A DNA stretch of 64,000 nt, taken from Candidatus Levyibacteriota bacterium (lineage in GTDB: Bacteria > Patescibacteriota > Microgenomatia > Levybacterales > UBA12049). The stretch covers positions 4,343-68,342 of the forward strand of contig JACROF010000012.1 of NCBI GenBank assembly GCA_016214555.1. The letters are read 5' to 3'. Positions within the stretch are counted from its first letter, which is position 1, and every line of letters begins with the position of its first letter. Positions 1 to 64,000 of the stretch are shown here, piece by piece. A model generated the notes under the pieces. The model did not search any database, was not told the DNA's origin, and saw nothing but the letters and a program-made list of their open reading frames with translations. The position numbers were made by a program, and so were the translations under genes.

Positions 1-74
1 TATTCTGGGTTGGATAGGAATCATTGTACTATCATTTCCTGTGGCATTTATCATATCTTTAAAAAAAATCCGTA

Positions 75-614
75 TTAATTTTTCTTAACAACATCGCCAA
101 AACTTTTATATAGTTTTTGAATTTTTGGATCGATGACGATTCGACAATAGGGATTGGTTTGATTGGAGTCGTAATAACCTTGATGGTACTCTTCTGCCTT
201 GGTAAATGACACAAAAGGAATAATCTCTGTCACTATGGGACTTTTGTATACTCCCTTTTTTGTTAATTGTTCTTTAGTAAGCTGCGCAAGCTTTTTTTGA
301 TTTTCATCGTGATAAAAGATAATTGATCTATATTGAGTGCCAGAGTCTGCTCCTTGACGATTAAGAGTTGTTGGATCGTGGAGTTTCCAGAAAATCTCAA
401 GAAGAGTCTGATAGGAGATCGTTTTTGGATCAAAGGTTAGCGTTATTGCTTCTGCATGTCCGCTTTTTCCTCTACTGACTATCTCATAATTCGGATTTGA
501 TGTTTTGCCACCGCTATAGCCTGAGATGACTTCTCTAACCCCCTTGAGTCGTTTAAATATCGCTTCGGTACACCAAAAACATCCACTTGCAAACGTTGCT
601 TTCTCAAGAGCCAT
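75..614 (-). CDS. msrA: peptide methionine sulfoxide reductase MsrA
   Basis: 179 aa; N-terminal GCFWC active-site motif typical of MsrA; overall MsrA-like sequence. Confidence 0.8.
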   Translation of the reverse strand: MALEKATFASGCFWCTEAIFKRLKGVREVISGYSGGKTSNPNYEIVSRGKSGHAEAITLTFDPKTISYQTLLEIFWKLHDPTTLNRQGADSGTQYRSIIFYHDENQKKLAQLTKEQLTKKGVYKSPIVTEIIPFVSFTKAEEYHQGYYDSNQTNPYCRIVIDPKIQKLYKSFGDVVKKN

Positions 615-635
615 GTCTCAATTATACGCGATGTA

Positions 636-1136
636 TTGATATTTGCTATAGTATCTACTATGAAACAAAAAGTAATTGTATTTATAATTTTACTTCTTCT
701 TTTTTCTTCTTTGTTTTTTCTAAATTCTGGTTCAAAATCTCACACAGTGCCTCAGCAAAAACCTACCCCAACCTATATTGAAGGAGCCGCTGAGGCAAAG
801 GTTGTGACCATTAAATTTTTTCAACAGTATGATTCTTGCGTAAAGGAAAAGCACGATAAGACCATAAGTGAACAACAGGAGTTTTGTAGAAAAAGCAATA
901 TTTACGGATCATCAGCGTTAATTAAAAACGTATTATCGCTTTCTGATGAGAAAATAGATCCAGTTATCTGTTCTTCACAACTCCCATCAGGATATCAGGT
1001 TTTTGGTGAGAAAAATAATGCTGGAAGAGTGAGCCTTCGTGTTGCTGAAATGTTTGGCACAGAATCATTTGAAGTAAATGTGCAGGTGGTAAAAGAAAAA
1101 AATGAATGGAAAATAGATAAGATAATCTGTTCTTAG
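636..1136 (+). CDS. hypothetical secreted/membrane-anchored protein (likely starts at internal M, MKQKVIVF...)
   Basis: N-terminal hydrophobic signal/anchor then soluble domain with several Cys; no recognisable family. Confidence 0.4.
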   Translation: MIFAIVSTMKQKVIVFIILLLLFSSLFFLNSGSKSHTVPQQKPTPTYIEGAAEAKVVTIKFFQQYDSCVKEKHDKTISEQQEFCRKSNIYGSSALIKNVLSLSDEKIDPVICSSQLPSGYQVFGEKNNAGRVSLRVAEMFGTESFEVNVQVVKEKNEWKIDKIICS

Positions 1137-1140
1137 ATCG

Positions 1141-1413
1141 TTGACTTCTCAGCCACAATATGCTACTATAGGTTCTCTTATGAAATCTGAAGAAATTTCA
1201 CCGCGAATTGTTATGATCGTTCTGGGCATGATTTTGTCATTTGTAGCTTTCTATTTATCCCTTGTGAGAGTCGATGGAGTAATTCGTAATAACCAAATTA
1301 ATAGCTGTGCAGCAATGTCGAGATTTGAAAAGAATGATAAAAACGATGGATCAACAATAATGTATCCTATACGCGATGTGTTTGTTGATTGCTTAAAGAG
1401 AAAAGGGCTTTAA
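1141..1413 (+). CDS. hypothetical small membrane protein
   Basis: 90 aa, one predicted TM helix; ORF only. Confidence 0.25.
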   Translation: MTSQPQYATIGSLMKSEEISPRIVMIVLGMILSFVAFYLSLVRVDGVIRNNQINSCAAMSRFEKNDKNDGSTIMYPIRDVFVDCLKRKGL

Positions 1414-1432
1414 TACTACTTTATCTAAATGG

Positions 1433-1810
1433 CTATCCAAATAGCTGTTTTTTTAAAGAGATAAAAAGTTTTCCCCAAAAACCTGCTTTTTGAAATTTCT
1501 TATAATCTTCCTTCTTAAAATAATCAATTGTTCCAGGCAATGGAGGATCAATCCAATTTGAGAGAATAAGCCATTCTCTTTTTTCATTTTGCTTGGCAAT
1601 AATTGTTACAAGCGATGGTCCAAATCGTTTTTGAAGTTCGATTGTTCCGGGATTTTTTCCTTGAATATTTTTATCTGGCGATGAGAAGGCTTGCCATGCT
1701 AAATCTTGAGATAAGCCTCGTTGTCCCAATCGCTCAAGAGCATGATTTGTCCAGATAGCACCTTTGTAAAGACGAACAGCCTCAGACATAGAATAAAACC
1801 ATTCTATCAA
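1433..1810 (-). CDS. hypothetical protein
   Basis: 125 aa ORF, non-repetitive composition, no family recognised. Confidence 0.35.
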   Translation of the reverse strand: MIEWFYSMSEAVRLYKGAIWTNHALERLGQRGLSQDLAWQAFSSPDKNIQGKNPGTIELQKRFGPSLVTIIAKQNEKREWLILSNWIDPPLPGTIDYFKKEDYKKFQKAGFWGKLFISLKKQLFG

Positions 1811-1815
1811 ATGTA

Positions 1816-2586
1816 TTACAGAAGTGAAATGGCGTTTGATAGTTCCATCTCACCTATTTTTGTCCTATGTATCATGTAAGTACAAGCGCCACATCCTACT
1901 CGCTCTCCAAGTTCATTAGCAAGGGAGCGAATGTAGGTTCCGCTTGAAACAGTTGCTTGAAATGTCACAACATGAATTTTTTCATGTTCTTTTGAAATTG
2001 CTTCTATTTGTTGCCAGTTTGCAATAATTTCTTTTTGTCTAAAATCTCCCTTGACGCTTTTTATTTCTTTAATAATATTTTGGATGAACTTTTTTTTCGT
2101 TTGTTTTTTGATATCAAGAAAAACAAAATCAAAAATTTTTATTGGATGATCGGGGATCTTTATTGTAGAGAGTTGATTTTTTCTAGCCCAATAGAAAAGA
2201 GGTTTCCCCGCAATAGTTTTTGAGGAATAATTCGGATAAGCTTGGGTATTTTTTGCAAGGAAATACGGTACTTCTTTAGTAATTTTTTCTTTAAGATTTT
2301 CTGGGACACTATTTGTGGATAAAATTTTCCCCATGTGGTCATACGTGTCTGTTTTAAATCCAAATAGGATTGAGAATGTATATACCTTTGTTAATTGCTC
2401 AAAATTTTGTCTTTTTTTATTAGCTTCACCAAGTAATAATAATAAAAGTCCTTGTGCCATTGGATCAAGTCTGCCAGCATAGCTTACTTTTTCACTTGGT
2501 GGAATTTTGTACTTTTCTCTATAAAGATTTATTGCTTGAAGAGGGGTTAAGCATTTTGGTTTGTTGACCAGCACTACATTTGACAT
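1816..2586 (-). CDS. truB: tRNA pseudouridine(55) synthase TruB
   Basis: RLDPMAQGLLLL motif (catalytic Asp region) and C-terminal GTYIRSLANELGERVGCGACTYMIHRTKIG, both characteristic of TruB. Confidence 0.75.
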   Translation of the reverse strand: MSNVVLVNKPKCLTPLQAINLYREKYKIPPSEKVSYAGRLDPMAQGLLLLLLGEANKKRQNFEQLTKVYTFSILFGFKTDTYDHMGKILSTNSVPENLKEKITKEVPYFLAKNTQAYPNYSSKTIAGKPLFYWARKNQLSTIKIPDHPIKIFDFVFLDIKKQTKKKFIQNIIKEIKSVKGDFRQKEIIANWQQIEAISKEHEKIHVVTFQATVSSGTYIRSLANELGERVGCGACTYMIHRTKIGEMELSNAISLL

Positions 2587-2692
2587 GCGCAGATTATATC
2601 ATTGATGTGTTTTATCAGATATTCTAAACAATAGATCAAGCTAAATCTCCTTGCCTCTTGTCAAAGACAGATAAGTGTTATAGAGTAACAAA

Positions 2693-3304
2693 ATGATTGA
2701 CCAAGAGTACCCTCAGTGTAGTCATGACGGATCTCCGCTTGTAATAAAACAGACAAAGAGGTCTCCTGAGCAGCTGAAAAAATCTTTTTATTATTCTGCT
2801 TACTATTTCTGTCCACGCTGTAAAAGAATATACCATGACGAAAAATTTAAAGTGGTCTCAGAGAGGCCTACTCTTTTTAATGCGCCAAATAGTAAAAAAA
2901 TATTTGATATAGAAATATGGACTGATGGAGCATGTAGTAGAAATGGAGCGCCAAATGCAAAAGCTGCATGGGCATTTGTTAGCGGTAAACACGAAGAGGC
3001 AGGATTGGTTGATGGAAAGCAGACTAACAACAGAGGTGAGGCCTTAGCGATCTACCACGCTTTAGTATGGGCTGCTTCAAAAGGTTACAAAAAAATTAAG
3101 ATTAATTCTGATAGCCAGATTACCCTCCATGGCGTTGCTAAAGACCCAAAGAAAGTAAAAGAAAATCGTGATATTTTTGAGAGGATTTATCATACAGTTT
3201 TGAAGCACAACTTAGAAGTTGAGTATGTAAAAGTACTTGGTCACTCTGATAACAATGATAACAATAGAGCTGATGCTCTTGCCGTAAAATTGTCTTTAGA
3301 ATAA
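2693..3304 (+). CDS. rnhA: ribonuclease HI with N-terminal CxxC..CxxC zinc-ribbon domain
   Basis: RNase H fold motifs (IWTDGACS...GEALAIYHAL...INSDSQ...LGHSDNNDNNRADALA) preceded by about 65 aa containing CSHDG..CPRC. Confidence 0.7.
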   Translation: MIDQEYPQCSHDGSPLVIKQTKRSPEQLKKSFYYSAYYFCPRCKRIYHDEKFKVVSERPTLFNAPNSKKIFDIEIWTDGACSRNGAPNAKAAWAFVSGKHEEAGLVDGKQTNNRGEALAIYHALVWAASKGYKKIKINSDSQITLHGVAKDPKKVKENRDIFERIYHTVLKHNLEVEYVKVLGHSDNNDNNRADALAVKLSLE

Positions 3305-3396
3305 GCAAGTACTACTTTCTTCAAAGATGAGTGATTCCTAGTAATTGATGTATTAATTATCGTAGTAAAATCCTATCAATTCGCTATACTGAGTAA

Positions 3397-3945
3397 GTGA
3401 TTTTTTATCTTTTATTTGTCATAACAATTGCGCTTTTGCTTCTTCTCCTATCAATGGTTTGGCCACCAGATAGTCCATGGTCGCCATGGTGGAGAACAAA
3501 TAAGAAAACTGCATTGAAAATTATCAAGCTCGCAAAAATTACTGAAAAAGATTTTATTGTCGACTTGGGATGTGGTGATGGGACGGCATTAATAACTGCA
3601 GCAAAGAATAAGAAAGCGCATGGTGCTGGAGTTGAGATTGACCCCTTTCGAGTATTAATCGCAAAAATAAGAGTGCTTTTAGGTGGGGTTTCAGATTTAA
3701 TTGTCATTAAAAGAGGAAATCTTTTTGATCAAGACATATCAGGCTCATCATTAGTTATTGTTTATCTTATTCCAAAAACACTAAAAAGACTTAAGAAGAA
3801 GTTTTTTGCGGAATTAAAGCCTGGGACTAAAGTCATCAGCTACATGTATCAAATAGATTTTTTACCTGAGGTGGTGCGTGATGAAGATAGTCATGTTTAT
3901 GTTTATCTGATACCAAAAAAGCGAACTAACACTGAAAAAAATTAA
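3397..3945 (+). CDS. class I SAM-dependent methyltransferase with N-terminal TM anchor
   Basis: VDLGCGDGTALITAA glycine-rich SAM-binding motif I; N-terminal hydrophobic helix. Confidence 0.6.
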   Translation: MIFYLLFVITIALLLLLLSMVWPPDSPWSPWWRTNKKTALKIIKLAKITEKDFIVDLGCGDGTALITAAKNKKAHGAGVEIDPFRVLIAKIRVLLGGVSDLIVIKRGNLFDQDISGSSLVIVYLIPKTLKRLKKKFFAELKPGTKVISYMYQIDFLPEVVRDEDSHVYVYLIPKKRTNTEKN

Positions 3946-5290
3946 TGGTGTTAGAAATACCTTCTGAGCGGAATGGAAATTTTTTTATAAGGGTGCAATT
4001 ATTTTTAATGTCTTTGGTGGTCACAATATCAGTATATATTTCTTGACTGATCCCCAGCTCTGGATACGATACCCCTTCTGTGATAAAAAACCCATGATTT
4101 CGCATTAGATCTTTAGTCAGGTGATCTGCATTAAGATAGCCTTTTCTAAAAATATTACTGTTCGTGTCGACAATTTCATTAAGAAGAGGTTTATTTGTTG
4201 CAAGAGCGAGCGCTGGGGTAATTCCGTTAACACCGTACAATACTTTTGGATTTTCTTTATTAATCGTTTTTGTCATTGACTCAATGTCAATGTTTTGAAG
4301 GCTATGATAGCCTGAAAAAAATATCATAATATTTACTATTGCAGCAACTCCAATTATTGTTGTTATGAGATTTTTGTTTATTGAAAAACGAGCGAGAAGA
4401 TCTTTGACAATTTCAGGAAATGAGAGAATAAGTATTGGTATCATAACAACAAGATAGAGATAATAGCTGTCTTTATAGAATAGAAAAAATAGGAGTGAAA
4501 AGAGAGAAAATAATCCAAAGAACAATCTTTTTTTGATCCAAAAAATATTCGCAAACATGAGCAGGAATATAAGCGGATCGTGTTTTATTGCAAACCAAAA
4601 AATATGTAATTTACTAATCCCTTGAGATCTTGTAAGAGAATAAAAAAACACATCTTTCAAAAGATCGTTATAGGCAAGTAGTAACGATGGCAATAAGATG
4701 ATTGCTATGCAGGATAAAAATCCACAAATAAATTTTATCATCCCCTCCCTTTCTTTTATTAGTAGGATACATAAGTAGGAAATCAAAAGAGGAAGAGAGT
4801 ATGCCTTGCTAAGTAATGCAAATGCAGTGAATACTCCTGAGCTGATGTACTTTTTTTCTTGAAAAAATAAATAACTTAAAACAGTACTCAGGCACACTAA
4901 AAAAACTCCGGTCTGATGTTGGGAGGTTGCAAGTATAATAAATGAAAAAAGAAAAATAATAACACCTTGAATGGCATAAATTCTTGGTGATGACTTGATA
5001 ATTATTTTGTAGATAATTAATGCGGTAAATGATGATTCAAAAAACGCTGTTGAAAAATAGAATAAAAGATTTCCATGTGATATTAAATAATAAAAAGATG
5101 CAATATATGGAACAAGAGGAAAGTTAGTAAAAAATACGTCTTTGTAAAGTATTTTTCCAGACAACAATTCCTTTGCTGTATAAAAATAGATGCTAGTATC
5201 AGATGCGCGGACATGAAGAGTGGATAGTTTAATTACGAGAAAAAGTACTAAAATTAGAAAAGGAAAATATTTTTTTAGAAGATAGATCAT
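3926..5290 (-). CDS. polytopic membrane protein, putative GT-C-type glycosyltransferase
   Basis: 454 aa, at least 10 hydrophobic helices followed by soluble C-terminal domain; family not resolved. Confidence 0.4.
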   Translation of the reverse strand: MIYLLKKYFPFLILVLFLVIKLSTLHVRASDTSIYFYTAKELLSGKILYKDVFFTNFPLVPYIASFYYLISHGNLLFYFSTAFFESSFTALIIYKIIIKSSPRIYAIQGVIIFLFSFIILATSQHQTGVFLVCLSTVLSYLFFQEKKYISSGVFTAFALLSKAYSLPLLISYLCILLIKEREGMIKFICGFLSCIAIILLPSLLLAYNDLLKDVFFYSLTRSQGISKLHIFWFAIKHDPLIFLLMFANIFWIKKRLFFGLFSLFSLLFFLFYKDSYYLYLVVMIPILILSFPEIVKDLLARFSINKNLITTIIGVAAIVNIMIFFSGYHSLQNIDIESMTKTINKENPKVLYGVNGITPALALATNKPLLNEIVDTNSNIFRKGYLNADHLTKDLMRNHGFFITEGVSYPELGISQEIYTDIVTTKDIKNNCTLIKKFPFRSEGISNTINFFQC

Positions 5291-6879
5291 TGGTTGTGTA
5301 ATTGAGTTTTTAGTTGCATAAAGAATTGATCTGCTTCCCCTAAGTCATCTAGTTGTTTATCTATCCAGTCAATGCCGCTGCTATTTTCTATTTGCTTGTA
5401 GATTGCATATAGCTTTATATATGAAAGATAAAATGAAGGGTCAATCTCTAAAGATCTTCTATATTCTTTTTCAGCTTCATGTAAATTCCCTAATGAAAGA
5501 TAGGAGTTTCCTAAATTGTAGCGAGATTCGGGATAAGCATCTACAAGAGAAATAGCTTTCTTGTAGGTGATTATTGCATTTTTTGAATCACCATTTTCAG
5601 CATAAGCCATTGCAAGATTGTTGTAAGCTCTCGGGCTTTGAACATGTTGGATTGTTTGGAGATAAAATTTAATTGGGTCGTGCCAGTCCTGATTTCTCGT
5701 AATAGTTCTATACATAAGAAATAAGATATATATGGCAAGAGGGATGAGAAGAAGGTAAAGAAAATTAACATTTTTTTTATAGAGAGAGTAGATGATGTAA
5801 GAAAATAGAAGAAAAAAGCCAACTGATGGAAAGTATAAAAAATGTTCATAAAAAATTCCATTAATAGGAATAAGTCCTGATGTTGGAATAAATGAAATTC
5901 CTATCCACGAAAGAGAAAAAAGAACTATTGGATTTTTTTCACGTTTTAAGTACGCAAATATAAGTGATACAAGTAGGCAAAGAGGTACAATAATCGTAGT
6001 TATTGTACCACGCAAAAAAATAGATATTCCTGAATCTCTTTCCATGAAAAGATTTTTTGGATAGGCAAGAAGATGCAGGTATGTTGGAAATAGATTGATA
6101 AAAGTATTGATTCGAACAAAGATATTTGAGGAATAAATATTTTTAGAGTTATAAAAATTTAATGTATTTGCAAAGTTAAATACTGTAATTCGAAGAAAAA
6201 AGTAGCAAAGAGTAATAAGTGCATAGGGAATTGTGGTAATGACTGCTTTTTTAAGATTATGTTTGTTAAAAAAATAATGAGTTGTTAAGAGTAGTCCAGG
6301 CAACATGAGTGCAATTTCTTTTGAGAGTAGCGCCAGTAAGAGAGAAAGAAAAGATAAAATTTTTGCTTTTTTTTCAGAAGATAGTGAAAAATAGAGAGTT
6401 AGCATGCAAAACAAAAAACTGAGAGGATCCCCTCTTCCCGATGCATAAGAAACAGCTTCGGTTTGAATAGGATGGATAAGAAAAAGCAATGATGTCAAAA
6501 ATGAAAGAAGCCGTTTGTGAAAAAGTTTTTGGAGGAAAAAGAACAGAACTATTCCACCTGCAAAGTGGATAAGGAAACTATTTAGGTGATAAATAAATCC
6601 GTTGTTGCCAAAGAGATGATATTCGATACTGAATCCTAAAAATAGTATTGGTCTAAAATAATTACTTTCTTTTCCTGCTCCTGAAATAAGGCTTTCAGAA
6701 AATATTTTTTGAACATCAAATGTTTTAACGAATTGATTATTGTAAATGAATTGCTCATCATCGAAAAATAAGCCATTTCCTAGGGTGTTTGCGTAGCAAA
6801 AGAAAGTTAGAAAAAAAAGAATTGTTATTAAATAAAGAGATGAAAGTTTTGACAACTTTTTGATAAATTGGATTGACAT
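5287..6879 (-). CDS. polytopic membrane protein with C-terminal TPR repeats (PMT/ArnT-like GT-C + TPR)
   Basis: 530 aa; many TM helices; C-terminal AYNNLAMAYAENGD...YNLGNSYLSLGNLHEAEKEY TPR-like repeats. Confidence 0.45.
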   Translation of the reverse strand: MSIQFIKKLSKLSSLYLITILFFLTFFCYANTLGNGLFFDDEQFIYNNQFVKTFDVQKIFSESLISGAGKESNYFRPILFLGFSIEYHLFGNNGFIYHLNSFLIHFAGGIVLFFFLQKLFHKRLLSFLTSLLFLIHPIQTEAVSYASGRGDPLSFLFCMLTLYFSLSSEKKAKILSFLSLLLALLSKEIALMLPGLLLTTHYFFNKHNLKKAVITTIPYALITLCYFFLRITVFNFANTLNFYNSKNIYSSNIFVRINTFINLFPTYLHLLAYPKNLFMERDSGISIFLRGTITTIIVPLCLLVSLIFAYLKREKNPIVLFSLSWIGISFIPTSGLIPINGIFYEHFLYFPSVGFFLLFSYIIYSLYKKNVNFLYLLLIPLAIYILFLMYRTITRNQDWHDPIKFYLQTIQHVQSPRAYNNLAMAYAENGDSKNAIITYKKAISLVDAYPESRYNLGNSYLSLGNLHEAEKEYRRSLEIDPSFYLSYIKLYAIYKQIENSSGIDWIDKQLDDLGEADQFFMQLKTQLHNQ

Positions 6880-6884
6880 ACACC

Positions 6885-7898
6885 TTATTTAATCTGGAGA
6901 AGTAGTGACCTAAGCTTGTCTGAAACAACATAGAGTTGATAAAGAAGAGGATTAATCACGAGGTCGTAGCTACCAATAAATTCAACGTGTGATGGTCTAA
7001 ATCCCTGTTTGAATCGATGAAAACCAAACCATGGATCAAGCTGATCTGGCTCTGGGCCAAGCGCGCCCCACATGTCAAATTTTTTAAGCCCTAATTTTTT
7101 ACCAAATTTTATTGCTTCCCACATCATAAGGGTCGATGCCATCGTTTCTCTATGTTCACTACTTGATGCACCATATGGATAATAAAGCGTGTCTTTAAAA
7201 ACAAAAAGAACCCATGCTGCAAGCGTTTTCATGTTGTAGTTTGCTATAAGAAGGTGTGAAGATAGCTCATTGCTGGACGCAGTATGTTTGAGAGTCTGCC
7301 ACTGCGCAGTGTGGTAACTAAGGGAATGCGCGTAAAACTTTTGTCTTTTGGTTGTTTCTTTCATAAGGTTAAGATATGTTGTAAATGCCTCATCGGTATT
7401 TTTTTCAGAAACAGATACGTTATATTTTTGAGCAACTTTGATGTTATATCTAGTCTTGGGATGAAACATCTTTAGGAGTTCATCTTCAGATTTAGTGAGG
7501 TCAAGAAGAAATGTATATTTTGTAAAAAGAGGATGTGCAGCTTTCTTAAGCGGTAAAGTCTCTAATATATCTTGATATTCTTTTGAAAAAAGTACATTCG
7601 GTTCGAGCTGAATAAATATGCATTTTTCTCTTTTTCCAATTTTCCTGAGCTCATCAAGCATTTTTTTATCAGGGAAAACTCCTTTTGGAACATACCCAAT
7701 TGACCATATGGTTTTGGGTACTTTGTGAAGTGTCATGGTGAATCCGTCAACAAGATTTGTGTTATCAAACTTTCCTTCTCGAATTACTTTGAGTCCAGTT
7801 TTTTCTCTAAATGTGCCCCATTCATATGATTGAAGTGGGTGAGTAACAAGTTTGTTATATTGTTTTTGCAAGAGATCGGAAAGTGGAAGGAATTTCAT
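6885..7898 (-). CDS. FemAB-family peptidoglycan interpeptide-bridge aminoacyltransferase
   Basis: 337 aa; KTRYNIK and YGASS motifs and overall FemA/FemX-like organisation. Confidence 0.55.
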   Translation of the reverse strand: MKFLPLSDLLQKQYNKLVTHPLQSYEWGTFREKTGLKVIREGKFDNTNLVDGFTMTLHKVPKTIWSIGYVPKGVFPDKKMLDELRKIGKREKCIFIQLEPNVLFSKEYQDILETLPLKKAAHPLFTKYTFLLDLTKSEDELLKMFHPKTRYNIKVAQKYNVSVSEKNTDEAFTTYLNLMKETTKRQKFYAHSLSYHTAQWQTLKHTASSNELSSHLLIANYNMKTLAAWVLFVFKDTLYYPYGASSSEHRETMASTLMMWEAIKFGKKLGLKKFDMWGALGPEPDQLDPWFGFHRFKQGFRPSHVEFIGSYDLVINPLLYQLYVVSDKLRSLLLQIK

Positions 7899-7927
7899 CT
7901 TTATTATATTGTAGCAGTAGCAAGATC

Positions 7928-9772
7928 CTAGAAGTAGTCTTTTGATGTGAATTCAGAGAGAATACTTCTGTTGGTATTTTGTTTGATAAGCTCAGCGGGC
8001 AGTTCAATGACAAAGCGAGAAATCGTATTCGTAGTTTTTTGTCCAAAAAATAATCTTCTTCTGGCATGAGTAAGAAACAGTTTATTTTTTGCTCTGGTTA
8101 TCCCTACATAACAAAGCCTTCTTTCTTCTTCTAGTTCGTGCTTATCCATCAGGGAGCGAGAATGAGGGAAAAGTCCTTCCTCCATACCTATCATAAAGAT
8201 GATGGGGAATTCAAGCCCTTTTGCTGCATGAAGAGTCATCAGGGTGATGGCATTTTTTGAGCTTTTATCCTTTGAAGATGCGTATTCCTGCTCAACAAGT
8301 GAGACATTCTCTAGAAATTCTGTGCTGTCAGGGAAAGCGAGCGCAACAGAGCGAAGCTCCTTAATATTTTCAAGTCGGGCCCTATCATCTTCATCTTTGT
8401 CATCATAGAGATCTAGATAAGAAGTTTCTTCCAAAATTTTATCAAGCAGTTCTATAGTTGAGTGATTCTCAAGTGCTGTATTCCTTGTGAGGAAATCAAG
8501 AAATTTTTGCATTCGTTGCTTTCCAATCTTTTCAATTCTTTTAAGAGCTATAGTTTCATTTTGATTGATAGCGTGTCGAAGGTACGAGAGTACATCTTTA
8601 ATTTCTTTTCTTTCATAAAATCGTGTCCCACCAATAAGAATATAGGGAATGCCGTGATGGAGAAAAGCTTCTTCAATTACACGAGACTGTGCGTTGGTCC
8701 TATAAAGAATGGCTACATCATGAAGGCTGCTGATTTTTAATTCGATAAGAGTTCGAATAATAAAATCTGCCTCATCCTGTTCATTTATTGCTTCATAAAT
8801 TTCTATTGGGTCTCCAGAATCATTTTCAGTCCAGAGCTTAAGGACAGGATGGGAGGTGTTTTTTGCAATGATGGCTGTTGCGCTATCAAGAATTTTTTGT
8901 GTTGATCTGTAGTTTTGTGAGAGAGAGAAAGTTTTTGCATGCATAAAATCATTGGTAAATTTGATAAGATTTCGATAGTCTGCTCCTCTCCAGCTATAAA
9001 TACTTTGTGCAAAGTCTCCTACAACGCAGATCCGTTGCTTTTTTCCAGTCAAAAGTTTCGTTAAAACATATTGCGCCCTATTGGTATCCTGATACTCGTC
9101 GATAAGAATATAGTCAAAATGTTCTTGATATTTACTTAGAACATCAGGATGTTTTCGAAAAAGTCTTACCACTTGAAGGATAAGATCATCAAAATCTAAA
9201 GCGTCATTTTCTTTTAGAATTTTTTGATAAAGAGGATATATTTTTGCAACTGCTTCTTGGAAAACCCCTCTTGCAAATTGGTGATATTCATCGTCAAAAA
9301 TGAGCTCGTTTTTTGCCTGAGAAATAGTTGCAAGAATCGAATGCGGTTTGAAATCTTTGGTCGAAATCATCAGTTTTCCCATAGCATCTTTTATGACCTC
9401 TATCTGATCTGAGTCATCATAGATGCTAAATCGTGTTGAAATTCCAAGATATGAGCCATCCGCACGAAGGATACGTGCGCAAAGTGAGTGAAATGTTGAG
9501 ACAAGAGGTTGTCCAGATATTTTCTTATCAGCGTGACCGGCAATAAATTTCTTAATTCTCTCTTCCATTTCAAGAGCCGCTTTATTGGTGAACGTCACCA
9601 TAAGAATTGACTCAGGGGTAATGCTTTTTTCAAGTATCAGATACATGACTTTATAGGTGAGAACTCTTGTTTTTCCTGAGCCAGCTCCAGCAAGAATAAT
9701 CATAGGACCGTCAGTATATTCGACGGCTTTCTTTTGTTCGTCATTTAGGCCATTGAGCAGCTGTTCATTCAT
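7928..9772 (-). CDS. ATP-dependent DNA helicase UvrD/PcrA family
   Basis: 614 aa; Walker A AGAGSGKTRVLT, UvrD-like helicase motifs throughout. Confidence 0.85.
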   Translation of the reverse strand: MNEQLLNGLNDEQKKAVEYTDGPMIILAGAGSGKTRVLTYKVMYLILEKSITPESILMVTFTNKAALEMEERIKKFIAGHADKKISGQPLVSTFHSLCARILRADGSYLGISTRFSIYDDSDQIEVIKDAMGKLMISTKDFKPHSILATISQAKNELIFDDEYHQFARGVFQEAVAKIYPLYQKILKENDALDFDDLILQVVRLFRKHPDVLSKYQEHFDYILIDEYQDTNRAQYVLTKLLTGKKQRICVVGDFAQSIYSWRGADYRNLIKFTNDFMHAKTFSLSQNYRSTQKILDSATAIIAKNTSHPVLKLWTENDSGDPIEIYEAINEQDEADFIIRTLIELKISSLHDVAILYRTNAQSRVIEEAFLHHGIPYILIGGTRFYERKEIKDVLSYLRHAINQNETIALKRIEKIGKQRMQKFLDFLTRNTALENHSTIELLDKILEETSYLDLYDDKDEDDRARLENIKELRSVALAFPDSTEFLENVSLVEQEYASSKDKSSKNAITLMTLHAAKGLEFPIIFMIGMEEGLFPHSRSLMDKHELEEERRLCYVGITRAKNKLFLTHARRRLFFGQKTTNTISRFVIELPAELIKQNTNRSILSEFTSKDYF

Positions 9773-9825
9773 ACATTATGATAAGAAGTAGTCATTAAGT
9801 AGTTTTGTAAAACTCATTGTAGCAT

Positions 9826-10524
9826 ATGAAAAAACTTTTTCTCGTTGCGAATTGGAAAGAACATAAAACTTTATCTGAGGCGCATCAATTTATGATCTCA
9901 TTTTTAGGAAATGACCTTCTTAGTTATCTTGCAAAAAATGTTTCTGTTGATAGAAAAATAATTCTTTGTCCTTCATTTATACTTCTTCCAGAATTAGCAG
10001 GGTTGCTCCATGAATTTCATTTGTCGGGCAAGATAAAACTTGGTGCTCAGAATATTTCGCCATACCCAGATGGCCCCCATACAGGTGAAGTGTCTGCGCG
10101 TCAAATTGCTGAATTCGCATCGTATGTTATTATCGGCCATTCAGAAAGAAGAAGAGAATATAATGAATCAGATGAAATTTTGGAAAAGAAGGTTTCAGCT
10201 GCTTTGGAGCAAAATATTACTCCTATTTTTTGTGTTTCAGATAAAGATGAGTTTATCCCATCAGGAGTAACGCTTGTTGCATATGAGCCAGTCGATGCTA
10301 TCGGTACAGGATCACCTGATGATCCAAAGAGTGCTCAAGCAGTTGCTAGTTACATAAAAGAAAAAAAACATATTCATTATGTGCTTTATGGAGGAAGTGT
10401 GACATCGAGAAATGTTGATTTGTATATCCAACAACCTGATATTGATGGTGTATTGGTCGGTGGAGCAAGTCTTGACCCTGTTGAATTTTCACAAATTATT
10501 CAAAATGCGAATCCTTTGTTATAA
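9826..10524 (+). CDS. tpiA: triosephosphate isomerase
   Basis: VANWKEH, IIGHSERR, AYEPVDAIGTG TIM signatures. Confidence 0.85.
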   Translation: MKKLFLVANWKEHKTLSEAHQFMISFLGNDLLSYLAKNVSVDRKIILCPSFILLPELAGLLHEFHLSGKIKLGAQNISPYPDGPHTGEVSARQIAEFASYVIIGHSERRREYNESDEILEKKVSAALEQNITPIFCVSDKDEFIPSGVTLVAYEPVDAIGTGSPDDPKSAQAVASYIKEKKHIHYVLYGGSVTSRNVDLYIQQPDIDGVLVGGASLDPVEFSQIIQNANPLL

Positions 10525-10537
10525 TCGATAAATCACT

Positions 10538-11674
10538 ATGCCCACACGTAAAAATAGACAGATAGGTAAGTTCTTAAAACTTCTCCTTCTTTTAATTCTT
10601 ATTGGCGTTGTCCTAAAGATCTTGTTGCTGGTTATTACTTATGCGCCTGTTGCATATCAGTTGGCTTTTGATAAAAAAATATCTCTAAAAAAAGTAGCTG
10701 ATGAGAGGATTAATGTGCTACTCCTTGGTATTGGGGGAGGAAATCATGACGGGCCAAATTTAACAGATACGATTATTTTTACAAGTATTGATCCGAAAAA
10801 TAAAAAAATTACAATGATTACTCTCCCTCGAGATCTTTGGATACAAGATTTGAATTCTAAGATTAACAAAGCATACTCAGATGGTCAGGAAAATGGGAAA
10901 GGACTTGTTCTTGCAAAAGCAGCTGTTGGAAAAGTTTTAGGACAAAAAATTGATTATGGTTTTCGTATCGATTTTAACGGTTTTACTAAAGCAGTTGATA
11001 TGATGGGAGGGCTTGATGTGACGGTTGAAAGAGCATTCGATGACTATGCATATCCCTTGAGTGGGAAAGAGGATGATCTTTGTGGCTATGAAGAGATAGC
11101 TATTGCTAGTTTTTCTGCCCAAATTGCGACAGGTAGTGCAACTGATGCAGATATATTTCCTTGTAGATTTGAACATCTCCATTTTGACAAAGGGCTTTTG
11201 CATATGAACGGAGAGACAGCCTTAAAATATGTTCGATCACGTCACGCTCTCGGACCTGAGGGGTCTGACTTTGCTCGCTCAAAAAGACAAGAGAAAGTCA
11301 TAAGTGCGTTTAAAGAAAAAGTTTTTTCTGCTGGGACACTTCTTAATCCATTAAAATTAGTAAGTCTTTTTGACACCTTTCAGTCAAGTATAGATACTGA
11401 TATTAAGAAAGATGAGTATGATGATTTTGTAAAACTTGCCAACAAAATGAGGGGAGCAATAACAAAAAATTATGTTATCGATACTGGGGATGAGGAAGCA
11501 GATCGACCGGCACTTCTTTATAATCCTCCCCTTACTCCAGATAGATTTGGTGGTGCATGGGTTTTGATTCCAAAAAAAGGAGAGAGTAATTACTCAGAGA
11601 TACAAAATTATGTGAAGTGCTTGGTGGAAAATAGTGGTTGCCTAGCTACTCCTACGCCAATAAGTAAAAAATAA
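10538..11674 (+). CDS. LytR-CpsA-Psr (LCP) family cell-envelope phosphotransferase
   Basis: N-terminal TM; INVLLLGIGGG...LTDTIIFTSIDPKNKKITMITLPRDLW LCP core motif. Confidence 0.7.
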   Translation: MPTRKNRQIGKFLKLLLLLILIGVVLKILLLVITYAPVAYQLAFDKKISLKKVADERINVLLLGIGGGNHDGPNLTDTIIFTSIDPKNKKITMITLPRDLWIQDLNSKINKAYSDGQENGKGLVLAKAAVGKVLGQKIDYGFRIDFNGFTKAVDMMGGLDVTVERAFDDYAYPLSGKEDDLCGYEEIAIASFSAQIATGSATDADIFPCRFEHLHFDKGLLHMNGETALKYVRSRHALGPEGSDFARSKRQEKVISAFKEKVFSAGTLLNPLKLVSLFDTFQSSIDTDIKKDEYDDFVKLANKMRGAITKNYVIDTGDEEADRPALLYNPPLTPDRFGGAWVLIPKKGESNYSEIQNYVKCLVENSGCLATPTPISKK

Positions 11675-11702
11675 ACCCCCAAATAGCAAGCCAATTGGGG
11701 GT
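11675..11702. terminator. GC-rich hairpin downstream of the LCP gene (ACCCCCAAAT-loop-AATTGGGGGT)
   Basis: about 10-bp stem with one mismatch, 8-nt loop, immediately after the stop codon; no clear T-run on the plus strand. Confidence 0.35.
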
Positions 11703-11718
11703 ATGATAATCAATGAGA

Positions 11719-11958
11719 TTACTCTTTATGAGTAAGCCCCAGGTGAACAAGTTTTTCAAGCTCTCCCTCAAGGGCAATAAGGCGAGGCAAGAATCTTCCA
11801 TCTTGATTGTCCCACCAGATCTCAACGCTATTTGCCAGCATTGGTAGATCGTTTTCTCTCAGAGTAGAAATCACATATGCTATTCGTTTTTCGAAGGGTT
11901 TTTGTGCACTTCGAATTGCTCGACGAACGGCTATTTCTGCAAGTTGGAGAAGACTCAA
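11719..11958 (-). CDS. hypothetical small protein in a 354-bp convergent intergenic region
   Basis: 79-aa ORF, non-repetitive, locally higher GC; no homolog recognised. Confidence 0.25.
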   Translation of the reverse strand: MSLLQLAEIAVRRAIRSAQKPFEKRIAYVISTLRENDLPMLANSVEIWWDNQDGRFLPRLIALEGELEKLVHLGLTHKE

Positions 11959-12028
11959 CCTCTTGCCTTTCTTTCATTTATGCGGTCACTTGATCGCAAC
12001 TGGAGGAGATTATAGCAAATATATGTAT

Positions 12029-14248
12029 TTATATCGACATGCGATAGATTATCGTTGCCCCGCTTTGATAAACGACTTTCCCAAGAGTCTTAAAAACAGC
12101 TTCATTAACTGTATATTTTTCATGTTCTAAATTTCCTATGAAAACGTATTGAACTTTATATTTTTTTAACAAAACTAGCGTTTTTTTAATGTCTTTTGAC
12201 TCATACATCTGTTTGATCTCCTCAATTCGAGGAGCTGGGACGTCATATGTTCCTCGCCACAACCATTCATGTACTGTCCAACCAAGAATAGTTGGTAAGC
12301 CAGTGTTTGTTGAGACTCTTGCATAGTCAGTGTAGGAATCTCCTTGAGCCTCAAGAATTACTGGTTGTCCTGAAATATGCTCCTTCATCCATGCAATAGC
12401 TTTTGCATCATCAGGATATCTATCACTAAGATATCTAACGCCATTGAGTCCTTGGTGGTTGTTAAAGTTACCGTAATAAGAGCTCACTGCATAATATGGA
12501 TAAACGAAAACAAGTGAGAGAAGAAGAAGGGTTGTAGTAAAAAATAACATATAGGCAATTTTTGCAGATTTACTTGTCTGTGTTTTAAGAAAATGCATGA
12601 TGCGACTGATGCTATATCCGCTAACGAGCGAAAGCATGATAAAAGCTTGGAAAACAAGTTTAAACATGGTATTTGCTCTGTAATGAGCAGGGTATATATC
12701 TTTTGCATACATAAATTCAGGAATAATGATTAGTATTGTTGAAAGTGCAAAAATCATAAAAATAAAAATATCCGAGGCGTATCGTTTTGTTATTTTTTTA
12801 AGAGTAACCATAAGTGAAATTGCAAAAAAATAGAAAAAACCATATAGAACAAAAAGTTGCCATAATGGTGATTTTTGACAATGGTCTGTCTCAAAAAGAA
12901 ATGGACCAATTTGGCCCTTGGTAACAAGAAAATTAGGAGCACACAAGATACCGATCCCTGACACGAATGGCTTGAAGAATAATGAAAAAGGTAATGAAAA
13001 TATCACAAAACAACCGGCAAGAAATATTATCAAAGGAAATACTTTTGCACTTACAGATATGATCGATGACAGAAGTATTTTTTTATTTGTGAGCGACTCA
13101 TACTGTTGATATGCGAGAAGCATTATCGCCAATAAAAAATAGATTAGACCATCCCATGCATTGGTCATGTACATGCAGGCGAGAAAAAAGCCGAGAGTAA
13201 TAAGAGGTATCGATTGAGAAAAATGTACAGTTATTTTCTTTTTAAATAAAGATATTGAAAGTTTTTTTGTTGGGTTTTGTTTTTTGCTACTAATAAGAAG
13301 TGAAAATATGTAGGCAAGCGTTAGGAGAACAAATGGTATGTCTGTTACGTGTCCATGAAGATCTGAGACTGTCCAAGAGTACATAGGAAATTCATGGATT
13401 GTATTGTGAATAAACCTTGTAGCATTAGGATACCAATAGGAGTTGGGGAATGAGGACGGAGAAAATGCGAGACTCCACATGGGGATGGGATGATCATTTT
13501 CGTATGGTTTAAAAAAGGTATAGAGTGTATGAAGATTTCCAGAAAATGTCACGATGCATGCAGTGAGAATCCCTGCAACAATTATTTTGAATAAATATTT
13601 TTTTTGAATGAATTGGTTATAAAGATTTGCAGCAAGAGAAAAACTACCGACAAAGGTTAATCCTGCAAGTGTTGCTATCATGAGGTTGTAGGTGTATTCA
13701 GACTTAAGAAGTGATAATTTTGTCAGAACAGCCGTAATGAAATGGCCAAAATAATAATAGTTAATAGAAAAAGGAGTAAGCCACATGTCTTTTGGTGGGA
13801 AAAAATCACTACGTAAAATAGAATTAACAAATCCATAATCCATAAATTTTTCCAAGCCATTAATTTCAGGTGAATAAGAACGGATGAATGCCCAGATAAA
13901 AAGGATAACAATAAACAATATTTCTTCAACAACTATCCATCTCCACTGTGTTTTTAGTATTCTAGGTATAGAAATTATTTTTTTAGGATATTTTTGAGAA
14001 AGAAATATTTCTCCAGTAAGAATCAAAGCTGCTATAAGAAAAAGGCTTGCAAAAGAAAAGGGTAATATATGAAGAGTTCCAAAAAGGAGCATGAGATATG
14101 AGACTAAAAGTATTCCGAGACTTTTGCTGAATGCATAACCTTTATCTATAAAATGGTTAAAAAGAACCCCAGTCAAAGGAAGTGTGATAATGCCAACAAG
14201 GAAAATAGTTACCCACCATTGCAGCGTGATAATGAAGTCTATTGTCAT
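12029..14248 (-). CDS. large polytopic membrane protein with C-terminal soluble domain (DUF2298/YYY-like putative glycosyltransferase)
   Basis: 739 aa; about 14 TM helices then about 170-aa soluble tail containing LPTILGWTVHEWLWRG. Confidence 0.4.
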   Translation of the reverse strand: MTIDFIITLQWWVTIFLVGIITLPLTGVLFNHFIDKGYAFSKSLGILLVSYLMLLFGTLHILPFSFASLFLIAALILTGEIFLSQKYPKKIISIPRILKTQWRWIVVEEILFIVILFIWAFIRSYSPEINGLEKFMDYGFVNSILRSDFFPPKDMWLTPFSINYYYFGHFITAVLTKLSLLKSEYTYNLMIATLAGLTFVGSFSLAANLYNQFIQKKYLFKIIVAGILTACIVTFSGNLHTLYTFFKPYENDHPIPMWSLAFSPSSFPNSYWYPNATRFIHNTIHEFPMYSWTVSDLHGHVTDIPFVLLTLAYIFSLLISSKKQNPTKKLSISLFKKKITVHFSQSIPLITLGFFLACMYMTNAWDGLIYFLLAIMLLAYQQYESLTNKKILLSSIISVSAKVFPLIIFLAGCFVIFSLPFSLFFKPFVSGIGILCAPNFLVTKGQIGPFLFETDHCQKSPLWQLFVLYGFFYFFAISLMVTLKKITKRYASDIFIFMIFALSTILIIIPEFMYAKDIYPAHYRANTMFKLVFQAFIMLSLVSGYSISRIMHFLKTQTSKSAKIAYMLFFTTTLLLLSLVFVYPYYAVSSYYGNFNNHQGLNGVRYLSDRYPDDAKAIAWMKEHISGQPVILEAQGDSYTDYARVSTNTGLPTILGWTVHEWLWRGTYDVPAPRIEEIKQMYESKDIKKTLVLLKKYKVQYVFIGNLEHEKYTVNEAVFKTLGKVVYQSGATIIYRMSI

Positions 14249-14790
14249 TGTAAGTCTACTATTTCAGAGAGTTTTGAAATCTGCTTGATGTTATCTGGAA
14301 GCGATTGAGTACTTAATCCTTGGTGGTACCAATAGAATTTGATGTTCTTATTCTTTTTGGCTACATAAGTAAGGAGGTGAAGGTCATCATCTATGTAAAT
14401 ATCCAAATCTAGCATTTTTAGTATCCGATTTTTGAAAAGATGCGGCTGCTCATTATTGAAATTAAAATACATGTTCTCAAAAATTTTATGTAGCCCTAAT
14501 CTCTTTACAAGAGAGAGAGTTTGTTTTTCAAGAAAGCCAAATCTACTAGAGATTAAAAAAAGCTTATTTTTTTTCCTGTTCAGACTTTGGAGAAAAGTAA
14601 TATTTTCTTTAATTGGTGGTCTGAGGTAGTGATTGTGTGAGATTTTGCGAAAGAACTGTTCAGGATGAGATGGAATTCTGTAGAGTAGCTCCCTTTCATC
14701 TTTTTTTCGATAAAGCCTATCAATGAGAGAATCTGGAATCAATGGAGGATAATCAACAAAAATTTTATCTAAGTCAAAACCAATATTCAT
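14245..14790 (-). CDS. HAD-superfamily hydrolase (5'(3')-deoxyribonucleotidase-like)
   Basis: N-terminal FDLDKI DxD motif, later KLFLISSR and DDD motifs. Confidence 0.45.
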   Translation of the reverse strand: MNIGFDLDKIFVDYPPLIPDSLIDRLYRKKDERELLYRIPSHPEQFFRKISHNHYLRPPIKENITFLQSLNRKKNKLFLISSRFGFLEKQTLSLVKRLGLHKIFENMYFNFNNEQPHLFKNRILKMLDLDIYIDDDLHLLTYVAKKNKNIKFYWYHQGLSTQSLPDNIKQISKLSEIVDLQ

Positions 14791-15824
14791 ATTCGAGAAA
14801 TAATGTTGAGGAGTCTAAAATTCCAGCTAGCACGATGAGTGTCTCCTGTTTTGCTATGAATTTTGTTTCTATTCTTCTTGTACCATAGATAGCTCTCCAG
14901 TAAAAGCTCCTTGTTTGATTTTTTTGGGGTCCAGTGTAAAAGTTTTTGAGCTTTTTCTATGGATACATAAGATGGTATAGGCATTGTTTTATAATGCCAT
15001 GCGGCGATAGGTGAAAGATTCAGCACTTCAAGTATTTTGAGAATTACTTGAGAAGGGATAACTGGAAGGCCTGTAATTTTTGATTGAGATTTTTCAGATT
15101 TGATGATAAAACTTAAATCTTTTCTCCACGTTTGATATTCTTTTGCGCCAATATTAAATATTTCATTTGTAACATCGCTTATTAATGCCTTGTAAATAGC
15201 ATCTGCAACATCAGAAACGGCTAGGAGTTGGTATTTGTTGTTTCCTTTACCGAGCACAAAAACTCTTCTACCTGTATATATCGCTTCAAACCACAGAGAA
15301 AATACGCCTAATCTTTCTGGTCCTAAAAAAGTTTTGGGACGAATAATATTTATATCCAGGCCTTTTTGTATAAATTCTTTACAAAGATGCTCAGCAAGCA
15401 ATTTCGATTGTCCATATTGTCCAATTGGCTCCATAGGACTTTCCTCAGTCTCTGGAAGATGCTTTGGGATACCATAGAGGGCTGTTGTAGAAATAAAAAC
15501 TAGCCTTTTAACGCTCGCTTCGCTTGCTGCCTCTAAAACTCTTTTTGTTCCATTGACATTAACACTATAAATTTTCTGCTTTGTTCTTTGAATGGGTAAT
15601 GCAGCTGCTGCATGAATAACATGAGTTACGTTTTTCATTGCGGAGTTGATGTCGTTTTTTTTCCTCACATCTCCTTTAATAAACTCTACATTTCCAATCA
15701 AATCTTTGGCATCAAGTGGGGCTATGTCAAAAAGGGTTACCTTAAAATCCTTTTTAAGCAGCAATCTGGCAACATGAACTCCTAGAAATCCGGAGCCGCC
15801 TGTAATTAAGACATGGGGCCTCAT
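14787..15824 (-). CDS. NAD-dependent epimerase/dehydratase (SDR family)
   Basis: N-terminal ITGGSGFLGVHVARLL Rossmann motif, YxxxK-type catalytic region; 345 aa. Confidence 0.75.
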   Translation of the reverse strand: MRPHVLITGGSGFLGVHVARLLLKKDFKVTLFDIAPLDAKDLIGNVEFIKGDVRKKNDINSAMKNVTHVIHAAAALPIQRTKQKIYSVNVNGTKRVLEAASEASVKRLVFISTTALYGIPKHLPETEESPMEPIGQYGQSKLLAEHLCKEFIQKGLDINIIRPKTFLGPERLGVFSLWFEAIYTGRRVFVLGKGNNKYQLLAVSDVADAIYKALISDVTNEIFNIGAKEYQTWRKDLSFIIKSEKSQSKITGLPVIPSQVILKILEVLNLSPIAAWHYKTMPIPSYVSIEKAQKLLHWTPKKSNKELLLESYLWYKKNRNKIHSKTGDTHRASWNFRLLNIISRI

Positions 15825-15873
15825 AGAAGGTTATTGTAGCGTGTGGTTTTTCTTGATACAAGAAGTAAACCAT

Positions 15874-17568
15874 CTATTTATTCATATTCTTAAAGATAGT
15901 GACAACTGGGTGATCATAGACACTAAATGATTCATCAAGATTTTGGTCATTTAGCTCAAGAGTAGTGAATGGGATTGTAGCAAAGGATGAGAATTCTGCA
16001 ACTTTTTTGTATCCAAGCTTTCCTTTAAATAGGTCATCATAGTATTTAGCAGTTTCTTTGTAACATCTGCCTTTGGGTAGATTTTGGCAGTCAATAAGCT
16101 TGCTAAGTGGCTTATAAAGTCTGCTTGATGAAAGGATTAGGTAGTCACTTTTTTGTAAGGATGATGCAATAATGCTCCATTTCAATGGTGAGTCTGGCTC
16201 ATAAAGTGCAAGAGTCTCGTATTGATAATCGCTTGCGTTAAATAAAGGAAGGGAGTCATCCCAATGCTCAACTGCTATAGTGCTTGAGGAAGGGATGTTT
16301 TTTGTAATCCATATACTAGCCTCATATCGCGTGAAAGGTTTTGTATAGATTGACATAAAGGAGATTGGCCAGGTAAGTACGCCAATAAGAAAAATACATG
16401 CAAGAACCATTTTAGGAGACTTCAGTTTTATAAAAATCTGATAACTTACAAGGCCACCGAAGAGGCAAAGAATTGGATATAGAGGTAGTATATACCTGAT
16501 AAATCCTACAGCAAATTTTCCAACAATTAAAAAATAACTCAAAAAAAAGATCAGAAGTATTAGCTCTTGTTTTTTAAAAAGTCCAGCCTTTTTTGTCTTG
16601 ATATCAATTGCTCTTTTGATAATTCCAAAAAAGCATGTTAAGGCAAGAATTGGACCCATCCCTACAAAAAATACTTGAGTGAGTTCGTAAATATAGGGAA
16701 TCTTTCCTACGTATTGAAGCGTGTAAGGGAAAGTAAAAGCGTTTTTTGTCATTTGCGCTTGGGCTAGAGTTTGCTGCCAAAATTCAGGAAAAGCAATAAG
16801 CACATATGGTTGAAAAACAAAAAATAACAATACTGTCATAGCTCCTGTTGCAAGAAAATAAAGAATAAGTTTTTTCAAAAATGAAGGAACGTGGGCGATC
16901 CAGCTCTTAGGGTGAGGGCTTTTCTTAATGATTAGTAAAAAATCAATGGAGAGGGCGAAGAGAAAAGATACAATCAGTACTGTCGCACTAATTTTTGTTG
17001 AGAGAGACGCTGCAAGACTTGCTCCAATAAGGAGGCTTAATTTTAGAGAAGGATTCTCATAAAAACGTATGAGAAGATATAGCGTGAGAAGTATAAAAAA
17101 AGAAAGTAATGTATCAACTGCATAAAAACGAGAGAGTTGTATTGGCAATACACTTATTCCATAAAAAAAGGCAGCCAGAGCTCCAACTTTATTATTCCAA
17201 AGACGCCTACCAATGAAAAAGACGAGAGACAATATTCCAAGGTCAGCAAAAAGAGAAATAGCTCTTCCAATAATTGTCAAATAGTCATAAGAGAAATATT
17301 CTGGTTTAAAAATGGCAATAAGTTTTCCCACAAAGTAAAGCATGTAGAGAGGTAGTGATCCATATGCAAAAAAATGGGGATTCCAGGTGCTGTTCGGGTT
17401 AAAAAAATCAGCTACTGTTTTTGGAAAAGAAAGTTGATTTGTAAATAGGATTATAGCTCTCTCATCCGGATGCATATGAAATCCATGATCCCAATTTATG
17501 CCATATACTCTCATAAGCCCTGAAGCTATAAAAATTGTGATAAATAAAATCTTGCTATTATTTTTCAT
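15874..17568 (-). CDS. GT-C-fold membrane glycosyltransferase-like protein, paralog A (PMT/ArnT-like)
   Basis: 564 aa, polytopic; first-loop HPDER motif and NPHFFAYGSLPLYM shared with the adjacent paralog. Confidence 0.5.
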   Translation of the reverse strand: MKNNSKILFITIFIASGLMRVYGINWDHGFHMHPDERAIILFTNQLSFPKTVADFFNPNSTWNPHFFAYGSLPLYMLYFVGKLIAIFKPEYFSYDYLTIIGRAISLFADLGILSLVFFIGRRLWNNKVGALAAFFYGISVLPIQLSRFYAVDTLLSFFILLTLYLLIRFYENPSLKLSLLIGASLAASLSTKISATVLIVSFLFALSIDFLLIIKKSPHPKSWIAHVPSFLKKLILYFLATGAMTVLLFFVFQPYVLIAFPEFWQQTLAQAQMTKNAFTFPYTLQYVGKIPYIYELTQVFFVGMGPILALTCFFGIIKRAIDIKTKKAGLFKKQELILLIFFLSYFLIVGKFAVGFIRYILPLYPILCLFGGLVSYQIFIKLKSPKMVLACIFLIGVLTWPISFMSIYTKPFTRYEASIWITKNIPSSSTIAVEHWDDSLPLFNASDYQYETLALYEPDSPLKWSIIASSLQKSDYLILSSSRLYKPLSKLIDCQNLPKGRCYKETAKYYDDLFKGKLGYKKVAEFSSFATIPFTTLELNDQNLDESFSVYDHPVVTIFKNMNK

Positions 17569-19171
17569 AGTTAATTTTGAAAATCATAACTGTTGGTCTA
17601 TCAAAAACATTAACTGTCTGCTCAGGGCCAAAAATTGGATCAAAGGAGTAGGCAATCTTGCACCAAAAGTCGCAAGGCGTCTCATAGATTTTTTTATATG
17701 TAGTTGAGTTGTCTATTTGTTTATATATCTTGTTTCCTTTTGGAAAATGGACAGGGTCATGTAAGCGGGTTTGATATAGTCTTTGACTAGGTAGTACAAG
17801 ATAATCAGATTGTGCAATTTTGTCTTTATATATTGTTAGTGTTGCATCAGGAGAATTATTTTCTAGATCATAAAAGTTAAAAAGCTCAACTGATGGATAA
17901 TATTGATTAAAAGGAATGATGCCAAGGTCATAAATCTCAGAAAGAATTTTTTTATTTGTTGGTATATTTATTTTCGCAAATGTAACCGCCTCAATTCTTG
18001 TGTCTTTTTCAAGGTATACAGTTTTTACAAATGAAAAAGCAAAAACAAGATTAAGCACTCCCGCTATGCCCCCTAAAAATATAAGTGTTTTTTTATTTTT
18101 CTTACTACTCTCATAAATAATTATTGCCGTTAATGAAAGCATGAGATAGATAAAAGGAAGGGTAGGAACAAAGTATCTTGTCCATTGTGCGAAGAGAAAT
18201 GTTTGTGACAGAAATGATGTAAAAAAGAAAATAAGAAGATAGACTAGTTCAATGTTAAATTTTTTAGTAAGAGTGATTATGAGAACTGCTATAGATAATG
18301 GAATTAAAACAGTATGAATTGGGTTAACTAGATGAGGATAGATTTTTAAAAAAGGGAAGACAATTGGAGTTGCGGTTAAAAATTCTCCAGTATAAAAAAC
18401 TACGATCTTTCCAAGAGCTACATTTGATTCATAGGTAATACTATTTATGAAAGAGCGGGTATCAAGAAATGTGAATGGATTAGTAATGCTATAAAAAATA
18501 GCAGCAGACAATAGTGCACCTCCAGCTATAAGAGATTTCTTAATAAGAGTATAATTTTTTTGAAAAAAGATAAGACTAATAAAAGGTAAATAGATTACGC
18601 TTGAAATTTTTACACCGATGAGAACTGAAAGGCTAAAGGCAAGAAGTAAGGCATGAGCCAGTGAGGGGCTTTTTTGATAGAGGAGAACGCTTAAGAATAA
18701 GAGAGCCAAAAAAAATGTTAGCCACATTTCAAATGTCCCAAAATGTGCATACTGAATCATACCTACTCCTGTTGAGGTAATGTATGCGGAAATGATTCCT
18801 GCACTTTTATTTTTTAATAGAGCTCCTATTTTATAGACCAATAGAATTGTTCCACATGAAAATAGAAATGAAAAAAATCTTAAAATTACGACCGCATCCT
18901 CAAATCCTACTTTGTTTGGAGAAATTACCTCTTGTGAGAAAAGGTTTTTTACAAGTCCTAAAAAGAACGTTACATAAATAGGTAGTGATCCATATGCAAA
19001 AAAATGTGGGTTCAATTGATCTGGAAATCTCATTCCAGAAATTGCGTTTGCAATATTTCGCTCATCAGGGTGAAAGAAAAAAGGCGACCCCCAGAAGAGA
19101 TTTACAGCTCTTAAGATCGTCCCTAAAACAACAATAGCTATAAGTGCCTTGTAAGAAAAAGTTTTTTGCAT
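17558..19171 (-). CDS. GT-C-fold membrane glycosyltransferase-like protein, paralog B
   Basis: 537 aa; HPDERNIANAI...NPHFFAYGSLPIYV; same topology as 15874..17568. Confidence 0.5.
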   Translation of the reverse strand: MQKTFSYKALIAIVVLGTILRAVNLFWGSPFFFHPDERNIANAISGMRFPDQLNPHFFAYGSLPIYVTFFLGLVKNLFSQEVISPNKVGFEDAVVILRFFSFLFSCGTILLVYKIGALLKNKSAGIISAYITSTGVGMIQYAHFGTFEMWLTFFLALLFLSVLLYQKSPSLAHALLLAFSLSVLIGVKISSVIYLPFISLIFFQKNYTLIKKSLIAGGALLSAAIFYSITNPFTFLDTRSFINSITYESNVALGKIVVFYTGEFLTATPIVFPFLKIYPHLVNPIHTVLIPLSIAVLIITLTKKFNIELVYLLIFFFTSFLSQTFLFAQWTRYFVPTLPFIYLMLSLTAIIIYESSKKNKKTLIFLGGIAGVLNLVFAFSFVKTVYLEKDTRIEAVTFAKINIPTNKKILSEIYDLGIIPFNQYYPSVELFNFYDLENNSPDATLTIYKDKIAQSDYLVLPSQRLYQTRLHDPVHFPKGNKIYKQIDNSTTYKKIYETPCDFWCKIAYSFDPIFGPEQTVNVFDRPTVMIFKINYEK

Positions 19172-19174
19172 AAT

Positions 19175-20452
19175 CTAGGAGGTGGCTATCTTTGCGATTT
19201 TTTCTCCTAACTCAACTGCATAATTTGTTCCCCTATCCCACGGATATACTTGTTCGATATTTGCCAAAAATGTATGAGGTAGCGGAGTCTTAAAAGGAGG
19301 GATGAGTTTGGAATAATTTGTGGGAATGATCGGTTGTGCGAAAGGAGCTCTAAATACATCATAGGAGATGATATTTTTTTGATAATCAGGATTTATTTTC
19401 TTAAGTAAAGGATCATATCTTTTTAAGAGATTTTTTTTGTCCATTATAAAAAGTTCGCTATGAGGATCTGGGTAATTTCCAACATATACGATGTGTTCAT
19501 TGTTGAAATGTTTTTTATTCATAAGATTTGTGTGCTCTACAACCACCATTACTGGAGCATCTTTTTCGCATATGCTTAACCAGTATGTGTTGTCCTCAAG
19601 CATGTGTTTTTTCAATCTCAGGATCATATTTGTCGCACCCAACCCTCTCAGTCTTACTAATGTTTCTTTATAGCTTTCAGGAAGGTCTGGTGCAATTTTG
19701 AGAAAAAGAAAAGAGGGAAGAGTTACGATTATTCGATCGAATTTTTCAGTCTTTTCTTTGTTGTTTTTTACATAGGTTATTTGAGCGGTTTGACTATCTG
19801 AGAGATTAATTATTTCAGAATTATAGTTGATGACTCCCCCACCATTGCGGATTTTTGACGCAAGAGCATTGGCAAATTTTAGAAATCCTCCTTCTGGATA
19901 AGCAAGAGAAGGAGTTCTCTTGTAGATTCTTGTCCAGAACCAAACAAGTGAAATTTCTGTTGCATATTTTCCCATTTTATTTTTAAGTTGTGGTTCCCAG
20001 AGCATAGAGAAAGCTTTCTCACCCATTGTTTTTTTAAGAAATGAAATGGCATTTATTTTTTCAAGTGGACGCCAAAAAGGATTTAGCTTTAGAAAGGCAA
20101 GGATAAAGCTCATGCGAAGCTTGTCAAGGAGGGGGAGTTTGGGAAAAGAGAGAATTGCCAAGGGCGAATCTAGTTGATAGCTTTTTCCATCCAAGAAAAC
20201 TGAGGTTTTTGGTCTTTTAATTATTACTGGAAAATCAATTTCGTGGGCTAAATTTAGTATATGATTATCGTTTGTGAACCAGTGGTGATAGTGTTTTTCT
20301 AGAGTCCAGTTCCATTCCTTTTCTTTATAGCCAAGAGCAAGCCCTCCAGGATTTGGGTCTTTTTCAAAAATAGTTACCTTATGGCCATTTTTTTGTAGAT
20401 AAAAAGCTGCAGATAGGCCCGTAAAGCCGGCGCCGATTATACCTATTTTCAT
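19175..20452 (-). CDS. FAD/NAD(P)-binding oxidoreductase (amine-oxidase / protoporphyrinogen-oxidase-like fold)
   Basis: N-terminal MKIGIIGAGFTGLSAAFYL dinucleotide-binding motif; 425 aa. Confidence 0.6.
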   Translation of the reverse strand: MKIGIIGAGFTGLSAAFYLQKNGHKVTIFEKDPNPGGLALGYKEKEWNWTLEKHYHHWFTNDNHILNLAHEIDFPVIIKRPKTSVFLDGKSYQLDSPLAILSFPKLPLLDKLRMSFILAFLKLNPFWRPLEKINAISFLKKTMGEKAFSMLWEPQLKNKMGKYATEISLVWFWTRIYKRTPSLAYPEGGFLKFANALASKIRNGGGVINYNSEIINLSDSQTAQITYVKNNKEKTEKFDRIIVTLPSFLFLKIAPDLPESYKETLVRLRGLGATNMILRLKKHMLEDNTYWLSICEKDAPVMVVVEHTNLMNKKHFNNEHIVYVGNYPDPHSELFIMDKKNLLKRYDPLLKKINPDYQKNIISYDVFRAPFAQPIIPTNYSKLIPPFKTPLPHTFLANIEQVYPWDRGTNYAVELGEKIAKIATS

Positions 20453-21843
20453 AATGATTTTTTACCAAGGTGGAGCAGGAAGAAACCAGTGCTTAATATG
20501 ATTACAGAGATTATACCTGAAAAAAGGAGCATTGGACTTCCAGGATTTTCCTCAGGCGGAGGAACACTTTGTGTTAGAAGTGCCGTGGGGACTGGCGATG
20601 TGGGCGTTGGTGAGTGTGTAGGACTCGGAGAAGATGATGGCGCAAGGGTTGGGCTAGGTGTTGGTGTCTGCACTTTAGGAGTAGGAGTAATTGTAGGAGA
20701 GGGGATGACAGAAGGTTCAACAAACTGACTGCCTTCAGCAAAAACAGTAAAGGACCGGGTAATTGTTTGAAGAATGCCGTCTTTATTTTTTGTTTTAATA
20801 GTGATTGTATGTTCACCAGGTGAAAGCTTGGTGTCTGGTCGATAGGACCATGTGCCTCCTGTCCCAGATTTGATTGTCGTTGTGATTTGCTCATCAGAGT
20901 GTATTTCAATCTGAATTTCACTGTTGGGAAGTGCTGTGCCTTCGAATGTTGGTTGGTTATCATGAAGGGGCTCCTCTTTTTCAGGAGATAGGATAGTTGG
21001 GTTACCAGATGTTGATACCTCAGTTGCGCTAAATGAAGGGAATGAGCTTGAAGTATCAGCTGATGAAGATGCAATAGGCGCAGTATGCTGTTCAGCTTCG
21101 GATGTAAAGTCGTAGGAATTTGTTATGGTAACAGGCGGAACGGGGTTAATTTGACTTGGCAAAACGGAGACAGTAGCTTTTCCTTGTGGACTAACTGCGA
21201 GAAGTTTGATGATGCTTTGTGTTCCAAATTTACTATATGAGAGAAAATCTTTCTTTCTGAGAGCATTCAGCGGCATGATAAAGGTCCCATCTTTTTTTGT
21301 TAGTACAGAGAACGTTTGCGTGTCATCACTGACTAAAAATACTATAGTGTTGTTATCTGAGGACCCATCAGGATAGTTAACAGTTCCAACGATCGGCTGT
21401 TGTGAGTTCGGACTTTCAGATAAATGCATTAATGTTTTAATGGCAAATGGTTTTCCTTTATCTAAGAATGTTTTATCTGAGGAAGTAATTGAAAAATAAT
21501 ACTGCGTATTAGGCTCTAAATTTTTAACAGTAATATGATGAATAGAATAAGGCTGTGGAATTCCTGACTGTTGATCTCTGTCATCTAATGCAACTTTTCC
21601 ACCAGACGAAGTTTTTCCATACCCTAGACTTCCTAAGACACTATCTTTGGTTATGTAGGAAACAGTGAAAGACGAGTCTGTTAGGTTAGTTATTCTGATT
21701 TCTTCAGGGGAATATGTTGGAGATGCCTTCGTCAGAAAGAAAACTCCATGGTTAACAGCGTAGTTGAATATGAAAATACCAAATCCAATAAGAATGAGGC
21801 CTAATAGTGTTGGGATTCTTTTATACAACAATGATCCTTGCAT
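20449..21843 (-). CDS. membrane-anchored surface protein with FN3-like and Ig-like domains and PT-rich linker
   Basis: N-terminal TM/signal anchor; purple-acid-phosphatase-N/FN3-like segment (RITNLTDSSFTVSY...NLEPNTQYYFSI); Ig-like segment; PT-rich linker; C-terminal TM helix. Confidence 0.55.
   Translation of the reverse strand: MQGSLLYKRIPTLLGLILIGFGIFIFNYAVNHGVFFLTKASPTYSPEEIRITNLTDSSFTVSYITKDSVLGSLGYGKTSSGGKVALDDRDQQSGIPQPYSIHHITVKNLEPNTQYYFSITSSDKTFLDKGKPFAIKTLMHLSESPNSQQPIVGTVNYPDGSSDNNTIVFLVSDDTQTFSVLTKKDGTFIMPLNALRKKDFLSYSKFGTQSIIKLLAVSPQGKATVSVLPSQINPVPPVTITNSYDFTSEAEQHTAPIASSSADTSSSFPSFSATEVSTSGNPTILSPEKEEPLHDNQPTFEGTALPNSEIQIEIHSDEQITTTIKSGTGGTWSYRPDTKLSPGEHTITIKTKNKDGILQTITRSFTVFAEGSQFVEPSVIPSPTITPTPKVQTPTPSPTLAPSSSPSPTHSPTPTSPVPTALLTQSVPPPEENPGSPMLLFSGIISVIILSTGFFLLHLGKKSL
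20580..20705 (-). repeat. low-complexity Pro/Thr/Ser-rich linker coding region within the surface protein gene
   Basis: encodes SPTITPTPKVQTPTPSPTLAPSSSPSPTHSPTPTSPVPT; generates spurious ORFs in other frames. Confidence 0.6.
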
Positions 21844-21844
21844 A

Positions 21845-22165
21845 TTATATTGCTCCTTCTACTGCAGAGTCAGAAGCAGTTGGCTCTAAGTCAGGTACTA
21901 GTTCGCTTGTAGGAGAAGCATCTGGTGTGTCTTGTTCAGATTGATTCCCAAGGCTGAAGTCAGCCAAAATAGCATCTCTTTTTTTAAGGTCATCAATAAC
22001 ACTTGCATCAAAGGTGGATGAGATAGGTGTGATAAGAAGGCTTTGAGGTTTGGTAAGGGTTGAATTGACTGCTTTACTATAAATTCCCAAGATGATCCAT
22101 ACAAGTATAACAAATGCAGAAGGGATAAGAATATAAAGTAAATTTTTTTGTTGTTGTGGTTTCAT
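21845..22165 (-). CDS. small single-pass membrane protein (possible pilus assembly accessory, PilP-like position)
   Basis: 106 aa; N-terminal TM helix then acidic/Ser-rich tail; sits directly downstream of pilO-like gene. Confidence 0.3.
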   Translation of the reverse strand: MKPQQQKNLLYILIPSAFVILVWIILGIYSKAVNSTLTKPQSLLITPISSTFDASVIDDLKKRDAILADFSLGNQSEQDTPDASPTSELVPDLEPTASDSAVEGAI

Positions 22166-22166
22166 A

Positions 22167-22793
22167 TTATGGTTGATAGTATGCGCTTGCCTGAATGATT
22201 AGCTTTAACTCTCCAGACTTTTGATCTGCAGGAACAGTGAGTGTTAAAGAGGTGATGGTAATAATTCTCTCTATGTTGACAATATCTTCGTAGAATGACT
22301 CCATATCTGATAATTTTCCTTGGATGGTAAGTGCGATAGGTATTTCCTGAAGTGTACTAGACATTTTTTTATGAGTAGCTAGTTCGACAGATTGTGTTTG
22401 TAGCTGTGTAAGAGTGACGTTATTTGTTGATGCAATTGTTCGGAGTTGACCAGCAAGTTTTGTTAGTTCTGCAGATGTAGGAACAGCTTTGTATAAAATA
22501 GGAAGCTGCGAAGACAAGGGTTGGTATGCCTGGTCAAGAAGTGTCATATTGGCAATTTTTGTTTGGAGTTGTTTATCAAGGTATTTGTTGTCTTCAAGCG
22601 TTTTTTTAAGTTCAGAGATGGTTGAAAGCGTTGGACTTATAGCAAAAATACCAAAAAACATACAAGCAGTAATAGTCAAAATAAGCGTTGCATACGTCTG
22701 AACTTTTTCCTCGTGAATATTTGGAAGTGAACGAATATATTTTAGGTAACGCTCTTTTGAAAGCTTACTGAGAAGTTCTGGAGTAATTTTCAT
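22167..22793 (-). CDS. type IV pilus assembly protein PilO-like
   Basis: 208 aa; cytoplasmic N-terminus, single TM, coiled-coil, C-terminal beta-rich domain; 4-nt overlap with the pilN-like gene. Confidence 0.45.
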   Translation of the reverse strand: MKITPELLSKLSKERYLKYIRSLPNIHEEKVQTYATLILTITACMFFGIFAISPTLSTISELKKTLEDNKYLDKQLQTKIANMTLLDQAYQPLSSQLPILYKAVPTSAELTKLAGQLRTIASTNNVTLTQLQTQSVELATHKKMSSTLQEIPIALTIQGKLSDMESFYEDIVNIERIITITSLTLTVPADQKSGELKLIIQASAYYQP

Positions 22794-23362
22794 TGCTTAG
22801 CCCCCTTTTCACCTTCTAACTTACTTTTCCCCAGGACTCCAGATGAGATTACGGCTGCAATTTGCGCTGTCGTTGATTTATTTTCAATTCTATCGATACT
22901 TACCTCAGATAGCTCTTTTTTTTCTTGAATACCTCCTACGAAATCTCTCAAATTTTTTATATCAAAAGCAACTAATTCAATATGGAGAGAATTATTGCTT
23001 ACAGACATACTTTTAATAGAAATGTTATTTTTTTGCGCAAGCAATGTTATGTCTTCTAAGAGAAGGGGAAGAAAAGCAACATCGGTGTTAAGCTTCTTGG
23101 TTTGAAGAAGCCTTTCTTGCAATTGGCGATATGAGTCTTCTTGTTCTTTGAAAGTTTCTACAATTCTTGTTTTTGCTTTAATTTTGTCATGAAGGTCGAT
23201 GATTTGACGATCAAGCGTAAAACGATAGAGAAAAGCGGCAAGCGCAATCGTTTCTGTAAGAATGACTAAAAATCTTCCGCCAGTAATTGCCCATTTAATA
23301 AAAACATCAAGGGAGGGAGTGCCCTTTTTTTTAAGAAGATTGATTGTTAGTTGTTTGGTCAT
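22790..23362 (-). CDS. type IV pilus assembly protein PilN-like
   Basis: 190 aa; N-terminal LTINLLKKK (INLLP-like PilN motif) followed by TM helix and coiled coil. Confidence 0.55.
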
Positions 23363-23537
23363 GGCAGGCAGATTGTGTTTAACAACACAAACACAGCCGA
23401 CAGATAATCAGCCTTATCTCAGTCTAAGATCTTTTTCCTTAAAAGTAAAGAAAAACACTTTTTATTTCATGCTAGAAATAGGCGCAAAATTGTGTTATAC
23501 TTTCTTTGTCCCGAATAGATACGGGATTTTTCTTTCT

Positions 23538-25646
23538 ATGGCAGATACACAACGACAGGTACCACTTGATAAAATCCGAAATATCGGAATTATTGCTCAT
23601 ATTGACGCAGGTAAAACAACAACTACCGAGCGTATTCTTTTCTATACAGGCCGAACTTATAAGATCGGAGATATCGATGAAGGGAACACGCAAATGGATT
23701 GGATGGAACAGGAGAAAGAACGCGGAATTACTATTGTTTCAGCTGCGACTACTACTTTCTGGAAGGATCATCGCATCAATATAATTGATACTCCTGGCCA
23801 TGTTGATTTTACCGCAGAAGTAGAACGTTCTTTAAGAGTTCTTGATGGAGGCATTACCGTGCTGGATGCAGAAGAGGGAGTGCAGTCTCAGTCAGAAACT
23901 GTTTGGCGTCAAGCTGATAAATATAAAGTTCCTCGTATCTGTTTTGTCAACAAAATGGATAAATTAGGCGCAGACTTTCTTGCAACAGTAAAAAGTATTG
24001 AAGATCGACTTGGTGCAAATCCGGCAATTATGGTTCTTCCTATTGGTGCAGAAAGTACGTATGTAGGAAATGTTGATCTTTTGACAAGACAATCAATCCG
24101 TTGGAGCTCTGAAGAGCTTGGAGCAAAGTTTGACCTTTCAGACGAAATTCCCTCCGATATGAAAGATCAGGTAGAAGAGTATAGAGCAAAACTTATTGAA
24201 AAAATTGCTGAGACAGATGATGCACTTTTGGAAAAATATCTTGGCGGAGAAGAGCCTTCAATTGACGAGCTCAAGAAAGCTCTCCGTGCGGCAGTTATCG
24301 CCTACAAACTTGTTCCTATTTATGCTGGAACTTCGCTTCGCAATAAAGGAGTTCAGCCACTTTTGGATGCGGTTGTTGATTTTCTCCCCTCCCCTGTTGA
24401 TCTTAAAGAGGTTACAGGAGTTCATCCCAAAACAGGAGAGCCAGAAGTAAGACAGCTTGTTCCAGATGCTTCATTTAGCGGTCTTGCATTTAAGATCCAA
24501 AACGATCCTCATGTAGGAAAATTGACCTATTTCCGTGTTTATTCAGGAAAAATTGAAGCTGGATCCTATGTATATAACAGCACAAAGGGAGTTAAAGAGC
24601 GCGTAGGAAGACTTCTTATGATGCATGCAAATCAGCGTGAGGAGATAAAAGAAGGATTTGCTGGAGAAATCGTTGCTGTCGTTGGCCTAAAAGATACAGG
24701 AACTGGTGATACATTGTGCGACGAGACAAAGCAGATTGTTTTGGAAAAAATTTCGTTTCCTGAGCCTGTTATATCCCTTGCTATTGAACCTCAAACAAAA
24801 TCTGATCAGGAAAAACTTGGTTATGCCCTTAAAAGACTTACTGAGGAAGATCCAACATTTTCTGTTAAAAGCAATCATGAAACAGGACAGACGATTATTT
24901 CAGGTATTGGAGAATTGCAGCTTGAGGTTATGGTGGATCGCATGAAGAGGGAGTTTAATGTGCTTGCAAATGTTGGTGCGCCGCAAGTTGCGTACAAAGA
25001 AACATTTACAGAAAAGGTAGAGGCTGAGGGTAAATATATTCGCCAATCAGGAGGAAGAGGACAATTCGGACATTGTTGGCTTCGTATAGAGCCAAAAACT
25101 CGTGGAGAAGGAAATGAATTTGTGAGCGAAATTAAAGGAGGAGCTATTCCTGCGGAATTTGTTAAAGCTGTTGAAAAAGGAGTTTGGGAGACGCTTGAAA
25201 ATGGCGTTCTTCTTGGATATCCAGTCGTTGATGTAAAAATTGCGTGCTATGATGGCTCATTCCACGAAGTAGACTCAAGTGAGGTTGCATTTAAGATTGC
25301 AGCAAGTCAGGCGATTCAGGCTGCATCTAAAAAATCCCAAATGAATTTACTTGAGCCTATTATGAAGGTTGAGGTTACAACACCCTCTGAGTATATGGGA
25401 GATGTGATGGGAGATCTTTCAAGTAAGCGTGGGCAAATCGTTGGAACAGAAGAAAGGTCGCGAGCAACGATCATTAATGCGCTTGTACCCCTTGCTGAGC
25501 TCTCAGGCTATGCAACTCAAATTAGGTCGATGTCTCAGGGGCGAGCATCTTATTACATGGAGCCAAGCCATTATGATATCGTTCCAAGAAATATCGTTGA
25601 GCAAATGCTTGCTAAATCCACCTTCACAGGCCGTGTTGAAGCATAA
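23538..25646 (+). CDS. fusA: translation elongation factor G
   Basis: [38 protein letters not shown]...DTPGHVDF...NKMD; about 703 aa from ATG at 23538; the ORF-track start at 23262 is an upstream in-frame extension. Confidence 0.9.
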
Positions 25647-25713
25647 TCCCTCCCTTGACCCTACTCTTTAGCTTCCTTGAGTTTTGATATAAAATAGTAT
25701 ATAAATCACCTTT

Positions 25714-26370
25714 ATGAAAAAAGTTATGGGTATTTTTGCTCATCCCGACGATGAGGCGCTTGGCCCTGCCGGTACTCTTGCAACATTTGCAAAAGATAAT
25801 GATGTTTATCTTATCTGCGTGACAAGTGGTGAGGCAGCGGGTAAAACAAAAGAGGAGAAATTACTCATTGGAGAGATAAGACGAAATGAGCTTCTCAGGT
25901 CGGCAAAGATATTGGGGATTAAGGATGTTTTTTTCTTGGGATACGAAGATGGTGAATTAAAAAATAACATATACCATCAGCTTGCAGATGATATAGCTAA
26001 AAAAATTGAGGAGATAAGACCAGAAATTCTTTTAACGTTTGATCTTAAAGGAGTGTCAGGACATATTGATCATATTACCGTGTCTTTTGTTACAACCTTC
26101 GTGTTTAAAAAGTATTCTTTTATTAAAAAGTTGATGTATTATGTGACCACCAAGGCAAAGAGTGATCGAATGCAGGATTATTTTATCCATTTCCCAAAAG
26201 GCTACGAAAGACAGGAAGTGGACGAGGTTATTAGTGTTGAAAATGTCTGGGAAACTAAAGTGAAAGCAATGCATTGTCACGTTTCACAAATGAAAGATGT
26301 GGAATCAGTTTTAAAAGGAGCGAAAGATTCCCCTAAAGAAGAATATTTCCTCATTGATGAAAAATTATAG
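25714..26370 (+). CDS. PIG-L/LmbE-family N-acetylglucosaminyl deacetylase
   Basis: N-terminal AHPDDEALGPAG motif and downstream HIDH of the LmbE-like metal site. Confidence 0.7.
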   Translation: MKKVMGIFAHPDDEALGPAGTLATFAKDNDVYLICVTSGEAAGKTKEEKLLIGEIRRNELLRSAKILGIKDVFFLGYEDGELKNNIYHQLADDIAKKIEEIRPEILLTFDLKGVSGHIDHITVSFVTTFVFKKYSFIKKLMYYVTTKAKSDRMQDYFIHFPKGYERQEVDEVISVENVWETKVKAMHCHVSQMKDVESVLKGAKDSPKEEYFLIDEKL

Positions 26371-26394
26371 TTGTATTCACGTATAATGTGATAC

Positions 26395-27489
26395 ATGACT
26401 AAAACTTTTTTTCTTGTTATTTCCATTCTTGCGATCATACTTTTGGGAGGAGTTGTTGGTATTCGTTATTTCAAAAATAGCATTAATACTCTTTTTGTCC
26501 AAAGTGCAAATCAAAAACTTATTGCTCCCTCCCCTACTCCTATTGGCCCTGTTGCTCAAAAAATTCACGAGACACTTTTTGTTCCCTATTGGAGCTTTTC
26601 TGATAACTCTGAGGATATAGGATCGCACGCAACAGTTGTCTATTTTGGGTTAGGGGTCAATAGTCATGGAGTTGTCACAAGTGATGAGGGGTATAAGAAG
26701 CTCCCATCATTTGTGAGTTTAACAAAGGGAAGCAAGAAAATTCTTGCGGTAAGAATGACAGATACAAGCTCAAATACCAATATTCTTAAGGATAAAAAAG
26801 CTCAGGAAACCATTGTCTCAGAAGTAATCACTATTGCACGAGACAATGGATTTGACGGAATACTTCTTAATATTGAGGTGTCAGCACTTCCTTTCACATC
26901 GCTTATTAATCAAATAACAGCGTTTAATACTCTTTTTGCAGACAGATCTCACGCAGGCAATTTAACATATAGCATTACTGCGTATGGAGACACGTTTTAT
27001 CGAGCAAGGCCATTTGATATGAAAAAGCTTGGAGAAAAAGCTGATCATGTCTATGTGATGGCGTATGACTTTCATAAAGCAAAAGGAAATCCAGGCCCTA
27101 ATTTCCCTCTCAAAGGGAACGATGTCTATGGGTATGATATGGAAAGGATGATTAATAACTTTGCCAACGTGGTTGATCTTAAAAAGCTAGTTGTTATTTT
27201 TGGTATGTATGGATATGACTGGGTAGTTGATGAGAAAGATGTGGCTCAGGAGATAGGTGCCCCTTTGAGTCTTTTGGAGGTTTCATCAGGAATTGTTGAT
27301 AATTGTAATCATGATTTGTGTAGTTGGGAGAGGGATGGTATTTCCTCTGAGACGAAAGCTGTGTATGAGGATGAAGGACAAAAACATGTAGTATGGTTTG
27401 AGGATAAAGAATCTGTGAAAAGAAAACAAGAATTTCTCAAGCAACATGGCATTGGGGAGTTTGCTTATTGGGCGTATTCCTATTTTTGA
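26395..27489 (+). CDS. membrane-anchored glycoside hydrolase family 18-like protein with degenerate catalytic motif
   Basis: N-terminal TM; FDGILLNIEV in place of DGxDxDWE (Glu kept, two Asp replaced); VMAYDFHKAKG resembles GH18 MxYDxxG motif. Confidence 0.5.
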   Translation: MTKTFFLVISILAIILLGGVVGIRYFKNSINTLFVQSANQKLIAPSPTPIGPVAQKIHETLFVPYWSFSDNSEDIGSHATVVYFGLGVNSHGVVTSDEGYKKLPSFVSLTKGSKKILAVRMTDTSSNTNILKDKKAQETIVSEVITIARDNGFDGILLNIEVSALPFTSLINQITAFNTLFADRSHAGNLTYSITAYGDTFYRARPFDMKKLGEKADHVYVMAYDFHKAKGNPGPNFPLKGNDVYGYDMERMINNFANVVDLKKLVVIFGMYGYDWVVDEKDVAQEIGAPLSLLEVSSGIVDNCNHDLCSWERDGISSETKAVYEDEGQKHVVWFEDKESVKRKQEFLKQHGIGEFAYWAYSYF

Positions 27490-27500
27490 TTAAAAAAAAT

Positions 27501-27530
27501 CCCCGCCTGTATCAATTGACACAGACGGGG
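27501..27530 (-). terminator. GC-rich hairpin (CCCCGCCTGT/ACAGACGGGG, 9 of 10 bp) followed by T-run on the minus strand
   Basis: lies between convergent stops (27489 plus strand, 27539 minus strand); the A8 run at 27492-27499 reads as T8 on the minus strand. Confidence 0.6.
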
Positions 27531-27538
27531 CGTGAGGC

Positions 27539-28576
27539 TTACAAGACCAATGCATAGTCTTGACGAAAGCTATCAAACGCAGCAATTGCGATTGAGAGAG
27601 TCCGATCGTCTAGACACACATGGTCGCACAACATCATGGTGCGAAAGCCAGCGTTATAGAGATAGGCAAGTTCCGAAAAATCAGCACATTCAGGTGTGTC
27701 CTGGGGTTCTCCAGTGATTGGGTTTTTTTGCCCCAAGGAAAGGAAGATTCGTGAACCAACACAGGCCTCGGGATCTTTTTGAATAATCTCCTCAAGTGCT
27801 TGAAGAATGTGATGAGGGCGAGGAAGCTCAACATAGAGGTCTCCCCGTGCCGCCATCAATCTGACGTTTGGCTGTGGCTTAAAGCTCTTTCTGACATAGG
27901 TCATTCCCTTTGGTGACTCAATCTTGAGCATGACTGTTGCGTCGTGCCCAACAAGATCTAGGAATTGCCCTACGTCCTCCTCAGACTCTACATAGGAAAG
28001 AAAGAATCTTGTGAATCCTGCAGCCTTCACCATCTCAATTTTTTCAAGTTCCAGGTCTGTGAAGAGTGGTCCTTGAATTGAGAGGCTAGCATTGCGGATG
28101 CACATCGAGTCGCCTGGTACGACTTCAGATCGAGGTCCATATCGTTTGCCAGGTGCAAAAATTAGCCTCTTACCGTCATCTGCGATAGCTATGAGGATTG
28201 CATGATCTGATCCAGATTTGAGCTCTACTGGAATACCACGGGCTGGATCGACATTTAGAGAGATAGGGTGATTGAGGGTGACTTCCAAATGCGTTGGATA
28301 GTCATGCACCTCTGCAACCCGAATCTGCCGACTTTTGATGTCATACCACATAGGGACAGTGGAATATGTCTTGCGAAGGACCTCAAGGTCCTTCGCAAGA
28401 TCAGAAGGGTTGACCATCGGCCTATTGAGGCGGATGCCGCTTAGGCGATGGTCAGTTGCAAATGTGGCAAAATGCGGCATTGTTGGCCACAAAGTTGCCA
28501 TGAGATCCAGCCTCTCAGGAGTCATAGGAAAATCCTGAGGCTGTGTCTTAAAAAGGTCGAGAAACCGGTTTGGCAT
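27539..28576 (-). CDS. pyruvate-kinase-like (PK barrel) protein with about 120-aa N-terminal extension
   Basis: VMLKIESPKGM and RLMAARGDLYVELP spaced exactly as PK KIEN...MVARGDLGVEIP (22 residues); downstream TMMLCDH resembles PK VMLSGE; start taken at MPNRF (ATG 28576-28574) after a GGAGG RBS; the ORF track extends to 28642. Confidence 0.5.
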   Translation of the reverse strand: MPNRFLDLFKTQPQDFPMTPERLDLMATLWPTMPHFATFATDHRLSGIRLNRPMVNPSDLAKDLEVLRKTYSTVPMWYDIKSRQIRVAEVHDYPTHLEVTLNHPISLNVDPARGIPVELKSGSDHAILIAIADDGKRLIFAPGKRYGPRSEVVPGDSMCIRNASLSIQGPLFTDLELEKIEMVKAAGFTRFFLSYVESEEDVGQFLDLVGHDATVMLKIESPKGMTYVRKSFKPQPNVRLMAARGDLYVELPRPHHILQALEEIIQKDPEACVGSRIFLSLGQKNPITGEPQDTPECADFSELAYLYNAGFRTMMLCDHVCLDDRTLSIAIAAFDSFRQDYALVL

Positions 28577-29537
28577 CTTCATCCTCCAAGAGCATGATCG
28601 ACTTTCCGCTATGATCGCGGGGATCACCAGGGGAGACAGCAAGAATTGTCTTGAGTGACCTGTATGCCGCCTCTACCTGTCCTGGTTTTTGTCGCTCATT
28701 GATCTCATCGTGATAAAAATCAACTTTACCGGTCTTTTTGGCGAAGATACCCAAAATGACATCAACGACTCGGTTGGGGTCACGAAGAATCGCGATGTGG
28801 TCCTCTCCCAGTAGCTTCACCCAGTCAGCATGAATTGCACTACTCTCCGGGTCTAGGGACTGCAGTGAATCAGCAGTCGAATGGCTATAGGGCTTTTGAA
28901 TGAAGTAGACATCGGAGTCTTTATTCAGCTTAGCAAAAAGCTCTGCTGTTGTGATTCGTTCTGTCGTGACCTTGGCAAATTGTTGCGCAAGTTTTGGGCT
29001 CACCTCGTCATATGGTGACTCGTCGCCAAGGAAAATAATGAGCGGTCTTGTCGCATTGGGCATTGAGACGTTGTGAGATACGTACAGTGCAGCGAGCTCA
29101 TAAGACTCAGTGGTTTTGGGGCCACCACCACCTTCATATTTCAATCGAGTTGGGTCGAGTTCCGCCTTGAGATCAGCGCCTTGTGCAAAGGCGTGTCCTT
29201 GAAGCGGATATTTGTCACAGGTTGCATCGCCAACAGCCATGAAAAGGATCTGGGCGTCATCATCAAAGTAGATCTGACGAGCGTAGGTGTCAAGCAGAGG
29301 TAGCTTGCCACGAATTGTGGCTGGCCACTCCTGCATTGATCCGGTGACGTCAATCACAACGATAATTGGGTGCCTACTTGTTGTAGTAATAGTTGCTGCA
29401 AGAAGAGATGAGGCAGATACCCCAGAGCTTACAGCACTGGAATAGCTCCGTCCAGCGTCAACAACGTAAGCGTTGCGTGCAGCAGTGAAATCGCTATCAT
29501 CTCTCCATTCTCTTGGAGTACTGATTGCACTTCCCAT
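28548..29537 (-). CDS. von Willebrand factor A (vWA) domain protein
   Basis: IIVVIDVTGSM MIDAS-type DxTGS motif at the start of an alpha/beta domain; 329 aa. Confidence 0.55.
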   Translation of the reverse strand: MGSAISTPREWRDDSDFTAARNAYVVDAGRSYSSAVSSGVSASSLLAATITTTSRHPIIVVIDVTGSMQEWPATIRGKLPLLDTYARQIYFDDDAQILFMAVGDATCDKYPLQGHAFAQGADLKAELDPTRLKYEGGGGPKTTESYELAALYVSHNVSMPNATRPLIIFLGDESPYDEVSPKLAQQFAKVTTERITTAELFAKLNKDSDVYFIQKPYSHSTADSLQSLDPESSAIHADWVKLLGEDHIAILRDPNRVVDVILGIFAKKTGKVDFYHDEINERQKPGQVEAAYRSLKTILAVSPGDPRDHSGKSIMLLEDEDAKPVSRPF

Positions 29538-29539
29538 CG

Positions 29540-30556
29540 TTAGCTCCTTTCAGCCTTCAGTGGCTTCATGCCGGTATGAAGACGTCCAAACGACTCAAGC
29601 CGAACTCTTTGAATAGTCTCGCAGAGGTCCTCCTTGCCCCAGTGAGGTCTTTCCATCGGATCTTCACGTACTAACCTGCTGATGAATTCGACGAAAGGAT
29701 CAGGGGTCTTTTTGGGAACTTTCTTGTCTTTGACAAGATTTGGGTCGCGCGTGAGCGCGAAGATTAATGTCATACCGAGCGCATAAAGATCTGACTCTGG
29801 GATTGGTGGTTTGCCTGCTATTTGCTCAGGGGGAGCAAAAAGCTCAGTATAACCAATAGTACGAGATGTACCAGTTGGCTTGACTGATGAGAGTCCAAAA
29901 TCGATCAGTACAGCCATGTGTTTGTCAGGCTGCACGATGATATTTTGAGGCTTGATATCTCCATGAATGATTTGATTATGGTGTAGATATGCAAGCGCAT
30001 TAAGTGAGCGCTCTGCTATCCACGAAACTCCTTCAGGATCCAGTGGTCCGAGATCGCCAACAAGTTTGAAGAGGGTATCTCCTGGAATGTAACTCATCAC
30101 AAGCGCAAGGCTTCCATCATCCATTTTGAGCATATCTCTCATGGTGGGAAGCGCGTAGTGACGAAGATCCCATACTACTTTTGCTTCATCGATCAGAATC
30201 TGATTTCTCAGAGTTGATACTTTTGAGCAAAACTTGATACAGACGAGTTCTCCCGTAATCAGATGTTCTGCTTTGTGGGTTGGGCCAAAGCCTCCCTCTG
30301 CGATTTTTTCGATAATTCGATACCCTCCGACAATCATGTCGTCTTTTTTACCTCGATCCCGCATAAAGCGAGCGAGTTTATCCGGGTCACTAATTATTTC
30401 ATATGCAGTATTGATATGTACGAAGATTTCGGGATCACCACCTTTGTCAGGGTGATATGCTCTTGCAAGCCCTTTCCATGCGCCTTCAATGGCAGCAGGG
30501 TCTGCGTTTGGCAATAGACCAAGGGTTTGGAATGGATCAGTAATAACTGTCACCAA
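29540..30556 (-). CDS. J-domain (DnaJ-like) fused to Hanks-type Ser/Thr protein kinase
   Basis: N-terminal AYHPDKGGDPEIF (HPD J-domain signature); kinase subdomains AEGGFGPTH / VCIKF / HGDIKPQNI / DFGLS / APPE. Confidence 0.7.
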   Translation of the reverse strand: MVTVITDPFQTLGLLPNADPAAIEGAWKGLARAYHPDKGGDPEIFVHINTAYEIISDPDKLARFMRDRGKKDDMIVGGYRIIEKIAEGGFGPTHKAEHLITGELVCIKFCSKVSTLRNQILIDEAKVVWDLRHYALPTMRDMLKMDDGSLALVMSYIPGDTLFKLVGDLGPLDPEGVSWIAERSLNALAYLHHNQIIHGDIKPQNIIVQPDKHMAVLIDFGLSSVKPTGTSRTIGYTELFAPPEQIAGKPPIPESDLYALGMTLIFALTRDPNLVKDKKVPKKTPDPFVEFISRLVREDPMERPHWGKEDLCETIQRVRLESFGRLHTGMKPLKAERS

Positions 30557-30858
30557 TTTCTCCTTTCCTAATTATTCCTGCCAGTAGGCAGCGTCTTGGC
30601 TACTATTTATAGTAAACAAGACGCCACCTGCTGACATGATTTTTCGGTACTTTGTTAAAGAACAAAAATTTCTCTTCCATGACATATTAGTCAGGTTTGA
30701 AATTCGTTGGTTATTATAACACATACTACCTATAGTAGTGATTTGTACTTGTATCAAACGCTTGAAGTAGGTGAAAAATTCTTTTTAGAAATCGATGAGG
30801 CTAATTATTTTTTAAAATTTAGCCTCAGAGTTATACAAAATTACTCCTGAAAAGGGTA

Positions 30859-30887
30859 TTGACGCTCGGGGGGAAATGTAGTATCAT
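30859..30887 (+). promoter_or_regulatory. sigma70-like promoter upstream of tuf (TTGACG-17 nt-TATCAT)
   Basis: near-consensus -35/-10 with 17-nt spacer about 55 nt upstream of the tuf ATG. Confidence 0.45.
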
Positions 30888-30942
30888 ACACATAATCTCA
30901 TTGAAATAGATGGGATCTTTTTTTCTTTAAAACTAAAAACAT

Positions 30943-32121
30943 ATGGCAACATTTAATCGAAACAAACCACACGTCAATATCGGAACGATCGGCCACGTCG
31001 ATCACGGTAAGACAACAACAACTGCAGCTATTGCTACTGTTCTTTCAAAGCACGGTGGAGGAGAGGCTAAGAAATACGAAGACATCGACAATGCTCCAGA
31101 GGAAAAGGCTCGTGGAGTAACCATTAATATTTCCCACATCGAATACGAAACAGAAAAGCGTCATTATGCTCATATCGATGCTCCAGGTCACGCTGATTAC
31201 ATCAAAAACATGATTACAGGGGCGGCTCAAATGGACGGAGCAATTCTTGTCGTCTCAGCGCCTGATGGTCCAATGCCTCAGACTCGAGAACACATTCTTC
31301 TTGCATATCAAGTTGGCGTTCCAGCAATCGTTGTTTACCTTAACAAATGTGATATGGTTCAGGACGAAGAGCTTTTGGACCTTGTTGAGATGGAAGTTCG
31401 TGAACTTCTTACCAAATACAAATACCCAGGCGACACAACTCCAATTATCCGTGGTTCATCTCTTAAGGCACTTGAGGGAGATCCAGCATACGAAGAAAAA
31501 ATAATGGAACTTATGAAGACAGTTGATGAGTACATTCCAACTCCAACTCGTGATCTTGATAAGCCATTCTTGATGCCTGTTGAGGACGTTTTCTCAATCA
31601 AAGGTCGAGGAACAGTCGTTACAGGAAGAGTCGAGCGTGGAGTTGTCAAAGTTAACGAGCCTATTGAAATCGTTGGTATGAAAGCAACAACACAAAGTGT
31701 CGTTACTGGAGTTGAGATGTTTAGAAAACAGCTCGATCAAGGTCAGGCTGGAGATAACGTAGGACTTCTTCTAAGAGGTGTTGAGAAGGACGATGTTGAG
31801 CGTGGACAGGTATTGGCAAAGCCTGGTTCTATCACTCCACACACTGATTTTGAAGCAGAAGCATACATTCTTTCTAAAGAAGAGGGTGGCCGACATACAC
31901 CATTCTTTAAGGGATATCGACCACAATTTTATATCAGAACTACCGACGTAACTGGGGAAACTATCCTTCCAGACGGTGTTGAGATGGTAATGCCTGGAGA
32001 CAATACAAAAATGACAGTAAAACTTATTGTACCTGTTGCTCTTGAAGAAGGACTTCGATTTGCTATCCGCGAAGGCGGACGAACAGTCGGAGCAGGTGTT
32101 ATTAGTAAAATCTTAAAATAA
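30943..32121 (+). CDS. tuf: translation elongation factor Tu
   Basis: [21 protein letters not shown] motifs; 392 aa. Confidence 0.95.
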
Positions 32122-32154
32122 ACTATCGCACATTGACTGTCTGTAAGGAGGCAT

Positions 32155-32463
32155 ATGCCAAAAGGAAGAATTCGCGTTCGATTAAAAAGTTACGATGCAA
32201 GAGTCATAGATTCTTGCTGCCAGCAGATTTTAGATACGGCTATTAGGACCGGAGCTAAGATCGTTGGCCCCGTGCCTCTTCCTTCTCAGCGAAGCGTATA
32301 TGTTGTTAACAAATCACCCTTTGTTGACAAAAATGCTCGAGATCATTTTGAGATCAAGGTTCATAAGCGCTTGGTTGATATTATTTCTCCGACTGACAAA
32401 ACAATTGATAGTTTGACTCACTTAGAGTTGCCAGCAGGTGTAGATGTTGAGATTAAGATGTAG
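32155..32463 (+). CDS. rpsJ: 30S ribosomal protein S10
   Basis: RIRVRLKSYDARVIDS...ISPFVDKNARDHFEI...GVDVEI. Confidence 0.9.
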   Translation: MPKGRIRVRLKSYDARVIDSCCQQILDTAIRTGAKIVGPVPLPSQRSVYVVNKSPFVDKNARDHFEIKVHKRLVDIISPTDKTIDSLTHLELPAGVDVEIKM

Positions 32464-32559
32464 TTTTCTACACACCAAGAATCGCATGCCCACATCACGA
32501 ATAATTAAATATGAGGTAAACAAAGCCTAAACAAGGCTCAAATCGATAAATGAGTAGAG

Positions 32560-32584
32560 GTAGCCTAGGGGCTACTTTTTTTTT
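32560..32584 (+). terminator. rho-independent terminator/attenuator hairpin between rpsJ and rplC
   Basis: GTAGCC-TAGG-GGCTAC perfect 6-bp stem followed by 9 consecutive T. Confidence 0.6.
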
Positions 32585-32590
32585 GAAAAT

Positions 32591-33433
32591 ATGAATACAT
32601 TACTAGGAACAAAAAAACAACAAATGCAAGGATTTCTTGAAAACGGAACACGTGTCCCGCTTACGCTTGTCGTAGCTTCAGAAAACGTCATGATGTCACA
32701 AAAGACTACAGATAAAGATCGCTATAACGCAATAACACTGGGCTTTGGTAAAAGTAAAAAAACTTCCAAGGCCCTTTTTGGTCAGGCTAAAAAAGCAGGC
32801 CTTACCTATGTCCCTCAAGCTTTTAAAGAGGTAAAAGTAGATGATTTTAATACGTTTGAAGCAGGAAAAGTAGTAGTAGTTGATGAAGTGTTTAAGCCTG
32901 GCGATATCGTTGATGTAAAAGGTACTTCTAAAGGAAAAGGTTTTGCAGGAGGAGTAAAGAGATATAATTTCCGCGGTGGACCTAAGACTCATGGTCAGTC
33001 AGATAGACACCGTGCTCCTGGATCTATCGGATCAGGAACTACTCCAGGAAGAGTATATAAAGGTAAAAGAATGGCGGGAAACATGGGACATGATACGGTT
33101 ACAGTGAAAAATCTTGTTGTTATCGATGTTGATTCTGCAACCAATACACTCTTTATCAAAGGGTTAGTGCCTGGAATTTTGGGTGGAACAGTTGAAGTAA
33201 CAAAAGTTGGAGAGTTGAAAGGTAAGTATTTTACCCCACTCTACAAGGTTTCGTCTGATACAGCAAATAGCGAAGAAGTAAAAGAGGAGAAGGTAGAAGT
33301 AGTTCAGGAGTCTAACGAGGTTGTTGAATCTGTTGCAGCTATAGATGCTGAACAGCCAAAGTCTGAAGAGCCACAAGCTGAAGCAGTAGAAGAAGTTAAA
33401 GCTGACGAGGTAAAGGAGGAAAACAATGGATAA
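32591..33433 (+). CDS. rplC: 50S ribosomal protein L3 with acidic C-terminal extension
   Basis: GKGFAGGVKRYNFRGGPKTHGQSDRHRAPGSIG core; about 65 extra C-terminal residues rich in E/K/V. Confidence 0.9.
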   Translation: MNTLLGTKKQQMQGFLENGTRVPLTLVVASENVMMSQKTTDKDRYNAITLGFGKSKKTSKALFGQAKKAGLTYVPQAFKEVKVDDFNTFEAGKVVVVDEVFKPGDIVDVKGTSKGKGFAGGVKRYNFRGGPKTHGQSDRHRAPGSIGSGTTPGRVYKGKRMAGNMGHDTVTVKNLVVIDVDSATNTLFIKGLVPGILGGTVEVTKVGELKGKYFTPLYKVSSDTANSEEVKEEKVEVVQESNEVVESVAAIDAEQPKSEEPQAEAVEEVKADEVKEENNG

Positions 33434-34181
33434 AGTAAAAACAGCACCAAAAAAGACTGTCACAAAGGCGAAAAAACCAGCGCGCGTTGTTGAAAGCGCA
33501 GTGAAAGTAGCAAAGATATCATCAAAGGGTCTTAGTATTGATACTTTTGATATTGCAGGTAAAGTTATTGGGAAAACAGAGCTTTCTAAAGAACTTTTTG
33601 GAGTAAAAATAAATAAAGCCTTGATGACACAGGCTGTTCGTGTCTATTTAGCAAATCAACGAATTGGGACACAATCCACCAAAACACGAGGAGAAGTTGT
33701 TGGTTCAACAAGAAAAATTTATCGACAAAAAGGCACAGGGAGAGCTCGTCATGGAGGAATCACAGCGCCAATCTTTGTTGGTGGAGGAGTTGCTCTTGGT
33801 CCAAAGCCACGAAGTCATGCTCTTGACCTGCCACAGAAAATGCGACGAGTAGCTCTTTCTTCTGCTCTCACCAGTAAACTTTCAAGTGATAGCGTTTGGG
33901 TAGTTGATGGTTATGAGAAATTGCCTTTAAAGACAAAAGGTTTTGTAACAGCGCTTACCAAGTTAGGTATCGAGCAGAAAAAAAGAAAAGTACTTTTGGT
34001 GCTCCCAGGAAAGCTTGAGACTCTTCAAAAAGCATCAAGAAATGTAGAAGGTGTTCATTTTATTTCAGCCAATCAGCTTAATACGTATGAAGTATTAAAT
34101 AATCGAGCAATTGTTATTTTGAAATCAGCGCTTGAGACTCTTGAGAAAACTTTTGTCCCAAAGAAAGGAGAGGTAGTATGA
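33426..34181 (+). CDS. rplD: 50S ribosomal protein L4 with Lys-rich N-terminal extension
   Basis: KGTGRARHGGITAPIFVGGGVALGPKPR; about 40 extra N-terminal residues. Confidence 0.9.
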   Translation: MDKVKTAPKKTVTKAKKPARVVESAVKVAKISSKGLSIDTFDIAGKVIGKTELSKELFGVKINKALMTQAVRVYLANQRIGTQSTKTRGEVVGSTRKIYRQKGTGRARHGGITAPIFVGGGVALGPKPRSHALDLPQKMRRVALSSALTSKLSSDSVWVVDGYEKLPLKTKGFVTALTKLGIEQKKRKVLLVLPGKLETLQKASRNVEGVHFISANQLNTYEVLNNRAIVILKSALETLEKTFVPKKGEVV

Positions 34182-34465
34182 GAAATGTGATCCTCTCCCC
34201 TATTATTACCGAACGCTCTATGGCACTTGTCAAACAAGGAAAATTTTCTTTTGCTGTTTCTTCACATGCTGATAAGGAAGCAATAAAACAAGCAGTTAAC
34301 AGCACTTTTAACGTTGATGTGGTATCTGTTTTAACCTCTATACAAAAAGGGAAAACAAAAAGAGTAGGCAAACGAAGAGCAGAAAAAAAGCTTACATCAG
34401 CGAAAAAAGCGGTAGTTACGGTAAAAGAAGGGCAAAAAATTGACATTTTTGATCTTGGAGTATAA
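34178..34465 (+). CDS. rplW: 50S ribosomal protein L23
   Basis: size, position and sequence pattern of L23. Confidence 0.85.
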   Translation: MRNVILSPIITERSMALVKQGKFSFAVSSHADKEAIKQAVNSTFNVDVVSVLTSIQKGKTKRVGKRRAEKKLTSAKKAVVTVKEGQKIDIFDLGV

Positions 34466-34468
34466 TAT

Positions 34469-35236
34469 GTGCCTTCGGTTTTGAAGGAGAAAAATATGAG
34501 AAAACTATTACAAATTAAAAAGAAACATTCAGGAAGAGGTGCATCTGGCCAGGTTGTTGTTCGTCATCAAGGTGGTCAGCACAAGAGATTTCTACGTACT
34601 ATTGATTTCAAGCGTGACAAAATAGATATTGAAGGCAAGGTTGTAGCTATTGAGTATGATCCAAATAGAACCTGTGATATTGCATTTGTTCAGTACTCAG
34701 ATGGCGAGAAGCGTTTTATTCTTGCTCCTGAAGGATTGAAGATTGGCAGTAAAATAAAGGCTGGTTTGAAGGCAGATATTAAGCTTGGTAATGCATTACC
34801 TATGGAAAAAATGCCTCTTGGGACAATCGTTCATAATGTTGAGTTGACTCCTGGAAGAGGTGGTCAGCTAGCAAGAGGAGCAGGAGCTGCTGCTATGGTT
34901 ACTGCAAGAGAGGCTGGATATATTCATCTAAAAATGCCATCAGGTGAGCTTCGAAAGGTTTCTGAAAAGGGTTTTGCGACAGTTGGTCAAGTTGGGAACA
35001 TTGATTGGAAGAATGAAGTGATAGGTAAAGCTGGACGAGCTCGACATATGGGCATTAGACCATCAGTCCGAGGAGTTGCAATGAATCCACGATCTCATCC
35101 TCATGGAGGAGGAGAAGGAAGATCAGGAATTGGTATGCCTAGTCCAAAAACATATGCTGGAAGAAAAGCTGTTGGAAATACACGAAGACCAAAAAAATAT
35201 TCTGACAAATATATTTTACAAAGGAGAAAGAAATAA
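34469..35236 (+). CDS. rplB: 50S ribosomal protein L2
   Basis: RHQGGQHKR...[19 protein letters not shown]; exact start uncertain. Confidence 0.9.
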
Positions 35237-35238
35237 TT

Positions 35239-35523
35239 ATGGCACGCTCGCTTAAAAAAGGTCCATTTATGGACGAAAAATTAGTTAAAAAAGTAATGAC
35301 GCAGAAAGATGGGGGTCAAAAGACAGCTATTAAGACATGGTCAAGGGCTTGTCAGATTCCTCCTGAATTTGTTGGGCACACATTTGCAGTGCACAACGGA
35401 AGAATTTTTGTCAATGTGTTTGTAAGTGAATCAATGGTAGGACATAGGCTTGGCGAATTTGCACCAACAAGAACATTTAGAGGTCATGGACGTGTGGTTG
35501 CACGAGAGATTTCAAAGACATAA
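35239..35523 (+). CDS. rpsS: 30S ribosomal protein S19
   Basis: [15 protein letters not shown]...HNGR. Confidence 0.9.
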
Positions 35524-35533
35524 TGATACAACT

Positions 35534-35872
35534 ATGAAAATAACAGCAACATCAAATCAGGTAAGAATTAGTCCACGAAAAGTAAGATTGGTCGCAGATA
35601 GCGTCCGAAATCTTTCACTTGATGATGCATTTGCATCGCTAAGTGTTACCAGAAAGCGTGGAGCAAGAATTCTTGAAAAGACTTTAGCAAGCGCGGTTGC
35701 TAATGCAGTCAATAATGCAAAATTACAAAAAGAAAAATTGAGCATTGCAGAAATCGTTGTTAATGAGGGTCCATCATTAAAAAGATATCATGCGTCAACA
35801 AGAGGAAGAATTCATCCATACAAAAAAAGAAGTAGTAATGTAAGTGTTATCTTGCAGGAGGTTGAAAAATAA
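35534..35872 (+). CDS. rplV: 50S ribosomal protein L22
   Basis: MKITATSNQVRISPRKVRLVADSVRN; the ORF-track start at 35450 is an upstream extension overlapping rpsS. Confidence 0.85.
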   Translation: MKITATSNQVRISPRKVRLVADSVRNLSLDDAFASLSVTRKRGARILEKTLASAVANAVNNAKLQKEKLSIAEIVVNEGPSLKRYHASTRGRIHPYKKRSSNVSVILQEVEK

Positions 35873-36522
35873 TGGGACAAAAAGTAAATCCACATCTTAT
35901 TAGACTTAAAACCGTTCACGACTGGAGTAGTCGATGGTTTAGTGAGAAAAACTACAAAGAAGTTCTTCTTGAAGACTATGCACTTAGGAAGCTTTTAATG
36001 GAGAGGCTAAAGCTTGCAGGAGTAAGTCTAGTTGAGATTGAGAGATCAATCAATAATGTTAAGATCATTGTTTATGTTGCGCGTCCTGGAATTGTTATTG
36101 GGAGAGGTGGAGCAGGGATTGAGGAGCTAAAAAAGTCGCTTCAACAGTTCTTTATAAAACAAGGTAAAACTGGTAAAATGATGCCTCGATTCGATCTGAG
36201 AGTCGAGCAGGTGAAAGATCCTAATCTTAACTCATATCTAGTAGCAAAGAATATTTCAGAAGGGTTGATCCGAAGACTTTCTTTCAAAAGAATTTTGGCC
36301 CAGACAGCAGATCGTGTTATGAGCTCGGGAGCGCTAGGCGTAAGAGTTGTTCTTTCAGGAAGAATTAATGGTTCTGAAATCGGAAGAAGAGAAAAAATTC
36401 AGGTAGGTACTGTGCCATTATCAACAATTCGAGCAAATATTGATTATGCTGAGTATCCAGCGCTTACGAAAAAGGGATACATCGGAGTAAAGGTCTGGAT
36501 TAATAGACCAGAGGAGAAATAA
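35872..36522 (+). CDS. rpsC: 30S ribosomal protein S3
   Basis: [12 protein letters not shown]...KH domain; 216 aa. Confidence 0.9.
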
Positions 36523-36526
36523 AGCT

Positions 36527-36940
36527 ATGTTAGTTCCAAGAAGAGTAAAATATCGAAAACAAATGAGGGGAAGTATGAAAGGCGATGCATATCGTGGCAC
36601 AACACTTGCTTTTGGCGAGTTTGGCTTGATAACTGAAGCGCAGGGTTGGATAACAAGCCGTCAAATCGAATCTGCACGAAGAGCAATCGCACATTATACA
36701 CAGCGTGGTGGAAGAACATGGATCAGAATTTTTCCTGATAAGCCCGTTACCAAGAAGCCACCAGAGGTCAGAATGGGTGGAGGAAAAGGAGATGTTGAAG
36801 AGCATGTGGCACCTGTTCTTCCGGGAAGAGTTCTTTTTGAGATGGCTGGAATTACATCTGATATTGCCCAGGAGGCGTTGCGTCTTGCATCTCATAAGTT
36901 GCCTGTGAAAACAAGATTTATTACAAAAAAAGGAAGATAA
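36527..36940 (+). CDS. rplP: 50S ribosomal protein L16
   Basis: [15 protein letters not shown]... Confidence 0.9.
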
Positions 36941-36942
36941 CT

Positions 36943-37158
36943 ATGAAATTAAAAGCAAAACAAGAAACAAGAAATATGTCAATTGAAGAATTGAGAAAAA
37001 AGGTTGACGAAACACGAAAAAACTTTTCTAAGTCGATGCTTGATCACAAGCAATTTAAGCTTAAAAATGTTCGATCGCTTACTCATATGAGAAAAGAAAT
37101 TGCAGTAATGCTTACAGTAATTAAAGAAAAGGAGATGCAAAATGGCAAAAACGCTTAA
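36943..37158 (+). CDS. rpmC: 50S ribosomal protein L29
   Basis: 71 aa, position between rplP and rpsQ, L29-like helical sequence. Confidence 0.8.
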   Translation: MKLKAKQETRNMSIEELRKKVDETRKNFSKSMLDHKQFKLKNVRSLTHMRKEIAVMLTVIKEKEMQNGKNA

Positions 37159-37399
37159 AGGATTTATCACATCAACAGGCATGAATAATACAGCAGTTGT
37201 TGAAGTTTTTCGACAAGTACCTCATCCGTTGTACAAAAAATTGTTAAAACGTAGCAAGAAATATAAAGTTGAGACGGAAGGAAAGACGTTGTCAGTTGGA
37301 GATTATGTTCAGATCGAAGAAACAAAACCTATGTCAAAGGATAAGTATTTTAAGCTTGTTTCTATTATTACGAGCGTGAAGGAGGTTTCTCATACATGA
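37142..37399 (+). CDS. rpsQ: 30S ribosomal protein S17
   Basis: [19 protein letters not shown]...[24 protein letters not shown]. Confidence 0.85.
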
Positions 37400-37770
37400 T
37401 TCAACATAGAACAATGCTCTCAGTAGCAGATAATTCTGGGGCAAGAATTATTCAAGTCATTCATATTTTTGGTGGATCAACAAGAAGAAAAGGAACAATA
37501 GGTTCTGTAGTGAATGCTGTAGTTAAACAAGCAACCCCTCATGGAAACGTAAAAGAGGGAGAAATTGTAAAGGCAGTTATCGTAAGAACAAGAAAAGAGT
37601 ATGGAAGAAATGATGGGTCATACATCCGATTCTCAGATAATGCTGGGGTACTTATAGATTCGTTAAAAGATAAGAATCCACGAGGTACTCGTATTTTTGG
37701 TCCGATCGCTCGGGAAATAAAAGATCTTGGTTTTAGTAAGATAGCGAGTATGGCTATAGAGGTTATTTAA
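37396..37770 (+). CDS. rplN: 50S ribosomal protein L14
   Basis: [17 protein letters not shown]... Confidence 0.9.
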
Positions 37771-37778
37771 GGAGAAAT

Positions 37779-38084
37779 ATGAAGTTACGAAAAAATGATT
37801 TAGTCTTAGTCACATCAGGAAAAGAAAAGGGTAAAACAGGAAAAATAGAGAAGATCTTTACATCAGATGCAAAAGTGCTTGTTGAAGGATTAAATCTCTA
37901 TAAGAGACATGTTAAGGCAAGAACTCAGGGACAGAAGTCAGAGATTGTTACCATCTCAAAGCCTCTTCCTGTAGGAAATGTTGCTTTGGTTTGCCCTAAA
38001 TGTAAGAAGCAGACAAGAATTGCATTTATGCTTGTAAAAGATGTTAAACAAAGAGTTTGCAGTAAATGCAAGGCGGAGATTTAA
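37779..38084 (+). CDS. rplX: 50S ribosomal protein L24 with C-terminal CxxC...CxxC zinc ribbon
   Basis: KOW motif LRKNDLVLVTSGKEKGKTGKI; C-terminal CPKCKKQ...CSKCKAEI. Confidence 0.85.
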   Translation: MKLRKNDLVLVTSGKEKGKTGKIEKIFTSDAKVLVEGLNLYKRHVKARTQGQKSEIVTISKPLPVGNVALVCPKCKKQTRIAFMLVKDVKQRVCSKCKAEI

Positions 38085-38086
38085 TT

Positions 38087-38638
38087 ATGGATAATTTACA
38101 ATTACGATTTACTAAAACTATTCAAGCTGAGATTCAGAAGTCATTAGGTATAAAAAATCCTATGGCTACTCCACGACTCGTCAAGATTGTGGTGAATATG
38201 GGCGTTAAAGATGCTGTGGCAGACAAGAAAAATGTCGAGAAAGCAGGCGCAGCGCTTGCTCAAATCACTGGACAAAAAGCACGAGTCGCAAAAGCAAAAA
38301 AATCAATTGCTTCATTTAAGCTTCGTGAGGGTGAACCAATCGGTGTTGTTGTTACTCTTCGAGGGAAAAGGATGTACGACTTTTTTGAAAAATTAACAAC
38401 AATTGTTTTTCCTCGAATCAAAGATTTTCATGGTATCAAAAGAAATAGTTTTGATGGCCTTGGTAATTACACTCTTGGATTTCCTGAGTATGCTGTATTT
38501 CCTGAAATTGATCCATCGACAGTTGAAAAAGCTCAAGGGCTTGAGATTGTTATTGTAACATCAGCAAAAAATGATAAAGACGCTCTTGTACTCCTTGAGC
38601 TATTGGGTGCACCATTTGAGAAAGGAGCATCATCGTAA
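38087..38638 (+). CDS. rplE: 50S ribosomal protein L5
   Basis: MDNLQLRFTKTIQ...NPMATPRLVKIVVNMGV; ATG at 38087 (the ORF-track start at 38066 overlaps rplX). Confidence 0.85.
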   Translation: MDNLQLRFTKTIQAEIQKSLGIKNPMATPRLVKIVVNMGVKDAVADKKNVEKAGAALAQITGQKARVAKAKKSIASFKLREGEPIGVVVTLRGKRMYDFFEKLTTIVFPRIKDFHGIKRNSFDGLGNYTLGFPEYAVFPEIDPSTVEKAQGLEIVIVTSAKNDKDALVLLELLGAPFEKGASS

Positions 38639-38677
38639 GCTTGTTTTTTGAGGCTAAAACACTTATAATGAGAAGCT

Positions 38678-38863
38678 ATGGCAAAAACATCTGATATCGT
38701 AAAGTTTCAAAGAAAACAAAAATTTGACGTTCGTCACGTTAATCGATGTGCTCTTTGTGGCAGATCAAGAGGATATCTTAGACGTTTTGGTCTTTGTCGA
38801 TTATGCTTTCGAGAGAGGGCACAGAAAGGAGAGCTTCCAGGGGTTGTAAAATCTAGTTGGTAA
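38678..38863 (+). CDS. rpsZ: 30S ribosomal protein S14 type Z (zinc-binding)
   Basis: 61 aa with CALCGRSRG...CRLCFRE. Confidence 0.85.
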
Positions 38864-38872
38864 GCAAAAATT

Positions 38873-39262
38873 ATGTATAGCGTAGCAGATTTTGTTATTA
38901 GAGTTAAAAATGCATCATATGCACATCGGAAAGAGGTTATTATGCCTTACTCAAAAATTGTGAAAGCAATTGCAAAGCTTTTGGTAAGGGAAGGATTTTT
39001 GGCTGACGTTCGAGATTCTGATTTTGATGGAAAAAAAGCAGTCACTGTTGGTATCCGATATGTTCGTCGAAAGCCAGTAGTAAATGAAATTGAGATCTTA
39101 TCAAAACCTTCTCTTCGTCTTCACTTTAATAGCAATGAATTAAGAAATGAACAAAGAAAAAAGACATCGACGATTGTAGTTTCGACTAGTCAGGGACTTA
39201 TGACTGCAAAGGATGCATTAAAGAAAGGACTTGGAGGAGAGGTTCTCTTCAGGATTGGATAA
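38873..39262 (+). CDS. rpsH: 30S ribosomal protein S8
   Basis: DFVIRVKNA...GGEVLFRIG. Confidence 0.9.
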   Translation: MYSVADFVIRVKNASYAHRKEVIMPYSKIVKAIAKLLVREGFLADVRDSDFDGKKAVTVGIRYVRRKPVVNEIEILSKPSLRLHFNSNELRNEQRKKTSTIVVSTSQGLMTAKDALKKGLGGEVLFRIG

Positions 39263-39263
39263 T

Positions 39264-39812
39264 ATGTCAAAAATCGGAAAAATGCCAATTGAAATTACTG
39301 ACGGTATTACTGTTACCATTGATGGAGATAGCGTCAAAGTGGTGGGGCTAAAGGGTGAATCATCATACATGCTTCCTGAGGGGGTTATGGCAAAGCAAAG
39401 TGATGGTTTTGTTAGTATTGAGCCTAAAAATAGTAACGACCCATCGTTTGCTCTATGGGGGCTAGCAAGAGCGCAGGTTGCAAATCTTATTGAGGGAGTA
39501 TCAAAAGGGTTTGAGAAGAAGCTTGAATTGCAGGGGGTAGGATACAGGGCACAAATGCAAGGAAATGATCTTGTTCTTAGTCTTGGTTTTTCACATCCAG
39601 TAAAATTTACCCCAAAGGATGGAATAAAAATTGCTGTTGCAGAAAATGTAATTAGTATCTCTGGTTCTGATAAAATGCTCGTTGGGGAAACAGCTGCTAA
39701 GATAAGATCAGTTAAAGAGCCAGAACCGTATAAGGGAAAGGGAATTCGATATGTTGGTGAGCAGGTAAGAAGAAAGGCAGGAAAAGCAGCTAAGGCTGTT
39801 GGTGCAAAATAA
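39264..39812 (+). CDS. rplF: 50S ribosomal protein L6
   Basis: MSKIGKMPIEI...two L6 repeats; ATG at 39264. Confidence 0.85.
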   Translation: MSKIGKMPIEITDGITVTIDGDSVKVVGLKGESSYMLPEGVMAKQSDGFVSIEPKNSNDPSFALWGLARAQVANLIEGVSKGFEKKLELQGVGYRAQMQGNDLVLSLGFSHPVKFTPKDGIKIAVAENVISISGSDKMLVGETAAKIRSVKEPEPYKGKGIRYVGEQVRRKAGKAAKAVGAK

Positions 39813-39813
39813 T

Positions 39814-40155
39814 ATGAATACTAAAAGAGATCGTATAATTACAAGACAAGAGAGAATCCGTCGTCATATCCGGGCTGTTTCGTCGTATCCACGCCTCTCT
39901 GTTTTTCGATCAAATAATCTTATGTACGCTCAGATTATTGATGATAAAGCGCAAAAAACTCTTATTGGCATGAGTGAAGATAAAAAAAATAAAGGCACAA
40001 AAATTGAGCGAGCGCGAGGCCTTGGTCAAACAATAGCAAAGCTTGCTATAGATAAAAAAATAAAGCAAGTAGTTTTCGATAAAGGATCATATGCTTATCA
40101 TGGGAGAGTAAAGGCACTCGCTGAAGGAGCAAGAGAGGGAGGATTAGTTTTTTAA
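39814..40155 (+). CDS. rplR: 50S ribosomal protein L18
   Basis: RLSVFRSNNLMYAQIIDD...AYHGRVKALAEGAREGGL; ATG at 39814. Confidence 0.85.
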   Translation: MNTKRDRIITRQERIRRHIRAVSSYPRLSVFRSNNLMYAQIIDDKAQKTLIGMSEDKKNKGTKIERARGLGQTIAKLAIDKKIKQVVFDKGSYAYHGRVKALAEGAREGGLVF

Positions 40156-40156
40156 T

Positions 40157-40654
40157 ATGGCATATACAGATTTTAGATCACAAGGAAGAAGTGAATTTAT
40201 TGAGCAAGTGGTGAAAATTAGCCGTGTCTCCAAAAAGACAAAAGGAGGCAACAAGGTTGGTTTTTCTGCTCTGACTGTCGTTGGTGATGGAAAAGGAAAA
40301 GTTGGAGTTGGTCTTGGAAAAGCGCCAGATGTTTCAGGTGCTGTGAGAAAAGGAATTCTTCTTGCAAAAAAACACATGATCACCGTTCCACTAATCAATG
40401 GCACTATTCCATCTAGAGTTGATGTTAAGGTTGGCGCTGCAAAAATTATGCTTAAGCCAGCACCTCCAGGAAGTGGAATTATTGCAGGTGGAGCAGTGAG
40501 AAGTGTTGTGGCAGCAGCTGGAATTACGAATATTTCATCAAAAGTTCTTGGAAGCAATAATAAGAACGGTAACGTTACAGCAACACTTGAGGCTCTTCGT
40601 GAACTATCTCATATGCAGGAGAAAAAAGAGGCACTACAAACAAAAAATAAATAA
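40157..40654 (+). CDS. rpsE: 30S ribosomal protein S5
   Basis: VSRVSKKTKGGNKVGFSALTVVGDGKGKVGVGLGKA. Confidence 0.9.
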   Translation: MAYTDFRSQGRSEFIEQVVKISRVSKKTKGGNKVGFSALTVVGDGKGKVGVGLGKAPDVSGAVRKGILLAKKHMITVPLINGTIPSRVDVKVGAAKIMLKPAPPGSGIIAGGAVRSVVAAAGITNISSKVLGSNNKNGNVTATLEALRELSHMQEKKEALQTKNK

Positions 40655-40655
40655 T

Positions 40656-41123
40656 ATGCAGCTACATCAATTACAAAGTATTAGTCATAAAGGAAAGAGA
40701 CGCCTTGGACAAGGTCATGGTTCGGGTAGGATGAAAACAGCGGGAAGAGGAACAAAAGGTCAAAAGGCAAGATATGATATTCCTCTTGATTTTGAGGGAG
40801 GAGCATTACCGCTTATGAAACGTTTACCATTTTTGCGTGGCAAAGATCGAAACAAAAGTATGTATGCTAAACCTCTTGTTATTAGCGTTGGTGATTTGAA
40901 AAATTTGCCTAAGAATAGCGATGTTACCATCGAGCTTTTGACAAAATTCAATCTTGTTGATAGCGACGAGGCTCTTGTTCGTGGTGTAAAAGTTCTTGGT
41001 CAGGGAGAGCTTAGTCAGCCACTTGTTGTTAGATTGGTAGTTTCAAAAATTGCTGAAGAAAAAATTGTCAAAGCAGGAGGCCGAGTTGAGCCACAATCAG
41101 CTGACGTCACTGTAACTGCATGA
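40656..41123 (+). CDS. rplO: 50S ribosomal protein L15
   Basis: [39 protein letters not shown]; the ORF-track start at 40503 is an upstream extension overlapping rpsE. Confidence 0.85.
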
Positions 41124-42409
41124 ATAAATTTTTTACCACTCTTTCATCTGCATTTCGAACACCAGAAGTTCGTCGAAAGCTTATTTACACCGGTGTTATT
41201 TTTTTAGTATTTAGAATATTTGCTCATATTCCAGTTGTGGGTGTGGACGTAGCAAGTCTAAAAAATCTTTTTGCCCAAAATCAATTTTTAGGCTTATTGG
41301 ATATTTTTTCAGGAGGAACGCTTCGAAATTTTTCAGTCTTAGCACTTGGTCTTAATCCTTATATTAATGCTTCAATTATTCTCCAAGTATTAACTATGGT
41401 ATTCCCAAAGCTTGAAGAAATGCAAAAAGAAGGAGAGCAAGGAAGACAAAAAATTAATCAATACACGAGATTTCTCACAGTGCCCTTAGCGGTTTTGCAG
41501 TCAATTGGTATGTATGCCTTATTAAGGAGTCAAGGCATTATTGCTACTCTTTCTCCATTTGAATTAATTACCTTTCTTCTTACTATGACGGCTGGAACAA
41601 TGTTTGCAGTTTGGCTTGGGGAGCTAATAACAGAACGTGGAGTTGGAAATGGAATTTCTGTTTTGATCTTTGCAGGTATTATTGGGAGTCTTCCAGCTGT
41701 TGTAGGGCGAACAGCTGCAACGACAACATCTGATAGCATTTTGGGCGTTGTTTCATTTCTAGTCTTAGGGTTGCTAGTTGTTGCATCAATTATCGTTGTG
41801 AATGAAGCCACAAGACAGCTCCCTGTTCATTATGCTAAGAGGATGAGGGGAAGTAAACTGTTTGGTGGGCAATCAACACATCTTCCTCTTCGTCTTAATC
41901 AGGCTGGAGTAATTCCAATCATTTTTGCTGTTTCTTTGGTTTTGCTGCCTTCTCTCCTTGCCAATTTTATGATTACTTCAAAAAGTCCTCAACTTATTTC
42001 GATTGGTCAGTTTTTAGTGTATTGGTTTAATCCAGACGGTTGGGTGTACAATCTTTTCTACTTTTTCTTAGTTGTTGGATTCACCTTTTTTTATACTGCT
42101 GTTGTTTTTAATCCCAAAAAGATTTCAGATGAGATGCAGAAACACGGAGGTTTTATTCCTGGAATCCGACCTGGAACTCAGACAGCAACGTATCTTAATT
42201 ATATCCTTACAAGATTGACTCTTGTTGGGGCATCATTTTTAGGAATTATTGCTATTTTACCTTCAATTATTAAAAGTATTACGGGACTTGAGACGCTCGT
42301 TCTTGGAGGTACAGGTATTCTTATTGTGGTGAGTGTTATTCTTGAGACCTATAAAGCAATCGAAGCACAGCTTGTAATGAGAAATTATGAAGGGTTTTTG
42401 AAAAGATGA
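41120..42409 (+). CDS. secY: preprotein translocase subunit SecY
   Basis: 429 aa, 10 TM helices, SecY-like conserved loops. Confidence 0.9.
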
Positions 42410-42978
42410 AGATTATATTAATCGGCATTCAAGGAGCAGGTAAATCAACGCAAGGGAAATTGTTATCAGAAAAATTATATATTCCTTATCTATCAACAGG
42501 TCATATCTTTCGTGAGTTGGCAAAAGAACACACTCCCCAAGGTAGATATATCAAAGAGACAATGAATGCTGGTTATCTTATTCCTGATGCAAAGACGCTT
42601 GAGATTGTAAGTGAGTATCTTCACAGACCCGAATATGTAAAAGGTTATATCCTTGATGGTTTTCCTCGTACATCTCATCAAGCAGAGAAGTTTGAGAATG
42701 GCGTTGATCACGTTTTTTATTTGAAAGTTTCAGACAGAGAAGCACTTTGGAGACTCTCGTACAGAACAGGATCAGAGGCTGATGGAAGAGAAGACGAAAC
42801 TCTTTCAGCGATTAGGAAAAGAATTGAACTTTTCCATCATCACACTGAGCCGGTAATCGAATTTTACAGAAAACATCATAAATTAGTTGAGGTTGATGGG
42901 GAAGAGTCAATCGAGAAAATTCACCATACCATAATGGAGCATATTCATAGCGACAAGAATGTTACTCATAAACAATAA
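42406..42978 (+). CDS. adk: adenylate kinase
   Basis: [17 protein letters not shown]-loop; AMP-binding GHIFRE; 190 aa. Confidence 0.85.
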
Positions 42979-42980
42979 TC

Positions 42981-43685
42981 ATGAGAGGATATGTCATCGC
43001 GATTGATGGACCAGCTGCTTCTGGTAAAGGAACGATAGTTCAATTGCTCACAGAGCAATTGCATGGAGTAAATATTTATACTGGTGGGATGTATAGAGCG
43101 CTAGCGCTTGCATGCTTGAGAGGAAAGATTGTTTTTACAGACACAACTAGCGTTTTAAGACTTCTTTCTACATCAGAAATTAGCCTTGGTGATGAGTCAA
43201 ATTTATCTGTTGTAGCAACGATATATCTTAATGGTGAGAATGTAACCGAGGCTATCAAAACCCCTGAGGCAGCAATTGGAGCTGGAAAAGTAGTCCAAGT
43301 TCCAGGCGTGAGAGAGGAAATTGTTAAGCGACAGAAAGAATTGTCGTTTAGGCTTGTAAGCAAAGGGAAAGTTGTCATTTTAGATGGGCAGGATACTGCA
43401 ATGTATGTCTATCCTCAAGCAGAAGTAAAAATTTTCTTAACAGCTTCACAAGAGGTAAGAGCAAAAAGACGACAGAAGCAATACGAAAAACAAGGACTAT
43501 ATAAGTCACTTGATGAAATGTTAAGGGAGATAAAAATACGTGATCATCAGGATTGGTCTCGAGTGTTGCATCCATTATCATCTGATCCCGAAAAAGACGG
43601 ATACTTTTTGGTTGATAGTTCTGATCTAAATGAATATCAAACGAGAGATATTATATTGAAAAAAATTACATCTCTACATTTATGA
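42981..43685 (+). CDS. cmk: cytidylate kinase
   Basis: IAIDGPAASGKGT P-loop, Cmk-like length of 234 aa. Confidence 0.75.
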   Translation: MRGYVIAIDGPAASGKGTIVQLLTEQLHGVNIYTGGMYRALALACLRGKIVFTDTTSVLRLLSTSEISLGDESNLSVVATIYLNGENVTEAIKTPEAAIGAGKVVQVPGVREEIVKRQKELSFRLVSKGKVVILDGQDTAMYVYPQAEVKIFLTASQEVRAKRRQKQYEKQGLYKSLDEMLREIKIRDHQDWSRVLHPLSSDPEKDGYFLVDSSDLNEYQTRDIILKKITSLHL

Positions 43686-44440
43686 TACATATAAAAAACA
43701 AAAAGGAAATTGAAAGCATGAGAAAGGGAGGAAAAATTCTTGCAAAGGCCCTCTACACTTCTCTTGATGCTGCAACTGAAGGGGTTTCTGAGAAGAGGTT
43801 GGACGATATTGCAGAGAAAGTGATGATTGAGAATGGTGGTGAACCTGGGTTTAAAAAGGTTCCTGGATATCATCATGCGATATGTACGGCGACAAATGAT
43901 GTTATTGTCCATGGTATACCAGGAGATTATCGACTCAAAAAAGGTGACGTAATTTGTATTGATGCTGGAGTGTATCTAGACAATCTTCATACCGATATGG
44001 CTGAGACAATTGTCGTTGGCGGTATGAAAGAAGCGCCAAAAGGTGTTGAAAAATTTTTAAACACAGGAAAAAAAGCTCTTGCTGCTGGCATAGCCGAGGC
44101 AAGAGAAGGCAATCGCGTTGGACATATATCACGAGCAATTCAAAAGATCGTAGAAGGCGAAGGATACTCTGTAGTAAGATCTCTCATAGGACATGGTGTT
44201 GGTAGAGAGCTTCATGAGGAACCAGAAGTTCCAGGGTATTTACATGGACCACTTGAAAAAACCCCTCTTTTGAAAAAAGGGATGACAATAGCAATTGAGG
44301 TTATCTATGCGATGGGTGGGCCTGATGTTATGTATGCTAACGATGATGGATGGACTATAAAAACCCAAGATGGAAGCATTTCTGCCGTTTTTGAACGTAC
44401 AATTTTGATTACGTCTTCTGATCCAGAAGTGCTAACGTAA
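43682..44440 (+). CDS. map: type I methionine aminopeptidase
   Basis: HGIPGDYRLKKGDVICIDAG...HGVGRELHEEP motifs. Confidence 0.85.
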   Translation: MIHIKNKKEIESMRKGGKILAKALYTSLDAATEGVSEKRLDDIAEKVMIENGGEPGFKKVPGYHHAICTATNDVIVHGIPGDYRLKKGDVICIDAGVYLDNLHTDMAETIVVGGMKEAPKGVEKFLNTGKKALAAGIAEAREGNRVGHISRAIQKIVEGEGYSVVRSLIGHGVGRELHEEPEVPGYLHGPLEKTPLLKKGMTIAIEVIYAMGGPDVMYANDDGWTIKTQDGSISAVFERTILITSSDPEVLT

Positions 44441-44555
44441 TAATGTTGCTCTTTTGAGGCTAGTTTGCTATAATCAGTTCAGTCTGCTTCATGCAGACAA
44501 ATAGAGACATATTCCCTTGCCCAGGGGTATGTGGTTTTTTGCCTTAAAGGCACTT

Positions 44556-44771
44556 ATGGCTCATCAAGGATCAATAGAAAAAGAAGGAATTGTCAAAGAA
44601 GCTTTGCCCAACACGCTCTTTCGAGTTGAGCTGGAGGATGGGTCAGTGGTTCTTTGTCATTTATCAGGGAAAATGCGTATTCATTTTATAAAGATTTTAC
44701 CTGGTGATAGAGTCCGCATTGAGATGACGCCTTATGATTTGGGAAAAGGAAGAATAACATACAGAGTATAA
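44556..44771 (+). CDS. infA: translation initiation factor IF-1
   Basis: [32 protein letters not shown]...; ATG at 44556 after AAAGG RBS; the ORF-track start at 44517 is an extension. Confidence 0.85.
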
Positions 44772-44780
44772 TGGAGGCTT

Positions 44781-44894
44781 ATGAAAGTACAAGCAAGCGT
44801 AAAAAAACGATGTAACAAATGTAAAGTGATTCGCAGAAAGGGCGTTGTTTTTGTCATTTGTGAAACACCAAAACACAAGCAGCGTCAGGGATAA
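44781..44894 (+). CDS. rpmJ: 50S ribosomal protein L36
   Basis: [37 protein letters not shown], 37 aa; missed by the ORF track because under 60 aa. Confidence 0.85.
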
Positions 44895-44899
44895 AATAT

Positions 44900-45307
44900 A
44901 TGCGTATAGCAGGAATTACCTTACCAGTTGAAAAAAGAGTTGATATTGCACTTACTTACCTTTATGGTATCGGGAGAAGCAATGTTAAGGAAGTATTAAA
45001 AGCTGCAAATCTTGATGGGTCCCTTCGTGTGAAGAATCTCTCAGAAGATGATCAGAAAAGGATTACTAAGGCTCTTGAGACTATTAAAGTTGAAGGAGAT
45101 TTAAGAACTGAGGTAGCTGGAAATGTTAAGAGGTTAAAAGAATCAGGATCGTATCGTGGGTTGCGTCACATGAGAGGCTTACCTGCTCGTGGTCAAAGAA
45201 CAAAATCGAATGCTCGAACAAAACGTGGCAAAAGAATGACAATAGGAGCTATCAAAAAAGAATTAGCAGCAAAAATGGAAGTAGCAGCAAAAACTAGCGG
45301 TAAGTAA
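44900..45307 (+). CDS. rpsM: 30S ribosomal protein S13
   Basis: MRIAGITLPVEKRVDIALTYLYGIG. Confidence 0.9.
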   Translation: MRIAGITLPVEKRVDIALTYLYGIGRSNVKEVLKAANLDGSLRVKNLSEDDQKRITKALETIKVEGDLRTEVAGNVKRLKESGSYRGLRHMRGLPARGQRTKSNARTKRGKRMTIGAIKKELAAKMEVAAKTSGK

Positions 45308-45323
45308 TTTTTTACATAATAAT

Positions 45324-45725
45324 ATGGCAACAAAAAAACCAACAAAAACACCAGGTAAAAAAAAGTCACATCTTATTGTGGGTGAGCATGGTAGAATTTA
45401 TGTAACAGCGACTTTCAATAATTCTTTGGTGAGTATCACAAATGACAACGGTGATCTTATCTCATGGAGCTCTGCAGGAAATTCAGGATTTAAGGGAACT
45501 CGAAAGTCTACTCCTTATGCAGCTTCTCTTGCAGTAGAGAATGCCGCAAAAAAAGCGCTTTCTTTAGGTTTAAAATCGGTAGATGTTTTTATTAAAGGAC
45601 CAGGGTCAGGTAGAGATTCATCATTGCGAGCTATCAAAGGTGCAGGGTTTTCTATAACATCAATTGCTGATATCACTCCGATTCCACACAATGGACCAAG
45701 AGCAAAAAAGAAAAGGAGAGTCTAA
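45324..45725 (+). CDS. rpsK: 30S ribosomal protein S11
   Basis: ATFNNSLVSITNDNGDLISWSSAGNSGFKGTRKSTPYAA. Confidence 0.9.
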   Translation: MATKKPTKTPGKKKSHLIVGEHGRIYVTATFNNSLVSITNDNGDLISWSSAGNSGFKGTRKSTPYAASLAVENAAKKALSLGLKSVDVFIKGPGSGRDSSLRAIKGAGFSITSIADITPIPHNGPRAKKKRRV

Positions 45726-45730
45726 TACTT

Positions 45731-46333
45731 ATGGCAAGATATACAGGACCAAAACATAAATTAGCCCGACGAGAAGGAGTAAATATTCTTGATAAAACAT
45801 CAAACTCTCTAGCTCGCCGACTCAATGTTCCACCAGGCGTTCATGGTAAAAAACCAAAAAGACGTCTGTCTGAGTATGGTCAGCAACTTCGCGAGAAACA
45901 GAAAGCGAAAGCAATGTATGGATTGTTAGAAAAGCAATTTAAAAGATTAGTAACCCATCTTGAAAAGCAAAAAGGTGACACTAGCGAGTTGATGTTGTCG
46001 CTTCTTGAGACACGACTTGATAATCTTGTTTACCGACTTGGTTTTGCAAAAAGTCGTTTTCAAGCTAGGCAATTTGTTTCTCATGGGCATGTGAAAGTTA
46101 ACGGGAAAAGACTTACCATCCCATCGTATCAAGTAAAAATTGATGATGTTATTGAGCTTGATGAAAAGATTTTTAAGACTCCCGATGTGATCTCATTATC
46201 TACTGAGAGCACTGCGCTTGCTTCTTTTATTGAGAAATCGGGTACAAAAGGTAAATTGATACGTATGCCAAAACGTGAAGATATAGTAGTTCCATTCAAT
46301 ACTCAGCAGATTATTGAATATTATTCGAGATAA
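45731..46333 (+). CDS. rpsD: 30S ribosomal protein S4
   Basis: MARYTGPKHKLARREGVNI... Confidence 0.9.
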   Translation: MARYTGPKHKLARREGVNILDKTSNSLARRLNVPPGVHGKKPKRRLSEYGQQLREKQKAKAMYGLLEKQFKRLVTHLEKQKGDTSELMLSLLETRLDNLVYRLGFAKSRFQARQFVSHGHVKVNGKRLTIPSYQVKIDDVIELDEKIFKTPDVISLSTESTALASFIEKSGTKGKLIRMPKREDIVVPFNTQQIIEYYSR

Positions 46334-46348
46334 TGATACAATATATCA

Positions 46349-47296
46349 TTGTCTCTAAAGGAGAATATGAATAATAAATTATTTTTTACAGTTAAAGAAA
46401 TAGTAAATGCGGATGGCTTTGGGGAGTTTGCAATTGAACCACTTGAGCCGGGTTATGGTTATACCATAGGAAACGCTTTAAGAAGAGTGTTGTATTCTTC
46501 TATTTCAGGCGCAGCAGTTACCTCAGTTAAAATCGGATCAGTAAAGCATAAATTTTCAACCGTAGAAGGACTCAAAGAAAATGTTATTGATCTTCTCCTT
46601 AATATTAAAGAGCTTAACCTCAAACTTGCTGACGACAAAGACTCAGGCACACTTACTCTTTCAGTAAAAGGAGCAAGAGAAATTACTGCTGCTGATTTTG
46701 AAGCAACAGATGGAGTAGAGGTTGTTAATAAGGATCATTACATTGGTTCTCTTTCAGGTAAAGGGTCAAAGTTAGAAATGGAACTTCATGTTGAGCGAGG
46801 CACTGGGTATGTGCTTGCAGAAGAGAAGAAGTCAACTGAGGTAGGAAGTATTCAGACAGACGCAATTTTTTCTCCTATTCGTAGAGTTACTTATTCGGTT
46901 GAAGCAACTCGCGTTGGCCGTCAGACCAATCTTGATAAGTTGACAATTAAAATTTGGACAAATGGAACAGTTGATCCAAAAGAGTCTCTTGAAAAAGCAG
47001 CGAGAATGCTTGCTAGTTCTTTTACTCAGATCTTTGAGCCTCAAGTGTCTGAATCTGTTGATGAAGAATCTTCTTTGGTAGGAAATTTGCCAACAGGTGT
47101 TGCTAAGATGACTATTGATGAGTTAGATTTACCAACGAGGATTTATAACAGCCTTCGAAATGGTGGAATTGAGACTGTTGAGCAATTGCTGCAAACACCA
47201 CGAAAAGATCTGATCTCTATGAGAAATATGGGTGGCAAATCAATATCAGTAATTGAAGAGAAATTGCAGGAAAAAGGAATTTCCTTTGCGATCTAA
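46349..47296 (+). CDS. rpoA: DNA-directed RNA polymerase alpha subunit
   Basis: GYGYTIGNALRRVLYSSISGAAV; C-terminal domain present. Confidence 0.9.
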   Translation: MSLKENMNNKLFFTVKEIVNADGFGEFAIEPLEPGYGYTIGNALRRVLYSSISGAAVTSVKIGSVKHKFSTVEGLKENVIDLLLNIKELNLKLADDKDSGTLTLSVKGAREITAADFEATDGVEVVNKDHYIGSLSGKGSKLEMELHVERGTGYVLAEEKKSTEVGSIQTDAIFSPIRRVTYSVEATRVGRQTNLDKLTIKIWTNGTVDPKESLEKAARMLASSFTQIFEPQVSESVDEESSLVGNLPTGVAKMTIDELDLPTRIYNSLRNGGIETVEQLLQTPRKDLISMRNMGGKSISVIEEKLQEKGISFAI

Positions 47297-47432
47297 AAGA
47301 AGCTGCCTGTTATCAGTTATCAGTTTTCAAATTTTTGTTAGTCAGTTTCGGTCATAGAGTCGGATGAACAGATATGCCGATAGACCTGAATACGAGAACA
47401 GAAAACCACGAACTGGCAACTGATTTTTTATT

Positions 47433-47933
47433 ATGAGAAAACAAGTTTTTGGACGTCATTTAAAAAGAGATACTAATGAGCGAAAAGCTTTATTCAAAGC
47501 CCTCGCTTCTTCTCTTGTGCTTCATGAGAGAATAGAAACAACTGAGCAAAAGGCAAAAGCAATTAAAGGACAGGTAGAGAAAATGGTTACGAAGGCTAAA
47601 AAAGATGATTCTAATCACACACGCGATCTTTTAAGAGCACATTTGTCGCATGATGCATTGATAAAACTTATGTCAGATATCGCGCCAAGGTTTGTTGATA
47701 GACCGGGAGGATATACAAGGATTGTGAAAAAAGGAAATAGATTCTCTGATAATGCATCAATGGTTTTTATTGAATGGGTTGAAAAGGGACCAAAGACGGA
47801 AGCAATTCATGATTTAAAAGAGTCAAAACCTAGAACAAAGAAAATAGCATTGTCAAAGACTGCTACTTCAGCAAAAGAAAAAAAATCAACTAAGAAACAG
47901 AAGTTACATACAAAAGAAAAGGATAATAGCTAA
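47433..47933 (+). CDS. rplQ: 50S ribosomal protein L17 with Lys/Ser-rich C-terminal extension
   Basis: MRKQVFGRHLKRDTNERKALF...GGYTRIVKKGNRFSDNASMVFIEWV; about 45 extra C-terminal residues. Confidence 0.85.
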   Translation: MRKQVFGRHLKRDTNERKALFKALASSLVLHERIETTEQKAKAIKGQVEKMVTKAKKDDSNHTRDLLRAHLSHDALIKLMSDIAPRFVDRPGGYTRIVKKGNRFSDNASMVFIEWVEKGPKTEAIHDLKESKPRTKKIALSKTATSAKEKKSTKKQKLHTKEKDNS

Positions 47934-47935
47934 AT

Positions 47936-48361
47936 ATGATAGGTCAAACAAAATCGATCAAGCAATCAGAATTGTCTCATGAGTGGCATCTTGTTGATGT
48001 TTCTGGTCAGACGCTTGGAAGAATTTCTACAAAAATTGCAACTCATCTTATGGGTAAATCGAAAAGAAATTTTGTTAGAAACCTTGATTGTGGAGATTAT
48101 GTAGTTGTAGTTAACGCAAAAGACGTAGCGGTAACTGGAAAAAAAGAAGAGAAAAAAGTGTACGCTCGTCATTCTGGTTATCCAGGTGGATATAAAAGCG
48201 AGACATTAAAAGAGTTGAGGCAGAGGAAGCCAGAGGAGGTTATCAGACATGCAGTAAAAGGAATGTTGCCTCAGAATAGGCTTCGTGATAGAATGCTCAA
48301 ACGATTATTTATTTTTCCAGGAGGGGAGCATACTTATCAAGATAAGTTTGTTCAGAAATAA
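47936..48361 (+). CDS. rplM: 50S ribosomal protein L13
   Basis: WHLVDVSGQTLGRISTKIA...ARHSGYPGG. Confidence 0.9.
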   Translation: MIGQTKSIKQSELSHEWHLVDVSGQTLGRISTKIATHLMGKSKRNFVRNLDCGDYVVVVNAKDVAVTGKKEEKKVYARHSGYPGGYKSETLKELRQRKPEEVIRHAVKGMLPQNRLRDRMLKRLFIFPGGEHTYQDKFVQK

Positions 48362-48363
48362 TT

Positions 48364-48840
48364 ATGGCAATAAAGCAACCAGCAGTTGAGAAAAAAACAC
48401 AAGCAAAAAGAGATTATATTTTTGCGGTTGGTCGTCGTAAAGAGGCGGTAGCTAGAGTGCGGCTCTACGAAAAACTTAGGGAAAAATTTCAATGGGGAGC
48501 AACAGAGATTCATAAGGGAGATATCATTATTAATGAGAAGATGGCTGCTGATTATTTTCCTGGAGAGGTAAGTAGATTTGCCTACACTGAGCCATTGAGG
48601 GTTGCAAATGCCCAAAATAAATACACTATTACTGTTCGCGTTGTTGGCGGAGGAAGGGCAGGGCAGCTAGATGCAGTGGTGGCAGGTTTGTCAAATGCAT
48701 TGGTGGCCGCGAATAAGGACGAATATAGAGCAATTCTAAAGAAAAAAGGATTTCTTACCCGCGATTCTCGTATTCGAGAAAGAAGAAAAGTCGGTACCGG
48801 TGGAAAAGCCCGAAGAGCGAAGCAATCTCCAAAGCGTTAA
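48364..48840 (+). CDS. rpsI: 30S ribosomal protein S9
   Basis: GGGRAGQLDAVVAGLSNAL...KVGTGGKARRAKQSPKR. Confidence 0.9.
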   Translation: MAIKQPAVEKKTQAKRDYIFAVGRRKEAVARVRLYEKLREKFQWGATEIHKGDIIINEKMAADYFPGEVSRFAYTEPLRVANAQNKYTITVRVVGGGRAGQLDAVVAGLSNALVAANKDEYRAILKKKGFLTRDSRIRERRKVGTGGKARRAKQSPKR

Positions 48841-48890
48841 TTTGAACTTCAAAGATACTTGTTGACTCATATAATTTCTTATGTTAGGGT

Positions 48891-49238
48891 GTGATTGTGG
48901 GATTAATTACATACCTCTTTATTAATAGCTTTGCAATATTTATTGCAGCCCAGGTTTTAACAGGAGTACATGTCTCAAATTATCTAACTGCGATTATCAT
49001 CGCTGTTTTACTTGGCGCAGTTAATGTATTTATAAAGCCATTGATACTCTTTTTTACTTTGCCCTTAACAATAATAACATTTGGATTATTTACTTTTGTG
49101 ATTAACGCAGTTCTTGTGTTGCTAGTTAGTAGCTTGGTTCCTGGATTTGTTATAGATGGGTTTGGTTGGGCACTGTTATTTAGCTTAATTATTGCTATTA
49201 TCTCATCATTCTTGAACTCTCTTCTTAAAACAAAATAG
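48891..49238 (+). CDS. 4-TM membrane protein, DUF360/phage-holin-family-4-like (GTG start)
   Basis: 115 aa, four hydrophobic helices, C-terminal GFGWALLFSLIIAII pattern as in DUF360 proteins. Confidence 0.4.
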   Translation: MIVGLITYLFINSFAIFIAAQVLTGVHVSNYLTAIIIAVLLGAVNVFIKPLILFFTLPLTIITFGLFTFVINAVLVLLVSSLVPGFVIDGFGWALLFSLIIAIISSFLNSLLKTK

Positions 49239-49802
49239 CTATTGTATATCAACAACAAGCTCTTTTGCAGTTAAATACCCCCACATGATAGCTGCAGGAA
49301 GTAGGTCCTCAAATTTTTCCGCATTAAACTCCTTTTTCTTTATGCTGAATTTTTTGATGTAACTGTTAGTATCTAGGTGAAATATAAATAAATCTATTAC
49401 TTGACTCACTGGAGATTTGACTCTTACGCCTTCTGACAGCATGTTACCTATTTTTAATCGAGTATTTCTAATATGGGCAGGGTCATTAGCTATTTTATAT
49501 GGAGTATATCCCTTTTCGATTGATCTCTCTTTTAGGAAAATTTGAACACCACAAGCCATAGAGAGATACATTAATCCATAGAGTTTTGTTTTTTCTATCT
49601 CTTTTGATGATGGAATGGGTGAATAAAGTAATTGCGCAAAAATTTCCGCAGATTTTTTACATTGTGTTAATATTTCTTCCGGTAAATAAAATTTTGAAAG
49701 AAGACTATCATGGGTGTATTGATCCATTGAGCCAATTATTTCTTCCCATATCCTCAAGACAGTACCAACACTTTGTCCCTCATCACTAGGCAGGCTTTTC
49801 AT
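49239..49802 (-). CDS. hypothetical protein
   Basis: 187-aa ORF, soluble, no family recognised. Confidence 0.35.
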   Translation of the reverse strand: MKSLPSDEGQSVGTVLRIWEEIIGSMDQYTHDSLLSKFYLPEEILTQCKKSAEIFAQLLYSPIPSSKEIEKTKLYGLMYLSMACGVQIFLKERSIEKGYTPYKIANDPAHIRNTRLKIGNMLSEGVRVKSPVSQVIDLFIFHLDTNSYIKKFSIKKKEFNAEKFEDLLPAAIMWGYLTAKELVVDIQ

Positions 49803-49875
49803 AGTATTACTATATTAAGCATAAAATCTTCAAGAAAATCAAGCAGATCTTCTTTGTATCTTTTATAATGTATGT

Positions 49876-50880
49876 GTGAGAATTTTTCCAAAAAATATTC
49901 TTATTCAAAACATAGACTCATTTTTGTTGAGGGAAAATTTTCTTGTTTCCGCAGTAAGTACAATTTTTATCATTCGTTTTATACTAAAAGTCTCACATTA
50001 TCCACAACTAGGGACTGATAGCCTGCATATAGCGCATTTAGTTTGGGGTGGGCTTTTTATGCTGGCAGGATTCATGCTGATTTTTTCATTTTTGAGCAAG
50101 GGAGCACTAAGTCTGGGGTCAATACTTGGAGGTATAGGCTTTGGCGCATTTATTGATGAGTTAGGAAAATTTATTACAAGAGATAATAATTATTTTTTTC
50201 AGCCAACAATAGCAATAATTTATGTAATTTTCATTATTCTTTATATTTTTTCAAAACTTCTTTCTCAAAGAGAATATATTACTAAGCAAGAGTATCTTAT
50301 AAATGCTCTTGAAATGATAAAAGAAGCAGCAATAAATGATTTAGATAATCATGAAAAAAAGACTGCATTGGTATATCTGGAAAAAAGTGATCAAGGAGAT
50401 CCTCTTGTTAGGCTTTTGAAATCTTTTTTAAAAGATGTAGAATCAATTCCTCAACCTGAAAAATCTTTATGGGGAAATGTAAGAAGTGTAATATCTGAAA
50501 AATATTATCAATTCGCAAGGTCTGAAATTGTCAGAAAATTAATTTTTTTCATTCTTATACTGCAAGTTGCAGTTGAAACATTTTTTTCTCTATCAATAAC
50601 CTCTTTTAATTTTGAGCAAATCTCATTTATTCAACTAGGATTGCTATTGTCAACAACATCATCAACGCTTTTTATAATCGCTGGAGTAATAATGATAGTA
50701 AAAAATAAATATTTTTCTTATATCCTTTTTAAAATCGCAATTCTAATTGGAATATTCCTTACTCAATTTTTTCTTTTTTATCAAGAACAGTTATCAGCTG
50801 TTATTGGACTTTTTGTAAGCATATTACTGTTAGCAGTCGTGGATTATGGATTACATCAAGAAAAAGTGAGGATAAAATAG
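49876..50880 (+). CDS. hypothetical polytopic membrane protein
   Basis: 334 aa; two clusters of TM helices separated by a charged helical segment. Confidence 0.4.
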   Translation: MRIFPKNILIQNIDSFLLRENFLVSAVSTIFIIRFILKVSHYPQLGTDSLHIAHLVWGGLFMLAGFMLIFSFLSKGALSLGSILGGIGFGAFIDELGKFITRDNNYFFQPTIAIIYVIFIILYIFSKLLSQREYITKQEYLINALEMIKEAAINDLDNHEKKTALVYLEKSDQGDPLVRLLKSFLKDVESIPQPEKSLWGNVRSVISEKYYQFARSEIVRKLIFFILILQVAVETFFSLSITSFNFEQISFIQLGLLLSTTSSTLFIIAGVIMIVKNKYFSYILFKIAILIGIFLTQFFLFYQEQLSAVIGLFVSILLLAVVDYGLHQEKVRIK

Positions 50881-51879
50881 TTACTTTGATTCATAAGTGG
50901 TGAAATACTCATAAGCAATTAATGAGATAGATGCTATTGCCTCTGCTGCTTTAGAAGTATTGGTCGTTTCACTCATTGCAACAAAAATATAATCACCCGA
51001 TGGAGTAAATATAATACCCGCGTCATGCTTGTAGCCATACAGCTCTCCTGTTTTGTGTGCTACTGCAATTTCATCAGGGAGATATTTTGGGATTCTGTCA
51101 TTTAATGCTTGTCTCTTGAGAAGTCCAAGCATTTCTTCACTGTTTTTTTCACCTATAATTTCTTTTCGATATAGTTTCAAAAAAAATAACGATATATCTT
51201 CTGCTGTTGTTTTTGGAGGAGACCCCACTTTTGAAGAAGATAGTTTTTCTTGTTGTAAGAAACTCTTTATTTTACTTATTCCAACTTTCTCTGTTAAAAG
51301 AAGTGCTGCGTAATTATCAGAAATAGTAATTGCTTTTTCAAGCGCTTCTTCTACAGAATATGATACTTCCCCTTCTGTTAGCTCCGCTTCTTCGGAGGCG
51401 ATATTAAATTCTTCATTTAGTCGTGGGATAGTGGAAGACAGTTTAGTTTCCAGAGCTAGATTGCCCTTTTCTATTTGATCAAATACGACAGCCATTACCC
51501 ATAGCTTGTAGAGACTTGCGGAGTAATAGATCCTATCAGGGTTATGACGATAGCTCTCTCCAGTAGTTAGATTTATTATGACAAAACTATATGATCCTGT
51601 TAATTTATGTAGTTCACTTTTAATTTTTTCATCTAATCCAGACGCAAATTGAGAAGACACTTCATTGTTATGATCATTAATGCCTTGAATAAGTGGAGAC
51701 ACCACATTTTGATTATTTTTTCCGTGCGATATTAATGACAGAAGCATAGTGGATCCTGCAAGAAGTAAAAAAAAGAGAAAAGAGAAGAAAGCTAAGCCTT
51801 TAATGATTTTCACTTTACACATACTAGCTATCTTATGTGAAATCTTCAACAGGAAAGTAAGGTAAATGGTATAATCCAT
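50881..51879 (-). CDS. class A beta-lactamase-like serine hydrolase, membrane-anchored
   Basis: SxxK (ASLYK), SDN (ISDNYAA) and KTG (HKTGEL) motifs in the canonical order; N-terminal TM. Confidence 0.6.
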   Translation of the reverse strand: MDYTIYLTFLLKISHKIASMCKVKIIKGLAFFSFLFFLLLAGSTMLLSLISHGKNNQNVVSPLIQGINDHNNEVSSQFASGLDEKIKSELHKLTGSYSFVIINLTTGESYRHNPDRIYYSASLYKLWVMAVVFDQIEKGNLALETKLSSTIPRLNEEFNIASEEAELTEGEVSYSVEEALEKAITISDNYAALLLTEKVGISKIKSFLQQEKLSSSKVGSPPKTTAEDISLFFLKLYRKEIIGEKNSEEMLGLLKRQALNDRIPKYLPDEIAVAHKTGELYGYKHDAGIIFTPSGDYIFVAMSETTNTSKAAEAIASISLIAYEYFTTYESK

Positions 51880-51882
51880 AGT

Positions 51883-52893
51883 ATGTTTGTGGATAAAGTA
51901 ACAATTTCTATTAAGGCGGGAAATGGAGGAAATGGAGCAGTTTCTTTTAGAAGAAGCGAGGGAAATCCTCGTGGTGGGCCTGATGGTGGTAATGGTGGCA
52001 ACGGCGGGGATGTGTACATAAGAGGCATCAATGATTTGACAGCCCTATCTCAATTTCAGTTTAAAAAAAAGTGGAAGGCAGAAGATGGTGTTGCAGGTAA
52101 GCGAAAAAATCTTTTTGGCAAGAATGCTGATGATCTTATTATTGATGTTCCGATAGGGACAACGATTTCGCATGTAAACGGTGAGCGTATTGTTGATATT
52201 AATGATACTGACTCGCGGTATTGTATTGCAAAAGGAGGAAAAGGAGGTCGTGGTAATAATGAGTTTAAATCAGCTACAAACCAAACCCCACAATATGCAG
52301 AAAGCGGTGAAATAGGTGAAGAGGTGGAGATTGAGTTGGAGCTGAAGTTAATAGCGCAAGTTGGAATAATTGGCCTTCCAAATGCAGGGAAAAGTACCCT
52401 TCTTTCGTGTCTTACTAACGCACATCCTAAGATAGGTGATTACCCTTTTACTACCCTTGAGCCTAATGTTGGAATGATGGATGGATATATGCTTGCTGAT
52501 ATCCCTGGATTAATCGAAGGAGCGAGTACGGGAAAAGGCTTGGGGATTCGATTTTTGAAACATATTGAAAAAACACTACTTATTATTCATTGCATCGATT
52601 CATCTGAAGGTGATGTAGAAAATAGTTACAAAATTGTCATGAGCGAACTTGAGTCATTTAATGTAAATCTTCTTGAGAAAAAGCAGATTTTAGTCTTAAC
52701 AAAAACTGATAAAATTTCAAAAAAGGAGTTGCGGTCTAAGATTGCAATTATGGAAAAATACTCCTCAAACATTTTATCAGTAAATATATATGATGCAAAT
52801 AGCATTCAGAGTTTTAAGGAATATTTACTAAATGCATTAGCTAAGAATTCTCTACCAACTTCCACCGCCTCCGCCTCCGAATCCTCCACCTGA
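51883..52893 (+). CDS. obg: GTPase Obg
   Basis: N-terminal glycine-rich Obg fold (GGNGGNGGDV), GLPNAGKSTLL P-loop, DIPGLIEGAS. Confidence 0.85.
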   Translation: MFVDKVTISIKAGNGGNGAVSFRRSEGNPRGGPDGGNGGNGGDVYIRGINDLTALSQFQFKKKWKAEDGVAGKRKNLFGKNADDLIIDVPIGTTISHVNGERIVDINDTDSRYCIAKGGKGGRGNNEFKSATNQTPQYAESGEIGEEVEIELELKLIAQVGIIGLPNAGKSTLLSCLTNAHPKIGDYPFTTLEPNVGMMDGYMLADIPGLIEGASTGKGLGIRFLKHIEKTLLIIHCIDSSEGDVENSYKIVMSELESFNVNLLEKKQILVLTKTDKISKKELRSKIAIMEKYSSNILSVNIYDANSIQSFKEYLLNALAKNSLPTSTASASESST

Positions 52894-54595
52894 GCTTCCC
52901 CCTCCTGATGAGCCACTCTTGGTGGGTGTTGCTGCAATTGCTGACGAGAGGGTATTTGAAAAAGAGTCGATAGATTTTGTAAAGCTCATAACTGCAAATG
53001 GAGAGGATCCTCTATACCATTTTGGTTCCTTGGGTTCTATTCCAATATCTTTCATAGCTTTTGCAAATTTTTCGCTAAGACCAAAGATGATAGCGTAAGG
53101 AAGAGTTTCGGTAAATAGATTGTTATTTTCAAAAAATTGCTGTCTATATTTCTCTGCACCACTGATGAACATTTTATAACCGAGAGATCTTCTGTATAAT
53201 TCTCGACCATCTGCTGTTCTCTTAGGCATTCGAGAGGAAAAACCCACAAGAGTTATTCCGCACGTTGCTATGCCAGTAATAACTGCAAACATAGATGGTG
53301 AGACAAAAAAGCCACCTAGAACAAACAAAGAGAATATGGGGAGGCAAGCTAGGAGAATTCCAGTAATTAAATATTTTTTTCGAATTACTTCTGGATTGTC
53401 AAAAAACATCTTACGTTCTACAATTCTTTCATACAATTTTGTTTTTACTAAGGATAGGTCTTTATAAAACGAAAATTTTAACTCTGATAATTTTACGGAA
53501 GATTTATTTTTAAAAAGTTTTTCCAGCAATAATGATTCATAGGCCAATAAAGTTTTTTTATTTTCTGTTTTTTTAAAAATATAATCTATTTTTCCAAAAA
53601 TTCCTATTTTTTTAACCTCCTCAATAACAAGCAGTCCTTTTTGTGCCAGATCTATAATTGTTGCACTAATATCAAGGGTGTCTGCTCGTTCGTCCATCAG
53701 AACTCCCATTTCAGCTGGTCTAATATTATCTGGGGGAGTGAATTCAACGACGACAGTTTCATGAAATTCTTCGGGGGCATTTATTGCAAATTCATAATCG
53801 GCAATATAATGGGGAAATAGTTTATATTTAAATTTTATTCCTTTTTGTTGTGAGGCAATAGAGGGCTATGATTGATGGCTGGAGTAGTTCCTCCAGGAAT
53901 GTTTTGGGCTTAGGAACAGTAAGAATTGGCACTAAACCCTTACTATATCCTGCAGCAATAGTAAAATTTTCTCCAGGATACACTGTGTCTGTTGAGAAAA
54001 CTCCTTGTTTCTCAGAAATTTTTTCGTTACGGCATTGACTGCTTGAACCGTTTTTTCCAAAATAGCAAGCTGTTTGATGGAGTCCAGGAAATGGCAATGT
54101 AAGGACTGCAGATGCTTTTTGTATCGGAATTTCCCAACTAGACCCTGTAACATTCCAATAGAGCTCATCGTATGTGTCATATGGCACAAGAACTCCCTTT
54201 ACTATATATGAAATTTCATATATGTGTTTTCCATCAATTGTTTTGTTAGGATCTCCAATGAGAATACGTATGTTATTGTTATTTTTTTCCTCTCGATATT
54301 TTTCTATATGTGAGTCTCTTAGAACAGCAACATCAGAGATTGTGGTATATTTTTTCTCATCATTATTTGATTGATAAACATAAGGGATCTCTCGATAAAT
54401 TCCATGTTTTTGAGTTGTGTAAAAATCCACAGTTATTTTTTCTACAACGTGAACACTTCCTGTTTTTTCTATAGTTATATCACTATGAAATTCAGATATC
54501 TCCCAGGTTGTTTGAGCAAGGGTAATAGAGGGTCTGCAAATTAGAAAAAATGACATTACTATGATAGCGATTCTTTTCATAGAGTCAGTATACAT
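52852..54595 (-). pseudogene. DUF2207-family membrane protein split into two ORFs by a frameshift (53828..54595 N-terminal extracellular domain; 52852..53709 TM region plus Gly-rich tail)
   Basis: the downstream ORF frame stays open through the whole 118-bp gap up to 53865; Gly-rich C-terminus GSSGGGSSGGGFGGGGGGSW typical of DUF2207; the frames meet at an A5 run near 53842-53846. Confidence 0.45.
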
Positions 54596-54651
54596 GATAA
54601 TGGGCCTTGACGATGTTGTTATTTTTAAAGTAGTATTAATTTCTAGTTAGT

Positions 54652-55194
54652 ATGACGGATGAAATAATTGAAAAGTGTCCTAAGTGTCAAAGTCCTTTGA
54701 GTGATGTTATAACAACTTCAACTGGAAGAAAATTACAACGCTGTTCAACATCTTCGTGGGATGCTGCATCAAGATCAAATGTAGGTTGTGATTTTGTGAA
54801 GTGGCTTGAGGTGGAGCCTGAAGAGCTTGATGAAAAATGTCCAAAATGTGGGGCGCCGCTTGTGTTGGCTGTTACTCGTTTTGGTAAGAGAATGAAAAAG
54901 TGTAGCACTTCATCGTGGGATAAAGAAGCAAAAAAAGCAATAGGCTGTGATTATGTTGAATGGATTAACGGCACAACAGAGTCTCTTGATGAAGAATGCC
55001 CTGAGTGTGGAGAAAAACTCGTTCTTTTTACAACAAGTTCAGGAAAAAAAATGAAAAAGTGTAGCACTTCTGGATGGGATAGGGTAGCAAAAAAGGCTAC
55101 TGGATGTACCTATGTTTATTGGTTAAAACAGCACGAATATCCTGGGGCTCAAAATACAGGCGAAGAATTTCTTCCTCCAGAGCCAGAAGGATAA
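54652..55194 (+). CDS. YrdD-like protein with three tandem topoisomerase-type C4 zinc-ribbon repeats
   Basis: three about-55-aa repeats of CP(K/E)CxxPL...G(R/K)K(L/M)x(R/K)CSTS(S/G)WD...GC(D/T)(F/Y)V(K/E/Y)W. Confidence 0.55.
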   Translation: MTDEIIEKCPKCQSPLSDVITTSTGRKLQRCSTSSWDAASRSNVGCDFVKWLEVEPEELDEKCPKCGAPLVLAVTRFGKRMKKCSTSSWDKEAKKAIGCDYVEWINGTTESLDEECPECGEKLVLFTTSSGKKMKKCSTSGWDRVAKKATGCTYVYWLKQHEYPGAQNTGEEFLPPEPEG

Positions 55195-55242
55195 CCCACC
55201 TCCTCGTTTTTTTTAAAAGTTTCAGTCATAATAATTCTTGTC

Positions 55243-56109
55243 ATGGCCAAGAAAACTCAACAGGGGAAAATAGATATTGCGTTGCCTTCCCCGCATAAAA
55301 GTATTTTAAAAAAAATTTATATAGGGGTGGCTATAGTTTTTATTCTAGTTTTGTTGGTTTTTTATACTGAATCTACAGCAATTTTAGGAACCGGTGGAGA
55401 AAATAAACTGCCATTTAAAATGCTTGCCTCACAAATTATCGATAGCAAAGCAAGTCAGTTTGATATCAGTCAAAAAAAAGATATAGGTCAAGATCCAGAA
55501 AAGAATATTTTAATTGGTCCAATAAAGCTTGATAGCTCATCGTATGTCTACGATAAGTTGCAAGAATCTTCTAAAAATTTACAAACTAGTAGTAACGTTA
55601 GTTTACAAGAGGAATCGCAAAGCAGTGTTTCTTTGGATGAACTATGGTCTAATCCTTTTAGCTTTGTTTCAAAATTAGCTATGACTACAAAAAATACGTG
55701 GGTAAATGATGGGAGAAAGACTACCTTGATAAAATTAGTCGAAAGTGTGTCTAGATATTATATTAGTTTTGGAAAATTTCCAGTGTCGGATGGTGTGTTT
55801 ACTAATCAAGATTATGAGTGGGTTTCGGAAATGGTTGATAAAAATGAAATGTCTGGCGTGTATGAATATGTACTTAGAACAACTTCTCCTGTGGCCTATT
55901 GTGGTAGTAGTAGTCAGACTGGGTACTGCTTCCAAACAGATAATAAAAATGCGATTTTATATGTGAGACTTGAGAAATTCGGAGATAGTGCTCTTTGTGA
56001 GGAGGGCGACATATTTTTCATGTGGTCTTCGCTTGATAATAAGCTTGGATCAGTCTGCCTGAATAAAGAACCAGTAGAGCTTGGCGGATTTGAGTATTTT
56101 AAATTTTAA
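55243..56109 (+). CDS. hypothetical membrane-anchored protein
   Basis: 288 aa; N-terminal TM helix then Ser-rich linker and Cys-containing domain. Confidence 0.4.
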   Translation: MAKKTQQGKIDIALPSPHKSILKKIYIGVAIVFILVLLVFYTESTAILGTGGENKLPFKMLASQIIDSKASQFDISQKKDIGQDPEKNILIGPIKLDSSSYVYDKLQESSKNLQTSSNVSLQEESQSSVSLDELWSNPFSFVSKLAMTTKNTWVNDGRKTTLIKLVESVSRYYISFGKFPVSDGVFTNQDYEWVSEMVDKNEMSGVYEYVLRTTSPVAYCGSSSQTGYCFQTDNKNAILYVRLEKFGDSALCEEGDIFFMWSSLDNKLGSVCLNKEPVELGGFEYFKF

Positions 56110-56524
56110 TTAAATACGGATTTATTTTAAGTACTTCAATAGTTTTAGCTAAAAGATCAGAATGTTTCAATTTTAAAGCGTCATCCTCTGAAATCCATTG
56201 ATAGGTATTATGTTCATTGCTGAGTATAATTTCCCCTCCTGTATACTTACATAAAAACGCAATTCTAACTACAAGTTGATTTTTTGATGAGGAAACATCT
56301 GATGCGACAGAGATTGGATATAGAGGGTCAACTCGTACGCCTGTCTCTTCAAAAACCTCTCGTTTTGTAGCAGAAATTGGATCTTCATTTTCCTCAACTA
56401 AACCACCTGGAAATTCCCACATGAGAGGGTGTGTATCATGCTCTGCTCTTTGAACTACAAGCATTTTTCTTGAGTCATTAACAATTACTCCATACACTAC
56501 AACTAATCTTGTGGCTCTCTCCAT
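56099..56524 (-). CDS. NUDIX hydrolase
   Basis: Nudix box GGLVEENEDPISATKREVFEETGV. Confidence 0.8.
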   Translation of the reverse strand: MERATRLVVVYGVIVNDSRKMLVVQRAEHDTHPLMWEFPGGLVEENEDPISATKREVFEETGVRVDPLYPISVASDVSSSKNQLVVRIAFLCKYTGGEIILSNEHNTYQWISEDDALKLKHSDLLAKTIEVLKINPYLIKI

Positions 56525-56566
56525 AGAGGTATTATAGTTGAATAATCCACAGCTGGATAGGAGAAA

Positions 56567-57688
56567 TTATTTTTTAACCTTCTCATTTATCGATTGGATA
56601 AGGCATGATAAATCTCCATTCTTTACCGAAATAAAAATAGGACTTCTCGTAGTGTATTTTTCCATGATGATATTCTGCTTTTCTTTACTAATCAGATCTG
56701 CCTTGTTAAAAACAAGAATACTAGATTTCGATTTACTAGAAAGTTGATTAATGATTCGATCAACTGTTTGTATTTTTATGTCCATATTGTCGTCATGACA
56801 ATCAATAACTTGTATTAGAAGATCAGAGTAAATTGATTCAAGAAGGGTTGAGTTGAATGCCTTAATAAGGCTTGCCGGTAAATTGTTGATAAACCCAATT
56901 GTATCGCTAATGAGTATCTTCTCATTGCTTTTATCAGATCGCAGTTCTCCAACTCTGCTATCAAGAGTTGCAAAAAGTGCATCTTTTACATATGCTGATT
57001 TACCGGTGAGTTTGTTGAATAAGGAGGTTTTCCCTGCGTTGGTATATCCTACAATAGACACAGTACATATTCCAAGTCGTCTTCGTCTCTCTATTTGCTG
57101 TAATCTGTTTTTGAGTAAGGTTGACAATTTTTTTTCAATGTTTTTAATTTGTTTTTTCCAATGTCTTTTCATCAATTCGGTGTTAGTCTCACCAATTCCT
57201 CTTGTCCCAATACTCCCTCCCTGTCGAGAAAGAACATATCCCATCCCGTAAATACGTGGTCCCATATGTTTCATTGCAGCAAGCTGAATTTGGAGGCGTG
57301 ACTCTACAGTGTTTGCTTGCTGCGAAAATATCTGTAAAATAAGGTCTATTCTATCCCACACCTCAATTCTCGGATTGCTGTGTTGGAACGACTTTCTGAT
57401 GTCAAAAATATGTCCAGGCTTTACTATGTCATCTAAAATCACCGCATCTATTTTTTTAACTGATAATAAGTTACTAATCTCATTTATTTTTCCAGCACCA
57501 AGATACAGGCCTTTATCGTGAACCTCTCTTTTTTGAATAACGTAATCAATAACTTTTCCTCCATATGTTTTTACAAGATCTGATGTTTCTTTAAGCTTAT
57601 AAAATGCTTCTTCGTTCGATAATTCCTTAGGTAGAATGCTTGCTATAAGGAATCTTTGCGGAGATTTGTGAGCTTCTTGCATTGTCAT
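56567..57688 (-). CDS. hflX: GTPase HflX
   Basis: GYTNAGKTSLFNKLTG P-loop, HflX N-terminal domain; start likely at MTMQEAH (about 57688), not the ORF-track 57778. Confidence 0.8.
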   Translation of the reverse strand: MTMQEAHKSPQRFLIASILPKELSNEEAFYKLKETSDLVKTYGGKVIDYVIQKREVHDKGLYLGAGKINEISNLLSVKKIDAVILDDIVKPGHIFDIRKSFQHSNPRIEVWDRIDLILQIFSQQANTVESRLQIQLAAMKHMGPRIYGMGYVLSRQGGSIGTRGIGETNTELMKRHWKKQIKNIEKKLSTLLKNRLQQIERRRRLGICTVSIVGYTNAGKTSLFNKLTGKSAYVKDALFATLDSRVGELRSDKSNEKILISDTIGFINNLPASLIKAFNSTLLESIYSDLLIQVIDCHDDNMDIKIQTVDRIINQLSSKSKSSILVFNKADLISKEKQNIIMEKYTTRSPIFISVKNGDLSCLIQSINEKVKK

Positions 57689-58368
57689 AAGACCCTCTTT
57701 TGTAGTATCTGCGACAATAAGTAAAGAGAGATAATTAGTATAAGATTTACACCAATAGGAAATAGAAGATAAAAACATCCTTTCGAAATTGTAGAAATAA
57801 CATCTTGATTTAGTAGGTGAGTTATTTCCTCAAATGGTATTTTAAATCCAGCAGCATATCCAAGTATTGTCAAAATAGCTATGAAAATTAAAATAAAAAG
57901 TGTTCCTTCAAGGTCTTTTTTGCTTGAGAACATTGTATTTCCGATTTCAAATAATATATAAAGTAGCATTACAATTGCCCAGGGAGAGTTCCAGAGCTTT
58001 TGATTTTCAAAAGTAAAAAGTGATAGGACAATTATTGTTGTACCCATAAGAAATGGTGATATGCCAACAAGAATTCTTCTGAAAGGATCTGTTCGTGCTA
58101 TTTCTACGCTCCCTAATTTTATGCTGTCTCCTTCTCTTTTTGGGAACAAGGACATTTTCCCTGTATGAATGAAAAGTAGTCTTGCTGTTAGATAGTGTGA
58201 TAGTTCATGAATCAGCGTCCCTGGAAAAAAGAAAAATGCCAGTGTGTAGGTAGTAATGGTAATATTTTGAGTCAACTGATACAACACAAGCGAAAGCTTT
58301 TTATGAAGTGATTTTGATAAAAAAAATAATGTAAAAAGCTCTATAAAAAATAGAGCAATTATTTCCAT
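57685..58368 (-). CDS. polytopic membrane protein with HExxH motif (site-2-protease-like zinc metalloprotease candidate)
   Basis: TLIHELSHYLTARLL inside a TM helix; 227 aa, about 6 TM helices. Confidence 0.4.
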   Translation of the reverse strand: MEIIALFFIELFTLFFLSKSLHKKLSLVLYQLTQNITITTYTLAFFFFPGTLIHELSHYLTARLLFIHTGKMSLFPKREGDSIKLGSVEIARTDPFRRILVGISPFLMGTTIIVLSLFTFENQKLWNSPWAIVMLLYILFEIGNTMFSSKKDLEGTLFILIFIAILTILGYAAGFKIPFEEITHLLNQDVISTISKGCFYLLFPIGVNLILIISLYLLSQILQKRVL

Positions 58369-58369
58369 A

Positions 58370-58861
58370 TTACAAATTTGGTTTTGGAGATTGTTCCTCA
58401 GCTTGACTTAAGACACTTACTAGCTCTATCTCAAAAACAAGTGTGGAATTGGCAGGGATAGCTCCTTGAGGCTTATCGCCGTAACCTAGCTCTGGAGGTA
58501 TTGTTAATTTTCTTTTTCCGCCAATTTTCATTCCAATTACACCTTTATCCCACCCTTTAATAACTTCCCCAGAGCCTACTTTGAAAGTAAAAGGTTGCTT
58601 TCTGTCATAAGAACTATCAAATTGTTTTCCACTGGTAAGGTTGCCAACATAATTTACTGTTATTGTATCTCCGTCTAGCACCTCACTCCCAGTTCCTATT
58701 TTTTCGTCTTTGATGTCTAATTTTGAAGTATCAGATGGGTTTTGAGATGAATTAAACGAAACATTTTCCTTAGTTGATTTTTCTTGAGGAATATTAACAA
58801 TAATTACTCCAATACAATAGATAATAAAAGCTATTCCGCAAAAAAAGATTATCCTTTTCAT
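58370..58861 (-). CDS. FKBP-type peptidyl-prolyl cis-trans isomerase with N-terminal TM anchor
   Basis: C-terminal FKBP domain (GDTITVNYVGNLTSGKQFDSSYDRKQPFTFKVGSGEVIKGWD...LVFEIELV); start taken at internal MKRIIFF (about 58861), as the 59056 start would overlap the opposite-strand gene. Confidence 0.75.
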   Translation of the reverse strand: MKRIIFFCGIAFIIYCIGVIIVNIPQEKSTKENVSFNSSQNPSDTSKLDIKDEKIGTGSEVLDGDTITVNYVGNLTSGKQFDSSYDRKQPFTFKVGSGEVIKGWDKGVIGMKIGGKRKLTIPPELGYGDKPQGAIPANSTLVFEIELVSVLSQAEEQSPKPNL

Positions 58862-58914
58862 ATTTTTTGTATTGTACAGGAAAGATCTGAAAAAGTGTAG
58901 AGATATGGTATCAT

Positions 58915-59781
58915 ATGCAAATGACAATATTGCAGACAAGTGGATGGGATAACTATGAACTTTTGGATAGTGGGAATGGATATAGACTAGAACGATTTGG
59001 TAAATATCAGATTGCAAAACCCGACCCGCAGGCAATTTGGTTGCCTCGACTTCCAAAATCTGACTGGGGGGAAGCGGATGCTATTTTTGAAAAAAAAGAT
59101 GGGAAAGAGGGTTGGATTAAAAAGGGAGAAATTCCTGAAAAATGGGAAGTAACATATAAAGACATAAAATTTTTTGCTAAGTTAGCACCATTTAAACATA
59201 CTGGGATTTTTCCTGAGCAGCATCTTAATTGGGATTTCATCTCTGAGAAGATATCATCACGCAAAGAGTCTGTGGCAGTACTTAATTTATTTGGTTACAC
59301 GGGGATCGCATCGTTAGTGGCTGCTGCTTTTGGTGCGAAAGTGACTCATGTTGATGCTTCTAAATCATCAATAGCTTGGGCAAGGGATAATCAGATGGCA
59401 TCTCATCTTGAAGATAGGCCAATACGGTGGATATTGGATGATGCTGTAAAATTTGTTGCTCGCGAAATTCGTCGTGGTAATCACTATGAGGGCATAATTA
59501 TGGATCCACCAATTTATGGTCATGGCCCACACGGGGAGTTGTGGGATTTTTCAAAAAGTTTTCCTGAGTTAGTAAAGTTATGCTCTGAGCTTTTGTCATC
59601 AAAGTCTTTATTTTTTCTTATCAACGCTTATGCGATTTCTTCGTCTGCAATTATGTTGCATAACGTGCTTAGAGACTATCTTCCAAATGGTAATATAGAG
59701 GTTGGTGAATTGGCAATTAAGGAAAAAAATAACAGTGAACGGATGTTGTCTACAGGGATTTTTGCTCGCTGGACTTTATAG
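58915..59781 (+). CDS. class I SAM-dependent methyltransferase (RlmI/COG1092-like MTase domain, DPPIYG motif)
   Basis: LNLFGYTGIASLVAAAFGAKVTHVDAS motif I and IMDPPIYG motif IV. Confidence 0.6.
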   Translation: MQMTILQTSGWDNYELLDSGNGYRLERFGKYQIAKPDPQAIWLPRLPKSDWGEADAIFEKKDGKEGWIKKGEIPEKWEVTYKDIKFFAKLAPFKHTGIFPEQHLNWDFISEKISSRKESVAVLNLFGYTGIASLVAAAFGAKVTHVDASKSSIAWARDNQMASHLEDRPIRWILDDAVKFVAREIRRGNHYEGIIMDPPIYGHGPHGELWDFSKSFPELVKLCSELLSSKSLFFLINAYAISSSAIMLHNVLRDYLPNGNIEVGELAIKEKNNSERMLSTGIFARWTL

Positions 59782-59784
59782 TTT

Positions 59785-59857
59785 GTCGGGGATCGGGGAG
59801 TTGAACCCCAGTCTCACGGCCCCCAGCCGCGAATTCTACCGTTAAACTAATCCCCGT
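59785..59857 (-). tRNA. tRNA-Pro (anticodon GGG)
   Basis: minus-strand cloverleaf: 7-bp acceptor CGGGGAT/ATCCCCG, D-arm with GG, anticodon stem CGCGG/CCGTG with loop CTGGGGG (U33, GGG, G37), T-loop TTCAACT, discriminator A; CCA not encoded; coordinates within about 2 nt. Confidence 0.75.
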
Positions 59858-59987
59858 TTTCTCCAAGTGATTGTATCAAAGCATGTATCATAAGTCATCA
59901 GCAGGATGTAATTATTTTTATGATACAGATTGCATTAGTATGACTTCTTGTAAAAAACACGAAAGATATTTATTATAGTTTAATACT

Positions 59988-61097
59988 ATGGCTCGTTCTT
60001 CAAATAATTCTAAATCTTCTAGTATTGTTCAGCCTCACTCCGATAATGCAAAAAAACTTGAATCAATAAAAATGGCGATGGATCAGATTGAAAAGCAGTA
60101 TGGTCGAGGGTCAATTATGCGATTTGGAGAAGCAGCCGGAAAACTCGATATATCAGTTGTTTCAACAGGATGTTTACCCCTTGATTTAGCACTTGGCGTT
60201 GGTGGTCTGCCACGTGGGAGAATTATTGAAATATATGGTCCTGAAGCATCGGGAAAAACAACAGTTTGCTTGTCAACAATTGCTCAGGCGCAAAAGCATG
60301 GAGGCATCGTTGCGTTTATTGATGCTGAACATGCACTTGATCCATTATGGGCAGAGAGAATTGGAGTAAAACTTGACGAGCTTTTGATATCTCAACCCGA
60401 TACGGGAGAGCAGGCTTTGGAAATTGCAGAAAGTTTGGTAAGAAGTGGAGGCGTAGATGTATTAGTTATCGATTCAGTTGCGGCGCTTGTTCCTCGTGCA
60501 GAGATTGAGGGGGAGATGGGGGATGCGGTTGTTGGACTTCAAGCTAGACTTATGTCTCAAGCTCTTCGTAAGTTGACTGCGGTGATTTCAAAATCAAAAA
60601 CAGTGGTTATCTTTACTAATCAACTTCGACAAAAAATAGGAATTATGTTTGGTAATCCAGAGACAACAACAGGCGGATTAGCTCTTAAATTTTATGCATC
60701 AGTAAGAATGGATATTCGAAAGATTGAAACAATCAAAGATGGTGATAGAGCAATTGGCTCTCGACACAGGGTGAAGGTTGTTAAAAATAAAGTCTCAACT
60801 CCATTTAGGATTGCTGAGTTTGATGTTTTTGCAGAAGGAATTTCAAGAGAGGGAGGCATATTAGACGTTGGTGTTGAAATGAACGTTATAAATAAATCAG
60901 GAGCATTTTTTAGATACAACGAACAAATGATTGGACAAGGAAAAGCAGCAGCAATAGAATGGCTGAAGGAAAACCAAAATGAGACTAAAAAAATTGTTCA
61001 GGAAATCATGAGTAGAAGTAAAGATGGCGGTATGCCAGTTGAAGTTGGCGTAGAGGAAAATGAAGACAGCGATGAAGAATCAACTCCTACTCCATAA
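59988..61097 (+). CDS. recA: recombinase RecA
   Basis: GPEASGKTT Walker A, RecA L1/L2 regions; 369 aa with acidic C-terminal tail. Confidence 0.95.
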
Positions 61098-61102
61098 GGG
61101 TC

Positions 61103-61585
61103 ATGGACCACTTTGAAAATTATTTTACTCTTGCTATTAGACTTCTTGCGAGACGATCTCGTTCAAAAAAAGAATTGATTGATTATCTTAGAAAAAAGAA
61201 AGCCCCAGAAGAAGTTATTGCTAGTGTTTTATCAAAGCTTGAAGAGAAAAAATTCCAAAGCGATGAGGATTTTACTAGATGGTGGGTTGAACAGAGGATT
61301 CGATTTCGATCTAAAAGCGATAGAGCTATTACTGCTGAGCTCTTGCAAAAAGGAATAGAAAAAGATTTGATAAAAAAAATACTCAATGAATTTAATGATA
61401 GTGGGCAAACAGATCTTGCAAAAGCAAAAAAAGTTGTTGAAAAAAAGATTAAGAAATATCAGTCTTTATCAAAAGAACAACAATATCATAAGTTGGGCTT
61501 TATGCTTGCGAGGATGGGGTATAGCTGGGAGACAATTAGACAAGCAATTGACGCATATTACCAAAGAGACTATAATACGGAGTAG
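61103..61585 (+). CDS. recX: RecA regulator RecX
   Basis: 160 aa helical-repeat protein immediately downstream of recA; RecX-like sequence. Confidence 0.7.
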   Translation: MDHFENYFTLAIRLLARRSRSKKELIDYLRKKKAPEEVIASVLSKLEEKKFQSDEDFTRWWVEQRIRFRSKSDRAITAELLQKGIEKDLIKKILNEFNDSGQTDLAKAKKVVEKKIKKYQSLSKEQQYHKLGFMLARMGYSWETIRQAIDAYYQRDYNTE

Positions 61586-61672
61586 AGTAGCAAGAAAACT
61601 GTTACGACCCGTGATATGAAAATTAGCTCATACTCACATGTAGTAATCCAATAAGGGCTTAGGGCCTTCTTC

Positions 61673-62962
61673 TTGTCGCTCCCAAAAAATATGTCAGACT
61701 CACATCAGCAAGATCTACTTGCTTTAGAAAAAAAATTATTAGAACGCCAAGAAAAACTAGAGGCAAAACAAGAGCAGCTTGATTCAGATAAGGAAGCCCT
61801 TGATGAGAAAAGGCAAAAGTATATCTCAAAGCTTGAAGATGTTTCAGGATTGACTCGCGAAGAAGCAAAAAAAATGCTTATCGAAGAGACTGAAAAGGAT
61901 GCTTCTTCTATGATTGCCAAAATTATTAAGGAGAAAGAAGAAGAAGCAAAGGCAACTGCTGATCAAAAAGCTCGTGAGATCCTTGTCGATTCCATGAGGC
62001 ATGGAGCTCTTGACTATATTGCAGAGTACACAGTAACTGTTGTAAGAGTGCCTGATGAGGAAATGAAGGGTCGTATTATAGGAAAGGAAGGTCGTAACAT
62101 TAGGGCTTTTGAACAGGCTACTGGCGTTGATGTAGACCTTGATGAGGAAGGTATAATAAGGCTCTCCTCATTTGATAGTGTTCGAAGAGAGGTGGCGAGA
62201 CAATCTCTTGAAAAACTTCTTAAAGATACCCGCATTCAGCCTTTTCGCATAGAGGAGATAGTCGAACAGACTAGAAAAGAGTTGGAAAAAATAATGCTTG
62301 ATGAAGGGCAGAAGTTGGCGGCAGAAGTTGGCGTATACAATTTACCCTCTGAAATCTACCAAACACTAGGACGATTTAAGTTTAGAACTTCTTTTGGTCA
62401 GAATCTTGTTGTTCATACTCTCGAGGAGACAAAAATAGGAATTCAAATTGCATCAGAAATTGGTGCAGATGTAAATGTGGTAAGACTTGGGTGTCTTTTT
62501 CATGATATTGGTAAAGTTGTTGAGGGTGAAGGAAGTCATGTAAAGCTTGGAGTTGAGTATCTCAACCGTTTTAATCTTCCAGAGACTGTTGTTAATTGCG
62601 TTGCTGAGCATCATGAGGACAAGCCATTTTCATCCGTTGAGTCAGTTATTGTTCATATAGCCGATGCTATCTCGGGCGCAAGGCCGGGAGCCCGTTTTGA
62701 AGATATTGAGAATTACGCTAAGAGACTGAAAGAGATGGAAGAAATTGCAAAAAGATATGAAGGAGTTGAGGATGCTTATGCGTTTGAAGCTGGTAGAGAG
62801 CTTCGTGTAATTATTAATCCGGGAAAACTAGATGATTCACAAACCATAATTTTGTCTAAAAAAATTCAAGAGGAAGTAAGTAGAGCGTTAGCAGTGCCAG
62901 GAGAGGTAAAGGTTACAGCAATCCGTGAATTTCGATCAGTATATCCTGAACATACTATTTAA
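61673..62962 (+). CDS. rny: ribonuclease Y-like (coiled-coil + KH + HD domains, no N-terminal TM)
   Basis: KH motif IIGKEGRNIRAFEQATGVDV; HD domain LFHDIGK...HHED; N-terminal coiled coil; 429 aa. Confidence 0.7.
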   Translation: MSLPKNMSDSHQQDLLALEKKLLERQEKLEAKQEQLDSDKEALDEKRQKYISKLEDVSGLTREEAKKMLIEETEKDASSMIAKIIKEKEEEAKATADQKAREILVDSMRHGALDYIAEYTVTVVRVPDEEMKGRIIGKEGRNIRAFEQATGVDVDLDEEGIIRLSSFDSVRREVARQSLEKLLKDTRIQPFRIEEIVEQTRKELEKIMLDEGQKLAAEVGVYNLPSEIYQTLGRFKFRTSFGQNLVVHTLEETKIGIQIASEIGADVNVVRLGCLFHDIGKVVEGEGSHVKLGVEYLNRFNLPETVVNCVAEHHEDKPFSSVESVIVHIADAISGARPGARFEDIENYAKRLKEMEEIAKRYEGVEDAYAFEAGRELRVIINPGKLDDSQTIILSKKIQEEVSRALAVPGEVKVTAIREFRSVYPEHTI

Positions 62963-63071
62963 AATTTCTTATTAGATTGATATAGCAAAACAATCTCTTG
63001 ACAAGGCCTCATTTTCCCTGTACCTTAGATCTAAACACGCATTTTTGTATCAAAAAGAGGAGGTGATTTAT

Positions 63072-63344
63072 TTGACAAAAAAAGACTTAATTGAAGTTGT
63101 AGCTAAAAAATCAAATTTAACCAATAAGGCTGCTCGAGACTCTGTCCAAACAGTGCTAAATACTATTCGAGACTCTCTGAAAAGAGGAGAGAAGGTTGTG
63201 TTAACTGGTTTTGGAACATTTAGTGTAAGAAGTAGAGCTCAGAGAGTGGGTCGCAATCCCAAGACAGGTGAAAGAATTACTCTGTCAGCAAGAAAGGCGC
63301 CAGGGTTTACTCCCGGAAAGACTTTTAAGAAAGCGATCCGTTGA
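63072..63344 (+). CDS. hup: DNA-binding protein HU (probable TTG start)
   Basis: MTKKDLIEVVAKK...GFGTFSVRSRAQRVGRNPKTGERI; GAGGAGGTGA RBS 7 nt upstream of TTG at 63072; the ORF track extends to an ATG at 63045. Confidence 0.8.
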   Translation: MTKKDLIEVVAKKSNLTNKAARDSVQTVLNTIRDSLKRGEKVVLTGFGTFSVRSRAQRVGRNPKTGERITLSARKAPGFTPGKTFKKAIR

Positions 63345-63361
63345 GTGTTGATTTGATTCAA

Positions 63362-63398
63362 AAAGAGGGAGTTCCGCTACGCGGAATTGCCTCTTTTT
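63362..63398 (+). terminator. rho-independent terminator after hup
   Basis: about 16-bp stem (AAAGAGGGAGTTCCGC / GCGGAATTGCCTCTTT, 2 mismatches), 3-nt loop, followed by T-run. Confidence 0.6.
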
Positions 63399-63415
63399 GT
63401 TATATAATGAAGGAA

Positions 63416-64000
63416 TGGCAGTCATTGTAACTGATCATTTGTCAAAACATTATCAGGTGCATAAGAAAGAGCCAGGATTTATTGGTTCAATCAAGTCATT
63501 ATTTTCACGAAAATACGAAACAGTAAAAGCAGTTGACGATGTCTCTTTTTCAATAAACGAAGGTGAGGTTGTTGGATTTATTGGTCCGAACGGAGCTGGG
63601 AAAACGACAACATTAAAATGCTTATCTGGCCTTCTCTATCCTACAAAAGGTAAGGTTTCTGTATTGGATTTTATCCCATTTAACAGGAAGTCGGCATTTC
63701 TTAAGCAGATATCGCTTGTTATGGGTCAAAAGAACCAACTTTGGTGGGATCTTCCAGCAATGGACACATTTTTATTGAACAAGGAGATTTATCAGATTCC
63801 CACAGGGCAATTTGAGAAGGTTTTGGGAGATTTATCAGATCGTCTAGGTGTTAAAGATATTCTTCATATTCCTGTACGGAAGTTGTCTTTGGGTCAAAGA
63901 ATGAAGATGGAGTTAATTGCCTCACTTCTTCATTCGCCGAAGGTTTTATTTCTTGATGAGCCGACAATAGGACTTGATGTTGTAATGCAAAAAACCATAA
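63416..64000 (+). CDS. ABC transporter ATP-binding protein (partial, runs off window end)
   Basis: GPNGAGKTT Walker A, Q-loop, LSLGQRMKMEL signature, LFLDEP Walker B; no stop before window end. Confidence 0.8.

What the first reader, a model, noticed from the sequence alone, without database searches (positions are those of the whole stretch)
27539..28576. Pyruvate-kinase-fold protein with conserved KIE...ARGDL spacing but divergent remainder
The C-terminal about 220 residues contain VMLKIESPKGM and RLMAARGDLYVELP. These are separated by exactly 22 residues, as the KIEN and MVARGDLG(V/I)E(I)P motifs are in pyruvate kinases. They are followed by TPECADFSELAYLYNAGFRTMMLCDH, which parallels the PK PRPTRAE...DVANA...D.VMLSGE segment.

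The about 120-aa N-terminal part has no PK counterpart, and the protein is far shorter than a real PK because it lacks B- and C-domains. So this is a PK-like TIM-barrel enzyme of unknown reaction, encoded in the island downstream of the vWA and kinase genes.
Basis: partly seen in the sequence, partly recalled or inferred. Interest (0 to 1): 0.55.

Follow-up and report, generated by a model that had tools for sequence, protein, structure and literature searches.

The report
Short pyruvate-kinase homologue with vWA partner
The gene encodes a real but shortened relative of pyruvate kinase that keeps the catalytic barrel and lid, lacks the regulatory tail, and always sits next to a metal-binding vWA protein (usually also a chaperone-linked protein kinase) in an undescribed, horizontally mobile operon of ultra-small bacteria, archaea and huge phages.

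Summary
The ORF (27539-28576, minus strand) is real and is a true pyruvate-kinase (PK) homologue. Evidence: TIGR01064 E=9.5e-8, a family profile against PDB that hits only PKs (E=3.4e-10), and an AlphaFold model (pLDDT 94) whose top 50 Foldseek PDB hits are all PKs (E=2e-17).

Three points were wrong:
- The N-terminus carries the PK RLN and DxKGxxxR motifs.
- A shortened B-domain is present.
- The KIE-ARGD spacing is 22 residues, against 20 in E. coli PykF.

The PK catalytic residues are invariant across 120 family members.

The gene is the last of a tight operon: J-domain Ser/Thr kinase, then a MIDAS vWA protein, then the PK-like gene, then a terminator. This triad is present in 66 of 70 cellular loci (CPR bacteria, DPANN archaea) and in 19 of 20 viral-collection loci, including a 485-kb phage. 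It is GC-atypical in this window. A more PK-like sister clade keeps the vWA-PK pair inside NAD-biosynthesis or PurA operons.

Most likely it is a PEP-dependent NDP-phosphorylating enzyme whose vWA partner and kinase supply, in trans, the control that the C-domain normally gives. It is not the housekeeping PK. The function is inferred and untested. No description was found in the literature.

The parts
29540..30556 (-). First gene of the operon: an N-terminal J-domain (HPD motif) fused to a Hanks-type Ser/Thr protein kinase (338 aa). It has VCIK, HGDIKPQN and DFG motifs, so it is probably active.
   Evidence: Pfam DnaJ E=7.5e-11 and Pkinase E=1.1e-33. An AGGAG ribosome-binding site precedes the TTG/GTG start. 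A homologous kinase lies upstream of the vWA gene in 66/70 cellular loci. A J-like N-terminus is found in 59/72 kinase ORFs (several of the rest are contig-truncated fragments) and HPD in 35/67.
28548..29537 (-). Second gene: a divergent von Willebrand A (vWA) protein with a MIDAS metal site (D63-x-T65-x-S67 ... D172), a helical N-terminal extension, a C-terminal helical bundle and a disordered tail (329 aa).
   Evidence: The AlphaFold model has pLDDT 88.7. Foldseek PDB hits are integrin beta-I, RGLG1 MIDAS, NorD vWA and LFA-1 I-domain, E about 5e-6 to 6e-5. D63, T65, S67 and D172 are invariant. There is no significant Pfam, NCBIfam, PADLOC or PDB-sequence hit. It hits phrog_2971 at E=4e-27. 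The start codon lies 2 nt after the kinase stop codon.
27539..28576 (-). Third gene (the finding): a PK-like protein with A-domain barrel and B-domain lid but no C-domain (345 aa, or 328 aa from M18 at 28525). It overlaps the vWA gene's 3' end by 29 nt.
28334..28525 (-). A-domain strands 1-3. They carry T28/P31, R49-L-N51 and D79-I-K81 (345-aa numbering), which correspond to PK T9/P12, R32/N34 and D66/K68 of PykF.
   Evidence: DSSP strands 7-12, 30-33 and 59-64 of the model. The columns are invariant. They are collinear with PykF. Coordinates were checked.
28076..28333 (-). Shortened B-domain (lid): a beta-rich insert of about 85 residues. It carries R86 (matching PK R73), the family-specific invariants N102-H103 and K120, and R161 (matching the PK lid lysine).
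   Evidence: DSSP strands 69-143 lie between strand 3 and helix 3. The sister-clade profile aligns this region with PykF 132-170. Conservation.
27542..28075 (-). A-domain strands 4-8 and a closing helix, with these sites:
- K218 (27923-27925), E220 (27917-27919), D246 (27839-27841).
- S275 (27752-27754, in place of the PK Thr).
- C317-D318-H319 (27620-27628, in place of S-G-E).
   Evidence: Alignments to PK. Invariance. Coordinates.
27501..27530 (-). Intrinsic terminator closing the operon: a 13-bp stem with 8 G-C pairs, followed by a T-run. It starts 9 nt after the PK-like stop codon.
30557..30942 (.). AT-rich intergenic region (GC 0.33) between the divergently transcribed operon and tuf. It presumably holds the operon's promoter, which has not been mapped.
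   Evidence: only consensus-level promoter matches.

Best explanation
Shown:
- The ORF is a genuine pyruvate-kinase homologue made only of the catalytic A-domain barrel and a shortened B-domain lid.
- All residues that canonical PK uses to bind PEP, Mg2+ and the nucleotide phosphates are conserved across the family.
- It is the last gene of a tight operon: J-domain Ser/Thr kinase, then MIDAS vWA protein, then the PK-like gene. The operon ends at a strong terminator.
- The operon has atypical GC in this genome, so it was probably acquired horizontally.
- The same triad occurs in many CPR bacteria, DPANN archaea and huge-phage contigs.

Inferred:
- The enzyme transfers the phosphoryl group of phosphoenolpyruvate to a nucleoside diphosphate, most simply ADP to ATP. 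It would use K218 and R49 on the phosphate, E220 and D246 on Mg2+, and S275 as proton donor.
- It probably needs no K+, because R83-Q84 replace PK's P-E at the cation site.
- It has no allosteric or tetramerising C-domain. I propose that the always-adjacent vWA protein binds it through its MIDAS site as a regulatory subunit acting in trans.
- The kinase would switch that interaction by phosphorylation, and its J-domain would couple it to Hsp70. In some relatives an AAA+ ATPase takes the place of the kinase.
- The module is accessory, not the housekeeping glycolytic PK.
- Sister-clade contexts (nadD/nadE/NAD kinase, PurA, a QueC fusion) suggest its role is a controlled supply of ATP or adenylate for nucleotide and cofactor synthesis in energy-poor symbionts and during phage infection.
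For: Homology and fold.

Catalytic set: R32, N34, D62, K64, Q67, R69, K201, E203, D229, E233 and S258 are invariant in 120/120 members, and the lid residue R144 is in 117/120 (numbering from M18).

Operon structure:
- The kinase-vWA gap is 2 nt and the vWA-PK overlap is 29 nt.

Conservation of the triad:
- It is found in 66/70 cellular loci with unrelated flanks.
- It is found in 18 IMG/VR loci and in LR745208.1, a 485-kb phage.
- The vWA-PK pair is kept in the sister clade in nearly all of 80 metagenome loci.

Accessory, transferred nature:
- GC is 0.477 against 0.367, and GC3 is 0.41-0.46 against 0.25-0.32.
- Only 291 matches (a lower bound set by the search patterns) were found among 185,579 species genomes.
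- Only 154 cluster representatives reach E<=1e-30 among 1.84 billion proteins.
- Canonical PK is reported in about a third of CPR genomes (PMC7304191).

Sister-clade contexts:
- All 39 loci with enough flank carry NAD-pathway genes (26), PurA-like (14), a Ser/Thr kinase (16) or an AAA ATPase (6).
- There is a PK-like::QueC fusion.
- Bxz1-type mycobacteriophages carry J-kinase-like, vWA and PurA-like genes together.

vWA fold and an intact MIDAS site.
Against: - No activity, complex formation or phosphorylation has been tested.
- Several active-site-proximal positions differ from every canonical PK and are invariant here: Q328 to R, G362 to D, and GDLG to GDL(Y/F). This clade also has H319 where PK and most of the family have Glu. 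The substrate could therefore differ from PEP/ADP.
- The NAD/PurA association comes from the sister clade. Tier-1 loci such as this one rarely have such neighbours.
- The vWA-as-subunit idea rests on gene adjacency and on analogy only.
- I could not check whether this genome also has a canonical pyk gene.
Confidence: 0.45

Rival explanations
1. It has the PK fold but different chemistry. The vWA-PK-like pair would be a two-subunit enzyme catalysing a PEP- or NTP-dependent phosphoryl transfer to another acceptor in NAD+, ADP-ribose or adenine-nucleotide metabolism, not ADP to ATP.
For: - Family-specific invariant residues lie next to catalytic ones: R259 after S258, D301, the aromatic residue after D229-L, H238, D251.
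- The sister clade is embedded between nadD and nadE, or next to NAD kinase, Nudix-NMNAT, a PRK-family kinase or PurA.
- ADP-ribosylglycohydrolase lies near the triad in 9/20 viral-collection loci.
- There is a fusion to a QueC-like domain.
Against: - Every PEP-, Mg2+- and phosphate-binding residue of PK is retained, which is the simplest signature of PK chemistry.
- The NAD genes are not next to tier-1 members such as this one.
- No candidate acceptor can be named from sequence.
Confidence: 0.25
2. It is simply this organism's glycolytic pyruvate kinase in a minimal form. The neighbours would be its regulators or merely co-located genes.
For: - The catalytic residues are intact.
- JGI and NCBI name some members 'pyruvate kinase'.
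- CPR genomes often lack a detectable PK, and divergent substitutes have been suggested (PMC7304191).
- No canonical PK was seen in the 64-kb window or in any fetched flank.
Against: - The distribution is sparse and patchy across two domains of life and phages.
- It has foreign GC and lies between fusA and tuf.
- It is never next to glycolytic genes and always next to vWA.
- The sister clade sits in 4-Mb Anaerolineales genomes, which are unlikely to lack a normal PK (the last point is an inference, not checked).
Confidence: 0.15
3. It is a conflict system: a TerY-P-like kinase/vWA defence cassette, or a phage counter-defence or takeover cassette. The PK-like protein would be the effector, for example by draining PEP or rewiring nucleotide pools.
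For: - vWA + Ser/Thr kinase (+ PP2C in 4 loci) resembles the TerY-P triad, which acts as a stand-alone antiphage system (PMC11090510).
- The kinase hits PADLOC kinase models.
- One locus (L001) sits among Shedu-, PLD- and HTH-type genes.
- The cassette is mobile and phage-borne.
Against: - The vWA and PK-like proteins have no PADLOC hit.
- Sequence conservation is very high for a conflict system: about 50% identity from CPR to DPANN, with 45 invariant columns.
- The core has no nuclease, NADase or pore-type effector.
- The related cassette is present in about 200 lytic mycobacteriophages.
Confidence: 0.1
4. It is a catalytically dead PK-fold scaffold, that is, a pseudoenzyme.
For: This clade has H in place of the conserved Glu (PK E363 equivalent) and deviates at RLNSAM to RLNRPM and KGRQ to KSRQ.
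Against: - The metal, Lys, Arg and Ser/Thr residues are invariant.
- The sister clade also lacks that Glu but keeps an invariant Asp one position earlier, which suggests a shifted acid rather than a lost one.
Confidence: 0.05

Closest known systems
Canonical pyruvate kinase (EC 2.7.1.40; e.g. E. coli PykF, rabbit M1, yeast Cdc19)
   Same: - It has the A-domain (beta/alpha)8 barrel with the B-domain inserted after strand 3.
- The motifs TxxP, RLN, DxKGxxxR, KIE, ARGD and (T/S) on strand 7 are collinear, with an acidic residue on strand 8.
- Among solved structures searched, by sequence profile and by fold, only PKs came up.
   Different: - There is no C-terminal allosteric/tetramerisation domain (PF02887).
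- The B-domain is about 85 residues, against about 100.
- Scores are far below family cut-offs: 31 against 306 bits for TIGR01064, and 22.9 against 30 for PF00224.
- Invariant substitutions are P-E to R-Q at the K+ site, T to S, Q to R, G to D, and GDLG to GDLY.
- It has an obligate vWA gene neighbour.
TerY-P triad (TerY-like vWA + PP2C phosphatase + Ser/Thr kinase; Anantharaman et al. 2012, cited in PMC11090510)
   Same: A three-gene cassette pairing a MIDAS vWA protein with a Hanks-type kinase. A PP2C phosphatase is adjacent in 4 related loci. The cassette is mobile.
   Different: - The third gene is a PK-like enzyme, not PP2C.
- The kinase carries a J-domain rather than a zinc ribbon or OB fold.
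- The vWA protein matches no TerY or PADLOC model.
Chaperone-ATPase/vWA activase pairs (MoxR/AAA+ with vWA: CbbQ-CbbO, NorQ-NorD, BchI-BchD; reviewed in PMC7159879)
   Same: - A vWA adaptor is encoded next to the enzyme it may act on, together with a link to a remodelling machine.
- Here that link is a J-domain, which recruits Hsp70. Six sister-clade loci have a classical AAA ATPase directly upstream of the vWA gene.
- NorD vWA is among the fold hits.
   Different: There is no AAA+ gene in this window. The remodelling role of Hsp70 and any vWA-PK contact are hypotheses.
Uncharacterised J-domain kinase-like / vWA / PurA-like cluster of Bxz1-type (cluster C) mycobacteriophages (LinStu gp257-gp260)
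   Same: The J-domain kinase-like protein is homologous (BLASTP E=8e-18) and so is the vWA protein (hhalign 99.9%). Gene order is the same. The cluster is followed by a nucleotide-metabolism enzyme.
   Different: There is no PK-like gene. The phage kinase has lost the catalytic Asp and the DFG motif. Its function is equally unknown.

Membership tests
Pyruvate kinase (PF00224 barrel + PF02887 C-domain; TIGR01064) | (beta/alpha)8 A-domain homologous to the PK barrel | tested here: met
   The family profile against PDB hits only PKs, best E=3.4e-10. The top 50 Foldseek PDB hits are all PKs, E=2e-17, TM(query) up to 0.74.
Pyruvate kinase (PF00224 barrel + PF02887 C-domain; TIGR01064) | B-domain (lid) inserted between strand 3 and helix 3 | tested here: met
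   A beta-rich insert spans model residues about 65-150. The sister-clade profile aligns it to PykF 132-170. It is shorter than in PykF.
Pyruvate kinase (PF00224 barrel + PF02887 C-domain; TIGR01064) | C-terminal alpha/beta domain (allosteric site, tetramer interface) | tested here: not met
   The protein ends about 25 residues after strand 8. Family lengths are mostly 303-380 aa. There is no PF02887 hit.
Pyruvate kinase (PF00224 barrel + PF02887 C-domain; TIGR01064) | Catalytic and ligand residues (rabbit numbering, recalled from the PK literature): R72, N74, D112, R119, K269, E271, D295, T327, E363 | tested here: met
   The equivalents R32, N34, D62, R69, K201, E203 and D229 are invariant. 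T327 is an invariant Ser. E363 is Glu in 113/120 members but His in this protein's clade.
Pyruvate kinase (PF00224 barrel + PF02887 C-domain; TIGR01064) | Score above the curated family cut-offs | tested here: not met
   PF00224 gives 22.9 bits against a cut-off of 30. TIGR01064 gives 31 against 306.4. Some relatives pass PF00224, e.g. L195 at 32.5 and P0303 at 55.
Pyruvate kinase (PF00224 barrel + PF02887 C-domain; TIGR01064) | Catalyses PEP + ADP to pyruvate + ATP | not testable with these tools
   This needs an enzyme assay.
Other PK-like-superfamily barrels (HpcH/HpaI aldolase, PEP-utilizers_C, PEP mutase/ICL) | Profile match to those families | tested here: not met
TerY-P triad / known antiphage kinase-vWA systems | TerY-type vWA + PP2C + Ser/Thr kinase, matching defence-system models | tested here: not met
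   The vWA and PK-like proteins have no PADLOC hit at E<=1. The window has no PP2C. Only the kinase domain hits generic kinase models.
von Willebrand A domain (for the partner protein) | vWA alpha/beta fold with MIDAS motif DxSxS...T...D | tested here: met
   Fold hits are integrin beta-I, RGLG1, NorD and LFA-1 I-domains. D63-x-T65-x-S67 and D172 are invariant. The position of the MIDAS Thr was not determined. Sequence models do not detect it.

The most novel reading that the evidence does not exclude
The vWA and PK-like proteins would form a previously unrecognised two-subunit phosphotransferase, with a MIDAS vWA subunit replacing the PK C-domain. Its real job would be a new PEP-driven step in NAD+, ADP-ribose or adenine-nucleotide metabolism. 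It would be switched by a J-domain kinase through Hsp70. Huge phages, CPR bacteria and DPANN archaea would exchange it as a portable way to secure or restore nucleotide-cofactor pools, for instance against NAD+- or ATP-depleting immunity.
Probability: 0.2. Interest if true: 0.8.

Novelty: new variant of a known kind. Interest (0 to 1): 0.6.

Why it matters
- Pyruvate kinase is among the best-studied enzymes, and its regulation is thought to depend on the C-domain. A widespread natural form lacks that domain and is instead tied genetically to a vWA protein and a chaperone-linked protein kinase. That would be a different solution to controlling the last ATP-yielding step of glycolysis, or a new reaction on the PK scaffold.
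- The cassette moves between CPR bacteria, DPANN archaea and huge phages. These organisms have energy and nucleotide budgets that are poorly understood, and 'pyruvate kinase present/absent' calls feed their metabolic models. Members annotated as 'pyruvate kinase' may be miscounted as glycolytic PK.
- The same kinase-vWA pair in about 200 sequenced mycobacteriophages offers a tractable experimental entry point in a culturable host.

Tried and rejected
- HpcH/HpaI, PEP-utilizers_C and other superfamily barrels: no hits even at E<=10. Rejected.
- Defence-system libraries: the PK-like and vWA proteins have no PADLOC hit. Membership in TerY-P is rejected.
- Viral structure library (BFVD): nothing meaningful for the PK-like model. 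PHROGs gave nothing for the PK-like protein.
- Integration signatures: no tRNA. No convincing flanking direct or inverted repeats and no integrase. The mechanism of acquisition is unknown.
- A metal-cluster idea for the four conserved Cys (C255, C280, C300, C304): they are not conserved in the sister clade and no coordinates were available to measure distances. Not pursued.
- Sequence search of the vWA family against PDB: 0 hits. A Pfam scan of 56 members gave only marginal VWA_CoxE hits.
- Literature: 10 full-text searches found no description of the triad, of the vWA-PK pair, or of C-domain-less PKs in CPR/DPANN.
- I could not test whether triad-bearing genomes also encode a canonical PK. 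Only +/-10 kb around each hit can be fetched, and no canonical PK lies in any fetched flank.
Full report
**1. What is at the coordinates.**

A 345-codon ORF lies on the minus strand at 27539-28576. A GGAGG box sits 6 nt before the ATG at 28576. A second in-frame ATG, M18 at 28525, matches where most homologues begin. An identical protein is deposited as a hypothetical protein of a Candidatus Levybacteria MAG, on a 299,555-bp contig.

The 22-residue spacing between KIE and ARGDL is correct for this protein. E. coli PykF, fetched for comparison, has 20. HMMER places a 2-residue insertion in the query.

**2. Is it a PK relative?**

Yes, at every level of evidence.

- Single-sequence searches give PF00224 at E=5.4e-5, below Pfam's cut-off, and TIGR01064 at E=9.5e-8.
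- A 56-member family profile searched against all PDB sequences returns 95 chains, all pyruvate kinases, best E=3.4e-10.
- An AlphaFold2 model built on that alignment is very confident (pLDDT 94.1, pTM 0.91).
- The model's top 50 Foldseek hits in the PDB are all pyruvate kinases: E down to 2e-17, 357-379 aligned columns, TM normalised to the query 0.64-0.74.
- No other Pfam family was listed at E<=10 (HMMER's filters drop most matches above about 0.1), so HpcH/HpaI and PEP-utilizers_C get no support.

**3.

The model has eight barrel strands. A beta-rich insert of about 85 residues sits between strand 3 (residues 59-64, numbering from M18) and helix 3 (157-168). This is the position of the PK B-domain.

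The N-terminal strands carry invariant T11-x-x-P14, R32-L-N34 and D62-x-K64-G-R-Q67-x-R69. These are collinear with PykF T9/P12, R32-L-N34 and D66-T-K68-G-P-E71-I-R73. The sister-clade profile aligns PykF residues 5-76 and 132-318, including half of the B-domain.

In the C-terminal half the correspondences are as follows:

| This family | PykF | Rabbit muscle PK |
|---|---|---|
| K201, E203 | K220, E222 | K269, E271 |
| D229 | D246 | D295 |
| S258 (invariant) | T278 | T327 |
| C300-D301-E302 | S312-G313-E314 | S361-G362-E363 |

The roles of these PK residues (phosphate binding, Mg2+ ligands, proton donor) are recalled from the PK literature, not tested here.

In 120 family members the core set is invariant. 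E302 is Glu in 113. It is His in this protein and its three closest relatives.

The protein stops about 25 residues after strand 8, so the C-domain is truly absent. In short, 'PK-fold, no C-domain' is right. 'No PK counterpart for the N-terminus' and 'no B-domain' are wrong.

Family-specific invariant changes sit next to the active site:

- R-Q replaces P-E at the K+ site.
- R259 replaces Q.
- D301 replaces G.
- An aromatic residue replaces the Gly of GDLG.
- H238 and the D251-P-E-A loop are also family-specific.

These changes leave room for altered cation dependence or substrate.

**4. The neighbourhood is the main finding.**

Upstream on the same strand lie two more genes:

- A 338-aa protein with a J-domain (HPD motif) fused to a Hanks-type Ser/Thr kinase.
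- A 329-aa protein with no Pfam, NCBIfam, PADLOC or PDB-sequence hit.

The AlphaFold model of the second protein (pLDDT 88.7) matches vWA/MIDAS domains: integrin beta-I, RGLG1, NorD and LFA-1. It has an invariant D-x-T-x-S...D MIDAS motif.

The genes are packed tightly. The kinase-vWA gap is 2 nt and the vWA-PK overlap is 29 nt. A 13-bp-stem terminator follows the PK-like stop codon.

The three genes have GC 0.477 and GC3 0.41-0.46. The rest of the window has GC 0.367 and GC3 0.25-0.32. The step coincides with the operon boundaries.

The operon lies between fusA and tuf, together with a PIG-L deacetylase and a GH18 gene. No tRNA, integrase or flanking repeats were found.

**5. Conservation of the cassette.**

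- Homologues of the PK-like protein are 43-80% identical. They come from many CPR phyla and from Nano-, Woese- and Pacearchaeota.
- A scan of 185,579 species-representative genomes found 291 matches. This is a lower bound set by the search patterns.
- A scan of 1.84 billion cluster representatives found only 154 at E<=1e-30. The family is small and tight.
- In 70 cellular loci with enough upstream DNA, 66 have kinase, vWA and PK-like genes. Three have vWA-PK only and one has the PK-like gene alone. The flanks are unrelated.
- Most of the kinases have a J-like N-terminus. Several archaeal ones lack it.
- Occasional extra neighbours are an AbrB/PhoU-domain regulator (12 mostly archaeal loci), PP2C (4 loci) and an unannotated 290-aa gene between vWA and PK.
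- The complete triad is also in 18 IMG/VR contigs of 45-442 kb and in the 485-kb 'uncultured phage' LR745208.1. An ADP-ribosylglycohydrolase often lies nearby.

**6. The sister clade.**

The representative search revealed a second tier of proteins of about 300 aa (motifs RFNT, DLKGRQLR, KIES, ARDDL, ASRIL, LSDG). This tier is closer to canonical PK.

In 80 metagenome loci a homologue of the same vWA family lies directly upstream in almost every case. The vWA-PK pair is therefore the conserved core.

The surrounding genes fall into a few themes. They include NadD/NMNAT-like, glutamine-dependent NadE, a NadE-NadD fusion, Nudix-NMNAT, NAD kinase, a PRK-family kinase, PurA-like, a Ser/Thr kinase, and a classical AAA ATPase. 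All 39 loci with adequate flanks have at least one of these:

| Neighbour type | Loci (of 39) |
|---|---|
| NAD-pathway gene | 26 |
| PurA-like | 14 |
| Ser/Thr kinase | 16 |
| AAA ATPase | 6 |

The nadD-vWA-PK-nadE arrangement belongs to Anaerolineales with genomes of about 4 Mb. One relative is fused to a QueC-like PP-loop domain.

About 200 Bxz1-type mycobacteriophages encode a homologous J-domain kinase-like protein, the vWA protein and a PurA-like enzyme in the same order, without a PK-like gene.

**7. Interpretation.**

Shown:
- The protein is a PK homologue with A+B architecture and an intact catalytic set.
- It lies in a conserved, mobile operon with an obligate vWA partner.

Inferred:
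- It still transfers phosphate from PEP to an NDP.
- The vWA protein acts as a trans-acting regulatory subunit in place of the C-domain.
- The J-domain kinase, or an AAA+ ATPase in some relatives, switches or remodels that complex. This would be analogous to AAA+/vWA activase pairs (PMC7159879).
- The sister-clade contexts point to adenine-nucleotide and NAD supply as the physiological theme.

The housekeeping-PK reading is disfavoured by four observations:
- The distribution is sparse, spans two domains of life and includes phages.
- The GC content is foreign to this genome.
- No glycolytic genes are neighbours.
- Canonical PK is already reported in about a third of CPR genomes (PMC7304191).

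This reading could not be excluded, because whole genomes could not be scanned.

A changed substrate remains a serious rival, given the invariant non-PK residues near the active site.

A TerY-P-like conflict role (PMC11090510) is possible. It is weakened by the lack of defence-model hits and by unusually strong sequence conservation.

**8. Novelty.**

Ten full-text literature searches found no description of this cassette. Databases call the protein 'hypothetical' or 'pyruvate kinase'. I rate it a new variant of a known kind. The enzyme superfamily is well known. The C-domain-less architecture with conserved vWA and J-kinase partners, and its spread through CPR, DPANN and huge phages, appear undescribed.

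Noticed in passing
window 23262-32121: The normally adjacent fusA and tuf genes are separated by 5.3 kb. The gap holds a PIG-L deacetylase (25714-26370), a GH18 glycosidase (26395-27489) and the GC-rich minus-strand triad. The fusA ORF as listed has a spurious N-terminal extension of about 95 codons that overlaps the pilus gene upstream.
   Followed up: partly
L194 (Mycobacterium phage LinStu NC_023714.1, 149023-152739) and about 200 other cluster C mycobacteriophages: The gene order is gp257, gp258, gp259, gp260.
- gp257 is a J-domain (HPD) kinase-like protein that has probably lost catalysis (HGD to HGA, DFG to DWC).
- gp258 is a clear homologue of the vWA family.
- gp259 is small.
- gp260 is a PurA-like enzyme annotated '2-aminooxy adenylosuccinate synthetase'.
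This is an uncharacterised phage cassette related to the triad.
   Followed up: partly
L195 (LR745208.1, 485-kb uncultured phage) 7923-10883 and 15100-16281; also L087-L089, L095, L098-L100, L102: Huge-phage-sized contigs carry the complete J-kinase/vWA/PK-like triad. An ADP-ribosylglycohydrolase gene recurs within about 6 kb in 9 of 20 viral-collection loci. L195 also has Thg1-like and HNH genes nearby.
   Followed up: partly
L162, L165, L167, L179, L143 (Anaerolineales-type metagenome contigs), around 6300-10500: A conserved operon runs nadD-like, vWA, PK-like, glutamine-dependent nadE, with a divergent radical-SAM/HhH gene upstream. The vWA-PK pair is inserted between two consecutive NAD-synthesis steps.
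   Followed up: partly
P0303 (568 aa), P0241 (479 aa), P0297 (577 aa): These family members have unusual architectures. P0303 is PK-like fused to a QueC-like PP-loop domain. P0241 has a duplicated C-terminal barrel segment. P0297 is the N-terminal half of the PK-like protein followed by about 390 residues with no Pfam match.
   Followed up: partly
L042 (193-7038): This locus has two PK-like and three vWA genes in tandem and no kinase. It looks like a local amplification of the pair.
   Followed up: no
L044, L050, L054, L057, L062, L063, L075, L077, L078, L080, L084, L017: An AbrB/MazE-like + PhoU-domain protein of about 320 aa is encoded next to the triad, usually divergently, in 12 mostly archaeal loci. 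It may be a phosphate-responsive regulator of the cassette.
   Followed up: no
L078 4242-5120, L080 5079-5987, L082 4926-5816, L084 5062-5928, L141 7035-7901: A conserved gene of about 290 aa with no Pfam hit lies between the vWA and PK-like genes in a DPANN subgroup. Its function is unknown.
   Followed up: no
window 20449-23362 (minus strand): This stretch holds a PilO-like pilus assembly gene (22167-22793) with a neighbouring PilN-sized gene that has no Pfam hit. It also holds a 464-aa surface protein with FN3/Big_13 domains and a Ser/Pro/Thr-rich tail ending in a membrane anchor. This is typical CPR cell-surface equipment.
   Followed up: no

What the first reader, a model, noticed from the sequence alone, without database searches (positions are those of the whole stretch)
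29540..30556. J-domain fused to a eukaryotic-like Ser/Thr protein kinase
The first 70 residues carry the DnaJ J-domain hallmark, with the tripeptide inside AYHPDKGGDPEIF followed by a helix IV-like segment. They run straight into a complete Hanks kinase core: GxGxxG-like AEGGFGPTH, Lys in VCIKF, catalytic loop HGDIKPQN, DFGLS and an APPE-like segment.

A J-domain would recruit Hsp70/DnaK to the kinase or its substrates. A kinase physically coupled to the chaperone cycle is uncommon in bacteria, and here it sits in an HGT island next to a vWA protein.
Basis: seen in the sequence. Interest (0 to 1): 0.7.

Follow-up and report, generated by a model that had tools for sequence, protein, structure and literature searches.

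The report
J-domain kinase in a mobile three-gene operon
The gene encodes a real chaperone-recruiting J-domain fused to an intact protein kinase, and it is the first gene of an undescribed three-gene cassette (kinase, vWA adaptor, pyruvate-kinase-like enzyme) shared by ultra-small bacteria, ultra-small archaea and large phages.

Summary
ORF 29540-30556 (-) encodes 338 aa with a DnaJ J-domain (42 bits, cut-off 27.8; HPD between helices II and III in an AlphaFold model) running into a complete Hanks kinase (117 bits). All catalytic residues are invariant in the family, and the catalytic loop is non-RD (HGD).

All three genes were found in 67 of the 70 family loci (66 of 67 species-representative genomes, mostly CPR bacteria and DPANN archaea), usually in the same order. 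They also occur in 22 IMG/VR viral contigs and a 485-kb phage. About 200 Bxz1-type mycobacteriophages carry the J-kinase-like/vWA pair.

A sister clade lacks the J-domain and has a metallophosphatase instead. HPD is lost in 24% of members.

Best reading: a mobile vWA-kinase phospho-switch, analogous to TerY-P, that acquired Hsp70 coupling. Its function is untested. I found no description of it in six full-text searches. I class it as a new variant of a known kind.

The parts
29540..30556 (-). Gene 1: J-domain / Hanks Ser/Thr kinase fusion, 338 aa (TTG start; the NCBI record aa)
   Evidence: ORF; Pfam DnaJ plus Pkinase; 100% identical to 'protein kinase [Candidatus Levybacteria bacterium]'; AF2 model pLDDT 86.7.
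30353..30538 (-). J-domain, aa 7-68. Helix I is 8-12, helix II 20-34, helix III 42-56, helix IV 58-68. HPD is aa 35-37, at nt 30446-30454.
   Evidence: Pfam 42.4 bits; DSSP of the AF2 model; 38% identity to the E. coli DnaJ J-domain; 43 PDB J-domains matched.
29648..30322 (-). Kinase domain, aa 79-303. Features: G-loop GGFG 88-91; K108 (nt 30233-30235); Glu124; non-RD catalytic loop H198-G-D200 (D200 at nt 29957-29959); N205; D219-F-G (nt 29900-29902); APPE 241-244; R303.
   Evidence: Pfam 117 bits. All these residues are invariant in the 29-sequence alignment A1.
29558..29602 (-). Conserved low-confidence C-terminal tail of the kinase, aa 319-333. Family consensus VRxxSFGRxxSGMKP; the window copy has T (T328) where the consensus has the second S. 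Candidate docking or phosphorylation motif.
   Evidence: R319 and F323 are invariant; G324, R325, S328 and K331 are conserved in at least 90%. pLDDT falls to 79 and then 51.
28548..29537 (-). Gene 2: divergent vWA-fold protein, 329 aa. Its start lies 2 nt after the kinase stop codon. vWA fold aa 56-300.
29337..29351 (-). MIDAS-like motif D63-V-T65-G-S67 at the end of beta-1. The further invariant acidic residues are E144 (nt 29106-29108) and D172 (nt 29022-29024).
   Evidence: D63, T65, S67, E144 and D172 are invariant in A2 and A4.
28551..28634 (-). Disordered C-terminal tail of the vWA protein (aa 302-329) with conserved G311-K-S313 and a basic/Leu C-terminus
   Evidence: pLDDT below 50 for aa 302-329. 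S313 is invariant and G311 is conserved in at least 90%.
27539..28582 (-). Gene 3: pyruvate-kinase-like A+B domains without the C domain, 347 aa (the NCBI record aa, presumably from the second Met at 28576). It overlaps the end of gene 2 by 29-35 nt. Conserved residues are R51/N53, D81/K83/R88, K220/E222 (nt 27917-27925), G247/D248 (nt 27839-27841) and S277/R278.
   Evidence: Pfam PK barrel 22.6 bits, below the cut-off of 30. The family profile A3 matches PDB pyruvate kinases at E = 2e-16 over the A+B domains.
27501..27530 (-). Intrinsic terminator-like hairpin (13 pairs, 8 G-C) followed by a T run, 8 nt after the stop of gene 3. It marks the end of the operon.
28369..28400 (-). Perfect 32-nt palindrome inside gene 3 (codons 61-71), kept through compensatory changes in relatives. 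Role unknown.

Best explanation
The ORF encodes a genuine, probably active non-RD Hanks kinase with an N-terminal canonical J-domain. It is the first gene of a translationally coupled, terminator-bounded operon. The other two genes encode an integrin-beta-like vWA protein with a MIDAS-type metal site and a C-domain-less pyruvate-kinase-like phosphotransferase. None of the sequence, domain or structure analyses indicated secretion or membrane anchoring, but no dedicated predictor was run.

The triad is an ancient module found in CPR bacteria, DPANN archaea and large phages, with a tree that suggests repeated exchange among them.

The most likely mechanism is a reversible phospho-switch of the vWA/Ser-Thr-kinase type, working like TerY-P or ArnB-type modules. 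The steps below are inferred, not shown.
- The kinase phosphorylates the conserved disordered tails of its partner, of itself, or of a bound target.
- The vWA domain acts as the peptide-binding adaptor through its metal site.
- The PK-like enzyme couples the switch to phosphoenolpyruvate, either regenerating NTP locally or sensing PEP.
- The J-domain was added later in one clade. With HPD intact, as here, it docks ATP-bound DnaK/Hsp70 onto the complex. Hsp70 is then either loaded onto the kinase-bound client or remodels the kinase-vWA assembly.

Shown here: the domain identities, conservation of catalytic residues, the operon structure, and its distribution.
For: Domains and residues:
- Pfam domain scores; catalytic residues invariant across the family.
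- AF2 J-fold geometry, with HPD between helices II and III.
- The best whole-chain PDB match is the DNAJB1-PKAc chimera 4wb7, a J-to-kinase fusion in the same order.

Partner genes:
- PK-like profile matches PDB pyruvate kinases at E = 2e-16, with the R/N, D/K/R, K-I-E, G-D and S motifs invariant.

Operon and distribution:
- Gene spacing of 2 nt, an overlap of 29-35 nt, and a terminator.
- All three genes found in 67 of 70 family loci, mostly in the same order and strand; four intact loci have vWA and PK-like divergent upstream of the kinase.
- The complete triad in 22 IMG/VR contigs and in phage record LR745208.1.

Support for a reversible phospho-signalling module:
- Among 95 flanking genes, the recurring partners are protein phosphatases: metallophosphoesterase in 6 and PP2C in 3.
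- More distant vWA relatives are fused to other modifying enzymes (U-box, NUDIX), as expected for an adaptor.

J-domain constraint:
- The J-domain is under purifying selection. Mean pairwise identity is 0.43, against 0.565 for the kinase. HPD is kept in 58 of 76 members, and in 21 of 23 viral copies.
- Many DPANN archaea have DnaK-DnaJ-GrpE (PMC8204110).
Against: - No biochemical data exist for any member.
- HPD is lost in 18 of 76 members, and in 13 of 33 CPR/bacterial copies, so Hsp70 activation cannot be the core function.
- The J-less sister clade works without a J-domain.
- The helix II basic patch is weak. The E. coli DnaJ R22 and R27 equivalents are E24 and G29 here.
- No dnaK gene was identified in the 64-kb window. 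Only ten of its ORFs were scanned, so the presence of the partner in this genome was not verified.
- The role of the PK-like enzyme is a guess. Nothing ties it to the kinase apart from strict co-occurrence.
- The window copy of the PK-like protein scores below Pfam's cut-off.
Confidence: 0.5

Rival explanations
1. The cassette is a phage host-takeover module. The kinase phosphorylates host proteins such as translation factors or DnaK itself, and the J-domain hijacks the host Hsp70. Cellular copies in CPR and DPANN genomes would then be captured or domesticated phage genes.
For: - The NJ tree shows at least 5 separate viral clusters interleaved with cellular ones.
- The cassette is present in the 485-kb phage record LR745208.1 and in 22 IMG/VR contigs.
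- About 200 cultured cluster C mycobacteriophages carry the J-kinase-like/vWA pair.
- HPD retention is highest in viral copies, 21 of 23.
- Neighbours in the viral contigs are Thg1, ADP-ribosylglycohydrolase, HNH, histidine phosphatase and EF-G.
- Jumbo phages are reported to carry DnaJ cochaperones predicted to recruit host Hsp70 (PMC7824862).
- The window copy has +0.11 GC relative to its host.
Against: - Most copies lie in cellular contigs without recognisable phage genes nearby.
- Cassette GC tracks the surrounding DNA from 0.31 to 0.60, with a median excess of only 0.028.
- The window copy sits between housekeeping genes and has been kept beside the same GH18 gene in relatives down to 72% identity.
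- No att-like direct repeats or tRNA gene flank it.
- The viral status of the IMG/VR contigs was not independently verified. The PHROG scan of neighbours was uninformative.
Confidence: 0.25
2. The cassette is an anti-phage defence or abortive-infection system of the TerY-P type. The vWA protein would be the sensor, and the kinase (and perhaps the PK-like enzyme) the effector that shuts the cell down.
For: - The kinase domain scores well against PADLOC kinases: mad6 at 3e-37 and PD-T4-6 at about 1e-34.
- vWA + STK + phosphatase TerY-P modules are reported as stand-alone defence systems (PMC11090510).
- The cassette has a patchy, HGT-like distribution and anomalous GC.
- The kinase is non-RD.
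Against: - The vWA and PK-like proteins hit no PADLOC model.
- Only 2 of 95 immediate neighbours are defence-type genes, both methyltransferases, so there is no defence-island signal.
- The cassette is carried by phages themselves, including about 200 mycobacteriophage genomes.
- The PADLOC kinase hits cover the generic kinase domain and do not distinguish this family from other Hanks kinases.
Confidence: 0.15
3. The J-domain is mainly a structural J-like module, for example packing on the kinase N-lobe or binding the vWA partner, and does not engage Hsp70. The HPD in this copy would be an ancestral remnant.
For: - HPD is lost repeatedly (FPN, GPD, YPD, MPN, APD, deletions) in 18 of 76 members, while fold-determining positions stay 86-100% conserved (L12, V14, A18, V22, I23, A25, A26, L30, A51, L55, R61).
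- The helix II basic patch is poor.
- The linker between helix IV and the first kinase strand is short, about 10 residues.
Against: - HPD is kept in 76% overall and in 104 of the 120 closest relatives, which is far more than drift would leave.
- J-domain identity is higher among HPD-bearing members, 0.46 against 0.38.
- The window copy is 38% identical to the E. coli DnaJ J-domain.
Confidence: 0.1

Closest known systems
TerY-P triad and related vWA / Ser-Thr kinase / PP2C modules (as defined in PMC11090510; also the kinase-PP2C-vWA theme in PMC7159879, and D. radiodurans DRA0331-0334, bioRxiv 10.64898/2026.01.23.701218)
   Same: An operon pairing a stand-alone MIDAS-type vWA protein with a Hanks kinase. 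Protein phosphatases recur next to the cassette (PP2C in 3-4 loci, metallophosphoesterase in the J-less clade). The predicted logic is a phosphorylation-dependent switch.
   Different: - The vWA protein matches no TerY, Pfam or PADLOC model.
- The kinase carries an N-terminal J-domain instead of a C-terminal zinc ribbon or OB fold.
- The constant third gene is a pyruvate-kinase-like enzyme, not PP2C.
- The hosts are CPR bacteria, DPANN archaea and phages.
DNAJB1-PRKACA chimera (PDB 4wb7), the oncogenic J-domain/PKA fusion of fibrolamellar carcinoma
   Same: The same N-to-C order, J-domain then kinase core. It is the top whole-model Foldseek hit, E = 6e-18. From memory, the chimera is reported to bind Hsp70.
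   Different: It is a somatic human gene fusion, not an evolved family. The kinase is of the AGC group, and there are no vWA or PK-like partners.
GAK / auxilin-2 (from memory: kinase, PTEN-like region, clathrin-binding region and C-terminal J-domain)
   Same: A natural protein combining a Ser/Thr kinase with a J-domain that brings Hsc70 to an assembly to be remodelled.
   Different: The domain order is reversed. It is eukaryotic, with additional PTEN-like and clathrin-binding domains, and shows no homology beyond the two generic domains.
Mycobacteriophage Bxz1 / ET08 gp247-gp248 (cluster C; annotated 'serine/threonine kinase' and 'hypothetical protein')
   Same: gp247 has a J-like N-terminus with HPD followed by a kinase-like domain, 26.7% identical over aa 2-258. 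gp248 belongs to the same vWA-like family, hmmsearch E = 1.3e-37, with the DVTGS motif. The two genes are adjacent and co-directional.
   Different: - The gp247 catalytic loop is HGA rather than HGD, and DFG is replaced by DWC, so it is probably a pseudokinase.
- Its DnaJ score is below the cut-off, at 18.7 bits.
- ET08 gp248 carries an insertion of about 270 aa with weak Hint/intein similarity.
- No PK-like gene was detected in these phage records.
Canonical pyruvate kinase (e.g. E. coli PykF, PDB 1pky)
   Same: Gene 3 aligns over the A barrel and B cap at E about 1e-15. The Arg/Asn, Asp-x-Lys...Arg, Lys-Ile-Glu, Gly-Asp and Ser(Thr) active-site motifs are invariant.
   Different: It lacks the C-terminal regulatory domain, at about 310-345 aa against 470. 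It is encoded in a signalling operon rather than with glycolytic genes. The window copy scores below the Pfam cut-off.
Phage-encoded J-domain cochaperones (jumbo-phage DnaJ proteins, PMC7824862; from memory, Rki of phage RB43)
   Same: A J-domain carried by a phage and predicted or shown to engage the host Hsp70.
   Different: Those proteins are not fused to a kinase and are not part of a vWA/PK-like operon.

Membership tests
J-domain (DnaJ, PF00226) | Profile score above the curated cut-off | tested here: met
   42.4 bits against a cut-off of 27.8, aa 7-61. 43 PDB J-domains matched.
J-domain (DnaJ, PF00226) | HPD tripeptide in the loop between helix II and helix III of a four-helix bundle | tested here: met
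   H35-P36-D37 lies between helices 20-34 and 42-56, with pLDDT 92-94. It aligns with HPD of E. coli DnaJ.
J-domain (DnaJ, PF00226) | Basic patch on helix II that contacts Hsp70 | tested here: inconclusive
   Only K28 (equivalent to K26) and R32 are basic.
J-domain (DnaJ, PF00226) | HPD-dependent stimulation of Hsp70 ATPase | not testable with these tools
   This needs biochemistry. Family-wide, HPD is kept in 58 of 76 members.
Hanks-type Ser/Thr protein kinase (PF00069) | G-loop, VAIK Lys, alpha-C Glu, catalytic HxD...N, DFG, APE and subdomain XI Arg | tested here: met
   117 bits. G88/F90/G91, K108, E124, H198/D200/N205, D219/G221, E244 and R303 are invariant in 29 sequences. The kinase is of non-RD type, HGD.
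vWA domain | Sequence-profile match (Pfam VWA families) | tested here: not met
   No hit for the window protein. Only 7 of 37 family members give sub-threshold VWA_CoxE hits, E of 0.029 or worse.
vWA domain | Rossmann-like vWA fold | tested here: met
vWA domain | MIDAS metal site (DxSxS ... T ... D) | tested here: inconclusive
   The invariant variant is D63-x-T65-x-S67 ... E144 ... D172. It resembles the integrin beta-I type with Glu; that comparison is from memory. The spatial clustering of these residues could not be checked.
TerY-P triad | TerY-like vWA protein | tested here: not met
   No PADLOC or Pfam match for the vWA partner.
TerY-P triad | PP2C phosphatase gene in the operon | tested here: not met
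   Absent from the window operon. PP2C is adjacent in only 3-4 related loci (L009, L038, L046, L069).
TerY-P triad | Kinase fused C-terminally to a zinc ribbon or OB fold | tested here: not met
   The C-terminus is a short disordered tail, and the fusion is an N-terminal J-domain.
Pyruvate kinase | Barrel (A) plus cap (B) domains with catalytic Lys, Glu/Asp metal ligands, and Arg/Asn PEP and cation site | tested here: met
   The family profile matches PDB pyruvate kinases at E = 2e-16 over chain residues 2-315. R51, N53, D81, K83, R88, K220, E222, D248 and S277 are invariant. The window copy alone scores 22.6 bits, below the cut-off of 30.
Pyruvate kinase | C-terminal alpha/beta regulatory domain (tetramer and effector site) | tested here: not met
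   The protein ends after the barrel, at about 310-345 aa against 470, and there is no match beyond about chain residue 315.
Known anti-phage defence systems (PADLOC-DB 2.0) | All components match models of one system | tested here: not met
   Only the generic kinase domain hits (mad6, PD-T4-6, MkoA). Genes 2 and 3 have no hits.

The most novel reading that the evidence does not exclude
The triad is a self-contained, PEP-fuelled and Hsp70-coupled protein-kinase switch that is traded between CPR bacteria, DPANN archaea and their large phages. In this reading the PK-like enzyme makes NTP on the spot from phosphoenolpyruvate. The kinase and the J-domain together seize or gate the chaperone and translation machinery of a cell that is infected or metabolically dependent. 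That would make it a new class of host-manipulation or dormancy module, specific to the smallest cells and the largest phages.
Probability: 0.15. Interest if true: 0.85.

Novelty: new variant of a known kind. Interest (0 to 1): 0.62.

Why it matters
A natural, evolutionarily maintained J-domain/kinase fusion would be a direct physical link between Ser/Thr phosphorylation and the Hsp70 cycle in prokaryotes and their viruses. As far as I know and as far as the PDB matches show, such a fusion has been characterised only as a human oncogenic accident (DNAJB1-PRKACA) or, in reversed order, in GAK.

The cassette is one of the few multi-gene modules shared across domains by CPR bacteria and DPANN archaea, which have tiny genomes and host-dependent lifestyles, and it also occurs in huge phages. 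It is therefore a candidate for a function tied to that lifestyle or to its viruses.

The related gene pair in about 200 cultured Bxz1-type mycobacteriophages offers a possible experimental entry point in M. smegmatis. Otherwise the family is known almost entirely from uncultured organisms.

The obligate pyruvate-kinase-like partner has no precedent that I could find in kinase/vWA signalling modules.

Tried and rejected
- Pfam, NCBIfam and PADLOC on the vWA-like protein gave nothing. A profile search of PDB sequences with A2 gave only chance hits. Fold comparison was needed to identify the domain.
It was redone with database homologues.
- The afdb50 fold library was unavailable.
- Six full-text searches combined J-domain, kinase, vWA, pyruvate kinase, CPR, DPANN, huge phage, Bxz1 and TerY. 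None found a description of this fusion or triad. One query was rejected for syntax.
- I looked for integration signatures. There is no tRNA within 29 kb and no flanking direct repeats. I therefore rejected a recent integrative element.
- I looked for dnaK, dnaJ and grpE. Ten of the window's ORFs, all between 3.9 and 20.5 kb, were scanned and none is DnaK.
- The defence-island hypothesis was tested by a census of 95 flanking genes. Only 2 are methyltransferases.
- Rfam on the island found nothing relevant.
- A PHROG scan of neighbours in one viral contig group was uninformative about virion genes.
- I considered that the J-less kinases might have a separate J-domain gene nearby. tblastn found none.
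- I considered that gene 3 might be an HpcH/citrate-lyase-type aldolase, as in Ter clusters. I rejected this because every PDB match shown in the profile search was a pyruvate kinase and the PK active-site motifs are kept.
Full report
**1. Observation**

Both domains pass Pfam's curated cut-offs. DnaJ PF00226 covers aa 7-61 at 42.4 bits (cut-off 27.8). Pkinase PF00069 covers aa 79-303 at 117.1 bits (cut-off 31.7). NCBIfam adds only generic DnaJ and kinase similarities, all far below family cut-offs. The protein is identical to a GenBank entry named 'protein kinase [Candidatus Levybacteria bacterium]', so the window comes from a CPR (Patescibacteria) genome.

**2. Anatomy of the protein**

An AlphaFold2 model built on 29 homologues has mean pLDDT 86.7. 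It shows helices at 8-12, 20-34, 42-56 and 58-68, with H35-P36-D37 in the loop between the second and third. This is the canonical J-domain geometry. About ten residues later the first kinase strand begins.

The J segment alone matches 43 solved J-domains (best E = 1.3e-9). The helix II basic patch is thin: the equivalents of DnaJ R22 and R27 are E24 and G29.

In a 29-sequence alignment the following kinase residues are invariant:
- G88/F90/G91 (glycine loop)
- K108
- E124
- H198-G199-D200 and N205 (catalytic loop)
- D219/G221 (DFG)
- E244 (APE)
- R303

The catalytic loop is HGD, not HRD, so this is a non-RD kinase.

A C-terminal tail is conserved but modelled with low confidence. Its family consensus is SFGRxxSGMKP; the window copy has Thr328 where the consensus has the second Ser.

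The best whole-chain match in the PDB is the DNAJB1-PKAc chimera 4wb7. The next-ranked matches are kinase domains aligned over about 260-300 columns.

**3. The gene is part of an operon**

Gene 2 (28548-29537) starts 2 nt after the kinase stop codon. Gene 3 (27539-28582, or 28576 if the 345-aa NCBI call starts at the second Met) overlaps the end of gene 2 by 29-35 nt. A 13-bp G+C-rich hairpin with a T run follows 8 nt after gene 3.

Gene 3 gives only a sub-threshold Pfam pyruvate-kinase hit on its own. A family profile, however, matches solved pyruvate kinases at E = 2e-16 across the A barrel and B cap. The R-x-N, D-x-K...R, K-I-E, G-D and S-R motifs are invariant. The C-terminal regulatory domain is missing. 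Most database entries for genes 2 and 3 that carry a name are called 'hypothetical protein', and a few gene 3 entries are called 'pyruvate kinase'.

**4. Distribution**

The 120 closest database clusters all have the J+kinase architecture at about 50% identity. A scan of one genome per species returned 67 family loci. Together with three loci fetched by exact protein look-up, this gives 70 family loci. All three genes were found in 67 of them, 66 of the 67 scan loci. In most the order and strand are the same. Four intact loci have vWA and PK-like divergent upstream of the kinase, and a fifth, truncated, locus shows the same layout for vWA.

The record titles are overwhelmingly of two kinds:
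- CPR lineages: Levy-, Davies-, Collier-, Sacchari-, Parcu-, Uhr-, Peri-, Adlerbacteria and others.
- DPANN archaea: Woesearchaeota, Nanoarchaeota, and the complete AR15 chromosome.

A few MAGs are labelled Gammaproteobacteria, Bdellovibrionota, Spirochaetales or Methanosarcinales. These may be mis-binned or mislabelled.

The vWA partner has 1,619 representatives at 50% clustering with E at or below 1e-3, and 386 at or below 1e-30.

Phage occurrences:
- The complete triad occurs in 22 IMG/VR contigs of 45-485 kb, and two more carry it partially. It also occurs in GenBank record LR745208.1 ('uncultured phage', 485 kb).
- About 200 cultured cluster C mycobacteriophages (Bxz1, ET08 and others) carry an adjacent pair. 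gp247 has a J-like N-terminus with HPD plus a kinase-like domain with HGA and DWC in place of HGD and DFG. gp248 is a member of the same vWA-like family at E = 1.3e-37.
- Those mycobacteriophage records have no PK-like gene.

An unsupported NJ tree shows a DPANN cluster, several CPR clusters and at least five viral clusters interleaved.

**5. Is it an HGT island?**

The block has GC 0.477 against 0.367 for the rest of the window. This is the largest excess among the 68 loci compared (67 related loci plus the window). Elsewhere cassette GC tracks the surrounding DNA from 0.31 to 0.60, with a median excess of 0.028.

Relatives at 82% and 72% identity carry the cassette beside the same GH18 gene. 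There are no flanking direct repeats and no nearby tRNA gene. The cassette is therefore foreign in origin, but it has been resident and vertically inherited in this Levybacteria lineage for some time.

**6. The J-domain is an accretion and is not always functional**

A sister clade (L058, L062, L064-L067, L070) has a kinase of about 262 aa that starts at the kinase domain, and no J-domain is encoded nearby. Six of these seven loci (all but L070) have a metallophosphoesterase gene upstream. A radical-SAM gene lies downstream in four of them and in the truncated locus L068.

Among 76 full-length members, 58 keep HPD:

| Group | HPD kept |
|---|---|
| Viral | 21 of 23 |
| DPANN/archaeal | 17 of 20 |
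| CPR/bacterial | 20 of 33 |

The other 18 have varied replacements or deletions, yet keep the hydrophobic core of the J fold. Mean pairwise identity is 0.43 for the J-domain and 0.565 for the kinase. Of the 120 closest relatives of the window protein, 104 keep HPD.

**7. Mechanism**

Shown here:
- an intact J fold with HPD;
- an intact kinase active site;
- a vWA fold with a conserved metal-site motif;
- a PK-like active site;
- translational coupling of the three genes;
- strict co-occurrence of the three genes;
- recurrent neighbouring phosphatases (metallophosphoesterase in 6 and PP2C in 3 of 95 flanking genes) and, in DPANN loci, a PhoU-domain gene.

More distant vWA relatives are fused to U-box or NUDIX domains, as expected if the vWA domain is an adaptor that presents targets to a modifying enzyme.

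Inferred: the triad is a reversible phospho-switch resembling vWA/STK/phosphatase modules.
- The kinase acts on the conserved disordered tails or on a bound target.
- The vWA metal site binds an acidic or phosphorylated peptide.
- The PK-like enzyme links the switch to PEP, either by local NTP regeneration or by PEP sensing.
- Where HPD is intact, the J-domain brings ATP-bound Hsp70 to load onto, or remodel, the complex.

Many DPANN archaea do encode DnaK-DnaJ-GrpE (PMC8204110). Whether this Levybacteria genome encodes DnaK could not be checked.

**8. Rival explanations**

- Phage host-takeover module. This is supported by the several viral clusters, the high HPD retention in viral copies, and the neighbouring Thg1, ADP-ribosylglycohydrolase and EF-G genes. 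Against it are the many ameliorated cellular copies without phage genes nearby.
- TerY-P-like defence system. The analogy and the generic PADLOC kinase hits favour it. Against it, genes 2 and 3 match no defence model, only 2 of 95 neighbours are defence-type, and phages carry the cassette.
- Purely structural J-like domain. The repeated loss of HPD supports this. The 76-87% retention of HPD argues against it.

These readings are not mutually exclusive.

**9. Comparison with known systems and novelty**

It works like a TerY-P or vWA-STK-PP2C switch (definition in PMC11090510; related themes in PMC7159879). It fails all three membership criteria: TerY-type vWA, PP2C, and a zinc-ribbon or OB kinase fusion.

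As a J-kinase fusion, its only structural counterpart is the human DNAJB1-PRKACA chimera. GAK has the reverse order (from memory). Jumbo-phage DnaJ cochaperones are known (PMC7824862) but are not fused to kinases. Six full-text searches found no description of this fusion or triad.

I rate it a new variant of a known kind. The kinase/vWA signalling logic and J-domain adaptors are both known. The combination, the obligate PK-like partner and the CPR/DPANN/phage distribution are new.

**10. Limits**

- There are no experimental data for any member.
- The taxonomy rests on MAG labels.
- The viral status of the IMG/VR contigs was not independently verified.
- The tree has no support values.
- The spatial arrangement of the MIDAS residues and the J/kinase interface could not be inspected.

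Noticed in passing
window 28369-28400 (inside gene 3, codons 61-71); L166 and L167 at the homologous place: A perfect 32-nt palindrome (15-bp arms), the only perfect hairpin with arms of 12 nt or more in the 64-kb window. It is retained as a 12-bp stem in relatives at about 79% (L166) and 70% (L167) amino-acid identity. In L167 two compensatory double substitutions preserve it (TTGCGAAGGACC/GGTCCTTCGCAA becomes TTGCGCAGGAGC/GCTCCTGCGCAA). RNAfold gives -21 to -26 kcal/mol. Of 72 other PK-like genes, only L043 has a comparable stem at that position. It could be an internal RNA processing or pausing element, or a DNA operator; its role is unexplained.
   Followed up: partly
L164 (Mycobacterium phage ET08, NC_013650.1) 2980-4047 and 4089-5873; about 200 cluster C mycobacteriophage records: gp247 has a J-like N-terminus (AVHPDR) plus a kinase-like domain with HGA and DWC in place of HGD and DFG, so it is probably a pseudokinase. 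gp248 is a member of the same vWA-like family (E = 1.3e-37, DVTGS motif), interrupted in ET08 by an insertion of about 270 aa with weak Hint/intein similarity. No PK-like gene was found in these phage records.
   Followed up: partly
L086, L087, L090 and L096 (IMG/VR contigs), directly downstream of the triad; window 23262-25646 (fusA) and 30943-32121 (tuf): In one group of viral contigs a full-length EF-G gene (694 aa) immediately follows the triad. In the window the triad sits between fusA (two genes away) and tuf (386 nt upstream, divergent). This may be coincidence. From memory, translation factors are known kinase targets in other systems.
   Followed up: no
L058, L062, L064-L068: The J-less sister clade forms a five-gene cluster: metallophosphoesterase, kinase, vWA, PK-like, radical-SAM enzyme.
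   Followed up: partly
L006, L011, L014, L019, L022, L024, L026, L036, L052, L055: A PhoU-domain protein of about 320 aa lies next to the cassette, usually divergent and upstream, in loci that are mostly DPANN-type by label or tree position. One further locus has a PHO4 phosphate transporter as a neighbour. This may indicate a link to phosphate status.
   Followed up: no
window 27668-27683 and 30637-30652: A 16-nt inverted repeat (15 of 16 complementary) brackets most of the three-gene block. One arm lies inside the 3' end of gene 3 and the other 80 nt upstream of gene 1. My rough estimate is that about 0.1 such pairs would arise by chance in a region of this size. Significance unknown.
   Followed up: no
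P0362, P0364, P0372 (U-box) and P0368 (NUDIX); L168-L170: More distant members of the vWA-like family carry C-terminal U-box or NUDIX domains. The U-box form occurs on single-gene contigs of about 1.3 kb, which look like transcripts, perhaps eukaryotic. Giant-virus vWA proteins fused to RBR/RING E3 domains appear among the fold matches.
   Followed up: partly
window 23262-25646: The longest ORF for EF-G (794 aa) begins about 90 codons upstream of the conserved N-terminus ([12 protein letters not shown]...). The real start is probably internal, so the mechanical ORF overstates the gene.
   Followed up: no
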